This document shows, piece after piece, positions 1 to 64,000 of a stretch of DNA of 64,000 nucleotides. Under the pieces are notes generated by a model. It was not told where the DNA came from and ran no database searches. It saw nothing but the letters and a program-made list of their open reading frames with translations. The position numbers were made by a program, and so were the translations under genes. The DNA comes from Amphiura filiformis. Lineage: Eukaryota. The stretch lies in NCBI RefSeq assembly GCF_039555335.1, contig NC_092646.1:36987911-37051910 (forward strand). The letters run 5' to 3'. The first letter of the stretch is position 1; every line of letters begins with the position of its first letter.

Positions 1-506
1 CGTACTGACGCGAGTATAGTCCCACCTTCGAGTAAAGTCCCACCCCAAATTTTCGAACAATTTCAGAAATTTAAAAAAAAAAAAAAAAAAAATTTGTAAA
101 GTTATTATTTTTTCGGCTTTGGAGTGTCCCAGGACCTAGGCCTAAATGCTAGGATCATTCATGGTTGACCTAAAAAAATAAATAAAAAAAATTCAAGATG
201 TTTTGTTATTTTTAATATGAAAATTGATAATTTGTATCAAGTTTTATTTGTTTTCATCTCAATTCACAAAAAGTTATACAATTGGAAATGCAATATAAGA
301 AATTTTCATACTCTATTAATGATTTCAAAATGCATTCAAATTCAATGCATTTTGAAATCATGACATGAATACAAATTATCAATTTTCATATTAAAAATAA
401 CAAAACATTTTGAATTTTTTTTTTTTGAAATTCGAGTATAGTTCCAACACCCAATTTTGAAAAATGTTCACTCAAAAACGGGGTGGGACTATACTCGCGT
501 CAGTAC
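1..506. mobile_element. Foldback-type MITE with 26-bp perfect TIRs.
   Basis: cgtactgacgcgagtatagtcccacc at 1-26 and its reverse complement at 481-506. The interior is itself palindromic around ~335 (aatgcattcaaattcaatgcatttt). The element may extend beyond the window start. Confidence 0.7.
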
Positions 507-880
507 GGTATTTTGCAAGATCTGGATGGGCTCTGTTCAGTACTTACATTTTGTCACTGTGGACCCATGTTGCAGTAGATAGCAAATCAGTACAGGAAAT
601 GAAAATGGGAGAAATGCATTGTGGGAAGTGTAAGATATCTTCACCGGTTGGTCATGCAGTAATCTGTAAATGTCGCTATTTTTAGGGGATGAAAAGCTTC
701 TTATTTTAAGATTAAATTAATGGCTTGTATCATATTTCCGTTTCAATTGAGTAGGCACGTAGGATTTTCCACCTTTGTTACAGGAATATATAGATAATGA
801 GCTTATGGGAGATGATATAAGAATATTGCATCAACAAATTGTGCTCCTGGAGCATTTTAATTTATAGTCTATGCTATAGT

Positions 881-1080
881 CGATTGACCTTTTCGGTAAA
901 TCCCATAACCCTTTGCGAGTACACCTGAGAACTCGTCATTTTACGTCACGCCGACTTGCAATGCGCAGTAATGATGTTCGATAAACGATGTGCGATCGGC
1001 GCAAAAAGCGTGGATTTAAAATGACGAGTTCTTAGGTGTACTCGCAAAGGGTTATGGGATTTACCGAAAAGGTCAATTGA
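881..1080. mobile_element. MITE with ~64-bp TIRs.
   Basis: attgaccttttcggtaaatcccataaccctttgcgagtacacctgagaactcgtcatttta at 882-945 and its reverse complement at 1018-1080. The core is CpG-rich. Confidence 0.75.
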
Positions 1081-1492
1081 TTGTTGATAAATATGAAATG
1101 TGTTATTGCTGAATGCATTTAGTTGAACTTGAAATTATATGTTTATCACAAGAAAAGTGTTCAATAAAATTAATAGTCATGTAAAAAGGTAAATATAATA
1201 ATATTAGTCACATATGTTTTCAGATGCAGCATATCTTGGCATATAATTATAACGAGGGCTGAAATTTGAACAAATCGGGGTTTATTTGTAAATAAGCTAG
1301 TGTATGGGTAAGTGCACTACAGAGAAGTCTAAGAGCATTTGGGCTTAACAAGAACTGTCTTTAAAAAGGATAACGCTTTTGATGAAGATCATGTTTCATA
1401 ATTTTGCATTGACAGGTACTTGGAATTAGAGCATTTAACCCTGCCAACTCTTGAAAATCACTGATCTGAACTGAAATTGGAACATTCAGGTC

Positions 1493-1996
1493 TACACCAG
1501 GCACAAAAAGAAACTCGTCAGTTATATTCATCCTTGTTGTTCAATAACTTGATAATTTTGGATTATTCTGAAACATACATTTTGTTAATTGGACTTTTCT
1601 TTCTCATTTGACACCCTGATCGTGAACATTGAGCAAGAATTGACCAAGATATGCGCCTCCAAACTCTCAAACCCCAAAATGAAAACTTGCAATTTTAACG
1701 ATTCAATTGTGCTTGTTACACTGTGTGCTTTTATTGATTGGCCCGTGGTGCTTGTATGCAATACAACGATGCGTTCACATTGAAAATCGTTGAAAATGCA
1801 ACTTTTGATTTTGGGGTTTGAGGCTTTGGAGGCGCATATCTTGATCAATTCTTGTTTGTTTTTCATGAACAGGGTGTCAAATGAGAAAGCAAAGTCCAAT
1901 TAACAAAATGTATATTTCAGAATAATCCAAAATTATCAAGTTATTGAACAGCAAGGATGAATATAACTGACTAGTTTCTTTTTGTGCCTGGTGTAG
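1493..1996. mobile_element. Long foldback (palindromic) element of ~500 bp.
   Basis: The arms 1493-1740 and 1790-1996 are reverse complements (tacaccaggcacaaaaagaaactcgtcag ... ctgactagtttctttttgtgcctggtgta). The mirror ORFs 1585..1899 (-) and 1589..1783 (+) are artefacts of this palindrome. Confidence 0.8.
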
Positions 1997-2718
1997 TGTT
2001 TTTTGAAGAGTTGGTATGGTTATCACTAAGGCCTGGCAAATTCTCGCTATTAACCAACTATATCTTGCTTTTTAAAAAAGTTTCCAAGCAGTGCACTTAC
2101 TATAAAAATGTTGCTCTATGACATAAACATTCGCCAAATTCCATTAAAATGCAGTTCCAACTTCGTCAAAGTGCAGAATTCAACAGCATTGCAAGCACAA
2201 GGTCGAGTGAAAAAGCCATGCTTTACTCAATAAAAACTGACATTTCATTTCAAATGAGTTCAAGTTTAGGCCAAATATCATTATATTTATTGAATTACTG
2301 GAATATTTTGACTATAAAACATAATTCAAGGTCAAATTTTTGTCACTATTTTCTTCGACACCGGCCGGCCGCGTCGGCAGGTTTGTTTATTTATTGTTCT
2401 GGACAATAGAGGGCAGCAAATTTTTGGATTTTTTTTTTTTTTTTTGATTTTTCACATTTTCGGGCGTTTTGAAAGCTTCTTATGCCATTTTTCGTGGAAA
2501 ATCTCGCCTTTCTCGCTTTTCAACATTTTGGATCTCGTTTTTTACTTCAAAAAAATTGTTTTTTTTTTGCCGGGGCCTAGTTATCACTAATCTATCAATT
2601 ATTTACACATTGCATCTTTAATTCAACTGTATTTTTTTCAAACATAACAGGAATAGGTTTTATATTCATCTTCGTTTAAATATTTGTTTGTTTCCCTTTT
2701 TTTTTTTTTCATTTCTAG

Positions 2719-2905
2719 GTCAGAAGACGTGCCTTCACATCCACGGTGTATTCCCGTACATTTACATTCCCTACAATGGCACAGAACCATTGGATAAATA
2801 CACATTGCAGTTTGCAAACAGCTTAGATTTAGCCATCCAGGTATCCTTAGGGAGGGCATCATCAACAACGGAACATGTTTTCAAAGTATCCCTCGTCACT
2901 GGAAT
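2719..2905 (+). CDS. REV3L: REV3L-like exon (partial gene). Encodes GQKTCLHIHGVFPYIYIPYNGTEPLDKYTLQFANSLDLAIQVSLGRASSTTEHVFKVSLVTG-.
   Basis: Acceptor tttcatttctag|GT at 2717-18 and donor GGAAT|gtaagt at 2906. The peptide closely matches the N-terminal region of human REV3L as I recall it (GQKTCLHLHGIFPYLYVPYDG...STAQHVFKVSLVSGM). The exon ends in phase 2 and the next exon completes the ATG codon. Confidence 0.85.
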
Positions 2906-2930
2906 GTAAGTATGAACCATCAAATCAGCC

Positions 2931-3135
2931 TTAACCCCATGAGAACTACCTGCCGATTGGCCAAAAATAAGTTTACATTATCAATTGACCCAATCAGCAA
3001 CATTGTTAGAATAATTTCACCACACAAAAAAATTGAGGTGAATTATTTCAAAGCTCCATTCTGATTGGTGATAAAAAGTGAAAATATCATGTAATTGACC
3101 AATCAGAGGCAATGTTAGATCGGCAGGTAGTTCAG
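2931..3135 (+). mobile_element. TTAA-flanked MITE (piggyBac-like), copy 1, 3'-truncated at the duplication junction.
   Basis: Begins ttaaCCCCATGAGAACTACCTGCCGATTGG. Contains internal ccaatcag/ctgattgg motifs. Ends ...gatcggcaggtag. Family TIR is ~24 bp: TTAACCCCATGAGAACTACCTGCC / GGCAGGTAGTGCTCAAGGGGTTAA. Confidence 0.8.
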
Positions 3136-3236
3136 TTTGCAAACAGCTTAGATTTAGCCATCCAGGTGTCCTTAGGGAGGGCATCATCAACAACGGAACA
3201 TGTTTTCAAAGTATCCCTCGTCACAGGAATGTAAGT
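3136..3236 (+). pseudogene. Pseudo-exon: a duplicated 95-nt 3' portion of the 2719-2905 exon, including an intact gtaagt donor.
   Basis: Near-identical to 2811-2911 (QFANSLDLAIQVSLGRASSTTEHVFKVSLVTGM plus gtaagt). It is preceded by ...gtagttcag|, a potential acceptor. Its length of 95 nt is not a multiple of 3. Confidence 0.8.
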
Positions 3237-3255
3237 TTGAACCATCAAATCAGTC

Positions 3256-3460
3256 TTAACTCAATGTGAACTACCTGCCGATTGTCCAAAAAGAAGTTTT
3301 CATTATCAATTGGCCCAATCAGCAACATTGTTAGAATAATTTCACCAGGCAAAAAAGTTGGGGTGAATTATATGCAAAGATCCATTCTGATTGGTGATTA
3401 AAGTGAAAATATCATGTAATTGACCAATCAGAGGCAATGTTAGATCGGCAGGTAGTGCAG
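3256..3460 (+). mobile_element. Same MITE, copy 2, inside the tandem repeat.
   Basis: cttaactcaatgtgaactacctgccgattg ... gatcggcaggtagtgcag. Confidence 0.75.
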
Positions 3461-3561
3461 TTTGCAAACAGCTTAGATCTAGCCATTGAGGTGTCCTTAG
3501 GGAGGGCATCATCAACAACGGATCATGTTTTCAAAGTACCCCTCGTCACAGGAATGTAAGT
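3461..3561 (+). pseudogene. Second pseudo-exon copy, again with the donor retained.
   Basis: Third unit of the 325-bp tandem repeat, slightly more diverged (gatctag, cattgag, ggatcatg). Confidence 0.8.
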
Positions 3562-3580
3562 ATGAACCATCAAATTTTCC

Positions 3581-3802
3581 TTAACCCATGAGAACTACCT
3601 GCCGATTGGTCAAAAAAAAGGTTTTCATTATCAGTTGGCCCAATCAGCAACATTGTTAGAATAATTTCACCACACAAAAGAATTGGGGTGAATTATTTGC
3701 AAAGCTCCATTCTGATTGGTGATTAAAGTGAAAATATCATGTAATTGACCAATCAGAGGCAATGTTACATGTGTAGATTGGCAGGTAGTGCTCGGGGGGT
3801 AA
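3581..3802 (+). mobile_element. Same MITE, copy 3, with a complete 3' TIR.
   Basis: ttaacccatgagaactacctgcc ... gattggcaggtagtgctcggggggtaa. Confidence 0.8.
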
Positions 3803-6459
3803 GCCAGAAAGCAACATGCTTGAATTAAAGAAAAAATTCTACTGTTTGTATACTTATCATATGAAAAACTAAGCCTGATACTGTATCAGTATCAGTTGGC
3901 CGTTATAATAAAAAAAAAACACTGGAGGTTCACTGTTTTGGATCCTATGAGTAACAATCCATTATGGAGGATTTCCCATCATACACCTGGCTATGCAGAC
4001 TATTTACCCTAATGCCCCAGACAAGCGCACAGACACACTTTGCCACGGGGGTCTAGCTTGGCTGGCCAAGTTTCTGTGACCATGACTGTTTGCATGATGA
4101 TGCAATCGCATCACATGGGATACCTGCATGTGCAGATACTTTGTGAATTGAGCTCTTTTGATACTTGTTACGGTTAGGGTTAAAAAATGCAAAAACAAAG
4201 AAAGGCAAACCTTTTTTATGAAAGCAGTACCATTCGTCTAGCTTTGAGTTTCTTACATAAACCAAGACATCAGACTTGATGAGCACAAAAAGCACAAAAT
4301 CAATGTTACGTGAAAATTGTCATTTCTATAGTACGGTATATACTCTACATATCAAGATATGCCTTGCACTAGGGCTGCACGACACACACCGACACCGCCT
4401 GGCTAATAATTATTTGGTGGAGCAGAGACACTAAAATGAATACACGGGATCGATACACGTGAATTGCTATGCACGATTTTGATATCAAACGAAAATCGTC
4501 CGATACTGGGTTAGAAATTGATGAATATCTCCATAAATGAATTTTTCTCAAGAAACCAGATGTGGTCTCATACACTTGAAAATACGTGTTGAACAGATAT
4601 GATAGTCGCTAGAATGCGCTTTGAAAATTGGCCGTGCGCTTTGAACTCAAAATTTGACCATTTTATATTGCGTTGGTCCTACAGCGTGCAGCGTGTAGTA
4701 CAGCTGCACTCACTGTAGGCAGTATAAAAGTCGATGACCATTGAACTCAATGGGGTATACAAGCTTATTCACGCACAACCAAGATCGATTACCCGGCTAT
4801 TGTGAGTAGCCTTAGTTATGTCCCTCGACTAATTATTAGTTTTAAAGAGCTTTAAAGGTTTGAACCAAATGGCTAATCGTGGCTGTGGATTCAACCTACC
4901 ATGGTGATTCCTGCCATGAAGATATAGGGTCGATGACACTGTGCGGCATAGGCTTTTTTAGTAGTTGACTATTCGCCACCCAAATAGTCGCGGTTACGAC
5001 TATGGCCAACTATCAAAGGTCAAAATGTCCTAAAGTTCAAGCTTACTTTTTTTGTTCAGAATACACTTAAAAACACATTCACTGCATTGGTGTTCCTGTC
5101 GAAATGAGGGTTCTTCATAACCATAACAAATGAATGCAAATGGCGAACGTCACTAGTACGATCAGCACATCGGAACATTTTATTCACAACAATAAGGCTG
5201 TACGTATTTAAGCAAAAGGACAACATGACATTGAATATATACAGGAAGGAGTAATAGGTAAAGTTATAATTAACTTTCACAAAGATTTTCAAGGTGGTAG
5301 CACAAGTTCTTAGACAATTTTTAGCACCTTTAGTACCTGTCTTTACTTCAATTTTGTTGCTTGTAAGTTGTTGAACGTTCAGGAATAGTCGCCAATTGAC
5401 AATTATTAGTCGTAAGTCCCGACTATCGCCAAATAGTCACAACCTTCACTATTGGCGACTTAGTCATTCAGGCCTAGCTTGCACAACATGATGAAAAGCA
5501 CTGAACAAATTTTAAAGGCACTGCAAACTGTATCAAATTAAGTAATTGAAACCGAGGTATGTGACATTTTCTAAAAATATTAAAAATATAAAATCGCTAT
5601 TTAATTTACATTTTTGTGCTACTAATGGAAAGGGGCTTATGTGAACTTCGTAAAAGATAATCTGAAGCCAATAGCTTGTTGGATCTAGGTCTGTAATAGA
5701 CACATAATTTCTAATTCAACACTTCATCAGGGAAAAAAATATGACAATTGACACGTGTCGAAACTCGTAATGAGTTTTAAAAATGCTGAAAAAGTCAATA
5801 GATAAGCTTGAAATAACGCCGATATGAGTTAAGATTCGTTCTACTTCCGGGTTCTGGTCAACTTTGGGAGGTAATTTTCGACTTACCGATGAAAACATGA
5901 TCATACGGTAAGCTTATTTGGACAAAATAGCATTAGAAATTTCATTTTCTTCTCTTTTGATATGTGTCCTAAAGTGTTGAAGAAGGACAATTTATTTTGA
6001 CATGTCGGATTTAGGGTCATATCGACGATAATACGACAGTCGATAACAGGCATAGTTGGATCTGGGAGCAAGGCATTAGTCAGACGGGTGGCTTTAGGGT
6101 GTCCAAAATGGTCAAAAATACCTTATTTTTCAAAATCAGGGTGTCCACTTCCTATTCACTCCATTATAAAAATCAAAATTTTAGGGTATCCAAATTTAAA
6201 AACAGGGCGTCCAAATGACACCTGGACACCACTCTGGCTAATGCCTTGTCTGGGAGCTATTGCCAGCAGCCATTCCAATGAAGATCAACTTATTTATAGT
6301 TTATAAGTTGAATAGCCTCACTGCTCAAAATATTTATTGCATCATGCATGTGCTCTCAATCGATATCTCACTTCCTCTAAAAGCGTGTTCACATCTAAAT
6401 AGAATGTGCTATCTTCATGTAAATACTTAGGAATATTACTAGATACTAACGAAGGTATA

Positions 6460-6850
6460 AAAAGAGTAAGATTTAAAGCCTTAATGTATGATTTCCGTTG
6501 AATTTTAATTTTGTTATTCTTTATTCAAAATGTTGAAATAATATTAGTAATAACTTAGGAAGGGTTGATGTCCATTTAAAGTTGAAATAACAAGGTAAAG
6601 TGAAAGAAACCCCACTGGTTATTTTGGCTATTTAACATGCAGTTCTATGGGCGGACATATTATCATAATTTTTAAATTATGATAATATGTCGAACTTTGC
6701 TCTGTTTACCTACAAAGACAACACATTTGGCCGATTCCATTTAGGTGCAAGTTGGGACATGTGTAAACATTACAAATATGCAAAACAATCAGGTTTGAAA
6801 AAAATAAACCAATTTCATATTATAAGATCGTACATTATGGCTTTAATCTT
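6460..6850 (+). mobile_element. SINE/MITE-like dispersed repeat, family X, copy 1.
   Basis: ~80-85% identical to 27860-28350 and, in reverse, to 57940-58300. Shared blocks include gtgaaagaaacc(a/c)cactgg, ccatttaggtg(c/t)aagttgggacat and gtaaacattacaaatatgc. Confidence 0.7.
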
Positions 6851-7346
6851 TCCCTAGAGAAGTCCTTTTCAAAAAGGACTTTCTCTAGGGAAAGATTAAA
6901 TCTTACTCATGTTTACTGACCTAGAGTACCAAGTAATTTCAACTCGAAGATATAAAAAGATTGTCTAGCAATAGCATCATATAATCACCTCAAACAATTT
7001 CTGCAATGCAAAAGAGCAAACATTACAACAAAAATGAGAATTTTTTAATGCTTATGTACATTTTTTTGTAGGGTCCATTTTTCTTCACAACAGTGAATTA
7101 TGGACACTGACAACAAAGTTAGAACACAGAGTACCTAGATGTTTTTCAAAGAACTCTTCTTAGAACAATATCCATCACAAAATTAGACAAAATGGCAAAT
7201 GCTGATCTATATACAAACACAAATACTGAACCATGGAGCAAAACCATCAAAAGAAGACGACTAAACTGGGTACTGGGTAGGTCATCTATACAGACTCCCA
7301 GACGAATCTCCAACAGTCAAGCCCTAATTGGCAAATAGGCTTACAT

Positions 7347-7962
7347 TTTAAAGGGGTACTACACCCCTGGCCAATTTTGTGCCTATTTTTGCAATTTTCT
7401 CATTGATGACAAGTAAGATATGTATATTATAGGGGCAAGGATTACAACTACTGCACTGGAAATTTTATTTCAGCACAGACAACACTTGTGGAGTTACAGT
7501 CAAAAATGAGGGAAAACCACTATTTGATCAATAAATCAATAACTACTTGTCTTGAGTTGCTGAATTTTCAGTGCAGTAGTTATATCTTAAGCGCTTCAGA
7601 CTCCGAGTATTATGCGTACAATATTGTATGTACAATATATGCGTTATTTAATCTATTGCCATTCTATTTCCAGTAATGTTTAAGTTCTAACGAATGTTTG
7701 ATGACGAAAAATCGATAATATGTTACATACAATATCTAGCAGAAATATATTATCGATTTTACGTCATCAAACATTCGTTAGAACTTAAACAGTACTGGAA
7801 ATAGAATGACAATAGATTAAATAACGTACATATTGTACATACAATATTGTACGTACAATAAAAAGTCTGTATACTGCTTTACTTGTCACCAATGCGCTAT
7901 AATTTTTGAGAAAAATGCAAAAATAGGCACAAAATTGGCCAGGGGTGTAGTACCCCCCTTAA
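7347..7962. mobile_element. TTAA-flanked foldback element of ~615 bp.
   Basis: ttaaaggggtactacacccctggccaattttgtgcctatttttgca at 7347-7392 and its reverse complement at 7917-7962 (...cccccttaa). The inner palindrome is 7640-7870. A terminal fragment ggtgtagtacccccttaa also occurs at 54433-54455. Confidence 0.8.
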
Positions 7963-8124
7963 ATCGGGATATATAATAATCACAGAATCAGCTATAAGTT
8001 AATGTCACCATAATAAAATGTTAACTCCACAGATCTCCAATCATATTAACTAACTACTGAGCTCTACTGGTTGATACAAATGATACTTTTACATAATAAT
8101 ATAATTAGAATACATTGTATCAGT

Positions 8125-8480
8125 ACCGTATTTCGTCAAATAAACGCCCCTGGGGGTGTTACATTTTCCCAAGGGGGGGGGGGGCGTTTATTCAAGGTCA
8201 ATTATAGAGCGATAATTCCCGTTAAAATCATTAGGTAAAGTAAAAACACACGATAAAATGACGAACTATGAACTAGAAACACTGACTTCTGGCTCACTTC
8301 CGAGTTTCTGATCCAGATTTTCGCCAATTATTGACACTATTATCGACCATGTGCGCAACTTGGTAAGTTTACTACACAAGATAGCATGGAAATATCGGCA
8401 TTTTTGAAACATCTTGGTTGAAAAAAGTGGTGGGGGCATTTATTTGAGGGGGGGGGGGCAACTATTTGACGAAATACGGT
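8125..8480. mobile_element. MITE of ~355 bp.
   Basis: TIR accgtatttcgtcaaata...gcccc at 8125-8150 and its reverse complement at 8455-8480. The subterminal G/C homopolymers are mirrored. Confidence 0.7.
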
Positions 8481-9469
8481 ATGTGTGGGAGTAAGAGATG
8501 GGTCTCACTCTGATTGTCCCAAAAGGTTATGGTATGTGAGTAGGAACAACAGCTACCTGTCTATGTATGACATGGCCTAGAAGAAAGTGTGATGGTCATT
8601 GGTACAGGGTTATGCGGGGTTATGCATTTTTTTGATGATTCTGAGACATCACTCATGTCTTGAAATCAGACAATAGTACATGGCAATGTTCAATTAATGT
8701 AATGTTAATTACGGATGCACTGCAGTGGAGAACTTAATACATATGTATAAACAGCTTTTAACAATTTTTTTATAATAAAACATTGTCTTCAGAGAAAGTC
8801 ATACACCTACATATAATTTAGTATAATGACTCTTGTGATAGTATGTTAGCACACCCATTCTTTTCCCCAGTCTCTCGACAACAATGCATAAATCTGATTT
8901 AACGAATCACTGGTGGAGCCTGCAATTGCATTCTATTGATGAGCTCATTACAAATGGCATTAACCCATCTATAAATACTATTATAATGGAAGGTATTGTT
9001 TGGTTTGAGCTCTAAAAGGTTTGGCATTTTAGAGCAAGAACAAAATGCTGGGGAAGTCATCTGCTTGGGGAATATTTATTTACTCCATTCAGAGAATGGT
9101 GCTGGAATTTAAATTAATAGTCATATTGTACAAAATGTACCGTCTTAGATATGAAATTGGTTAATTTTGTTCAAACCTGATTTTTTTGGGCATATTTGCA
9201 ATTAATTTTTACATATGTCCGAAACGACACCTAAATGGACTGAAGGTATACAGAGCAATGATTAAGACATCAAATTCCCAATAAAACTCCACTTTGATGA
9301 GGCAAATTAGCCAATGTGTGCGGTTTCTTAAAAATACCTTTTTATTTTTGCATACATTTGACCTGATTTGACAGAAACATTTTCTGACAGTTATATATAA
9401 ACTATTATTTCAGCATTTTGAGTGTAGAATGACAAAATTAAAATTTGATGGAAATTTTACATTGCTATA

Positions 9470-9640
9470 ATGATCAACTCTAAGTTGTGGCACCAGGATT
9501 TATTTTTTTTTGGGGGGGCAAAGTGAATTTCTGGGGCGGGGTAAAATCAACAAATTTTGCCCAAAATTGCCGCAAAAAGCGGAAATTTACATAATTTGGG
9601 GGGTTTTGCCTCGAAACAGGGGGGAGGGGGCAAGAAGAAT
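9470..9640 (+). repeat. Dispersed repeat. A second copy lies at 16290-16450 in reverse orientation.
   Basis: ggcaccaggatttttttgggggggcaaagtgaatttc...ttgccgcaaaaagcggaaat matches the reverse complement of 16300-16445. Confidence 0.65.
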
Positions 9641-9789
9641 ATCCACGTAATGACTGCATATAATAAATGTCTTTGAGGTTCAGACCAGGAATTCAGACAG
9701 TGCATGTAGTCTTCAATTTGGAGATCATTGTGCACTGCATAATAATAACTTTCAGTCACACCAATTTTCAAAAAAATATTTTAAATCTA

Positions 9790-10060
9790 GATGATTTGTG
9801 TGGAGGTGTGTGTGTTCTTTCCCCTCAAAGAGGCTAAAAAACCAATCACTAAAAGCTTGACAAATTAAAAAAAATATATCTGACATTGCAAATATATTTT
9901 GAAAATTTTAATTTTTCCCCCTCAAAGAGGCTAAATGTTTTTGAAAAAATTAATCACCAAAAGCTTGCAAAATTGGAAAAAAATCTGACATTTATTGTAC
10001 AAACATATTTTGAAAATTTTTCCCCCTAAACATTTCAGTCAAAATTGATCTACTTTGGCC
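9790..10060. repeat. Tandem repeat, ~110-bp unit x ~2.5.
   Basis: ttttgaaaatttt..ccccctcaaagaggctaaa..aatcaccaaaagcttg(a/c)caaattgg(a)aaaaaa..tctgacatt recurs at ~9830, ~9900 and ~10010. Confidence 0.7.
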
Positions 10061-10502
10061 AAAAAACGGCTGATTTTAATTTCACACAGCTAAATAAATT
10101 CCCCATAATGTAAAATTGGGGTCAGTCGGGCCCGTCGAATAGAGTTTTTTCCATCACCAAATGCAAAAATACACACAGTAACCTTTGGATTTTCTCTGCA
10201 TTTTGCATCTGCAACTCTCTTCATTTCATTTTGCCCATTTCTCCATTGTGAGTGTTTTTGTTGCGTGCCGGTTTCCAAGATACAGAAAAATAATCAAATC
10301 AGTCTGAGCTATATGAAAATGCCTTGTTGATTGAATGTTGATTGAGTTGTGACACGCAACTTGCTATTCAAATTGTAAGCAAGCTATATCATACAACTAT
10401 ACAAGACAATGAAAGGTCTTGTGGATCTAGCGGACTTGCTGCTCTTGTTTATCCAGTACTGTCAAAATGGGAATTTTTTGGGAACACTAATTTTCATGCT
10501 AA

Positions 10503-10660
10503 AGGGATCAGATAGCAACATTTGCACAGTATTTTTTGTGGGGCTGAGAGCACATCAAATTGCATTCTGAATACGAGGAATGTCCTTCTTATATCAAATA
10601 ATTTTGATTTTTTTTTTTTAATTTGTGATATTTTGTGACATTTTATGGTATTGCTCTTAT
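10503..10660. mobile_element. Truncated (left-arm-only) copy of the long-palindrome FB family.
   Basis: cagtattttttgtgggg.tgagagcacatcaaattgcattctgaatacgaggaatgtcc..atatcaaataattttgatttttt matches the left arms at 29010, 45143 and 51104. Confidence 0.65.
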
Positions 10661-11231
10661 ATGTTTTATGGCCACTTTTGATCGATCATTGGAAAAGGGA
10701 TGTGTAGTCAATGAATTAGCCATCTTCTGATTTTTGGTGATTTCTTCCCAGGATTTCTTTACTACTAAATTCAGTGAAATAACCCAAATTACAGCTATTT
10801 TGGGTGCTCCAATTGGACATCTTCTGATTTTGGGTGATTTCTTTTACATCAATTTTAGGTGCCTTTTAACTGTTGTCGCCACTTCGCGAGAATCTGTGAA
10901 TGAAAATATTAATTTGCAGCTTCGCGCGAAGGCATTCATGTATACTTCCATCAAAATATCGCCGAGTATGGCAAAGAATTGTTGCCCGCACTGTGCTTTC
11001 TTATAGAACTTCTCTGGCCTACACCCCAAGTTGAACCAAATACAACTCTCCGCAAAGCGAAGAAACCTGGTCCGCGAAGTTATAAAATTTCAGCTAAAAT
11101 TTCTTCACAGCCTGCAAAATTGCAGCCTCGAAGTGGAGTATACATCAGACTTTACAGCTATTTTGGGTGAATTATTTACTTCTATGTACTACAAATTACC
11201 CAACTATATTTTGGGTGCCTTTGATTGGTAA

Positions 11232-11447
11232 GGAACAAGCCAAAAGATCGATGACGTCCTATAAACGTAACTAGTTTAGTTTCTCAGCCGACCCCCTCCC
11301 TCCCTGCCAGAAACATAATAAAGAAATGTTGAAAATTATTCTTCAGACCGATGTTTTTGTACAAACGTAATCAAGTATTTTTACCCCCTCCCCCCTAAAT
11401 GAAACTAGTTTCGTTTATAGGACGTCATCGATCTTTTGGTTTGTTCC
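11232..11447. mobile_element. MITE with ~38-bp TIRs.
   Basis: ggaacaagccaaaagatcgatgacgtcctataaacg and its reverse complement (11232-11270 / 11405-11447). The same TIR (ggacgtcatcgatcttttggtttgttccctaa) recurs at 52426-52458. Confidence 0.7.
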
Positions 11448-11760
11448 CTAATTGGGCTACTTTCTCATCACCCACCACCCACTCTTTTGATGATGTGATG
11501 CTTGGCTGTATCTTTACATACACGACTGTAGACACAAAGTCATGGCAACCCTTTTATTATGTACTTCTGTACTACAAGTTCAATGAAATTACCCAACTAC
11601 ATTTTGTGTGCCTTTGATTGGTAATTGGGTGCATTTTTATGGTAATTGGGCTACTTTCTCCTCACCCACCACTCCCTTGATGATGTGATGCTTGCTGTAT
11701 CTCATAGACTACAAACGCAAAGTCATGGCAACCCTTTTTATTATCAATACAGTACCTTTC
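11448..11760. repeat. Tandem duplication, ~185-bp unit x2.
   Basis: taattgggctactttctc.tcacccaccac.c..cttttgatgatgtgatgcttg..gtatct....aca..c.caaagtcatggcaacccttttt occurs at 11448 and 11640. Confidence 0.75.
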
Positions 11761-12430
11761 CTTGTCTGCTTCATTCAGTGTAAACCTCTTTGTTGATTGA
11801 GCATCGATCACAACCACTTTAGGCTTTGAAGTACATGTAGCGTGTTAATACTGAGATATTTTATTCACTTTTTACATCACATGGATGGGGATATTATTAG
11901 TTTGCATGTCACTCATTATTAGCATTTGGCTGTGGTGTACAAATGTACATGGCATGTAATACAAACAATACTAGCATAACATTTTGAATTTTATCTTGAA
12001 ATTTTGAATTTTATCTTAAAATTGTGAATTTAACCATAAAATTATAGATTTTATCTTAAAATTATGAATGTTACCTTAGATTATGGGGGAGCCCCTAAGG
12101 TACTTGGGTCCTGACCAAAATTATTATTGCACCCCTCCCCTCCCCCATTTTGACATTATCACATTGACACTCCTTTTTTTTTCACCAAAAGACCAAATGC
12201 AAAGCATTTTTGGGCTTTGGACCCTAATCTGCTACATGTACATGTTAAATATTTTTTTTTTTCAGCTCAAACATTTTTTTTTTAAATCAGGGTTTTCTCA
12301 ATCCTGAAAAATGATGGCAGCCCTAGGCATACAGGTTCGCAATAAAGAGTTAGAATTATGAACAGAAAATGTATGGTCATGTAAATCATACTTGAAAGTA
12401 TACAGTATCAAAATGAATAATGATGCATGC

Positions 12431-12797
12431 CCTTAAGGTGGTTTTGGAGGCATTTTCTAGAAATTAGGAAATACTTTGAGCATGTTTTAAACAGATTATT
12501 TGCGTAGGGTAAAGTACATTGATCAATATGCCTTTTGTTTGAAGTAAATCGGACATATTTTCTTTGTATCTCATTGTTTTTATCAATAATCAATATAGTT
12601 AATGAGCTAAAAGGAGTGTACATATAAAGGTTCATTTAAAATATGTAATTTTTGCCAATATTTTGCTAATGTATAAATGTTCACGGTACTTTTATTTTGC
12701 ATACTTTTGCCCTGAAGTCTTTACCCTGCTCAATTAATAGCTGTTTAAAACATGCTCAAAGCATTTTCTAATTTCTAGAAAATGCCTCCACCTTAAG
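12431..12797. mobile_element. MITE of ~365 bp with ~55-bp TIRs beginning cTTAAgg.
   Basis: cttaaggtggttttggaggcattttctagaaattaggaaatactttgagcatgttttaaacag at 12431-12493, and its reverse complement at 12735-12797. Confidence 0.8.
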
Positions 12798-15700
12798 ATA
12801 TCATTTAGTGAATGGATGGGAGATGACTAATGTGAAACCTAATATTTGTATGCCCTATATGTGCAAACAAAACTGAATACGCAAATGCTATTATCAGCCT
12901 TAGATATGATATATTTGGACAAAGAAATGGTCAATCTAATGGCCTATTACAAATGTTTACAGTAAAATGATTGTATAAACAATATGGCCACTTGACTTGT
13001 TATTAAAATAAATTTTTGTTTTTAATCAGGGCTGGAAAAATGTGAATTTCCGGTACCCAATAATTTAGTGAACCATATTTCCTGTGGGAATTTCGCAGCC
13101 CATGCGCCGCCTTAGCTGCACCAGGGAGGTGTCTGAGGGGGGATGTGGCCCCCTAAGAAGCTGAAATATTTATAGAAATGACACCAAATGATGCGATTTG
13201 GTGCATTCTTCATATTTTGGAGCCATGATCAATGTTGTGTGTTTAATTATTTAAAAAAGTTTTTGGCAACTTAGCACATGATCCTAGCACATCAGTATAG
13301 GTCCAGTGGTTCTCCAAATTGCCAAAACTTTGAAAAAAAAACCCCAAAAAACATTTTGTTTATTTTTTTTTAATTTATTTTTAAATTTTTTTTCGGAGAT
13401 CGCCCATGAGCTAATCAAATTTCTCGCCCGCGGCTGATTTACCCAGTTTTTCAAGGCCTGATTTTAATATTGAAATGGCATCTAGGTATATGGCATCAAT
13501 GTAAATGTACATTTGAAATATTATGGGCATAAAAAAAGTGATATCCATCAAAATATATATATGTATGAGAATCAAATTTTTGTTTTTCAATGCCTGAAGA
13601 TGAGAAGGTCCTTTTTTGGCATAGAGGAGCAAATATTTCTTGAATCTGGGTTCATCTGCAACTGCATTGTTTCACAGTTACAGGTGCAAGGCAGTGGCAA
13701 GGTTGAAATGTGTGGCGGTTATCAAAATGTGGGGGCAGCCAAAATACAAATGCACCAAAATTGAAATTAAGCTAGATAAAGAAAAGCATAACCAGAATAG
13801 AAATTCTGTGGATTGTCTATTATCATTATATTTGATCCGATCAAGCAAAATCACTATTCAGTCTGAAATGCCCAGGTCCAATGCTCCACATTAGCGAAAA
13901 CCCGGCTTGTGCATTTATAGACACATCAACATCTCAGTAGAAGTGCATTACTTTCAATCTCATTTAAGTAATACACAGTTATTAACCTATATTCCTTACA
14001 TGTAAATACATTATCTAATGGCCCAGGAGATGGAAGGACAACTAATTTGAGGCCATTTTCAACAAACTCAGAGCAGTTTTCATTTTCAAACCCATGTGGA
14101 GCCAAAATTTGACCTATGATGTCACAATGTTACCTCTTTGTGCCATAACTCCATAACAAAACATTGTAGATAGGACAAACTATACTTATTGTAAATTCTT
14201 ATGACTAGAGGAACGAACGCATGTATAATATTATTTTAAACCAAGTTTGAGCAATTTTGAACTTGACCCCTGTGTAAAGTTCAACAACCTTTTTCCACTG
14301 TGCTGTTGAAATGCTTCCGTCACCTGAAGTGACTTTGCATGTAAAAGTGAGTGAATTTGGGCTGTAAAGCCTCAAAACAGGCTGAAAATAAATGAAAGTG
14401 CAGAAATTTGGAGTAACAAAATGTAGGAAATCAAGCAATGGCCTAAAGGCAGACCTGTATATCACTGCTATTAAAGGATGATTAGTACTACAGGCACTGT
14501 ATCTCTGCCAAATTTAACATTCGGGTTAACATTATTTGCAGGCCTGTAGCAAGGATTTTGTGTGTGTGTGTGGGGGGGGGTGCTGATTTTGAAAAAGTGG
14601 ACTTTTCCAAGGGGGAATTCTGTGTGAAAAGTAGACTTTCTGTAGACGCCTGATTATTTGTACGATAGTTACAGGAATCTATTTCTTGGAATTTTACAAA
14701 ATAAAAAGAACCAACAGATGTGGTGTGCTCGCTGATCAAAATTCAATATATATCATTTTTCAATTGATCACTAACATGTTTACTGAACCATAAATGATAA
14801 CACAGTTTCCATTCATAAATCTGCGAATATTGGTGTTAAAAAAATAGTTTGTTTGGCTTTTTCTCTTGGAATATCTACAGATACTAGTCTTGCACACCAA
14901 GGGCAGCTACATATATGTACAGTACAGGCCTATTTATTTAGAAGACCTTCTCCTTGACTTACAATGTGTACTCTGATTGGCAAACACAGAATCCTGCCAG
15001 TGCTTTTGATAAAAAATGTACAAACGAAATGCAAACTAACTGATTGTGAGATATATACAAATGTATGCTTGTGATAAATATTTTTTTTATATGGCTGCAT
15101 AACAGACAAGGTCAACATAATGTGATGCGATCAAGCAAAATCAGTCAGAACTCGGCAATCCTAGTTTTGAGATATGGGCCAAATAATGTGTGTAGGGGTG
15201 GAAAAAAATAAAAATTGACATTTTGCAAAAATGTGAGGGAAAAACATTCTTCTTTCACTTAAAAATATTTTTTGATGAAATTCCGAAGGGAAAACATTAA
15301 AAAAGTACATATTTTGACCCCTGTCCAACTTCGATAATTGTCAAAAATCGTGAAATTATTCCAAAAGAAGCTCGGATTTTAAAATGTTACAAATTTTACG
15401 AGTGCGATGGATGCATGAAATTCTTACTCTCGCAAATATTTCTGTTTTCTAGGAAATCATCATAAAATTGAAAAATTACACAAAAATTATTTGCTGTAAA
15501 AATGATCATTCAACGTAAAAGTCATGTATGCACGCTTTTGTTGCCTGGTCCAAACGAAAGACCTGTGTTATGTTTAGCGTTAGGGTTAATAAGCCTATAT
15601 TTTCTTTCATTGAGACATGCTTAACCCTAACTCTATGAAATCTTACAAAGCAAAATGACTGTGCATGCATGCATCCCATATGATGCCATGATGCAATCAG

Positions 15701-15944
15701 CCCAATTCATGTATGCAGTTTTATTGGCCGGGCCAGCGAAAGACCTGTGCCTACCGGTCAATGATCTAGTGCTTAGTACCCAAAGGATCTAAGGTTTGAA
15801 TCCCGGGGTGCCAAATAACTTCTTTGTTCATCTTCTCTCCTTTTTTGTTCCTTCCTTCCTTTCCGATAGCCAAAAACTACTTTTAGCGTTTGTTTTAAAA
15901 TTGTTACATTATCATTTTATGCTTTTGTTTTTCTGTTCTTGCAG

Positions 15945-16019
15945 GCCACTATATGGGTATCATTCCAAAGAGCAGCAGTTTCTCAAAATATACTTCTACA
16001 ACCCACTTATGGTCAAAAG
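15945..16019 (+). CDS. REV3L: REV3L-like exon: (M)PLYGYHSKEQQFLKIYFYNPLMVK(R)
   Basis: Acceptor ttcttgcag| and donor AAAAG|gtaagt. Matches human PFYGYHEKERHFMKIYLYNPTMVKR. Phase is consistent with the flanking exons. Confidence 0.88.
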
Positions 16020-16479
16020 GTAAGTTTTTGCATATGGTATCCACATCTAGACTCAAAAGAGACTGAGAATTCTGGCATATTAATTATAGGTTAAGGAGGA
16101 TTTCGTGATCCTAGCACCCTCTTTATAAGACATTTTTCACGAAAAAAGCTTAATCTCAAAATTTCAGTTGAATCCGATTTTGCGTTTGTGAGTTATGCAT
16201 GATTATGTGTATCACACTGCTCCATAGGCCACTGTTGTAATTTCGTTCTGGTATACCAGAACAAAATTCAAAATTTGACGATATTTATGAAAATCCCCTC
16301 CAGTCCGAGCTCTTGCCCCCCCCCCCCCAGTAAAAACCCAAAATTGCAAAAATTGCTGCCAAAAGTGGAAATTGATTTTGTCCACCCTTGAAATTCACTT
16401 TTCCCCCTCAATGCCCCCCTCCCAAAAAAATCCTGGTGCCGCCACTGATAATGCATGCAAAGATTTCATTGAAATTATA

Positions 16480-17130
16480 TTAGACTTGATGTGGAAACCT
16501 TTCCAAAGGGGAAAAAGTTTCAGTTTTGGTTTCTAGCAAGTTACATTGTGATTGTGTTATGAACTAATCAAAGGTCACAAACACTATGGACCACAACGGC
16601 CTCATCCTAATGGTATAGTTCAATAACCTCAATTAAACAATCATAGTGCAAAATTTGACCTCAAGTTACAGAGTATGAGTTTTTGTACTCAAATTTTCAA
16701 AGGTCATTCAATGAATGTACAAATGTATTGGGGTTAAAGAACTGTGCCCTGATAGATGACCATGATGTGGATCCTAGTGAGACTTGATGTGGAAACCTTT
16801 CCAAAGGGGAAAAAGTTTCAGTTTTGGTTTCTAGCAAGTTGTTTTTTTGATTGTGTAACTTATGAACTACTAGTAATCAAAGGTCACAAACACCATCTAT
16901 GATTGATCATGGAAGTATACACTAGGATCCATCGCATGCTCATCTATCAGGGGCACAGTTCTTTAACACCAATACATTTGTACATTCATTGAATGACCTT
17001 TGAAAAATTGGGTATAAAAACTCATACTCTGCAACTTGAGGTCAAATTTTGCAATATTAGTGTTTAATTGAGCTAGGTTATTGAACTACTGTATGCCATT
17101 GGGATGAGGCTATTGTGGTCCATAGTGATA
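16480..17130. repeat. Nested direct-plus-inverted repeat complex.
   Basis: The ~60-bp segment agacttgatgtggaaacctttccaaaggggaaaaagtttcagttttggtttctagcaagtt occurs directly at 16484 and 16783. 16600-16750 is the reverse complement of ~16960-17110. Confidence 0.7.
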
Positions 17131-18599
17131 AAGTTTTGATGGATTGATTTCTGTTGGTTTCTAAATACGATTTGGCCTTGAAACTACAACAAAGCATGTG
17201 CGATCTTTGACCTAGTTTGTTTGTCAACTTATTCGTAACTTGCAGGTATGAGAATTTTTAGGTTTAAACCTGAATTTAGGCACTGTTTTTTTGCCAAAAT
17301 GTATGCATTTTTAGGTTGTCTGAAAGAAAAGACCACTATTATACCATTTGTGCACTTGTTGCAGTCTAAACGGGTACCTTCAAAATAACAATGCACAAAT
17401 ATTTTAAAGGTCAATTTAAAGATCCTGGAATGGCAAATGTAAAAATAAGGGAAATATTTCAAAATATGCAGGCAACCATCGATAAAAATAAATGTAGGAA
17501 GATTCGCGAGACCTTTCGCTATTGTACTATCATGGTTATAATCAATCAGCGATTGAGCTAGGCTGGTTATGAACCACCGTTATTGTGACTTCTGACCAGA
17601 ATGATGTCATTTTTACCCACAATGCATTGCGGCCGTGATCAGAAACAAAGAAAAACAATTCACTTCCAGTAATTTTATAACGCCAGTATTTCTTATGGCA
17701 AAGCTTGGCTGATTGTGAAAATGACATTGCCATTCTCGGAAACCTTTCCAAATCATTTCCACTAGTTTAAAAGTCCTGCAGACCCCCGGAAGTATTTCTA
17801 ATTATGATCAGAAACAATACATTAATTCACCGTAACTTTGGAAGGAAATATGAGGGAATTTGATCAGGTTTTCGCTAATAATAATCAACTCGGACTCGGA
17901 AACACAGTAACACTATCAAAGAACATGTGACCGATACAAATGGGCAGTATTGGGCGCAACAGTCTCTTATACATCCCTTTCCGGTGCGGGTCACTCAGGG
18001 TAACCTTGGTGTCCATTTGTGTGACAATGTCAGTGAATCAATGATCGATGAGCTGTAGCGGAGTTCACATAACCATGCTAAGGCAGTGTTGGAGTGACCG
18101 TTCTCATAAAATCCATGAAGTGATGACTCGCGTTAAATAGCGTAAATGGCTTATCCCTCTCGAGTGGATTAGGACTTTTTTGTTGGCTATCCTTCTATAA
18201 TCTTGATGATTAAACATATCTGAACCTGTGCGATGGTGCATGGGCAGACACACACAATTCTTCACATGTGGGTGGAAATACATCAATAATGCTGTTGTTG
18301 TTGAAGTTATAATAATAGTTGTATGGTTCATAATTTTTCATATATAGAACACATTAAACATGCATGGATATGCACTGTAAGTGTGTACAGACAAAATCTT
18401 ACACTTGTGTGGGAAATATGGTATTTTTAGTACATGTACAAGTGTCAAGGTCGGGGGCACTTAAATTTAGTGCCAAAAATATGAGTAAGAAAGGACGTTT
18501 TTCATTGGCAAGCAATATATTTGCGTATCGTTAAGGTGTCAAAAAAACAACTTACGTATGTTTGACCACAGGGTCTATGGTTTGACAAGACCTCAAACA

Positions 18600-18828
18600 G
18601 GGCTCGAAATAAGGAGGCCCCCAAAAATCAGCGAGGGCCCACAAAAGACACAACTGGCGGGCCCAAATGGCCTGCAAAATTTGTGGCAATTTGCTCACTC
18701 TTTTGTGAGGTTCATAGGTTAAAACCAATGGCCCAAAGTCGGGCCCACAAAAATTATTGTGGGCCCTCAAACATTTAAGATAAATGGCCCTCAGAAATTC
18801 TGGCTTATTTCGAGGCCTGCCTCAAACA
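18600..18828. mobile_element. Short TIR element with a 9-bp target-site duplication CCTCAAACA.
   Basis: cctcaaaca|gggctcgaaataagg ... gcttatttcgaggcctg|cctcaaaca. Interior gggcccacaa repeats. A 9-bp TSD suggests Mutator-like origin (inference). Confidence 0.6.
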
Positions 18829-18892
18829 TGAAACATAAAAAGTACATCATTTATTTAAGGTTTCAAAAATGTCAAAAATCATGAAAAAAATG

Positions 18893-19095
18893 TCAAGGGA
18901 CATGAACATGAAACATAAAAAATGGCATAATATTGACCATTTTTCGCTGTTGTATAAACTTGTAGGGAGTAAACTCAAAAATGTCAAAAATCAGAAGAAA
19001 ATGTAAATTTGAAGGGACATGAACATGAAACATAAAAAATGGCATTATATTGACCATTTTCCGCTGTTGTAACTTGTAGGGAGTAAACTTGAACA
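18893..19095. repeat. Tandem duplication, ~120-bp unit x2.
   Basis: gggacatgaacatgaaacataaaaaatggcat(a/t)atattgaccattttt..gctgttgta...cttgtagggagtaaact. The supplied ORF 18893..19243 (-) is an artefact of this repeat. Confidence 0.8.
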
Positions 19096-19789
19096 AAACA
19101 TGTGTTAAAGGTAGGCCTATAATGGTAGACCTGTAAAAATACTTGTTTAGAGTCGGTTTTGAAAGTACGGTACCATAAAAGTGGAAAATTTTGCGCTCAA
19201 TTTTTTGATCTAAAATTTTTGTCATCCAAAAATGGAGACCCAAAATTTTCCAAATGTCTGGTCAGTCGGGTAAGGGCAACACAAAAATTTTGTTTGGGCC
19301 TAAAATTGTAACAGTCATCTGTATTGCTTGTAAAGTACATGTAGCACATTAAACATACATGAATGTGTGCGACAGTGCACATGCCGACAGAAGGGGTGTG
19401 TGTGCATATGTGTGAAATTGATTGCTAAATTAATGTGAATTTCCATGCAAGAGATCATTGATGATTCAATGAAGCTCTCTAATTTTGCATTGTTGGTAGT
19501 CGATTGTATCGGTATTTTGTCCATTGTGCAGAGTATATAAATATTGTACTGTAGATGCAGGTGATAAAATTAATTGTTTTCTTTGCCAATTTGAAGGAAA
19601 AAAATTTCATTTTTCATAGTATTTCATTCCAGAATATTTTTAAATTTTGTTAAATTTTAAGTGCTGTGATCTAATCCTATGTATGGTATTACAAACCGGG
19701 CTATTATGAGTCTCAGAGCCATGAATCTGTATTATTTCATTTCAGCATTTTTTACTTAATGTTGTAAATATTTGTTTGTTTGTTTTTAG

Positions 19790-19871
19790 AGCGGTTGATT
19801 TACTACAAACTGGGGCTGTTATGAATAACGTCTTTCAACCATATGAAGCACACGTTCCTTTCATCCTACAG
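19790..19871 (+). CDS. REV3L: REV3L-like exon: (R)AVDLLQTGAVMNNVFQPYEAHVPFILQ
   Basis: Acceptor tgtttttag| and donor CAG|gtgagt. Matches human ICELLQSGAIMNKFYQPHEAHIPYLLQ. Confidence 0.85.
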
Positions 19872-19890
19872 GTGAGTAGCTATTACACTT

Positions 19891-20150
19891 AAAATCCACA
19901 CTCCCCCTTTGGAAGATTTTGGAAATATCTACCACAGGGGGAGTATGAATTTCAAATGGAATGAACATTTTAGGCAATTCCATTTGAATTTCATACACCC
20001 TCTAAGAAAGAGTCAACCTGTATCTTTCACAGAGGGAGGGTGAATTTCAAATAGATCTACTAATGTGTTCATTCCATTTGAAATTCATACTCCCCCTGTG
20101 GAAGATATTTCCAAAATCTTCCACAAGTGGAGTGTGGATTTTAAGTGGAA
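19891..20150. repeat. Hairpin-repeat family H, 3 units.
   Basis: Each unit has the form attccatttgaaattcatactccccctgtggaagat - loop (atttccaaa) - atcttccacagggg.agtgtg.atttcaaatggaat, giving a ~35-bp perfect stem. The locus starts 20 bp after the donor of exon 19790-19871. Confidence 0.85.
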
Positions 20151-20670
20151 AAGCATGTCTTCCCAAATTCCTTTGAAAGTTTTAAGAACAAAAAGGGTGA
20201 CATGCTTGAACCTTCAAAGACCCTTGTTGATTCAACTTTGCAAAAGATTCAGAAATAAAAAACCCTCCCAAATATCTTATTTGGAGTACACCGCTTGTGT
20301 GGGAGTTTTATAAAGTCACATCTTCCATTGGACATGCTTCACTAGCCTCACCTGAACCAGGGACTGTCTTTTGGAATTTGAAGGAGAGCATTAAATAGCT
20401 CTTCTGGAGCCTTCAAGGAGAGCTGTTTCGAGCATTTACAATAGAATGTAAGGGGAGAATGGTCAACTAAGGAGAGCTAAAAATCACTCACCTATGTCAG
20501 ATTTAAGGAGAGCAGTAGAGTAATGATTGCTATCGCTCTCCTCAAAAGGCAGTACCTGCTGAACACAGTCAATTCAGTTGTACAATTTTCCAAGAGACAT
20601 ACTCATATTCAACAAAATCTACTTATCATCATGATCATTGAGCACAATAAATTATAAACATGTTCAACAG

Positions 20671-20950
20671 GCTATTCCATTTCAAATTCACACTACCCCT
20701 GTGGGAGATTTAGTTTAAGTCTGCTACAGAGGGAGTATCAATTTTGAATAGAATAGGCAGTTCACAGTTGGGTAACTTCCATTTGAAATACTCACTCCAG
20801 TTGTGGAAGATATAAGTAAAACCATCATATGGGGGAGTAAGCATTTCAAAATAATTAACTCTGACCAATTACTTTTGTAAAACATACTCCCTCTGTGGAA
20901 GATATTTCCAAAATCTTTCACAGGGGTAGTATGGATGTCATATGGCATAG
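20671..20950. repeat. Family H, 3 units.
   Basis: Same ccctgtggaagat / atcttccacaggg core. Confidence 0.8.
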
Positions 20951-22039
20951 TGTATTGGACAGGCAGGTGCTGGGAAAATAGATGGACTTCCAGGTATTCA
21001 CTCAGCACTTTACAGAACTAATTTTAGCCAGAAACCTTTTGAAAAAATATTATTTTCAACACGACTGCTTGGATGTAAAACCAGCCACTAAAAGCAAAAT
21101 TGATAAAGACTAGTAACTTGTGATGCTATTTGGAATGGTGTTATCTGTGGCAAAATAAAATGAAATCCTCACAAAAAGAAAGTCCCCCACTTCCAGCAAA
21201 ATGTGTTAAATTATATATTAATTTGAGCCAAACTGAACCATTTTGAAAAAAAAAAAGGAATTCAAATTGTCTATGTATTATACATAGACCATTTTGAAAA
21301 AAAAAAAAATCAAATTGTCTATGTATTTTATATTTCTACATAGCTCAATCCTAATCGTTTATTTAGTACTAACTGGAGATAACAGAAAAAGTTCACTATT
21401 CGACTTAATTTCTTGAAAAAAGAGTCAAAAACATGCATTTTCAGCATGTTTTCTGACAACCGAGTTACAAATATCAAAGGCTTGGGACACTTTTTTGTGT
21501 TACTTTAATTAAATGATTGGTTATAAGAATGGAAGATGTCTTTTCCAAAAATTAGTGCCAAGTTTTTAGTTGTTGGACCAATTGAAGTACTACATTTCTG
21601 TAGAGTTCAACACAGTCTCAGACCTGCCAACTGTCCGCATTTTGCGGGACAGTCCCGCAAGATTCGAAGTTTAAAACCCGAAAATGCGGGCGCCCCGCAT
21701 TCCGCATTTCCGTCCATTGAAAAAAATCATTAAAAAAACCAACAAATTGTCCGATATCGTCTGGCACGAAAGAATTGCGGCGGCGCTATACCTATTTAAA
21801 TGCATTGAAAATGTGGTGGCGCTATTAAAAGCCTGATTAGCACGTGCTTGCGTGTTAAATTCACGTTGCCCATTGTAAATACATTGGATATGTATGAGCG
21901 TTGCCATTAAAAGGAGGCTATTATTTTAGCCTCATCGCTTGGTGCATGGTTCATTGATGCAACATTGTATAACCGATGAATTGCGTATCTTTTTCGGATT
22001 GGTGAAGAGGTTATTTTCAGCTTTTCACTGTGTCAATGT

Positions 22040-22130
22040 TTCCGAATTCGGAAGGTTCGTCGTAATTTCGTTGGAATTTTGGAAGAATTTCGTTGGAATT
22101 TTGGAAGAATTTCGTTGGAATTTAATTCAG
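22040..22130. repeat. 22-bp microsatellite-like tandem repeat x ~3.5.
   Basis: (gaatttcgttggaattttggaa)n. Confidence 0.85.
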
Positions 22131-22444
22131 AATGGCTACCAAAGCAAGCAATAAGAGAGGTTGCAGTTATACGAAAGACTATTCTGTGCAATTTCCGTGC
22201 ATGAATACCATTTCGTAACATGTTTACAAGTGCCAAAACCCATCAGCTTCCCCTGGACCCCCACCAGGGGCCCTAAGGCGGGCTCCTGGACCCCAACCGT
22301 TCGCCGTGCGTGCTTCGCACGCGCACATTGTCACTAAATTTTTAGTGTCCCGCATTTGGACTTTCAGGGGTTGGCAGGTCTGCAGTCTGTTTGTTTCTGA
22401 TCACCATTTTTTAAACATTCATATTGTATTGCTTTCCTCCACAG

Positions 22445-22529
22445 TTTTTAATGGACTACAATTTGTATGGCATGAACATGCTCAATGTAGCTGCTGTCAA
22501 GTTCAGGAAAACAGAAGAAGATAAACAAG
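22445..22529 (+). CDS. REV3L: REV3L-like exon: FLMDYNLYGMNMLNVAAVKFRKTEEDKQ
   Basis: Acceptor ttcctccacag| and donor CAAG|gtatat. Matches human LFIDYNLYGMNLINLAAVKFRKARRKSN. Ends in phase 1. Confidence 0.85.
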
Positions 22530-22537
22530 GTATATAA

Positions 22538-22755
22538 TTAACCCCATGAGAACTACCTGCTGATTGGTCAAAAAGAAGTTTTCATTATCAATTGGACCAA
22601 TCAGCAGCAACATTGTTAAAATAATTTCACCACACAAAATAATTGGGGTGAATTATTTTCAAAGCTCCATTCTGATTGGTGATTAAAATGAAGATATCAT
22701 GTTATTGACCAATCAGAGGCAATGTTAGATCGGCAGGTAGTGCACAGGGTGTTAA
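22538..22755 (+). mobile_element. Same MITE family, full length, flanked by TTAA on both sides.
   Basis: ttaaccccatgagaactacctgctgattgg ... gatcggcaggtagtgcacagggtgttaa. It starts 9 bp after the donor of exon 22445-22529. Confidence 0.85.
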
Positions 22756-24662
22756 ACACAGATTTATCTGGTTTGTAGATATTTAATTATAATTTGGAAT
22801 TTTCATCTTTCAAAACCAAAATATTGACACTGACCACAGTTTTGTACGTCTTGGACGACACACTTCTTCAGAGTAATTATTGGTATCCCATCCTCAATGC
22901 TGGTGGTAACAGCTCCATCCTGAGAGTGCATGGGTTTTGAGGGTGCAGCACCAAAGGGGCTCCAAAAATATAATCTACTTATTCCACAGGAATATTTGTA
23001 TTATAAAAGGAATTTCAATATTTTGTAGCTTCCAAATTCTCTTTCAGATATGTAAATTTTAATATTTTTGTGTGTGTGGAAGTTAAATGTTTATGATAAG
23101 AGTAATAGTAACTAGGAAAAAGCAATAGACCTTTTCATACTAAGTAATCCCGATAAAACCCGAAGCATGAAATAATTTCCTCAATCGCGCGCGCATAAAC
23201 GTACCTCTTCAGCATCATGTACAGTGCAAAGGTCCAATGTGTAACAGGCATCATAAACTACGACGAACTTTCGACGGTCAATCTATGGAAGAGGGAGGTA
23301 CTTTTGCCAAGGATACTCAACGTGCAATCAAGCGTGTGGGGGTAGTGTTGTGTAAGAGACTGACTGTGGAAGAGGTGATACACATAAGCAAAACGTTCTG
23401 TAAAAAAATTAACTGACGAAAATGACGGAGATTTGTCCATTTCTTTCCATTAGTATCTTATTGTGAAAAACCAAGTACCTGAGGTGTTAGCTCAATATGC
23501 TAGGAAAATATATCTATATTTCCCCATGTTCACATTGGCTTAATAAGCTGTATTTTCGCACAAAAGGGTGTCGTAATTCATGACATTTCTTGTCCGCCAG
23601 TTTGGGTACAATTTGACCCCCTAGCTTACTGAATAAATAGCGCGGTTTTCCGAACTTTTCCGATCTTGATTTGAAAAGTCTTTGGCATATTGGCTAAATA
23701 ATAATGAGCATATGATTGGAATTTCATTTTTAACCACAAATAGCTGCATTAAAACATGGAGAAAATAATATTAATGAAAAGAAGTGAATGAGAATGGACT
23801 GGACATAAAAGTAATTAAACCAAACATATTCTACTAAAACCAATTACATAAATTGACATTTTATACCAATAAATAGCAGTGGCAATGAAGCGTATATCTT
23901 TTCTGGTGTTTTTCTGTTGAACATCATTCACAGCATATTATAAAAATTAGAATTGCATAATGAAATTCATGCTGAATTGTTTTAAACAATTCAGCTTAAA
24001 AGCCATATGTAATGTACATCTGTTTAAAAATAAAATTGTTTTAAACCTGATGTTTTGGCATATTTGAAATGTTTACACATGTCCGCACTTTACACGTAAT
24101 TGAAATATACCAAATTCATTGGGTTTGTAGTACGCAGGTCATTAACATCATCATGATTTTGTGGAGCTTACATACTTTTTGATTCCTTGTCCATTCTCAT
24201 TGTGTAATATGTTTGTTTAGAACTGTGCCCATTGGAATGATTTTAAAATTGCGACCTGATTGACAAGTGTCACCAAACCATCAGTCGAAAGTGTGACAGT
24301 ATAAAAATTAGGGAATTAAAAGAGGATATATCATAGCTACCAGGGATCGTTATTTTGCTGAGCGATGCTCGCATTTATGCAATGAAATACAAGCTTATAA
24401 TCTTGGTGAAATATGCATGTAATTTGGTCTAGGTAATTTTTCCAAGTTGTAAGTGTTAATTTATGTATAAAAATACCCTCTAAATGTGCCCAAAACCAGG
24501 AGCTTCGACTAGAATCCCCTGCACCCCCACCAGGGTCCCCGGCCTTTGTATGGATTGTCTCCGAGTAGCTTCCAGATTTTTTAGAAATCCTCAATCACAC
24601 CCCTGTGTAAATAACCATAAAGCAATTCAAAGTCTCAATTTTTTTTCCATGTCCACATGTAG

Positions 24663-24798
24663 AATCATCAGAACCCCTGTCAGGAAGTAGCAAGCATTCT
24701 GGGAGTAGTGATGATACATTGAACCAATCCACCCAAGGCAGTGGGTCATCGAGGTCAAGCGTAAACAGGCATGTGTGGACCAAAGACACCATACCCAG
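24663..24798 (+). CDS. REV3L: REV3L-like exon: ESSEPLSGSSKHSGSSDDTLNQSTQGSGSSRSSVNRHVWTKDTIP-
   Basis: Acceptor ccacatgtag| and donor CCCAG|gtaaga. Phase 1 in and phase 2 out are consistent. Weak similarity to human ...LFRWEQDEIPS. Confidence 0.7.
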
Positions 24799-24830
24799 GT
24801 AAGAGCTTCAACCTCTTTACTGTAACGGGA

Positions 24831-25235
24831 CTATTCCAGTTGAAATCCTGACACCCATAGGAAGACATGACCTTAATCTCCCACACAGGGGGTGTAGATT
24901 GAAATTCACACAAGCTGTATGGGAGATTAAAGGCATTTCTTGCATAGGGGTTGTATTGATTTCAAGTGGAATCTCTTTGAAGGAACTAAAGTAAATTCTA
25001 AAAACTTGGTCAGTGATGTAATGAAACACTTGCCCGATGGCCCCAATGGCTCACCACCCAGTTCAAATCCATACACCCTCTAAGGAATACAAGACCTTAA
25101 TATTCCAAGTAGGGGAGTGTAGATTTCAAACGGAGTCACCCATTCTGGTAACCCAATTTGAAATTCACACTCCCTCTGTGGAAGATAAAAGCCATGTCTT
25201 CCATAGGGGGTGTAAAGATTTCAACTGGAATAGCA
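24831..25235. repeat. Family H, ~5 units, of the atgaccttaat-loop subtype.
   Basis: Starts 33 bp after the donor of exon 24663-24798. The ORFs 25037..25420 (+) and 24817..25029 (-) are artefacts. Confidence 0.8.
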
Positions 25236-26076
25236 TCAAGTGTGTAAAATTACAGGTTAATCCGGACAGAGGTGTAGGGCTGTTACTCAGAAACTCCTAT
25301 CCATGTTTAGGGGCTGATTTGACAGTTCGGGACCCATGTTTAGGGATTTTCTTTACCCAAAAAACGGCCGAGTTGACAGTTTTTGACCATTTTTTATCAA
25401 ATTTGGACCCATATATATAGGTATTTATCTTCTCAAATCTGGACCCATGTTTAGAGTTTTCTTCAAAAAAGTAACCCTCTAGAGCGAGCGGCACATCCCT
25501 GTATACCTTACTTACATGAGTACCCCACCCCCGGTTAATATGCCCAACAATAGGGTGATTGTCATTTTGAAGCCTACCATTAAAAAAATCAAAGAAGAGG
25601 TGAAAGAAAGATTTATGAAAGCAGTATCCTGAATTCCCCATATGCTTCTCCAGTTGAATAAAAATCAGCCAAGATGATCAGGTGTCCCACATCTACTAGT
25701 ACCAGTGCAATCATTTCCTGTGAAATTTACATTATCTTTTTGTAAATTTTGCATTTTCTTTCATTCCAATATACCACTGGATACCAGTTTTGTCATAATT
25801 TAAAGACCATAGGCTGAATAAACCAAGATGATCAGGTGTCCCATATCGACTAGTACCAGTGCAATAATTTCCTGTGAAATTTATACATTATCTTTACGAA
25901 AATTTGCATTTTCATTCATTTCAATATATACCACCGGATACCAGTTTTGTCATAATTTAAAAGACCATCGGTTGAATTACTAAATAATTGGATATGTTAG
26001 TGTTAGTCATTTTTAATTTTGTTATTTTTCTGAGTATTTTCATTTGCAGTTTCAAACAGCTGCACACACACATCGG

Positions 26077-26257
26077 GCTATTCCAGTTGGAATCCATACA
26101 CCCCCTATTGAAGACATGACCTTAATCCGCCACATAGGGAGTGTGAATTTTAGATAGGGTTACCTGAATGGGTGACTCCATTTGAAATCTACACCCCCTG
26201 TGTTGGAGATTACAGTCATGTCTTCCATAGGGGGCGTGTGGGTTTCAACTGGAATAG
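26077..26257. repeat. Family H, 2 units forming a larger palindrome.
   Basis: gctattccagttggaatcc ... ggtttcaactggaatagtc. Confidence 0.8.
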
Positions 26258-26339
26258 TCCATATATCTTATGAGGCAATCATTTTTGCAGGCTTCCACAT
26301 CCTGAAATTAACTGTTAAAGGTCTTTAAAATAAATAAAT

Positions 26340-26645
26340 GTTGTTTGATTTAACGTGCGCTTCAGCTAGGCATGACCTAATTATCAGCACACTTCAACAA
26401 TCTGCCATTAGGATATATCAGAATCATTTCCGCTTCACCAAGTCCGCAACTGATGCGCAGGTACTCTCAGCGACTTAGATTGTGATTACTCCCAGCAGCT
26501 CCCCATTTTACACCTGGGTGGAGTGAAGCAATTGGGAATTAAGCTTAAGGGTGCAACACACTGGCTGTGGTGGGGCTCGAACCCGCAACCTTTCGATTAT
26601 GAAGCTCGTGCCCTAACCATTGGGCCACCGTGCTGACACAATCAA
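26340..26645 (-). mobile_element. tRNA-derived SINE, or a tRNA pseudogene plus tail.
   Basis: Minus-strand 26535-26610 reads GGTGGCCCAATGGTTAGGGCACGAGCTTCATAATCGAAAGGTTGCGGGTTCGAGCCCCACCA. It has a D-arm, a GTTCGAGCC T-loop and a CCA end, but imperfect stems. The body continues to an A/T-rich tail near 26340. Confidence 0.55.
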
Positions 26646-27859
26646 CAGACTCGTACCCCATTTTTCTTCATCAAAACTGAAATTTTGGTATTAAAATAAA
26701 GCTTATTAACCCAGAAAATTTAATGCCCAAGATATTTGTCTACATGGTGTTAAGAAAAATGTGGTAAAGTGTGGTAACCACGCCGGAAGTATGTACTATC
26801 CTATGGGGCATTGTTATACACGTTTTTGCTTTTCATATCAAAACCGCTGGAGCAATACAACTCCAAATTGAGAGTTTTTAATGGTATGCTTCACACACAA
26901 GATAGAACACAGAGCATGAAAAATTGGGCCATGCCCTTTAAAAACGTGCAACTAAAACATTCACTAATTCAGAAAGTATGCATTATGAGAATTTTCAACT
27001 GTTAAAGGTCTTTAACCCGATCAACAGTCTCATACCCAACTTAATGTATTGCACCAGCTAATTTTCACAGTAAGACCAACTGATGGTATGTCATATTGGT
27101 TGAATATAGATTTACTAAAAATAACTCTCAAATTAATATTTGTGTCCTTTTTTTGTCAATATTGTGGTGGGTCACCTTTTTCAACAATAGAAACAGCAAC
27201 TACATTCAGAGTGAAGTACTCTTATAATTTTGTGTGGTTACAAGGCTTGGACCAACAAAAAAAAGAAAAGAAATATAAATAAATCAACATCCAGTACCAA
27301 CTTTGATTTGTCATCATTAGTGCCCCCTCTAATTAGCCCCCCCCCCCCATTATAATGTACACATTGTAAGCACCCCCTGTTAGCATGCAAGTGGGTAAAA
27401 AGTGTTATCAAATCACTGGTACCGGTGATTTAAACCATCTGGCCTGTGTTTTTATGCCTGTGACATATGCGTCCAGTTTTTATTTCTATTATTGTGAATT
27501 ACAACACTGCTTTGCATAGAAATGGCCATTGTGACTTTTCAGAATATACATATATATACTATAGAAGTAGTTATTTTCACATGCAGAAGTTTTTTTGCAA
27601 TTTCTAACAAAGGGGAGCTTTATGCATGATCATATTTTTATGCCATAACAATGTTATTATATATATGACAATTTAAGTTAATGTTCGAGTGTTGATTAAA
27701 TTTGTGGCCTCGCCTCTACTGGTTAAATTTGTGAAAAATAACCCCCTTGAAAATTACCACTTGTACTTGTACCTGTAGTACATTTAGAACAAGTATCCAT
27801 ATGAAATGGCTTTATAAATGCCTAGTGTGCAAAATTCCAAATGCCTGGTGTGCAAAATT

Positions 27860-28350
27860 AGGTTTAAAGCCATACTGTATGATTTCCGGCAAATTTTAGT
27901 TTTGTTATGCTGAAATAATATTAGTAATTAACAACCAGGAAGGTTTTCTTTCCATTTAAAGCTTAAAAAAAGGAAAGTGAAAGAAACCACACTGGCTACA
28001 GTTTGTCCACTCTGAAGTACAAAGTGACAACGCGAGCGTATACAGCGCGTAAACAGTGCACGGTGCTGCGTCTCTGCTGCAGATATGCGTGCCTTCAAAG
28101 TCGGCACAATGTGTGCGTCCGCGTCGGTACTTTGTACTTCAGAGTAGACTGACTGTATTTTGGTCATTTAACATGGAGCTCTATGGTGGACTTTATATCA
28201 AAATTGCTCTGTTGACCTACAAACACAACAAATTTTGCTGATTCCATTTAGGTGTAAGTTGGGACATCATTGTGTAAACATTACAAATATGCTAAAAAAA
28301 TCAGGTTTGAAAAAACAAAATTCATATTAAAGATCGTACATTATGGCTTT
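27860..28350 (+). mobile_element. Family X copy 2, carrying an extra internal ~150-bp hairpin (27985-28145).
   Basis: Same blocks as copy 1. The insert ctctgaagtacaaagtgacaacgcg ... cgcgtcggtactttgtacttcagag forms a stem. Confidence 0.7.
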
Positions 28351-28668
28351 AATTATGGTAAGTACTAGCAGGAGACAATGAAAGATCAGATTCATTGTCA
28401 AAGTAGTGCATAGCAGAATTATAATTTGTAGAAGATGCTGCAAGATGAGGAACACCTTGAGGAAAGCATGTGAAAAAAACACTGAAATTGAGCTTAAATT
28501 GAAAATTGTATGTGTGTTTCTTGCATTTTTGTTGGTAAAGAATATCTCTACAGTGCCTGATAAAAATAATGTCATTAAGCAGTAGATCAAAGTCATTTGA
28601 AACCATAGTGATCCAGGCCAAGTTTATTATTATGCTGGATAATTTGACATGCACTTGCTCTGGCAATG

Positions 28669-28852
28669 CGCTATTCCAATTAAAATCCTTACACCCTACG
28701 GAAGGAAGACATCGCCTTAATCTCCCACACAGGGGGTGGATTTGAAATGAAGTCACCCTTCATGTAACAACATTTAAAATCTACAACCCCTGTGTGTGGA
28801 AGATTAAGGTCATATCTTCCATAGGGGTGGATGGACTTCATCTGGAATAGCC
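28669..28852. repeat. Family H, 2 units.
   Basis: Same structure. The ORF 28349..28756 (-) is an artefact. Confidence 0.8.
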
Positions 28853-29009
28853 TAATACCCTGATCTTTTTTAGTAAAAATAATGTCGCATGAAAGACGGA
28901 AACCACTCAGCCTTGTAGTATATAAGAAATCGTTAGATCCTATTTTCTTTTAATATTTGCTGTAGATATCGTCTCTGACTTCTGATTTAAGGAATCAGAT
29001 AGTAAGGTT

Positions 29010-29600
29010 TGCACCGTATTTTTTGTGGGATCTGAGAGCAAATCAGACATATCGAATTACATTCTGAATACAAGGAATGTCCTGATATTAAATAATTTTT
29101 GATTTTTTGAAATTCGCGATACAATACAAATTTTATGGTAAATTAATCAAATTTGATATTTTTGATATTTAACAGTCCTCGAAGTAAACATTATAAATCT
29201 AATGATATGTACTTAAAGTGTATGTTGCTGGGATGAAAAGCTGACCATCAATTGAAAATTTTGACCTTTCATATTGAAGATATACATTTTTTTCCCCAAA
29301 AGACCTCAATTATTTTGGTGGATTTGGAAAAAATGTTATATCTTCGATACGAAAGGTCAAAATTTTCATAAGATGGATGGTTTTTCATCCCAGGTCCATA
29401 TACTTTAAGTACATATCATTAGATTTATACAATTACTTTGAGGACTATTAAATTAAAAATATCAATTTTAATCATTGCCATAAAATGTAATATATCATAA
29501 ATTTGACAAAATCTAAATTATTTGATATCAGAAGGACATTTCCTTGTTTTCAAAATACAATTTGATATGTCTGATGTGCTCTCAGCTCCCACACACACAA
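29010..29600. mobile_element. FB-family perfect palindrome of ~590 bp.
   Basis: The left arm 29010-29300 is the reverse complement of the right arm 29310-29600, centred at ~29305. Confidence 0.85.
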
Positions 29601-30404
29601 AAAAACAAAAACAATGTGAACACATGACTTTCTTGTGTGTCTTTTTGACCCGACGGACATGTGACAGACGCCTGTTGTTTTTGTTGTTCAGACTGGTTGT
29701 TGCTTGTGTGTCTTTTTCAATACCTTTAAAAATGACATCTACACCCCCTCTATACCCCTCTGCAAGATCTTTCTTGTGTGCCTAGACACACAAGAAAAAA
29801 TTGACATACAAGCTAGTTTTGTACTAAAAAAAAGACACACAAGCAAAGCCTTGTGAGAACATCACTACCCAAGCCCTTAAAAGGATAATACAGGCTGTAT
29901 CAAAATGATTGGTACCCATTGGTTTTGGTGTTTATTGAAAAGCCAGCTTTTTTCAAAGGCGACATTGGAGTGACCAGAAATTATATTTCATAACCTTTAA
30001 TCACTAAAATGTATTCATAACCTCATTAATATACGCAGCAAGTGCGATCCAATCACAGATAATAACTTTTAAATATGCGGACGCAAATGCAGGTCATTGA
30101 AAAAGTATAATGACCGCGTCTCATCGGAAGAAAAACGTGGAGGGAAAGAGTGTAGATCTCGGGGGACGCCGTGCCATTGAACAAAATAAGCGGACGCTGG
30201 CCGCCGTATTTGGACATCGCATGATTGCGTGCTAGTGTGATTGGTCGCTAGCGGTATTTCCGTAATGGGCTATTCGATTTTTTACAGGAAAAACGACAGA
30301 TAGGTTAAAATTTTGTTCAGTTTTCAAATTAAAAGAAGAAAATGTGATGTAAATTGATTTAAAAAATGAAAAGTGACAGTTATGAATGAGGTTTTATGAC
30401 TTTG

Positions 30405-30545
30405 CATCAGTTATTTTTCGGGTATTGTGAAATACCTAAACATTTTGCTTGGACCTCGGAATATCCCTCAGGGATGCGCCCCTCGGGATATTCCTCGGTG
30501 CCAAAGCACAATGTTTAGATATTTCACAATACCCGAAAAACAACC
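30405..30545. repeat. ~140-bp hairpin-forming inverted repeat.
   Basis: gttatttttcgggtattgtgaaatacctaaacatt ... aatgtttagatatttcacaatacccgaaaaacaac. Confidence 0.7.
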
Positions 30546-30730
30546 GATGCGCCGTCATTAACCTCTAAACAAGTATTGGTGGATCTTATGTTGCACTTTG
30601 CTGATGAGGCAGTCTAGTCCATAATCTGAAAACTGATGGATATCAATCATTTTGATAGCTTATTAGCATATCTCTTTTAAAGCATACTATTTTTTCTGGT
30701 GGGTCTTTAGCTGGCTAATGGGCTGTTTAA

Positions 30731-30980
30731 TATAAAATCCACACTACCCCTGTGGAAGATTTTAGAAATCTTTTGGGTGAGCATGAATTTCAAATAGAAT
30801 GAGCACATTTGCAGCTCTATTTGAAACTGGCCCTCCCTCAGTGGAAGATTCAGATTGAATCTTTCTCAGAGAGTGTATAAACTGCCTAATGTGTTCATTG
30901 TATTTGAAATTCATACTCCCCCTGCGGAAGATATTTCCAAAATCTCCCACAGGGGTAGTGTGTATTTTAAATTGAATAGC
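30731..30980. repeat. Family H, 3 units.
   Basis: Same structure. Confidence 0.8.
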
Positions 30981-31289
30981 ACAATATTCATGGATTCAAG
31001 ATTTTTTTCTATTGAGATGTACTCTCTGGAAAATACCTGATGATACCAACTTCCCATCACATCATTCATGCACAGCTGCACGGGCAATTTATAGCAATTT
31101 CCGACATGTGTCCCTGTAATAGGTTTTCAGCTATCTGTGTTTCTATTGATAGTATTTATTGATGTAATCCAATTTTTTTCCCATTCTGATGAACATGTTA
31201 TCTACTGATGATAGTATTTACTTCATACAAGATATATAACATGAATTTATACAAAGCATTTCATTAACAGGGGTAGTAGAAATATTTGT

Positions 31290-33720
31290 GTTAAAATAGG
31301 TGTACTACATAGCATTATCTACTGATAGTATTGAATAGTAAGTCCTGAAATATGTGCGATGAAGTGGGTTACAATTTATCTACTGGAGGTAGCATTGAAA
31401 ACTTCAGTGGAATGTGTGTAATAAATTGGACATGCTATGTACTGAAGATAACACTGAAAACTTAAATGGAATATGTGTGATGAAATGTATTACACAAACT
31501 TTAAATAGACATGCTACAAAAACAATGTATCTACTGAAGATAGCATTGAAAACTTGATTGGAATATGTGTAATAAAACAACAAAGATACTATCTAGTATC
31601 TACTGAAGATATAGCATTGAAAACTTGACTTAAATATGTGTGATGAAATGTATTACACAATTTAAAAAAAAAGGCATGCTAGAAAAACAATGTATCTACT
31701 GAAGATAGCATTGAAAACTTGACTTGAATATGTGTGGTGAAATGTATTGAATGCAAACTTTAAAATAGACATGCTATCTACTGAAGATAGCACTGAAAAC
31801 TTGACTTGAATGTGTGTGGTGAAATGTATAAATGCAAACTTTAAAATAGACATGCTATCTACTGAAGATAGCATTAAAAACTTGACTTGAATATATGTGA
31901 TGAAATGTATTACACACATTTTAAAATAGACATGCTATCTACTGAAGATAGCACTGAAAACTTAACTTGAATATATGTGATGAAATGTATTACACAAATT
32001 TTAAAATAGACATGCTATCTACTGAAGATAGCACTGAAAGATTGACTTGAATGTGTGACAAATTATATTAAATGCAACTTAAAAATGGACATGCTATCTT
32101 CTGAAGATAGCATTAAACACTTGCCTGGAATGTGTGTAATAAAATGGACATGCTATCTACTGAATATAGCATTGAAAACTTGACTTGAATATGTGTGGTG
32201 AAATGTATTACACAAACTTTAAAATAGACATGCTATCTACTGAAGATAGCACTGAAAACCTGACTTGAATCAACATTGTGACGAATTGTATTAAATGCAA
32301 ATTTAAAATGGACATGTTATCTTCTGAAGATAGCATTGAACATTTGACTGGAATGTGTGTAATAAAATGGACATGCTATCTACTGAAGATAACACTGAAA
32401 ACTTAACTTGAATATGTGTTATAAAATGTACATGCTATCTACTGAAGATATAGCATTGAAAACTTGATTTATGTATATTTGGTGAAATGTATTACACAAA
32501 CTTTAAAATAGACATGTTATCTACTGAAGATAGCACTGAAACATTGACTTGAATGTGTGACAAATTGTATTAAATGCAACTTTAAAATGGACATGTTATC
32601 TTCTGAAGATAGCATTAAACACTTGACTGGAATGTGTGTAGTAAAATGGACATGCTATCTAAGAAGAAAGCACTGAAAACTTGACTTGAATATGTGTGGT
32701 GAAATTTATCACACAAACTTTAAAATGAACATGTTATCTACTGAAGATAGCACTGAAACATTGACCGAAACATGTGAAAGGAAAATGGATGTATGCTATC
32801 TACTAAAGGAAGCACTGAATTCTTGAAATATATTATGCCAACTTCAAAATAGATATGCTATCTACTGAAGATAGCACTGAAAACTGGAATATGTGTGATA
32901 AATTGGACATGCTATCTTCTGAAGATACCACTGAAACCTTGACATGAATATGTGCAGTTAGATGTATTACACCAACTTTAAATTGGACATGCTGTCTACT
33001 GAAGATAGCACTGAATGCTTGAATGAAACGTGTGTAATGAAATGGATATATGCTATCTACTGAAAATAGGAATTCTTGACATGAATATGTGTGATGAAAA
33101 TTATCACACAAACTTTAAAATGAACATGTTATCTACTGAAGATAGCATTGAATGCATGACTGAAACATGTGTAATGAAAATGGATGTATGCTATCTACTG
33201 AATTAAGGAAGCATTGAATTTTTGAAATATATTACACCAACTTCAAAATGGATATGCTATCTACTGAAGATAGCACTGGATGCTTGACTTGAAAGATGTA
33301 TGATGAAATGCTATCTACTGAAGATAGCACTGAAAACTTGACTGCTATCTTCTGAAAGATACCACTGAAACCTTGACATGAATATGTGCAGTTAGATGTA
33401 TTACACCAACTTTAAAATGGACATGCTATCTACTGAAGATAGAACTGAATGCTTGACTGAAATATGTGTAATAAAATAGTCACATTAGACATTCTATCTG
33501 CTGAAGGTAGCACTGATTCTTGACTTACAGATTCATGATGAAATGCTATCTACTGAAGATACTAAAATTTTAACTGGAATATGTGTAATAAATTGGATGT
33601 GCTGTCTACTGATGATAGCACTGAAAACCTTGGCTTGAATATATGTTTGATGAAATATATTACACAAACTTTTGCTATCTACTGAAGGTAGCAAGCAGTC
33701 AAAACTTGACCTGACACTCA
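31290..33720. repeat. Satellite array, ~82-bp unit x ~30.
   Basis: The unit is gacatgctatctactgaagatagcactgaaaacttgacttgaatatgtgtgatgaaatgtattacacaaactttaaaata. The core gctatctactgaagatagc is itself a near-palindrome. The ORFs 31662..31919, 32833..33111 and 33533..33721 are artefacts. Confidence 0.9.
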
Positions 33721-34184
33721 TCTCCAGTTTTGAACCAGAGCTCCCCCCACTTGACTTTCTTCACATAAACTTTGATGAAAATATTATGTGTTTTCTCACA
33801 ATTTAAGATCAAAACTACCCAAGAAAGCTCTATATCATGCATAAAACATCAACATTTTCACAGAGATGCCAATTTTCCAAATAAATTTGGAATTTTTTGC
33901 AATTTTTACAAAAAAAGTCTGATAAAAAAATGCACATTTCGCTTAAAACAATATTGCCGTCCATTTCTAATTGTCACCCCCATAGGCTTTACATGTAAAA
34001 TAAAAAGGCTCGTAAAAATTTAATAGCCTCTAGTAAGGATGTAAAATTCACACCAAATGCTTTTTGAGTGATTACAAAGATAATTAAATACTTTTCATTC
34101 GGGGGCTATGTGGAATTTTTTTTTATGTATTCCTTGTACAATGACATTTCACAATAAAATGTCCATTGGAAACAAAGGTGTGAA

Positions 34185-34900
34185 GGAAGCACTGAATTCT
34201 TGAAATATATTACACCAACTTCAAAATGGATATGCTATCTACTGAAGATAGCACTGGATGCTTGACTTGAAAGATGTATGATGAAATGCTATCTACTGAA
34301 GATAGCACTGAAAACTTGACTGCTATCTTCTGAAAGATACCACTGAAACCTTGACATGAATATGTGCAGTTAGATGTATTACACCAACTTTAAAATGGAC
34401 ATGCTATCTACTGAAGATAGAACTGAATGCTTGACTGAAATATGTGTAATAAAATAGTCACATTAGACATTCTATCTGCTGAAGGTAGCACTGATTCTTG
34501 ACTTACAGATTCATGATGAAATGCTATCTACTGAAGATACTAAAATTTTAACTGGAATATGTGTAATAAATTGGATGTGCTGTCTACTGATGATAGCACT
34601 GAAAACCTTGGCTTGAATATATGTTTGATGAAATATAATACACAAACTTTTGCTATCTACTGAAGGTAGCAAGCAGTCAAAACTTGACCTGACACTCATC
34701 TCCAGTTTTGAACCAGAGCTCCGGCAGCTCCCCCATTTGACTTTCTTCACATAAACTTTGATGAAAATATTATGTGTTTTCTCACAATTTAAGATCAAAA
34801 CTACCCAAGAAAGCTTTATATCATGCATAAAACATCAACATTTTCACAGAGATGCCAATTTCCCAAATTAATTTGGAATTTTTTGCAATTTTTACAAAAA
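34185..34900. repeat. ~715-bp segmental duplicate of 33195-33910, covering the satellite's 3' edge and its unique flank.
   Basis: The two blocks are near-identical (~99%) and separated by ~275 bp of unique sequence. The ORF 34511..34828 (-) duplicates ORF 33533..33721. Confidence 0.85.
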
Positions 34901-34985
34901 CATTTTACAAAATTCAGTGCCTAAATTCAGCGTATTGATACCCTAATTTAATGGTTTATAACATTGTTATTTTTGTGTTTTTCAG

Positions 34986-35083
34986 GTCTCAATGGTTGGA
35001 TGAGGATGTAACAAGACAAAGTACCTGTGACTTAGAGGCAGATGCCGTCGCTGTCGATATATTAAATAGATTGGAAATAGAAG
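34986..35083 (+). CDS. REV3L: REV3L-like exon: (R)SQWLDEDVTRQSTCDLEADAVAVDILNRLEIE-
   Basis: Acceptor tgtttttcag| and donor GAAG|gtgagc. Matches human PQSTCELDVDAVAADILNRLDIEAQ. Confidence 0.82.
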
Positions 35084-37305
35084 GTGAGCATTGAATGATG
35101 TACACTGCAGATTTTACCTTTTTTGTTAACCCCATGGACTCCACTGCATTTCTTACCACGCCCCGATTGGTTAATCACATTATATATGATAATCTGGGTA
35201 ACCAATCAAAATAGAGCTTTTATATGTGACACGATCTGGTCCATGGGGGGCCAAAGGCGGCATTTTTGAAAATTTAGTTACTGTGATTATTATATTATAC
35301 ATAGGCTATCATTTACTGAAAACACCAAAGGTCTAGCATACTTGGTTCTTAAGTTATAAAGTTTTTTGATGTCTATTTTCTTATGTATTTTATTGTTTTT
35401 TGTTAAATATTTTTACCTTTACCTCAGTTTCAAATTTGCCGCCTTTGGCCCCCATGGACCAGATCATGTCACATATCTCTCTGCATTTTTAAGCTTAATC
35501 CCTTTCAGCCTGACGGGCTATTCTTACCATATGTGACCGTTCACTACGATTGAGCCGTAAATTCCTCCCCTGGTCAATTTAGTTTTATTTCATGTTTAGA
35601 AAATATATATATCATAAGCTTTAAAATGGTATATCATTTGACTTCAAACGATATCCAGAAGCAGGGTTATGGTTTGTTGAACTTTGCTCTTTCTACATGT
35701 GTCTCTTTTTCCATATTGCTGGTAAAAATATCAAACAGTCATAATTGGCGGTCATTTCAAATCATCCCCAAGTCAACGAGGTCCTCTCACCACTTGAACA
35801 GGATTTAGCCAAAGCAAACAAAGACCAGAGCTATTTAAAAATTCTATAGAAATAGGTAGAAGCTTATTATCCTCTTCAGCAATATGATTATTGATTGCTT
35901 TAAAAGATGTTTGACTAGCGCAATTAAAATCAGATACTTGTCACACCAACTTGAGGTACGTATGAATATGACCTTCATGCACATTTTACACTATAACTCG
36001 GAATACAATTTAGGACATTTACGGCTCATTCGTCGTGTACGGTCACATATCTGATATCCCTGATTGGCTCAATACATGATATAATCCACTTTTTAACCAA
36101 TCAAAATAGTTCTTCAGGTAATCTGGTCGGTAATGCCATGGGGTTAAAGCCTATAGTTTGCGTCTGACAATCAACTTCCTCACAGCCCATGATTGTTTAG
36201 TGGTATGTAAAAGGAAGGTTGATTCATCTGGTGCCTTCATCGAAGAAAAGGAATTGCAGAAAATGGCCAAAAATGATGGTACTTTAAATAGGCATTGTTG
36301 ATATGGTGGTTCAGGAAAGAAAGTTTCCAATTTACGACTAGGTGCAAAATTAAGCATAGAGCACAATGTTTTACCGTTGCATTCAGAAATTTCAATCATC
36401 ACAACAAGTTGTAAACTCTACACCCCCGGGATGATGTGTTTTGCGACACTCAAAAGGGGGAATGAGGTGGAAGTACCCTCTTGGAATAGTGCTTGGGGAA
36501 GTTGGGAAAAGGTTGATTGCCTTGTGCACTTTTATAGACAACATACATGTAGACTTGCAAAGTTGTGAAAAAACACTAAAAAAATGAAAAATGCACCTGA
36601 ACTATTTCATACAATTTGTGCATGATATTTTCAAAGATGCAGGTATCTCATTCAATGGTTTATGTAATAATATGTACCAGTTCTTTGAATAATGTAATCA
36701 GTAACAAAGGCTTTAAAGCCTAAATAATGATCACAAAATGGTTAAGTTAATCAGCAATGAATGAAACTAATTGGTATCTAACATATATTATGTTCCCTGC
36801 AAGCAAATCTTGTACCCTTCCCAGAATCCTTTGCAACATGATATACGGGCCTCATTTCACGTAACTTTGTACAGGTTCCCTTTGTTTTTATGTTGAGATT
36901 AGAATGGTTCAATATGGGTCAATAAGGGATGCACCATAAGATATTATCAGGGAAAATGTGCCTCACTGATGAGTAAAAAAATGTTTTCCCTACCCAGCTC
37001 TGTATGGACCCCATTGGAAATAAGTTGGCATATTTAGCCAACTTTATGGGTTATCCTGGCTCATTGACTTGGTTGTGTGTTTCTTGTGATGATGATTGAT
37101 TGCTTATTTGTTATTTTCTGTATTGTTGTCAATTTTGCCAAATAAATAATAAATAAATAAATATACATTAACATTGAAAAAAAAAATTGCCCCCAAAGGC
37201 AGTGAAAAAAAAATATGCCGCCTTAGGCGGCGAAAAAAAAAAATTCCGCCTGACACTAACTCCCTAGCCCCCAATAATATTTAATGGTGCGTCCCTAATA
37301 AAAAA

Positions 37306-37640
37306 AGCAATATTTTGCAACATCTGGATGTACTCTGTTCATTGCAGTACATTTCATCACTATTCGCTACTTGCACGGTTCCGCCATTATGCACTATGTG
37401 CGGGGAGAGCCTCGAACTGGCAGCATACATGAATGGGAATTGAACTAGGCATAACGTTCTGTGTAAGGTTACATAATTCTTCCTTTCATGTATGCTGCCA
37501 GTTCGAGGCTCTCCCCGCACATAGTGCATAATGGCGGAACCGTGCAAGTAGCGAATCAACCAATTTTCCACTAGATAGCAAATCAGTACAGGAAATTAAA
37601 GTGGTTGAAATGCATTGTGGGAAGTGTAAAATATCTATCT
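37306..37640. repeat. Dispersed repeat (homologous to 508-640) carrying a ~190-bp insertion that is a 70-bp perfect inverted repeat.
   Basis: The inverted repeat is 37367-37436 / 37490-37559 (tcgctacttgcacggttccgccattatgcactatgtgcggggagagcctcgaactggcagcatacatga) with a ~53-bp loop. Its flanks align with 508-640, which lacks the insert. Confidence 0.75.
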
Positions 37641-37787
37641 TCTCTGGCATTATTTTATCAGCTTTTGTAGTTTGTTATGCTTCAGGAAATATCCAGATAT
37701 CTAAAAATAACATTTTTATATCTAATGTATTCATTTTATTATAATCTAACCATGGATGTTCAGTGGAGGATGGTGAGGACATGGTGC

Positions 37788-38270
37788 TGTTCCATTTGAA
37801 ATCTATACACCCCCTGTGGAAGACATGACCTTAATCTTCCACACAGGGAGTGTAAATTTCAAATGGGATTGCCTGAATGGGCGATTCCATTTGAAATGGG
37901 ATTGCCTAAATGGTGATTCCAGTTGAAATTTACACCCCCTGTGGAAGACATGACCTTAATCTCCTACACAGGGAGTGTGAATTTCAAATGGGATAATCTG
38001 AATGGGTGATTCCATTTGAAATCTACACCCCCTGTGAAGGACATGACCTTAATCTTCCACACGGGGAGTGTGAATTTTAAATGGGATAGCCTGAATGGGC
38101 GATTCCATTTGAAATCTACACCCCCTGTAGAAGACATGACCTTGTCTTCCACACAGGGAGTGTGAATGGGGTAACCTGAATGGGTGGCTCCGTTTGAAGT
38201 CTACACCCCTTGCGCAGGAGAGAAAGATCATGTCTTCCATAAGGGGTATGGATTTCAACTGGAATAGCAC
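37788..38270. repeat. Family H, ~6 units with internal tandem duplication.
   Basis: Repeated gattccatttgaaatgggattgcct.aatgg. The ORFs 37964..38152 and 38049..38306 (-) are artefacts. Confidence 0.8.
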
Positions 38271-38425
38271 AATTGTCTGTTTTTTATGTTTCCTTCCTTG
38301 TTTCACAAAATTTTACTGACTTACTGTAATCGGTTTTCAACTAACACTGAAACACAAGTTGTCTTAGTTTGTTTTGTTTTCTGGCATACTAAAATTTATA
38401 TAAAAAAAGAATAAGCTAAAGTGGG

Positions 38426-38700
38426 TTATTCCATTTAAAATCCACACTACCCCTGTGGAAGATTTAGCTCAAGTCTGTCACAGAGGAAGTATCAATTTTG
38501 AATAGAATTGACAATTGGGAAACTTCCATTTGAAATACTCACTCCAGCTGTGGAAGATATTGGTAAAGCCATAATACAGGGGAAGTATGGGTTTCAAAAT
38601 GATTATCTCTGGCCAATTACATTTGAAAAACATACTCCCCCTTTGTACGATATTTCCAAAATCTTCCACAGGGGTAATGTGGATTTCAAGTGGAATAGCC
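38426..38700. repeat. Family H, 3 units.
   Basis: Same structure. The ORFs 38478..38723 (-) and 38508..38894 (+) are artefacts. Confidence 0.8.
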
Positions 38701-40367
38701 CAATACATGTACACAAAGTACAACTGGGAATGAATACTGTAAAACTACTTTTTTTTAATTTAATTTTTAATTTAATTTTTTTTATTTATTTGTTCGGGAT
38801 TTTGACAACCCTGGATAACCCAAGCTCTATTGAAGCTTATTTCCATTGGGGTCCATTTGAATACCGGGACGGGTTGGGAACAGTCAGGGGTTAACACCCT
38901 ACTCTTTTCGAAATTGGCTGTGAGATACATGTACAGGTATGGCTCTCTGCCACTTAATTTCGCTGGGGATATAATTTCGCTAATTTAATACACACTAATC
39001 TGACAGTTTTACATGTTTTGTTTGCTGAATTAGTGAAATTAAATATCAATGAAAATGGTAGTCCTTGGAAATGAGCAAAATCAAGAACTAGCAAAATTAA
39101 ATAGCTTTACAGTATATGTGATCTTATTGCACATTTAATGTGGAAGGGTGAGGTTATTGTCTGTTTGTTTGATGCTTGCTGTGATCAGTTGTCAACAGAA
39201 ATATTGTTTGATAAATTAGAATGTGAACTAAAGGGTGCAAACCACCAAATCAAGTTCCTATTCTTCTATGTGTTAAAAGGTATAGATAAATTGATAATTT
39301 TCTCATGATTAAAACTCCCTGGTTCATTCAAAACACCATTTTGCCTAATGTTTATGATATCTTCTACCATATAACCAATAATTTTTTGGTAGGTAAGCAG
39401 TAGTGGTGCACCATTTTGCCTAATGTTTATGATATCTTCTACCTTATAACCAATAATTTTTTGGTAGGTAAGCAGTAGTGGTGCATTGAAAACTACGTAA
39501 ACCCTATCAATCTTACAGCACACTGTCTTTATGAAGTGACATCATATGGTGGCGTAGATCCAATAACATACCTCAAATTTCAGAATGTAATCTTTTTATG
39601 CTTAGATGTTGAGAAAACCATCCACTAAAGTACAGTTATCACAAAAAAAATCAGGCATATCAGCATTCTTTTCAATTTTTTTTGTCATGAAATCAAGCCA
39701 GTATGGTTCTCAGAATGAAAACACTGTATTTTTTGGTATCAGCCATTTAGCTCTGATCCAATTTGGTGTTGTGAAATCTAAACATTTGGAAAGACTTCAC
39801 TAAATATGTGTACACAAAGTTGAAGCTGAAATAAATCAATAGGGCATCGCACATTGTAAGTTAGAAATAATATTGTCTGTTCTATGTTTGTTTGCTTGCT
39901 TTATGACTTGCTGTGTTAAGTTTTAATATTAACACAAGTAAAATGACCTGTACTCAATTTTTCAGAAAATAAATCTTGAATATTATTTACATATATACCA
40001 GTATTCAGATCATTACTTTATGTGAATTTTTTTATATGCCCATAAGGTACTTTTATGGGAAATGCACCATTGGGCACAATCAGGGTTGTAGCGACGGTGG
40101 CGGCGCTGGTCGGCAATAACCAGTTCAGCCTGACTGACCGGCACTCATGGGAATTAATGGGTCTTGCCGACCAGCACTAAAATGACAAATTGTCCTCAAA
40201 ACAGCTGTCAAATGCCATTACTGTCTTGAAGTAATTGGCATTCTGATTCAATTTTCTCTTAATTTTAGCCGGCACTAAACTTTGACTAGCTACAGCCCTG
40301 GCTGCACAATTTGACCCGATTTGTTTTTATGGGCACAATTTGACCCAATTTGTTTTTATGGTTGCAG

Positions 40368-40472
40368 GGGCAGTGGGTGCGAATCCTGGCTTGGTAGCTA
40401 TCTGGGAAGATGAGAAACAAAGGAGAGAGTTGCTGGGACAATTGGATGACTTAGTGCCGCCATCCTCACCAG
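40368..40472 (+). CDS. REV3L: REV3L-like exon: GAVGANPGLVAIWEDEKQRRELLGQLDDLVPPSSP-
   Basis: Acceptor tggttgcag| and donor CACCAG|gtgaga. Matches human GGNPGLQAIWEDEKQRRR. Confidence 0.82.
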
Positions 40473-40994
40473 GTGAGAAAACAGTTACGGGAAGAATCAT
40501 GGTGTAAATCAAGGCTTTGTGCTGTTTATACTTTGCTTAACTTTAGACTCATAACTTTGTGAAGATAGTGTGCACACAGTTTGGCGCAGCACCTTGCACG
40601 CAGTTGGGCGCAGGAATATGTATGTGACCAGATCTGATCCAATTTGGCTAAAGTCAGCAATAATGAAACTGAGATATAGGCAAAAAGTACTAGTGTGGAG
40701 GGATAAAAACCCAATAAGAAACATAAAAATAGACATATAAAATGTTCATAATTTTGCAACCAAATAGTCAAGAGATCTGGGGATTCAACATCAGTAAGTG
40801 TACTTAGGTACTGTGCAAGTTGGTAATTTTCTGACTTTGGCCTGAGTGGATCAGGTTGGGTCACATATTTTAGGAATGGTTATAAGAAGAGAAATAGGAG
40901 AGCCAGTAAGGAAGCCCTCATCCCAACCCTAAACCTATTCCTAAACATAACTTTGACGTAATCCTAATTCATATCCTAACCATGACCTAACCCA

Positions 40995-41232
40995 GGGGTT
41001 CTCGATTATATTTGCTCACAGGCCATAGGAGGGTCAAAATCATTGCAAAGATTGTCTTTTTGGGCCAAATACACATTGGTTTGCTATGTTTACTGTACAT
41101 TTCAGAACTGATAAAGGGCCAACCAAAAACCAAGGCCAAATACACATTGGTTTGCTATGTTTACTGTACATTTCAGAGCTAAAGGGCCAACTGCAATTAG
41201 TCAGTGGGCCGCCTATTGAGAACTCCTGACCT
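40995..41232. mobile_element. MITE-like element with an internal ~70-bp tandem duplication.
   Basis: TIRs caggggttctcgat / ctattgagaactcctg. The unit ggccaaatacacattggtttgctatgtttactgtacatttcaga is duplicated at 41062 and 41137. Confidence 0.55.
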
Positions 41233-42190
41233 AAACGTATCCCTAATATTAACGGTAACCCTAACCTGAAATGCCCCAAACACTATCTTTAACCCTTTTA
41301 GGACTAATGACCTTTTGGATAAATAGTGTGTTTCCATCCATTGCAGTGTACCAATATTTGGGGAAGACTCAAAGATGCAGACAGATAGTGACTAAAAAGT
41401 CACAACAATATAGAAGGAACTAATCTTGAATTAATAAATAAACAAATAAATAAAAACATTCTAAATTAAAATTGGTCATGGAAAAACATTCCCGCTTCAA
41501 ATGAAATATCATAATATTGATAATCATATTTAGTTAGTAAAGTAAAAAAAAGGGTCATCAACATGAATAAAATATAAAGACGATTGAAAAAAAAACCACA
41601 CACAAATAACCATTACCGTGTTAAAGTGACAGGTCAATAGCTGTCAATAGATAACCAAATAAAGATACTGTGTCTTTTTGAAGTGTGCCAAATACAAGCA
41701 TGGTTGCTTGAATACGGTATAGTTAATTTTTCACGCTGGGTTAATTTTTGACGATTTTATCAATTCTGGACAGTTTAGTAGTTGTTTAATTTGTGTTTCC
41801 AAATTTTTTCACGTTATGTACTATGTGTAATAAATATTTTTGTGTGAATAAAAATTCGCGGCTGCCTGTTCGACCGCGAAAAGCACGAAAATTAAACTCT
41901 GCGAAAATTTCCGGCTAGACAGTAGTGGCTCAAATTACTGAAGTCGTCCAATTTTTCTTTCAAATATTGGTTTCTATGGGACAGGAAACTATTGGAAATC
42001 ATGGTGTGACGATATTAGAAAGTCACCCAATTATTTTCATAACATTGGTTTCTATGGTAAAGAAATGGTAACAAGTCACTAAAAATCTTCAAAATTCACC
42101 CAATTGGGCTATAAAATTATGCATTTGGCAACCTTGACATATAGTGATAATCCAAATCTGACCTGTACTGTACACACACACAATCATGGG

Positions 42191-42393
42191 GCTATTCCAG
42201 TTGACATCTATACACCCCCTATGAAATTAAAGGACATGATCTTAGTCTCACAGTCACACACAAGGGATGTAGATTTCAAATGATTAAGTCGCCCATTCAG
42301 ATTACGGTAACCCCATTTGAAATTCACACTCCCTGTGTGGAGGATTAACATCATGTCTTCCATGGTGTGTGTATGGATTTCAACTGGAATAGC
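42191..42393. repeat. Family H, 2 units.
   Basis: Same structure. Confidence 0.8.
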
Positions 42394-43239
42394 TAATTGC
42401 AAAAGTTACCTGGTGTAGGTTTTGTTATTGATTGCTAAGATTGACCCGACTTAGAAAATGGCATATTTGTGTGACCCTTAAGGGTATCCGTAGGGAGAAC
42501 ACTAAGTGATACGGCCAGGTCTGGCCAGGTGCATGTTTGTTCGCAGTCTACAGGTGTAACTAGGTTGTTGTATATTCTATAATTTTCCTGGCGTGTTAAC
42601 TGTGATTACATCTAGACACCAGTTTATTTTTTATTTGAACGGGACCCTAATTTAATGAGAAAAACGCCGAAAAAGAGAGGCCCGGCAAAAGCCGATTTGC
42701 AGACAATTTTGTAGCTACAGACAGCTCGTATTCCATATAACAACTACGGAAACCAATCAGTGCCAGAAGTGTTGATTTATATTTCATCCACTTAGGTTTG
42801 GCTTAACCCACTAAAAGGTAAAACTTTAAGGCTGATCATTTTAATTATAAATGTAGTGTGTGTGTAAAAGTATATTTCTCAAAATGGAGGAGCGCGCCTA
42901 TGACTATTGTCCGTTCTGTCTACATGGTCTATGATAATTGTTTTCTTACCGAAATATATTCACTTAACACAGACCACGGTTGCCAAACAAATGAGGGCAA
43001 ACCGCATGGTCAAATCATTGAAAAGTCGCCCAATATTTTTTTTATCAACCGTTGGTTTCTATGAGATAAAAAACTACCAGAAGTCGCGTAAGCCAATGTT
43101 GCGAAGTCATGCAATATTTTTCTTAACCATCAATTGGTGTCTATAGGACAGGAAATTGTCGCGAGGAAAATCTTCAAAACTCATCCTATTGACCTAGGCC
43201 TATTACATCGCGGGTTTGGCAACCCTGCAATCGCACCGC

Positions 43240-45110
43240 ATTGTGAGGTGAACGAACTGAATGTTGACATTGTATTCAGGATTTAAAACAAGAACTGTCT
43301 TTAAACAGACAATGCGGTTGGTATAAAACATAGCGTGTGATATCATGATATCAACTTCAAAATCTAAAAACAAAAGTAAAGAAATAATTTAGGGCGAAAT
43401 AAATAAACAGCGTACAGCAGGTGCTATCTTGTCAATAATGATAAGAGGAACATGAAAATAACCAGCAGAGAGCATGCACCCCAGTAAAGAGTTAAATAAA
43501 GCAAGGAAAAATCATAATGTGCAGAAGGCCTACTTTTCGGATGATATTCACAGAAACAAAAATAAAGAACTAAAGATCTAAAAACAAAAGTAAAAAAAAT
43601 GAAGGCGAAATAAATAAACAGCGTACAGCATGTGCTGACTTGTCAATAACGATAAGAGGAGCATGTACCTCAATAAAGAGTTTAAATAAAACAAGGAAAA
43701 TCATAATGTTCAGAGGCCTACTTTTAGGATGATATTCACTGAAACAGAAAAAAAGAAATAAGTTTAAAGAATTATATATTTTAAGATTAGATAATGAACA
43801 ATCATACATAAAAATGTGACATGTGTCTGATGATATTTATACACTTGAGCAAAAAATAAAGAACTACTTAACACGCGACATAAATAAATAGCCATATTTT
43901 ATGAGCGAACTGCATGTTGACATTGCGGACCAGGATTTGAAACAAGAACTGTTATCAAAAAGAAAACGCGGTTGGTATAAAAACATAGCGTGTGCTATCA
44001 TTATATAAACTTCAACATCTAAAAACACAAGTAAAGAAATAATTTAGGGCGAAATAAATAAACAGCGTACAGCAGGTGCTATCTTGTCAATAATGATAAG
44101 AGGAACATGAAAAACCCAGCAGAGAGCATGCACCCCAATAAAGAGTTAAATAAAGCAAGGCAAAATCATAATGTGCAGGAGGCCTACTTTTCGGATGATA
44201 TTCACAGAAACAAAAATAAAGAACTACGTTAGTACGTTTAAAAAATTATATAATTTGAAATTAAATAATGCAAAATCATACATAAAAATGTGACATGTGT
44301 CTGATGATAATTATACACTTCGACCAAAAATTTAAAAAATACTTAACACGCGACATAAATAAACAGCCATCTATCAAGAATGACAAGAGGAACATGAAAA
44401 AAAACACCTAATATATGAGAGCATGCACCCCAATAAAGAATTGCTTTAAAATAAAACAATGAAAAATCATGACATGTGAAATGTATGTTGATACACTTAT
44501 ACATAATACTCAAGGGTGAAATAAAAAACACCTTATCTACCGATATTTCCACAGTTAAACATACTCAGTGATCACTTGTACTAAAACAAAAATAAAGAAA
44601 TACTTCACAAATGATAAGAGGAACACATAAAAAATAAATAAGCGAGCATGTCCCAAAAAGAATTAGTAAAAGATAAAATAATGATAAAACTTACAAGAAG
44701 GGGCAAAAATATTTGTCGCAAAAACTTATTAAATGCTCATTTGCTCTAAGATATTTAATGTTTGCAATTTACTCCTAGTTTATCATTTATTTATTATTTA
44801 TCTAGGCTTATATATCTTTTATTTATTTATCTATTAATTTATCTATTTATCAATTTATTTCAATATCATTATTATTAAGTGCCTATTTATAATGATATTT
44901 AAATCTATCAACATTATGCTTACGTCATCCAGGAGTTATTATCCCACTTGAAATCGCCATATAAACACAAATTAATAAAGAAATACACAATGGGTGAAAT
45001 AAAAAGCATGATCTATCTTTTCAAGAATGAAAAGAGGATATAAAAATATAACAGAGCATGTCCTATAAACATGATAAAGAATTATTTAAAATCGTACAAA
45101 TGTGAAACAT
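43240..45110. repeat. A-rich minisatellite: ~215-bp subunits in a ~650-bp higher-order arrangement that decays towards 45100.
   Basis: aaaaacaaaagtaaagaaataatttagggcgaaataaataaacagcgtacagcaggtgctatcttgtcaataatgataagaggaacatgaaaa...gcatgcacccc.ataaagagttaaataaagcaagg.aaaatcataatgtgcag recurs at ~43365, 43580, 44015 and 44330. Confidence 0.8.
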
Positions 45111-45142
45111 GTAATATGGAATAAGCGTTTTGAGCGTTTCGA

Positions 45143-45771
45143 CAGTATTTTTTGTGGGAAATGAGAGCACATCAGACATATCGAATTGCATTCTGAATAC
45201 GAAGAATGTCTTTCTCATATCAAATAATTTTCATTTTTTGAAATTCACGATATAATGCAAATTTTATGACAAATTATTAAAATTTGATATTTTTCACATT
45301 TTCGATATATAACAGTCCTCGAAGTAAATTTTATAAATCTAATGACATATTCTTAAAGTGTATGTAGCTGGGAGGAAAAGCCGACGATCAATTGAAAATT
45401 TTGACCTTTCATATTGAAGATATGGATTTTATTTCCCAAAAAGACCTATTTTGGGGGGGAGGGGGGGAAATCCATATCTTCAATACGAAAGGTCAAAATT
45501 GTCAATTGATCGTCGGCCTTTCCTCCCAGCTACATATACTTAAAGAATGTATCATTAAATTTATAAAATTTACTTCGAGGACTGTTATATATCAAAAATA
45601 TCAATTTTTAATGATTTGTCATAAAATGTGTATTACATTGCAATTTCAAAAAATCAAAATTATTTGATATCAGGACATTCTTAGTATTCAGAATGCAATT
45701 CGATATGTCTGATGTGCTCTAATGTCCCACAATAAATACTGTCCAAACGTTCACACCCCAGCCCTTAACAT
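45143..45771. mobile_element. FB-family perfect palindrome of ~630 bp.
   Basis: Centre at ~45462 (ttttggggggg|agggggggaaa). The right end is ...cgttcacaccccagcccttaac. Confidence 0.85.
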
Positions 45772-45802
45772 AAAACAAAATAAAAGCGGTCATGATAATA
45801 CG

Positions 45803-46892
45803 GGTGTCCCAAAAGTAACTTAACATTGTGAATTTGCCATAACTTGCGTTGGGTTAATAGTGTTGTTACAAAAATTGCACAGAATGTAGATAATATTTTT
45901 AGAAATGTTATGATACCAAACATCCATATGTGGTCATGATCCTTTAACATGAAATTAGCGAATATTTACCGTACCGTAAAACCCACTTTTATAAACGCAA
46001 AATAAGTCTCGTCATTTGAGACGTGATAACACGATATATAACGTGTTATTGTTTTAAAATCTGTTTTGTTTAAGTTGGCTGTGTTTGTTTGTTTGTTTGT
46101 TTTCAATGCGTAATCTTCATTTTCTGGTTTATCTGGATTTTATATGGAAACTGCTTTTCTTTTCTGCGGATTTGATGAACAGTTGTACGCGGTACATAAT
46201 TGGAAGTCGACGTACTGATCGTCTTGGGCTTTTCGCCACCGCTCTTCGTATGACATCGATGTTTGTAGCCGATCTTCCTGTTCTTCCACGTCCTGCCGAG
46301 GTAGATCATGAACAGATCCAGTTGATAGGAATTTATGCACTAGTTGCTGGATTGTATTTCGGCTGGGTGCATAATTTACATTAAAATTTTCCTTAAACTT
46401 TGCTTGAATGAGTTTGTCCGACTTTGTCTCGGCTCGGCAAAGAACCATACGATCTGAATCCGTTGATCTATAGGAAATTCATCTTCACTTCAACTGTTTT
46501 AAAGTAAAGTTTAATATTGTCAATATATCCTAATTATAATCTAAAACAGCAGTCACGCTTATGCTAGGCCATGTAATCCATGAATGTTCATACCTAAATG
46601 TAGCGTGTGCAGTGAGTGAACCAACTCTATTGTTCAGGAAAGCACATTATAATGAATAATTATTCATGTGCTTGAATAAAAAACATATGAGCTTGCTTTT
46701 GTGGGTTTGATACACACATGTGTACACCCCTACAGTAGGTCAAGGGGTCGTCAATAATGCTGTTTTTGGTATCAGAATAATTCTAAAAGATCAATCTATG
46801 TGAATATGTTCTCCATTTTGGTATGAAGTAGGAAATATTTGAGATATGGCAAATTCACAATGTTAAGTTACTTTTGGGACACGCTGTATGAC
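45803..46892. mobile_element. Non-autonomous Tc1/mariner-like element with 38-bp TIRs.
   Basis: gtgtcccaaaagtaacttaacattgtgaatttgccata at 45804-45841, and its reverse complement at 46853-46890. Confidence 0.8.
46140..46448 (-). pseudogene. Remnant of the N-terminal HTH of a Tc1-like transposase.
   Basis: The ORF peptide ...SRNTIQQLVHKFLSTGSVHDLPRQ... resembles the Tc1 motif (S.QTIVRKYKHHGTT...RSGR). There is no DDE domain and the frame decays afterwards. Confidence 0.5.
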
Positions 46893-49800
46893 ATTAAGGG
46901 CGAACACCACTAATGAAGCGTCTTGGTTGAAATGCACGTGAAAATTAATGTCTTTCTTTGCTCAATTTGAGGCCTTTTTGGCTCTCATAGTTGCCTGCTG
47001 TACCCCGTTACATTTTATTAAGAAACAAGGTAGTATAGTTTCTCTCTATTGATTTTGCAATGGCGTCTCCAGGAGGGGGGCTCAGAGGGGCTTTCAGATT
47101 TATGCGGTGGGGGGGGGGGCTTAATGGCTAAAATCGCCAAAAACCGCCTGATTTTACATATCCCTCTAGCGTTGGTTGTCAGCACATTGCAGTCACTCCT
47201 CATCAAGTGTTGACAAAGACAACAGTGGTTGTTGAAACGTACACAGTAAGTGCATTTTCTTGGATCAGATACTACGAACTCTGGTTTACTAGTTTACTCT
47301 ACCGATCCTGATGAATTTGTTCAATCAATAACGATATATGGGGACCAATCACAAGCCAGATTCATTTAAAGATGCATTACATCATGACCAATTTTAGTTA
47401 GGCCCTGGCCTAACTCTCCATAGAATCCCGTGTTAAAAATGTTATCCGTAATCCAAAGTCAGTAGTCCACTTGGGAAGCTAACAAACAGAGGGAGTACGG
47501 TGACTGAAAAGATTAGATGTGAAAATCTATCAATTGTGCACAAATAATAATCAAGAGTTTTAAGCTTAAATGCAATAGCCAGAAGCACAATTGGCAAGTG
47601 GAGTACGGAGAAGTCTAGCTACACCCTGGAAGGAAAAAAAAACCAGTATTTGAAACGAGGAAATGTGCAATATGACTTAATGTAATACATTAGAAAAGGC
47701 TTAAAAGGCAACTATTAGGCTCTGATTCATATTTAATCCTCATTTAGGCCTGTAAATTAGATTGTCTGTGTAAATTTAGCAGGATCCGACTTTTTATGAC
47801 GACTTTCAAAATGTGTTACATTTCAGAAACACCAAGCTGTTTGTGAGGTGGCGTTAGCTGTATGGGTTATAGGTTGAACTTTTACAATATTTCTGGGAAA
47901 AAATCCTGAAATCCATATATATTAATTTTTACAATGGATGTCGTCATCTGACCTTCTGCTTGCAGAAAGGGAAGTTTTGAAGAACTGAGTTGTTTTCCGG
48001 CCCCTGTCTGTACAGAAAGTCAGTGGGGGTTATTTACTGGTGTGCACCCTAAAAGGCCCTTGTCATAACCAATGGTGGCGGCATGATTTTTCCGTGCATG
48101 AGGGTTTAGGCCAAATTAAATTATATGTCTAAACTTGAGGTTGCATGTGTAAAACATGGTCTTTTTTTAACGCATGTTTGGGGTATTGAAATGATATTCT
48201 TTTGGCTTGCACAATCATGGTAAAGATCCATGTCATACATAAGAGATTATAGGACATACAATACTTGGTAGGCCTAATGATAATGCGTAAACTTTGTACC
48301 TATTAGGGAACTGAAATCAGACTGAAAACACAAACGTCATTCGGAGGCTCTGTCTCACCAGTTGCATTTACAAGGCCCTTGTTATAACCAGTGGTGGCGG
48401 ATGATTTTTTTCTTGTTGTGGGGGGAAGGGTCACACAAGGTTCTGAACAGAAACGTCACATACGGACCAACCCACACTACCGAGAACCGCGAATGCCGAG
48501 AACCGCGAAAGCCGAGAACCGCTCTAGTTTTCTTTAAAAATCAACAGACTTCAGAAGTAAACATGGTAAACAAGTCTCGCTCATATAACTATTCTGTGTT
48601 GCCAAATCCTTTTCAATCATAGTCGTCTTGTAGTATGCGTGATCCGTCAAGCATGCACATTAACATCACATGCGGGGATGAGGGGTTAGTGCATGTATGT
48701 AATATGCTTAATACAGCACTAATTTTGTTGGGTTAAACTTAGAACTTAAAAACTGTTTCCCTTGTTTTTACAATTTGTGATTTTAAGTTTCCGTACATTG
48801 ACCTGAACACAAAAGGAATATATACGGCAAACTATGTGCGTTGTCATTTTTGCGGTTGCAGCTTGGAACGCAAAAATAAATGTAGCGCAGTAATTTCCAC
48901 TTTCACAGTAGTTACTGGTCTCGGATACCCACTGTATTTGACTTTCGCTGTCCTATATTTGTCCTAAATTTTCATTCAAAATAGTCCTATATTATTACTA
49001 TGTAGATGCAAGGACTGGCCTGAAGCCCTGTATAAATTGAAAGTCCCATTATATAAATTGCCCCATTGAAATTGTTTGCTGTAGCTTAAAGCCATGCTTG
49101 GTTACATAATATATATGGTATAGTCCAGATATAAGAGATATGAAGTTTTGTTGTGTATTTTGCATGAATGCATTTTTGAAATAGGATGACTTTATTTGAC
49201 CTACATAATAAGGCTAAAGAAATTGTTATTTTGTTGGAACCTACTTTTGAAACGAGTTGTATTGCCTACTTCATGCACTAGTTGTTGTTTTTTTGTTTGT
49301 TTGTTTGCTTTGGTAAAAATGCAATTCTCTTGTGGAATTTATGTGAAATTTTTTAATTTAATTTCTGAAAAGCAAAGCGCATCTTTACATCAAAGTTATC
49401 TAAGCATTGAGTTGCAATGGCAGTGACATTGATTAAAGTTACACAACAATACTCAAAAACTGTCAAAAGGATCAGAAACTGTCAATCGGGATTTTATTCT
49501 TTTGTTGTCTGTCATGGTGCTGACCACAGTGATTTTCAGTGTCATAGGACTTCAGTACTTGGTAGTGTTGCCTGAAAAATATTGAAGGAACTGCCACTCA
49601 TCTGATTTACAATGTTAACACTGATATTTAAAAAAATAATGAAGAAACGAGACGGCCAATATGCTTCACCCTGGCAGGGCATACATAAGACAATGCGAGA
49701 CGCAATTAATATGTGAGGATCGGAAATAAATGATGTAAGCCCAAGAAATTATGATTAAATGACTTTATAAAGCTTGGACAAACTGACATGTATAAATTTA

Positions 49801-50117
49801 GAGAGCAGAAAAAAATCAGGACTCAGCATGGTTGGAACCCCAGACCTCATCACTAGGGTGTACGCTTCTTAGCTGCATGTCCCTGTGTTGTTGTTTAATG
49901 GTTTATGGAATGATGTGGGGCCGTAGTGGTCAGTGACAACCTATAAAGTATGCTGAGGCTTATGGATCAACGTCAAGGCGTTCTGCCTGTGCGTAGCGCA
50001 CTATACCACCGCACTTAAAAAACATTTGAGTAGCATACTTTATTCACTTTAAAATTTAACATATATATGTTGGTTGGTATCACGGCAGGTTAAAATTATT
50101 TTCATTGTTTTTTCCAG

Positions 50118-50202
50118 ACCGTGTTGATTTGCCCGATGTAGAGAGTGAGCTGCGTGGCAAGGCTAGACTACAGGAAATAATCCAAGACCACATGAATCAA
50201 CT
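50118..50202 (+). CDS. REV3L: REV3L-like exon: DRVDLPDVESELRGKARLQEIIQDHMNQ-
   Basis: Acceptor tgttttttccag| and donor CAACT|gtaagt. Similar to human ...KKFQKRLQEILKQ. Phase consistent. Confidence 0.75.
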
Positions 50203-50823
50203 GTAAGTGGATGGTAAAATGTTAGAAATGACAGAAATGTGCATATAGTTCAACCACTTTTATAAGGACTTCTTTTAAACAGATATCTCCATTATCTGGC
50301 TGACCAGTTGCCTTGGGGTCAGTGGTTTGAACTATCTGATTGGTAATAAGTTAAGGGGTCAGTGGTTTGAACTAAGTAAAGGGGTCAATCCTATCTGATT
50401 GGTGATAAGTAAATCCACACCTGCAAAGGGCATTTGAATGAAAAAACCATGCTGAACAATATGTACTCTTTAAATTTGAGGAGCTCATAATCAACAGGAA
50501 TTGTTGGGCTTTTTACCACTGCACCAAAAAGTAAGAGTGATATTAATAGTTGACCTGTCTGGTCTACATTATGTGTGTTAAAGAAAGTAGACAAAAGACT
50601 AGTTTGTGATACTTATTGGTAGATGTCGCAAGACAATTCTCGAAGTAAAATATATTGATATTAATCCGCGATGTCACAAGTCCCGCCGATTGCAAGCTGA
50701 TCAAACAATATTTCAATCCCATTTATCTCCATCATCTGGCTAGCCACTGGCCCTATGGCCAGTGGCTACAAGTGTCTGATTATAATTAGTGATAAGTAAA
50801 TCCACGCCTGCAAGGTGTTTGAA

Positions 50824-51037
50824 TTAACCCCATGAGAACTACCTGCCTATTGGTCAAAAAGGAGTTTTCATTATCAATTGGACCAATCAGCAACATTGTT
50901 AGAATAATTTCACCATGCAAAAATGGGGGTGATCGAATTATTTGCAAAACTTCATTCTGATTGATTAAAATGAAGATATCATGTAATTGACTAATCAGAG
51001 GCAATGTTAGATTGGCAGGTAGTGCTCAAGGGGTTAA
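50824..51037 (+). mobile_element. Same MITE family, full length, flanked by TTAA on both sides.
   Basis: ttaaccccatgagaactacctgcctattgg ... gattggcaggtagtgctcaaggggttaa. Confidence 0.85.
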
Positions 51038-51103
51038 CAATATATTCACTAGCAGACTATGGTAATTATAGTCTAATGGGAACCTGCAGACATGGTTGTT
51101 AGG

Positions 51104-51740
51104 TTAAGGGCTGGGGTATGAACGTTTGGACAGTATTTATTTTGGGACATTAGAGCACATCAGACATATCGAATTGCATTCTGAATATGAAGAATGTCAT
51201 TCTGATATCAAATAATTTTGATTTTTGAAATTCGCAATTTAATACACATTTTATGGCAAATCATTAAAATTGATATTTTTGATATTTAACAGTACTTGAA
51301 GTAAACTTTATAAATCGGATGATTTATACTTAAAATGTATGTAGGTGGGATGAAAAGCCGACGGTCAATTGAAAATTTTGACCTTTCATATTGAAGATAT
51401 GGATTTTTTCCCCCAAAACACCAAAAAAATTAGGTCTTTTGGGAAAAAATCCATATCTTCAATATGAAAGGTCAAAATTTTCAATTGACCGTCGGCTTTT
51501 CCTCCCTGCTACATACACTTTTAGAACATATCATTAGATTTATATAATTTACTTCGAGGACTGTTATATATCAAAAATTTGAAAAATATCAAATTTTTAT
51601 AATTTGTCATAAAATTTGTATTATATTGTGATTTAAAAAAATGAAAATTATTTGATATCAGAAAGACATGCTTCAGTATTCAGAATGCAATTCGATAGGT
51701 CTGAGGTGCTCTCATGTCCCACAAAAATACTGTATTAAAC
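51104..51740. mobile_element. FB-family perfect palindrome of ~640 bp with a TTAA terminus.
   Basis: The left end ttaagggctggggtatgaacgtttggacagtattt is the reverse complement of the 45740-45771 right end. Centre at ~51425. Confidence 0.85.
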
Positions 51741-52516
51741 GCATAATAACGCTTCATTTTGGATCCCTTAAGCGGTCAAAACCATTTTGTCCACAAAGCG
51801 GTTAAAACCAGGTTCAACAGAAGTTGATATTATGGACCAATGGGCACTTACAGAAGGATATGCTTTATAAAAAAGAAGGATTTACGGGGGAGGGTTCTTC
51901 AAAATATTTTTGTATGGGGATGTGCCACACAGACTTGTGGATGCTGACTTTCTCTACTTAAAAATATACTTTTTGCTGTTTTCACACAAAAAAAACACAA
52001 AAAAAACAAAATTTGTCATAATTGGGAACTTTTAAGCCCCTTTTTCCCAAATGTGCCCGCATTGGGCGCAATGGTCTCCACTGAAAACGCACCCATCGAT
52101 ATAGCCCAAAACGGTGACACATACCCCAAAATGGTTGCACATACCTGTATACCTTCAAACATTGAGACAGCCTCCCCCCATCCTGGATTTACTTTTGCTC
52201 ATTGATAAAATTTTGGTTCAGTTATGGGACAGACCAAAAGATTGATAATATCCTACATGTAGAAATAAAACTTGGATTCACTTGGGAAGAGAGGTCAAAA
52301 AGTGATCATGTTTGTTAAAAGGATTAAACATAGATACAGAAAATGATGAATTGGCAACAATTCACAATTATGTTTCAAGCAGGGAGGGAGGGTGTGAGCC
52401 TTCTAAAAAACCTAGATTTGTTCTAGGACGTCATCGATCTTTTGGTTTGTTCCCTAAAGGCGGTCGTGCTAAATATATCATGGCTCTTACCCGTTTCTTA
52501 TTTTTCACCTTAACAG

Positions 52517-52665
52517 GAAAGAAGCTGGTTGTGAAATGTTGACCCAGTCTATACTGGATGAAGAGTCACAGACCGATGATGACCTTAAATCACCATCTCA
52601 ACCCCAGGGTGCCGAATCACCTATTCCAAGCAGCCAGATAGATTTCCACCTGTCTCAAGAAAGAG
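52517..52665 (+). CDS. REV3L: REV3L-like exon: LKEAGCEMLTQSILDEESQTDDDLKSPSQPQGAESPIPSSQIDFHLSQER-
   Basis: Acceptor caccttaacag| and donor AAGAG|gtaaca. The frame stays open and the phase is consistent with its neighbours. No direct homology check was possible. Confidence 0.65.
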
Positions 52666-54739
52666 GTAACATAATTGATATGATTTAAAGTTTTATTCAT
52701 GTATAAAGGATCTGTTCACCTAGCGGAAGCTTCAAAACTTGACTGGCGGTCAATCGGGGGTTCGGTGCAGTTTCCATTGTTCAGAACAATAGAAATGGGA
52801 CGGAACCAGCAGTTGACTGCTGGTCGAGTTTTAGTTTCATCCCCTAGTGTCTATTTGATATCACAACAATCTGTAACATATGGCCGGGGGAGGGTATTCA
52901 GTACAAATGACCATACAGGGATGTGCTGCAAACATGAGTCTCATTTTTGGCCATTTTGCATATCAATGACCCATTTTTTCCCTATTTCCCCCAAAATAGC
53001 ACAATTTTGGAAACTGTTGACTGTGGATGGGTCCACTTTTAAAATACTGCTCTTTCCCATTCACCACCACAACAGAAATCTTTCACTCAGAGGAAGTTTG
53101 AGGAATAGCTAAGGAATTAACAGCACATTGATCGACAGAATTTTGGCGGCTATAAAATGGTCTGATGTTGCCAAAATTTGATCTTGACTTTTGATATCTG
53201 TGTATCCCATTATTATAATCACTGGAAAAACACACTTAAAAAAGAATTGAAAGTCACTTTAATAAATAATTAAGGGGGAATAATACCCTGATTTTCATCA
53301 GTACCCCTCTTCTTCTTTTTCTTGCAAATTTATAAAGTACATAAATATGTTCATCACCTCATGTCATGAACTTATAAAATACATCTACATACAAAGTGTT
53401 TTTAAACCATTTTAGTAAGTCATTTTAGCCCTATATATTTTTTGTTTACTGTATCCTAGGTACTGAGATGTGTGTTTCATAACAAACCATAATTTATTCT
53501 ATTGAACATGTCCAAGTAGAATACATGAATAGAATACATTAAATCCTTCGTTATACTATCTATAGAAATGCACTCACTGATTATAACACTGAATAAATTA
53601 AATACGCCTAATCTCTTCCACATAGACAATTTAATACTACTACATGTATGTATCTTCTATAATGTGTTGTTAGGAAAAGAGATTAAAAAAGGCTATAAGG
53701 TCATCAAAGGTCAGGTGAATACATGTGATAGTCTGTGATATCATACATGTCATAATGAGGCATCAATTTTGATATTTTATCTGTTACTGGATATATAATG
53801 GAAATGTGTGAGGTGGATATACTAAAATACCTTGGGATGTAAATGGTGAGTACAATTTAGATTGCCTAGTTGAGATGGATTGGGCAAATAAATATAAAAT
53901 AGTTACCAAAATCACAAAAATGAAGCTTACGGAAAACTACCTAATATGGTGGTATAGGTGACAAAAAATGCAATCTATTTCAACATTGCTGTAGTGTGGT
54001 TGTGGTAACCTGTTACCTATGGCTTAATTAAGTTTCAGTGAAATAGTGTCATGAAGTTCAAAATACAAAATATAGCTCAACATTGAAAATAGAAGCATTT
54101 TAACCGGTTCGTTTTTTGATAGTTGTGGAGCACCAAGTTCATGAAGTCATAAAAGAAATCAGGAACCACTTATTCCCATTTTACATATCAACATTATTTC
54201 CCTAATGTGTTAGCAACACATATCCAACATTTTAACGAAATCAGTTGATAGTAAGCTTTCCAAAATGAAGTGAATTTAAAACATCAGTGATGTACCACTT
54301 TTTGGCTTATGTCATTGATACTGATCCACCAATTGAACGAGAAGATTTGCCCCTTCATTTTGCATACCACTTTGTCCAATTTCTTTTCTCATTTCTTCAC
54401 AAAATGCAAAAAAAAACAAAAAAAATGCAATGGGTGTAGTACCCCCTTAATATTAATAGAGTGGAATTAAAATTTGCACTTAAGTTTACTCTTACTATAG
54501 CTAAAATTCTTAGCTAATTCTTGATCATGAGAGCCAACTTGGTGTACGCACAGATATTTGCATCGAGCGTACTATGCAGAGGCCACATGCTTACGGCGCA
54601 AGCACATCTTTTGAGAATCACAGTCTTTGGTCTTGCGATGGTGTTTTTCTCTACAAAAAGTACGCTGACACAACAATACGCAGAAGGTACATCCATCCTC
54701 TCATGACCGAGAATTAGATATTTAGTCAATAATAATTTA

Positions 54740-54895
54740 ACCTAATCAATTTACACATAATTTTGCTATTGCAAATGATTTTCCTACCAATTTGCGTTTG
54801 ATTTTACTCTTACAAATAATTTTACCTATCCAAATATTTTCACTTTTGTCTCAAACAGATGAAGATGGTCCACCAATGTCATTAACAATTGTAAA
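54740..54895 (+). repeat. Local duplicate of the exon-55215 acceptor region plus the first 23 nt of that exon (decoy acceptor).
   Basis: 54740-54885 is ~80% identical to 55095-55237, including ttttgtctc.aacag|ATGAAGATGGTCCACCAATGT. The copy then diverges and reaches a TAA within 30 nt. Confidence 0.8.
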
Positions 54896-55214
54896 TTTGT
54901 ATGTGTAACAATGAAAAGAATAAAAAGAAATTAAAGTCGGTTTAGTAAAGAAATTAATATTAGTAGTGTGGAAGTCCAATTTGCACTGAATTGGCTCTTT
55001 TAAGAGCAAAATTAAGTGCAAATTGGACTACACAAATTGGTCATTATAAGTGCAAATTCTTTAGGTAAAATTATTGAAAAAATTATTTTACCTTAACAAT
55101 TTACGTGTAATTTTGCTCTTGCAAATAATTTTCCTACCAATTTAATTTGCATTTGATTTTGCTCTTACATATTAATTTCACCTATCAAAATATCATCTCT
55201 TTTGTCTCCAACAG

Positions 55215-55328
55215 ATGAAGATGGTCCACCAATGTTAGTAAGAGAAGATACAGAGCCTGTGGTTGATGAAGATTTAGTGTATTCCTTTCTGGATTCTTCA
55301 CAGCCTTCAACAGCATCTCTGAAAAAAG
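55215..55328 (+). CDS. REV3L: REV3L-like exon: DEDGPPMLVREDTEPVVDEDLVYSFLDSSQPSTASLKK-
   Basis: Acceptor ttgtctccaacag| and donor AAAAAG|gtattg. Phase consistent. Confidence 0.65.
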
Positions 55329-56057
55329 GTATTGTGCTTTGTATATATGTGTAATGGTCATGTCATAGTAAGCAGTCACTCCTACTCTTTTCACCTTGAG
55401 GTTGAGACGTTACTGCATGTTTTATTTTAGGTCCAGTGGCAGCGCAACAGGGGGCATTGGGGGCAATAGCCTCCCCAAATTATAAAAATTTACACTTTTG
55501 GTACCAAAAAACAAATTCCTGCCACTGCCACTGTTAAGGTTGCCTAGCATTGAAACGTGTGCTGTTCTTGGAATCACAGTATAATAATTATGCTCACATG
55601 TAAAGGCAGCACAATTATTGTAATGATCTCTCGCATACAGAAATGCATTTTAACATCATATCAAATCACAAAGTGAGATGAGCTATAGTGTAGTGTATAT
55701 AGCTGGGACAAATATGCAGAAATCTGGTACCTGCTCACCCCTTAGGCATCCCTGGTCTGAATTTAAGGTACAGGTTACTTGAAAGACATTATTTGATATG
55801 TTCATAAGCTTTGTCGTAGTTCACTAAGCTTGAGTGGTAAGTTTCATGGCACCTATGAAGTGGTCCCAGCCAGACAATCGAGTTACAAGAGGCCAGAGTT
55901 GTATTATATCGCATGAATTAAAGATGTGCTCTCAGGTCCCACAAAAATACTGTACACACATTGTTATCCGATTCCTTGAAGTTCTGATTTTTATAATAGC
56001 TGATTAATATTTGACTTTGTTTATATTTTTCTGTCATTCTTAATATCTCATGATCAG

Positions 56058-56224
56058 ACCAAGAACTTGTTGATCTGCTACTTGAGCTTGCGCACGGTGA
56101 CACCCAAATGGAAGAACCAGAAGAAGGAAGCATCCTCTCCGCCAAGCTGCCAAGGATGATGGCGACACCCCTCTGGCAGCTAGCCAGGTGGCAGGAGGCG
56201 AGAGACGAAGAGGACAATGAGGAG
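56058..56224 (+). CDS. REV3L: REV3L-like exon part 1: DQELVDLLLELAHGDTQMEEPEEGSILSAKLPRMMATPLWQLARWQEARDEEDNEE
   Basis: Acceptor ctcatgatcag|. This frame runs into a TAA at 56228-30 unless the 38-nt GT..AG segment 56225-56262 is removed (see findings). Confidence 0.6.
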
Positions 56225-56262
56225 GTGTAATGGATGCCTTGGAGTCACTACACATGTCACAG

Positions 56263-56375
56263 GCCTGGGACGATGAGACACCAAAGAATGAGATGGAAGA
56301 TGGAGATGATGATGACGAGGAGGAGGTGGAGGATGAAGGGGGAGAGGAAGGAGATTTGTATAATACCCCAAATAG
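56263..56375 (+). CDS. REV3L: REV3L-like exon part 2: AWDDETPKNEMEDGDDDDEEEVEDEGGEEGDLYNTPN-
   Basis: Acidic open frame that ends at the classic donor AATAG|gtaagg. It joins in frame to part 1 only through a 38-nt excision. The alternative is a frameshift in the assembly. Confidence 0.55.
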
Positions 56376-57564
56376 GTAAGGTGATATTGAAGAGGTTAGA
56401 CTACTCCCTATTCCATAAAAATACAGCACTTTTTTGAGACTAAAAAGATATTATCCTGTTTTGCCAAATGAAACATAACTAAATCCCAATCCTTTAGCTA
56501 GTTCTAACTGGCAATTACAGTCAAATTTGAATATTTTTCCAATTTGAGGGAAAATGGACAAAATTGTGCAATTTTGCATGTTTTCTTACAAATGTAGTCC
56601 CAAATTCTAAGACTTGGCACAAATCTAAGCATTCAAAATCTTGAGCATAGGCCAATAATTAGCTAAAAATTTAAATATTTTGTGTTATTTTTGATAATTG
56701 GTTATGAAAAAGATTAGAAAATATGCTTTCCAAAATTTAGAATGAATTAGTCTTTGTACAAGTTTTTTGTTTTGATTGTCACAACATACGAAAAAAAAAC
56801 CTAAAACACATGTTGAGCAATTTAAAATTATTTGTGCTCAATTGTCGTCAGTCTTCCTTGTCTAACTGGGACATCATTACCACAGGCAATTTCTGTGCTT
56901 GGGAAATTTGAATAACATGTGGTGAGAGACGGCTGTGGTTATTTGTTTTTAAGGTCAATATGAGTTTGTTGTAATAAAACCATGTGATTTGTGCTTGATA
57001 AGTCATAATGTTGTGATTGCTTGAGACTCCCTTTAATAGTTAAGAGAGTATGACATGAACACAAATTATCACTGCATATTAAAAACGCAAACTTTGTTTG
57101 TAAGTCAACCATGAATGATCCTAGCATTTAGCTTTAAGTCCAGGGACACGTCAAAAAAAAATACTTTGGAGGAGGATTTTTTTGTTCAATAGAAAGCTAA
57201 ACATAAAGGATGTGTGTACTTAGTGTGTGATGTTGGTGATGTATTTTACATTGTAAAACCCTATAAAAAGATGTCAAATAGCTTGTTTTGGGCACTGTTT
57301 AATGGCTTAAACCCAGGAGCTTGGGGCAGTGCCCCTGGACCAGAGGCCCTAAGCTGAGCCCTTGGACCCCTGCTGCTAAATCGCCCCCCTAAACTCGCTT
57401 CGCTCTATTGGACTCAGTTTCCTAGGTTTTTAATGTTGGAAGGTATGCCACACTTACAAAACAAAATAACACATAATTATGCTCATCAACTGTATTAATT
57501 TTAATGTGAATGGAGCATTGCTATTATTAGATGAACAAATCTCTGACATTATGATTTCTTACAG

Positions 57565-57677
57565 TACTCTAGAAGAACTTGAAGATGCCTTGATATCAAT
57601 CACCAATGCTGATGAAGCACAGAAGTCTGCTTTACCTCAGTATGATGGACCTGGTGATGAAGAAGAAGAACCAGCAG
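57565..57677 (+). CDS. REV3L: REV3L-like exon: STLEELEDALISITNADEAQKSALPQYDGPGDEEEEPA-
   Basis: Acceptor tgatttcttacag| and donor GCAG|gtaggg. The same frame appears in the supplied ORF 57479..57730. Phase consistent. Confidence 0.7.
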
Positions 57678-57939
57678 GTAGGGTTCAAACTTCAAGCCAT
57701 AATGATTTTGATCCAAACACAAGGAATTAATTCCTACCTAGGAATTTTCAGATGATACTCCATCTTTCATCAGCAAGTGAGTGACTGTATCAGGTTGTGA
57801 ACTTTTTGACCTTTGACCTGATAACAGACCTGATAACAGACCTGATAACAGACCAATTAATTAATTCCTTGTGTTTGGATCAAAAGTTTAAATCAAAATC
57901 ATGTTTATACCAACACAGAAGAACTTTCATGAACGTTAA

Positions 57940-58300
57940 GTCCACAATCTTATGATATGAAATTTGTTAATTTTGTTCAAACCTGATTTTGGCATATTTG
58001 TAATGTTTATGCATGTCTCATCTTGAACCTAAATGGAATCAGCCAAATTTGCTGTGTTTGTAGGTTAACAGGGCAATTTCGACATACATGTAAAGTCATA
58101 TTATAACTTTAAGTCCCCCCATAGAACTTCATATTAAGCGGCCAAAATAACCAGTGGGGTTTCTTTCCCTTTACCTTGTTATTTCAGCATAATATGGACA
58201 AAAACCCTTCCTGTCAGTTATTCCTAATACATGTATTATTTCAGCATTTTGGTAATAATAACAAAATTGGAAGGAAATCGTACATTACAGAGTTCAGCTG
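57940..58300 (-). mobile_element. Family X copy 3, reverse orientation.
   Basis: ggtttctttccctttaccttgttatttcagc is the reverse complement of the gtgaaagaaacc block. Partial relatives occur at 9120-9220 and 24040-24100. Confidence 0.65.
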
Positions 58301-58426
58301 AATTGATTTCAATTTTCTGGATACACATACATCATTGTAATCTTTAATCTTTTGGGAGAATTTGTCAGATGAGTATTTTAGATAAACAAATTTTCCAATT
58401 GTAAGGGACAGTCATATTATTTAGGT

Positions 58427-58545
58427 ATTCCAGATGAAATCCATACACCCCCCATGTGCATTTCAAACAGAGTTACCTCAATGGATGAATCCATTTGAAA
58501 TTGACACCCCCGGATATATATATGGATATCAACTGGAAGAGCCCA
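58427..58545. repeat. Family H, degenerate ~1.5 units.
   Basis: ccatacaccccccatgtgc...ccatttgaaattgacaccccc. Confidence 0.6.
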
Positions 58546-59963
58546 TTGGTTTTTCCGTCCTGGTCCTCTAACCTGTCTTATTGTAAGTTCAGTGTGTTCT
58601 CGTTAATAACGTTACTTGAGTGCGTGTACATACTTTTACTGGCAGCGATCAACGTGCCGCATATGTACACGCAAGAAACTATGTTAAGCCAACGCAGCAC
58701 ACGCTGAACTTCAAAGCTAGTGCCGGTGACTCGAGGTAGATATACAGACTATAACCAATTAACCATGTTCACGCCAGAAAAGGTTATCATCCGATGAACA
58801 TTGGTTGATCTTTATTATACCATTTTCACCGATGTGGCAGTGACAGCAGTGTGCATTTCATTGGGTGCAGCTTCAAATGGCTGGTGTTTGCTCACAGTGC
58901 TGACGTACACATGCACATGATTAAAGATGCTGCATAGATGCGCAGACGAAACAGCTGCCTAAATGTGTTGACCTCACTGCCACACCAGGGTGAAAAATGG
59001 TATAGGTAATTACGTGTAATTATGATCAAATGAAGATATAGTTCCATTCACTTATGCACAAGCCTGTTATTAGTGGTTGCTTAGCAACAAAGTATACTCC
59101 AGGTGGGAACATATGGTCATTAGGCTGCTTGTTACTCGGTAATGAATTTAATTTGAATGAAGCTTCATTCACTTGATAAGCTTGCTTAATTCGATTAAGC
59201 AATCACTTAATCAAATGAATTTCTGTATGAATGACGATTAGTTAATAATGATCAATGAATAGATGTGCGTTCACGTCGGGAAGAACTCAGTTTATAATCT
59301 TCATGAAAAGGAAATCCCTTTGTGCGATCGGGGATACATGCAGAGGTTTTTTGATTGGCAGTTTGGGCCACAGAGGCAACTGAGCAGAGAAGTATAACGA
59401 TAAAACATAAATCTCATAATGCTATATAACCTTTTTTTTATATGCATAAATAGCACAAACGTTTGGAAAAGGTCTCAAACAAATAATGAAGACACTGATA
59501 CGATGATGAAATTGCATTAGTTGGGAAATATCTGCGTCGCAATGTGTTGTTTTGGTTTTTGGAATTTGACTTCAAAATTTACGACTTCATGACATTATCA
59601 TTGGAAAGCAACAAAAGATTTCAACAGTTTATATGGCATCATTCTTTAACTAGAGTTTGTTAAGCTTGTATGTGAAATAGCTTGAAAACAGCCTTGACCT
59701 AAAAAAAGGCGAGAGGTGCCATATTCAGGCTAAATTCAAAATTGATATAAAATGTTTGTTTTTTGATCGATTACAAAAATTAATTTTTGTAGTTAAAGGA
59801 AATTGTGTCTGTCAATCATTACACTACAATTTTTATTACTTGGGCTTTTTAATTTCTTTAAATAGTTTTTTACAATGATAGAGTGAATCCCCTGGCCCTC
59901 TATAATTACGCACAATGATCTCGCCACCTTAATGATTTCCTTATGTTTTTTTTCCTCACATAG

Positions 59964-62900
59964 CACTGGTACCAGTAGTGGAAGTGGAAACCAAGAGAAG
60001 AAGAAATATTCAAAAGCCAAGCAGGTACCTTGAAGATGATGACTTCTACTTTGTACCCAGTATTAAACCAAAATCAGCACAAGGCAAGAAGAAGCAGCGA
60101 AAGAAAAACATCAAGAAAAGCAACTTTGATACACCATCAACTAGCGGTACTGATGCAAGCAATAACAGCCCAAAAGATAAACTTTTGAAAGAGTTTGTGA
60201 TCAAGATAACGGATCGATTCGATGAGGAGATGATCAAAAAGATCCCGTACTGGAATCCAGTTTTAGAAGTTAGAAAATTGAGTCATGATTCAATCGATGA
60301 GTTTGTAGGGTTTGGACGTGCGAAGGAAGGGCAGGACAAGGACGACGGAACAATATGGGGTGTAAAACAGGATTCTTTAAGCAAAGGAATGGTCAAAAAG
60401 ACTCTGGGTATAAAAAGCATCAATGCAACAACTCAAGACTTGTTGAGTAAAGCGCCACCTTCCCATAAGAATCAGACATCTTCTAGCAAGAAAGTGCCAG
60501 TGAAAAGAACTCTAGGTATTAAGCGTAGAAGAGAACCTAGCGGCGACGCCAGCGATTCAAGCAACACAAGCGCCGCTAGCCACTACTACAGCATGCGCAC
60601 AAAACGGGAACGAGTCATGTACAGGGAAGATGATGACTTTGACGAGATATTGGAGCTGACTGATTATAGCAGGACACGCGGCGATGAAGTCGACGATGGG
60701 GATGATGATGATGATTCCGATGTCGATAGGGACTTGAAGTCCTGGAAGACGTACGATAGCCCAATGCGATATAAGCAACCTTTGGTGATTTTGAACAAAG
60801 CAACATTGTCGCAAACAATAAATTCAGGAAAAGGTAGAAAAAGCACGATACAGCATACAAAATTCATATCGAAACTGTCTAGCGGTAGAAAACATCAACA
60901 AAAGGAAGAGAGCGTTCTTTCCGATTTGTCTATGGAAACCGATAATGATAGTGCAGTTGAGGTTATCGAAGAAACCACCTCGGATGAAGATGAAATTACA
61001 GTACCTGAGGATGATATGGCTATGAATAATGTACCATTAGTTGGATCAAAAGAGATGGTAGATAGTGACCCAGTTAGCACTGGAAGTGAGGAGTGTGATG
61101 TTGTGTCGCCCACATTGTTCGAAGATACAATCATTTCCCCTCAAAGTACTGCTGAAGCTAGCAGGGGCGAGCAGGAAGAGTCGATGGGTGTAAGCTCACT
61201 ACCGGAGAAAAAGGACGGTGGAAATGCTGCAGCACCAAGCCAAGATACCAGCGATATAAATGATAGCAAATTATATCCCATCCATATGGGAGATAACGCT
61301 CGTAGTCGTATTTACAGCTCGTTGCCTGCAAGTCCAACGAGAGAAGGAATGCCGCCATTCCGTCGCGGTTGCAGGACTCGCGGTGGTAAACGACACTTTG
61401 GACAAGCGCCATCTAGGGCCAGCTCTTACTCGCCGGATCAGTGGGGTCCACCAATGTTCAGAATAGGTACGGATGAAAGTAAAGAAGAATATTGTGATGT
61501 TATGTGGAGGCTGTCGTATTTCTCCCCGCTTCGCCCGGATCCAGAGCCCTCTCCACCGCGGGCTTGGTCACCAACGCGCCTAGCAATGAACTCAGAAGAC
61601 AACGTGCCTTGGATTAGTGGAAATAATTACGATGCAAAGAAAAATGGTGACATCCTGACAACCCTTTCTTGCTTTGACAGTGATCAGATGATGCAAGAGA
61701 TGGCCGAATTTGGACGAGATCATGATCTCTTCCAGTCCTTCACTTGTCAACCCAACGAGAACATTGAAGTGACTGGAGAGGGCGCTAGTAAGATTGTGCC
61801 TGAAGATTCAGAGGCGACGAGGAGTAAAGACACAGCAGAAACATCGATGGAATTTGATGCGGTACCTGAATCGCAATCTGAAGAGGATGAGAGCACAGGA
61901 GGAGAAGTTAAAACAACTACTCTATCAGTGGGTGAACCAAATAACAATATCGGTTCTGGCTGTGATGAGAAGAATCCATCAACTTACGCTGGAGAGTCTA
62001 AAGTGTCTGATCTGACATCGCAGCAAGATGACGATGCTGCAGCTAAGAAATATGAGCCCATTAAGCCTCTTGAAATGAGAGGGGACCCATCGAAGAAAGT
62101 CGTCGGGACAGTGCATCCAACTCAACATGTGAAATCAACAGAGAATGAACTTGAAAGGCAATCTTCAGAAGAAAGTGATAAAGTACTGTTTGATTTAGAC
62201 CAAGGTAAAATTGAAACGGCAGCGATAAAAACGAGGGCAGACAGTCTGTCTGCTGGACTGAAGTCGCCACTTGATGCGGATCCAAATGTCTCTATGGTGC
62301 CATCTTCTAATCCGATGAGTTTGATGTCGCCGACAGGTCATCCATCGAGATTCTTTCCAGTACTAAAACAAAATGATGCTATTGCACCAAAAGACTCAAC
62401 TTCTTTAAATGACATTCATGACACAAATACCTCTGTAAGTGGAGGAGAAATGAAAATGAGTTTACAAGAAGATGAAGTTCAGAATCGGACAGATCCACCA
62501 GCAACTACAGATAGTCAGCAAAGTGATTCCTCATCACCTTTGACCCCAGGTCAAAGGCAACAGGAAACAAGACACTCACCGACCCCCAACTCCCCATCAG
62601 ACTCTGAGGATTCTTCTAACGAAGGCAAGAGCACCTCAAGCACTCCTGTAGACTTTGACTTTCTGTCTACCCTAGATGAGAAGACGGACAAAACCAGTGA
62701 TGAAATAATGAGTAATGTTGGTAGTACTTCAGTAGGCAATGAGTTGTCCACCGAACCAGCATCTGGTGATTTAAGCGAGGTAGCAGATGTGGAGCATTCT
62801 GATGGGACTGAAACTCCAGCAAGTAATGTTGTTACACCTTGGAAGACTTTCTCCAGCAACTTCATGACACCAGTTAAAGCTGCTAATGGGGATTCATTGT

Positions 62901-64000
62901 CTTTCGGATCAAATGAGGGAGATAGTATCGCAGGATCTAAAAGTATTAATTCGGGTATAGCGCAAGGTGACGATCAAAGTAAACCTTCAGAAACATTTAC
63001 AGGTGATGCTTTGACCTCAGCGAAAGCAGATGAAGGTAGCTTGAACAAAGATGTTGCCACTTTTGAAAGACCTCAAGCAGGTCTGTCAGATATGGAATAT
63101 AGCAGTAACTCAGGGTGCCAGACATTCTCATCAACTGACGACATCATGACGCCAGTGAAAACTCCTTTGGAAACATGTGCAGATGATGTTTTGACCACAG
63201 TGAAAGCAGATGAAGGTAGCTTGAACAAAGATGTTGCCACTTTTGAAAGACCTCAAGCGGGTCATTCGGAAATGGAAGATAGAGGTAACTCAGGGTGGGA
63301 GACATTCTCCTCAACTGACGACATCATGACACCAGTGAAAACTCTTTTGGAAACATGTGCAGATGATGTTTTGACATCACTGAAAGCAGATGAAGGTAGC
63401 TTGAACAAAGATATTGCCACTATTGAAAGATCTCAAGCTGGTCAGTCGGAAATGGAACATGGAGGTAACTCAGGGTGGGAGACATTCTCCTCTACTGATG
63501 ACATCATGACGCCAGCAAAAACTGCGCTAAGTAGTGAACAGACTGCTGTAAATCGTGAACAATCCTTACCGGATTCAGACGAGGAAAATGCTGTATCACA
63601 AAGTACTAAATTAGATGTGGTGGAAGAAACAACTCTAACATGCAGCTCCAATATCAGCGATAGCAAGGATACAGTGCTAAAGTCATCATTGCCTATTTCT
63701 GAAATTTCGAAAGTTGAAATTACAAATGATGCTGTTGCCATGGAGAATGATCCAAGTGGCAAATGTGAAAATGTATCAGAGTCATTATTACCAAGTTCTG
63801 GTAAAACACAGGAAGTTTGTGCTGTGGAGATACATGAGGAAGGTCAATTGGACAAAGGGTCCTCTTTGTTAGGTTTAGACTCTAAAATTCAAAAACCTGA
63901 GATGCCAAATTCGGAACCCTTACAGGAGGCATCAGAAAGTGATGATTTTAGTCAAGAAAAAATTGCTGCAAGTGAAAAGGATCTGGATCCAGCAGGCATG
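59964..64000 (+). CDS. REV3L: REV3L-like giant exon, 3'-partial. More than 1340 codons are open to the window end. The product is a Ser/Asp/Glu-rich, low-complexity central region.
   Basis: Acceptor tttttttcctcacatag| at 59962-63. A single frame stays open for ~4.04 kb in sequence that is otherwise stop-rich. It joins in phase 1 to the previous exon. This is the counterpart of the ~4 kb exon known in vertebrate REV3L. The only minus-strand ORFs here are short antisense shadows. Confidence 0.85.

What the first reader, a model, noticed from the sequence alone, without database searches (positions are those of the whole stretch)
62999..63535. In-frame 180-bp (60 aa) tandem repeat x3.5 inside the giant REV3L exon.
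Units run 62999-63178, 63179-63358 and 63359-63535: (A)DDVLT..KADEGSLNKDVATFERPQAG.SEME...NSGWETFSSTDDIMTPVKT.LETC. Units 2 and 3 are almost identical at the nucleotide level, which implies recent expansion. A partial upstream copy encodes WKTFSSNFMTPVKAA at ~62830-62890. All copies preserve the reading frame. This is a lineage-specific, repeat-driven expansion of the disordered spacer of Pol zeta. The conserved W-x-TFSS-x-D-IMTP motif could be a repeated short linear interaction motif.
Basis: seen in the sequence. Interest (0 to 1): 0.55.

Follow-up and report, generated by a model that had tools for sequence, protein, structure and literature searches.

The report
In-frame triple repeat in REV3L exon
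A real 180-base, in-frame triplication sits in the disordered middle of a brittle star's DNA polymerase zeta (REV3L) gene and raises the count of a short conserved peptide motif from one to four; it is an ordinary kind of protein evolution, and any function of the motif is untested.

Summary
Tandem Repeats Finder reports a 180-bp repeat, 3.0 copies (not 3.5), 90% matches and no indels at 62990-63523. It lies in frame in an open exon of at least 4 kb (59964 to the window end). The window is Amphiura filiformis. The exon is identical to RefSeq XP_072019148.1 ('uncharacterized protein'). Upstream exons encode the Pol zeta N-terminal domain, so the REV3L call is correct. Units are 86-91% identical (dS 0.14-0.24), so they are neither 'almost identical' nor very recent. 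The upstream 'partial copy' (62840-62878, WKTFSSNFMTPVK) is not a tandem remnant. It is the ancestral motif, kept as a single copy (WKVFNDDLMTPVK) in the only detectable relative (assembly GCA_013332995.1). That relative lacks the 180-bp repeat and has an unrelated in-frame 102-bp x2.6 repeat at the same place. Inside the units the motif block has 5 synonymous and 3 nonsynonymous changes, against 2 and 13 in the linkers (p=0.026). This suggests constraint on the motif. Every copy contains T-P-x-K, an optimal CDK-type site. No Pfam family matches, AlphaFold confidence is low, and nothing outside brittle stars is detectably similar. Verdict: a real, lineage-specific coding tandem repeat in a disordered spacer, of a known kind and low-to-moderate interest.

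The parts
59964..64000 (+). Giant central exon of the REV3L orthologue. It stays open to the window end and continues beyond it. It is identical to XP_072019148.1 residues 87-1432.
   Evidence: 1355-codon open frame in otherwise stop-dense sequence of about 36% GC. 100% identity to P0001. The acceptor ...TTTTTTTTCCTCACATAG| lies just before 59964.
62988..63523 (+). In-frame tandem array, period 180 bp (60 codons), 3.0 copies.
   Evidence: TRF 62990-63523, 90% matches, no indels, score 851; lag-180 identity profile; blastn of the unit against the window.
62999..63178 (+). Unit 1: TGDALTSAKADEGSLNKDVATFERPQAGLSDMEYSSNSGCQTFSSTDDIMTPVKTPLETC. It carries 12 private changes. Its motif Trp is replaced by Cys and the next residue Glu by Gln, through two adjacent changed bases (TGGGAG to TGCCAG).
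63179..63358 (+). Unit 2: ADDVLTTVKADEGSLNKDVATFERPQAGHSEMEDRGNSGWETFSSTDDIMTPVKTLLETC. It is closest to the consensus, with 3 private changes.
63359..63523 (+). Unit 3: ADDVLTSLKADEGSLNKDIATIERSQAGQSEMEHGGNSGWETFSSTDDIMTPAKT. Similarity to the other units ends at 63523.
62840..62878 (+). Motif copy 0, WKTFSSNFMTPVK. This is the older copy outside the array. It is orthologous to the single WKVFNDDLMTPVK of the relative P0002/L001.
63116..63160 (+). Motif copy 1, CQTFSSTDDIMTPVK (Trp lost).
63296..63340 (+). Motif copy 2, WETFSSTDDIMTPVK.
63476..63520 (+). Motif copy 3, WETFSSTDDIMTPAK.
2718..40486 (+). Span holding six collinear upstream exons that encode the Pol zeta N-terminal domain: 2718-2906, about 15940-16020, about 19800-19874, 22442-22510, 35002-35088 and 40361-40486. 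They identify the gene.
   Evidence: tblastn; PDB yeast Rev3 3.7e-17; Pfam POL3_N 8e-26; named Pol zeta homologues.
56230..57685 (+). The two exons that begin the RefSeq model XP_072019148.1 (56230-56373 and 57563 to about 57680). The model starts in the middle of the gene, so the annotation has split REV3L.

Best explanation
The feature is a genuine in-frame tandem triplication of a 180-bp (60-codon) segment. It lies in the acidic, Ser/Thr-rich, probably disordered spacer encoded by the giant central exon of the Amphiura filiformis REV3L gene (catalytic subunit of DNA polymerase zeta). SHOWN: three head-to-tail units with no indels or stops, 86-91% identical to each other. They are absent from the only detectable relative, which has its own unrelated in-frame repeat at the same position. 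Each unit carries a copy of an older motif of about 15 residues, W-x-T-F-S-S-(2-4 residues)-M-T-P-V-K. This motif exists once just upstream of the array and once in the relative, so the motif count rose from 1 to 4. INFERRED: two rounds of unequal recombination or replication slippage in the Amphiura lineage made the array. The exon tolerated them because the period is a multiple of three and the region has no fold to disrupt. This happened well before present-day allelic coalescence (dS 0.14-0.24 against 3.2% heterozygosity). INFERRED with modest support: the motif is under purifying selection while the linkers drift, so it behaves as a short linear motif and the triplication raised its valency. 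SPECULATIVE: every copy contains T-P-x-K, the optimal CDK-type site, with a hydrophobic residue two positions before the Thr. The motif may therefore be a phospho-regulated docking or multisite-phosphorylation module that tunes Pol zeta.
For: Repeat anatomy. Coding status and gene identity: and PMC4699697 for the single large exon that encodes most of the mammalian central region. Lineage specificity and an independent repeat at the same site: L001 has one motif followed by a 102-bp x2.6 in-frame repeat at L001 3415-3680. Its 34-aa unit is unrelated to the 60-aa unit (score 27 against a shuffled mean of 30.8). Age: Nei-Gojobori dS 0.136, 0.188 and 0.240; heterozygosity 3.22% (PMC11310086). Constraint on the motif: 5 synonymous and 3 nonsynonymous changes in the motif block, against 2 and 13 in the two linker blocks, Fisher p=0.026. 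Motif-block pS is 0.261 and pN 0.045, while the linker blocks have pN about equal to or above pS. Motif 0 is conserved with the relative (W, K, F, M-T-P-V-K-A identical) in a stretch where sliding identity is otherwise about 0.2-0.5. Disorder: no Pfam family, mean pLDDT 45.9 and pTM 0.19, net charge -21 over 175 residues, 24% Ser+Thr. T-P-x-K in all four copies. S/T-P-x-K/R is the optimal CDK consensus, CDK sites cluster in disordered regions, and Cks1 is specific for phosphothreonine (PMC12062237).
Against: Counts are small (27 variable sites), and the block boundaries were partly chosen after seeing the data, so p=0.026 is only suggestive. Whole-unit dN/dS is 0.39-0.76, so constraint is weak overall. 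Unit 1 has lost the motif's Trp, so not every copy is maintained. Conservation rests on a single relative of unidentified species. The central exon has no detectable homologue elsewhere among 1.84 billion representatives, so deeper conservation of the motif could not be tested. The AlphaFold model used a single sequence, which gives low confidence in any case. No expression, copy-number or phosphorylation data were available. T-P-x-K is a four-residue pattern, and the exon has five other [ST]-P-x-[KR] matches.
Confidence: 0.6

Rival explanations
1. Neutral repeat expansion with no function. The triplication is tolerated junk in a fast-evolving disordered spacer, and the motif looks conserved between units only because of limited divergence and chance.
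For: Whole-unit dN/dS is 0.39-0.76. Unit 1 lost the Trp. The synonymous/nonsynonymous contrast rests on 23 classified changes with partly post hoc blocks. The same position in the relative holds a completely different repeat, which shows that the site accepts arbitrary insertions. The exon as a whole evolves so fast that nothing outside brittle stars is detectable.
Against: The motif block has the highest synonymous divergence (pS 0.26) but low nonsynonymous divergence (pN 0.045). Simple youth or gene conversion would not produce that pattern. Motif 0 is conserved across species that are only 49-55% identical overall.
Confidence: 0.33
2. Assembly artefact: a single unit was wrongly expanded, or haplotypes were stacked in tandem.
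For: The species is highly heterozygous (3.22%) and at least one published assembly is nanopore-based (PMC11310086). No second assembly or read set could be examined.
Against: Units differ by 9-14.5%. That is far more than allelic divergence and far more than the near-identity of assembler-made duplicates. The differences are substitutions only, with no indels, unlike long-read error. The frame is preserved throughout.
Confidence: 0.03
3. The 60-residue units are a folded domain repeat, not disordered spacer.
For: AlphaFold draws long helices across the unit junctions (residues 119-153 and 179-222 of the query), with pLDDT up to about 69 in places.
Against: Mean pLDDT is 45.9 and pTM 0.19, with 206 of 287 residues below 50. 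No Pfam family matches at E<=1. The composition is acidic and Ser/Thr-rich.
Confidence: 0.04

Closest known systems
Mammalian REV3L central region encoded by the single large exon 14 (4162 bp, 1386 aa in human)
   Same: The gene is the same one (the Pol zeta N-terminal domain lies upstream in the window). The architecture is also the same: one giant exon of at least 4 kb encodes a long, poorly conserved central spacer (PMC4699697).
   Different: There is no detectable sequence similarity between the brittle-star exon and non-ophiuroid proteins, and no Pfam family is found in it. The papers I read do not mention a 60-aa tandem repeat in REV3L; their only 'tandem repeat' mentions concern cell-line STR fingerprinting.
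Coding minisatellite-type in-frame tandem repeats in intrinsically disordered protein regions
   Same: Head-to-tail units whose length is a multiple of three, no frame disruption, lineage-specific copy number and independent origin at the same site in a relative. The general phenomenon is well documented (for example PMC5100051 and PMC9879509, listed).
   Different: The units have diverged by 9-14.5% and are not near-identical, so this is an old, fixed-looking array and not an obviously unstable VNTR. Polymorphism was not tested.
Clusters of optimal CDK sites (S/T-P-x-K/R) with Cks1 phosphothreonine docking in disordered regions
   Same: There are four T-P-x-K sites, all threonines, spaced 60 residues apart in a disordered acidic segment (consensus and Cks1 specificity from PMC12062237). 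From my own recollection, not checked here, a hydrophobic residue at -2 (F, I or L in these motifs) fits the reported Cks1 preference.
   Different: This is only a sequence match. No phosphorylation, kinase or Cks dependence is shown, and the W-x-T-F-S-S part of the motif has no counterpart in the CDK/Cks consensus.
REV7-binding motifs of REV3L (phi-phi-x-P-x-x-x-x-P-S-R)
   Same: Both are short linear motifs in the REV3L spacer that occur in more than one copy (PMC4333420).
   Different: The repeated motif here has no P-x-x-x-x-P core and does not fit the consensus. A partial fit (VIKPKVVPTGR) lies in P0001 beyond the window end and outside the repeat.

Membership tests
REV3L / DNA polymerase zeta catalytic subunit gene | N-terminal domain shared with Pol delta and Pol zeta (Pfam POL3_N, REV3_N) | tested here: met
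   POL3_N at 8e-26, 90.8 bits against a cut-off of 24.1. The best PDB chains are yeast Rev3 7lxd/6v8p at 3.7e-17, ahead of Pol delta at 1.1e-13. The homologues are named Pol zeta and carry PF24065 and PF24055. REV3_N itself scored only 0.54, because only its last 9 profile positions are in the query I assembled.
REV3L / DNA polymerase zeta catalytic subunit gene | Long central region encoded mostly by one giant exon | tested here: met
   The exon is open from 59964 to at least 64000. For comparison, human exon 14 is 4162 bp (PMC4699697).
REV3L / DNA polymerase zeta catalytic subunit gene | REV7-binding motif phi-phi-x-P-x-x-x-x-P-S-R | tested here: inconclusive
   None lies in the window. P0001 has VIKPKVVPTGR beyond the window end, which fits phi-phi-x-P and the final R but not the P-S (consensus).
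REV3L / DNA polymerase zeta catalytic subunit gene | B-family polymerase domain and C-terminal Fe-S cluster | not testable with these tools
   These lie downstream of the window. The locus of P0001 is not on record.
In-frame coding tandem repeat in a disordered region | Head-to-tail copies with a period that is a multiple of three and no frame disruption | tested here: met
   Period 180, 3.0 copies, 0% indels, no stops.
In-frame coding tandem repeat in a disordered region | The host segment lacks a stable fold | tested here: inconclusive
   pLDDT 45.9 and pTM 0.19 from a single-sequence model. No Pfam family. Acidic, Ser/Thr-rich composition. This is consistent with disorder but is not proof.
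In-frame coding tandem repeat in a disordered region | Copy number varies between individuals (VNTR behaviour) | not testable with these tools
   No second Amphiura assembly or read set was reachable. P0001's cluster has one member.
Short linear motif (SLiM) | A short conserved island within fast-evolving disordered sequence, conserved in orthologues | tested here: met
   W-K-x-F-x4-M-T-P-V-K-A is shared with P0002. The motif block has 5 synonymous and 3 nonsynonymous changes, against 2 and 13 in the linkers, p=0.026. There is only one orthologue and the counts are small.
Short linear motif (SLiM) | A defined binding partner or modifying enzyme | not testable with these tools
   This needs experiment. 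No ELM-type resource was available.
Optimal CDK phosphorylation site | Sequence S/T-P-x-K/R | tested here: met
   TPVK at 62867, 63149 and 63329; TPAK at 63509. Consensus as stated in PMC12062237.
Optimal CDK phosphorylation site | Actual phosphorylation by a CDK | not testable with these tools
   There are no phosphoproteomic data for this species in the tools.
Structured domain repeat | Match to a known domain family or a confident predicted fold | tested here: not met
   0 Pfam families at E<=1 for the array. Low-confidence model.

The most novel reading that the evidence does not exclude
The W-x-T-F-S-S...[F/I/L]-M-T-P-V-K element could be a previously unrecognised regulatory short linear motif of REV3L. 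It might be a phosphothreonine-dependent (CDK/Cks-type) docking or multisite-phosphorylation module that couples Pol zeta to the cell cycle or to a partner protein. In that case Amphiura has quadrupled it, which would change the valency of that regulation in a highly regenerative animal.
Probability: 0.12. Interest if true: 0.5.

Novelty: new member of a known kind. Interest (0 to 1): 0.2.

Why it matters
The practical value is an annotation fix. RefSeq XP_072019148.1 ('uncharacterized protein') is the central part of a split REV3L gene model. The locus also gives a clean small example of how the giant REV3L spacer evolves: by in-frame repeat gain, independently and at the same spot in two brittle-star lineages. 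If the repeated motif proves to be a functional, phospho-regulated docking site, it would be a new handle on the poorly understood central region of Pol zeta. Nothing here shows that yet.

Tried and rejected
1. Pfam on the exon, on P0001, on the array alone and on the two antisense ORFs (62551-62865 and 63442-63762, minus strand) gave no family at E<=1.
2. Rfam on 62000-64000, both strands, E<=0.1, gave nothing.
3. A word-index protein search with the repeat region (62780-63640) returned nothing, not even P0001, which contains the query exactly. I treat it as an uninformative negative.
I re-ran with the single 1200-aa sequence and found only P0001 and P0002. Motif conservation outside brittle stars therefore could not be tested.
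5. The search with the N-terminal domain confirmed the gene name but returned only short fragments (331 aa or less), so there were no full-length orthologues to scan for the motif.
6. The genomic locus of P0001 is not on record, so the exon end beyond 64000 could not be read.
7. The species of GCA_013332995.1 / JAAUXV01 was not found in the paper library. It is not Ophioderma brevispinum, whose accession is JAMKCH.
8. I tested whether the upstream motif is the remnant of a fourth, degenerate unit. Only 15 residues align significantly and the spacing is off register, so I rejected it.
9. I tested whether the relative's 34-aa repeat is homologous to the 60-aa unit. The score is below the shuffled mean, so I rejected it.
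10. From memory, human REV3L has 'WKTAFSAMTQNP' between its two REV7-binding sites, which resembles WKTFSSNFMTPVK. I could not retrieve the human sequence with the tools, so this stays an unverified lead and carries no weight in the verdict.

Full report
**What is in the sequence.** Tandem Repeats Finder reports one array in the region: 62990-63523, period 180, 3.0 copies, 90% matches, no indels, score 851. A lag-180 identity profile rises from background (about 0.3) to 0.8-1.0 at about 62988 and falls back at about 63523. Unit 2 matches unit 1 and unit 3 at blastn E = 6e-68 and 5e-63 and matches nothing else in the 64-kb window, so this is not a dispersed element.

Three details in the finding are wrong. 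The array has 3.0 copies, not 3.5. Unit 3 ends at 63523. Units 2 and 3 are not 'almost identical': U2-U3 are 90.9% identical, U1-U2 89.7% and U1-U3 85.5% over the shared 165 nt.

**Which gene.** The exon translation is 100% identical to XP_072019148.1, a 1515-aa 'uncharacterized protein' of the brittle star Amphiura filiformis. No Pfam family matches it. I used a human REV3L N-terminus recalled from memory only as a probe. It located six collinear + strand exons between 2718 and 40486. I joined the window's own translations of those exons and scored them against curated libraries. They match Pfam POL3_N at 8e-26. Their best solved-structure matches are yeast Rev3 chains (7lxd and 6v8p, 3.7e-17), ahead of Pol delta at 1.1e-13. 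Their database homologues are named 'DNA polymerase zeta catalytic subunit' and carry REV3_N plus POL3_N.

The RefSeq model begins at exons at 56230-56373 and 57563 to about 57680. The giant exon starts at 59964, after a polypyrimidine tract and an AG. A single exon of at least 4 kb encoding the central spacer matches mammalian REV3L, where exon 14 (4162 bp, 1386 aa) encodes most of the central region (PMC4699697).

**Comparison with relatives.** Only one other protein is detectably similar to the exon. This holds both in the word-index search and in an exhaustive phmmer scan of 1.84 billion representatives. That protein is P0002 (49-55% identity), on a 5.3-kb contig of assembly GCA_013332995.1. 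I could not identify its species.

The two proteins are collinear. At the position of the window's upstream 'partial copy' (WKTFSSNFMTPVK, 62840-62878) the relative has WKVFNDDLMTPVK. This is a small conserved island in a poorly conserved stretch. After it the two sequences cannot be aligned until 'NDAVAME...'. In that gap Amphiura has the 3 x 180-bp array. The relative instead has a different in-frame tandem repeat, 102 bp x 2.6 (L001 3415-3680). Its 34-aa unit is unrelated to the 60-aa unit: the alignment score is 27 against a shuffled mean of 30.8.

It follows that the 180-bp array is lineage-specific and that the upstream motif is the ancestral copy, not a decayed tandem unit. Only 15 residues of the upstream region resemble the unit (p about 0.008), and the spacing is 276 nt, not 180. 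The same spot has gained in-frame repeats independently in two lineages.

**Age and selection.** Nei-Gojobori synonymous divergence between units is 0.14-0.24 and dN/dS is 0.39-0.76. The species' heterozygosity is 3.22% (PMC11310086), so the duplications are much older than allelic variation, which argues against the 'recent' reading. It also argues against an assembly artefact: the units differ by substitutions only, at 9-14.5%.

Substitutions are unevenly distributed. The motif block (NSGWETFSSTDDIMTPVKT) has 5 synonymous and 3 nonsynonymous changes. The two linker blocks have 2 and 13 (Fisher p=0.026). Motif-block pS is 0.26 and pN 0.045. This is what purifying selection on the motif with drifting linkers would give. 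The counts are small, however, and the blocks were partly chosen after inspection. Unit 1 has lost the Trp and changed the next residue through two adjacent base changes (TGGGAG to TGCCAG).

**Nature of the segment.** The array is acidic (net charge -21 over 175 residues) and 24% Ser+Thr. It matches no Pfam family. A single-sequence AlphaFold model has mean pLDDT 45.9 and pTM 0.19, with only tentative helices across the unit junctions. That is consistent with disorder but weak as evidence. There is no Rfam match, and the antisense ORFs have no family.

**How it most likely works.** The duplications most likely arose by unequal recombination or replication slippage. This is inferred. A period divisible by three in an unfolded spacer makes such events harmless.

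The functional consequence I consider most likely is a rise in the valency of a short linear motif from 1 to 4, or to 3 intact copies plus one lacking the Trp. Every copy contains T-P-x-K. That is the optimal CDK consensus S/T-P-x-K/R. Such sites cluster in disordered regions, and Cks1 docks specifically on phosphothreonine (PMC12062237). From memory only, the hydrophobic residue at -2 (F, I or L) also fits the reported Cks1 preference. A phospho-regulated docking or multisite-phosphorylation module is therefore my preferred mechanistic guess, but it is speculative. The main rival is a neutral expansion with no function.

**Comparison with what is known, and verdict.** In-frame tandem repeats in disordered protein regions are a well-known mode of evolution (examples listed). 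REV3L's giant spacer exon and its short REV7-binding motifs are also known. The repeated motif does not fit the REV7 consensus. The REV3L papers I read do not describe a tandem repeat in the gene; their 'tandem repeat' hits concern cell-line STR typing.

I file this as a new member of a known kind: real, correctly assigned to REV3L, lineage-specific and of low-to-moderate interest (0.2). The most novel reading not excluded is that the motif is an unrecognised regulatory SLiM of Pol zeta (probability about 0.12).

Noticed in passing
window 2806-3767 (+): A 325-bp x3.0 tandem repeat (92% matches) spans the last ~100 nt of a REV3L N-terminal-domain exon (2718-2906, ending ...HVFKVSLVTGM|GTAAGT) and the start of the following intron. 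The exon's 3' end and its GTAAGT donor are therefore present three times. The extra copies translate at 3133-3231 and 3458-3556. They could act as decoy or alternative 5' splice sites.
   Followed up: partly
window 56230-64000 (+), and 2718-40486 (+): RefSeq XP_072019148.1 ('uncharacterized protein', 1515 aa) starts at 56230 in the middle of the REV3L gene. The Pol zeta N-terminal-domain exons lie upstream in the same orientation, so the public gene model appears to be split.
   Followed up: partly
L001 3355-3357: The relative's copy of the giant exon (contig JAAUXV010182626.1, GCA_013332995.1) has an in-frame TGA right after the conserved motif, and the same frame stays open for another 531 codons. 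This is probably a draft-assembly error or a variant, but a pseudogene or a real truncation is not excluded.
   Followed up: no
L001 3415-3680: An independent in-frame 102-bp (34-aa) x2.6 tandem repeat (QVESSKDNIPSLSDLSKNSDANKSTELFEADGIK) sits at the position equivalent to the Amphiura array and is unrelated to it in sequence.
   Followed up: yes
P0001 residues ~1470-1485 (beyond window end); L001 ~4300-4350: A conserved block PIPFQSQTSAFTVIKPKVVPTGR (in the relative: PVPFQSQTSAFTAIKPKMVPS) partly fits the REV7-binding consensus phi-phi-x-P-x-x-x-x-P-S-R. It may be the brittle-star REV7-binding site.
   Followed up: no
window 60701-60715: A perfect (GAT)5 microsatellite encodes a poly-Asp run (DDDDD) inside the same exon. 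It is the only other tandem repeat TRF finds in 60000-64000.
   Followed up: no
window 62780-63640 as protein query: The word-index protein search returned no hit for this query, although P0001 contains it exactly. Negatives from that tool on repeat-rich queries should not be trusted.
   Followed up: yes
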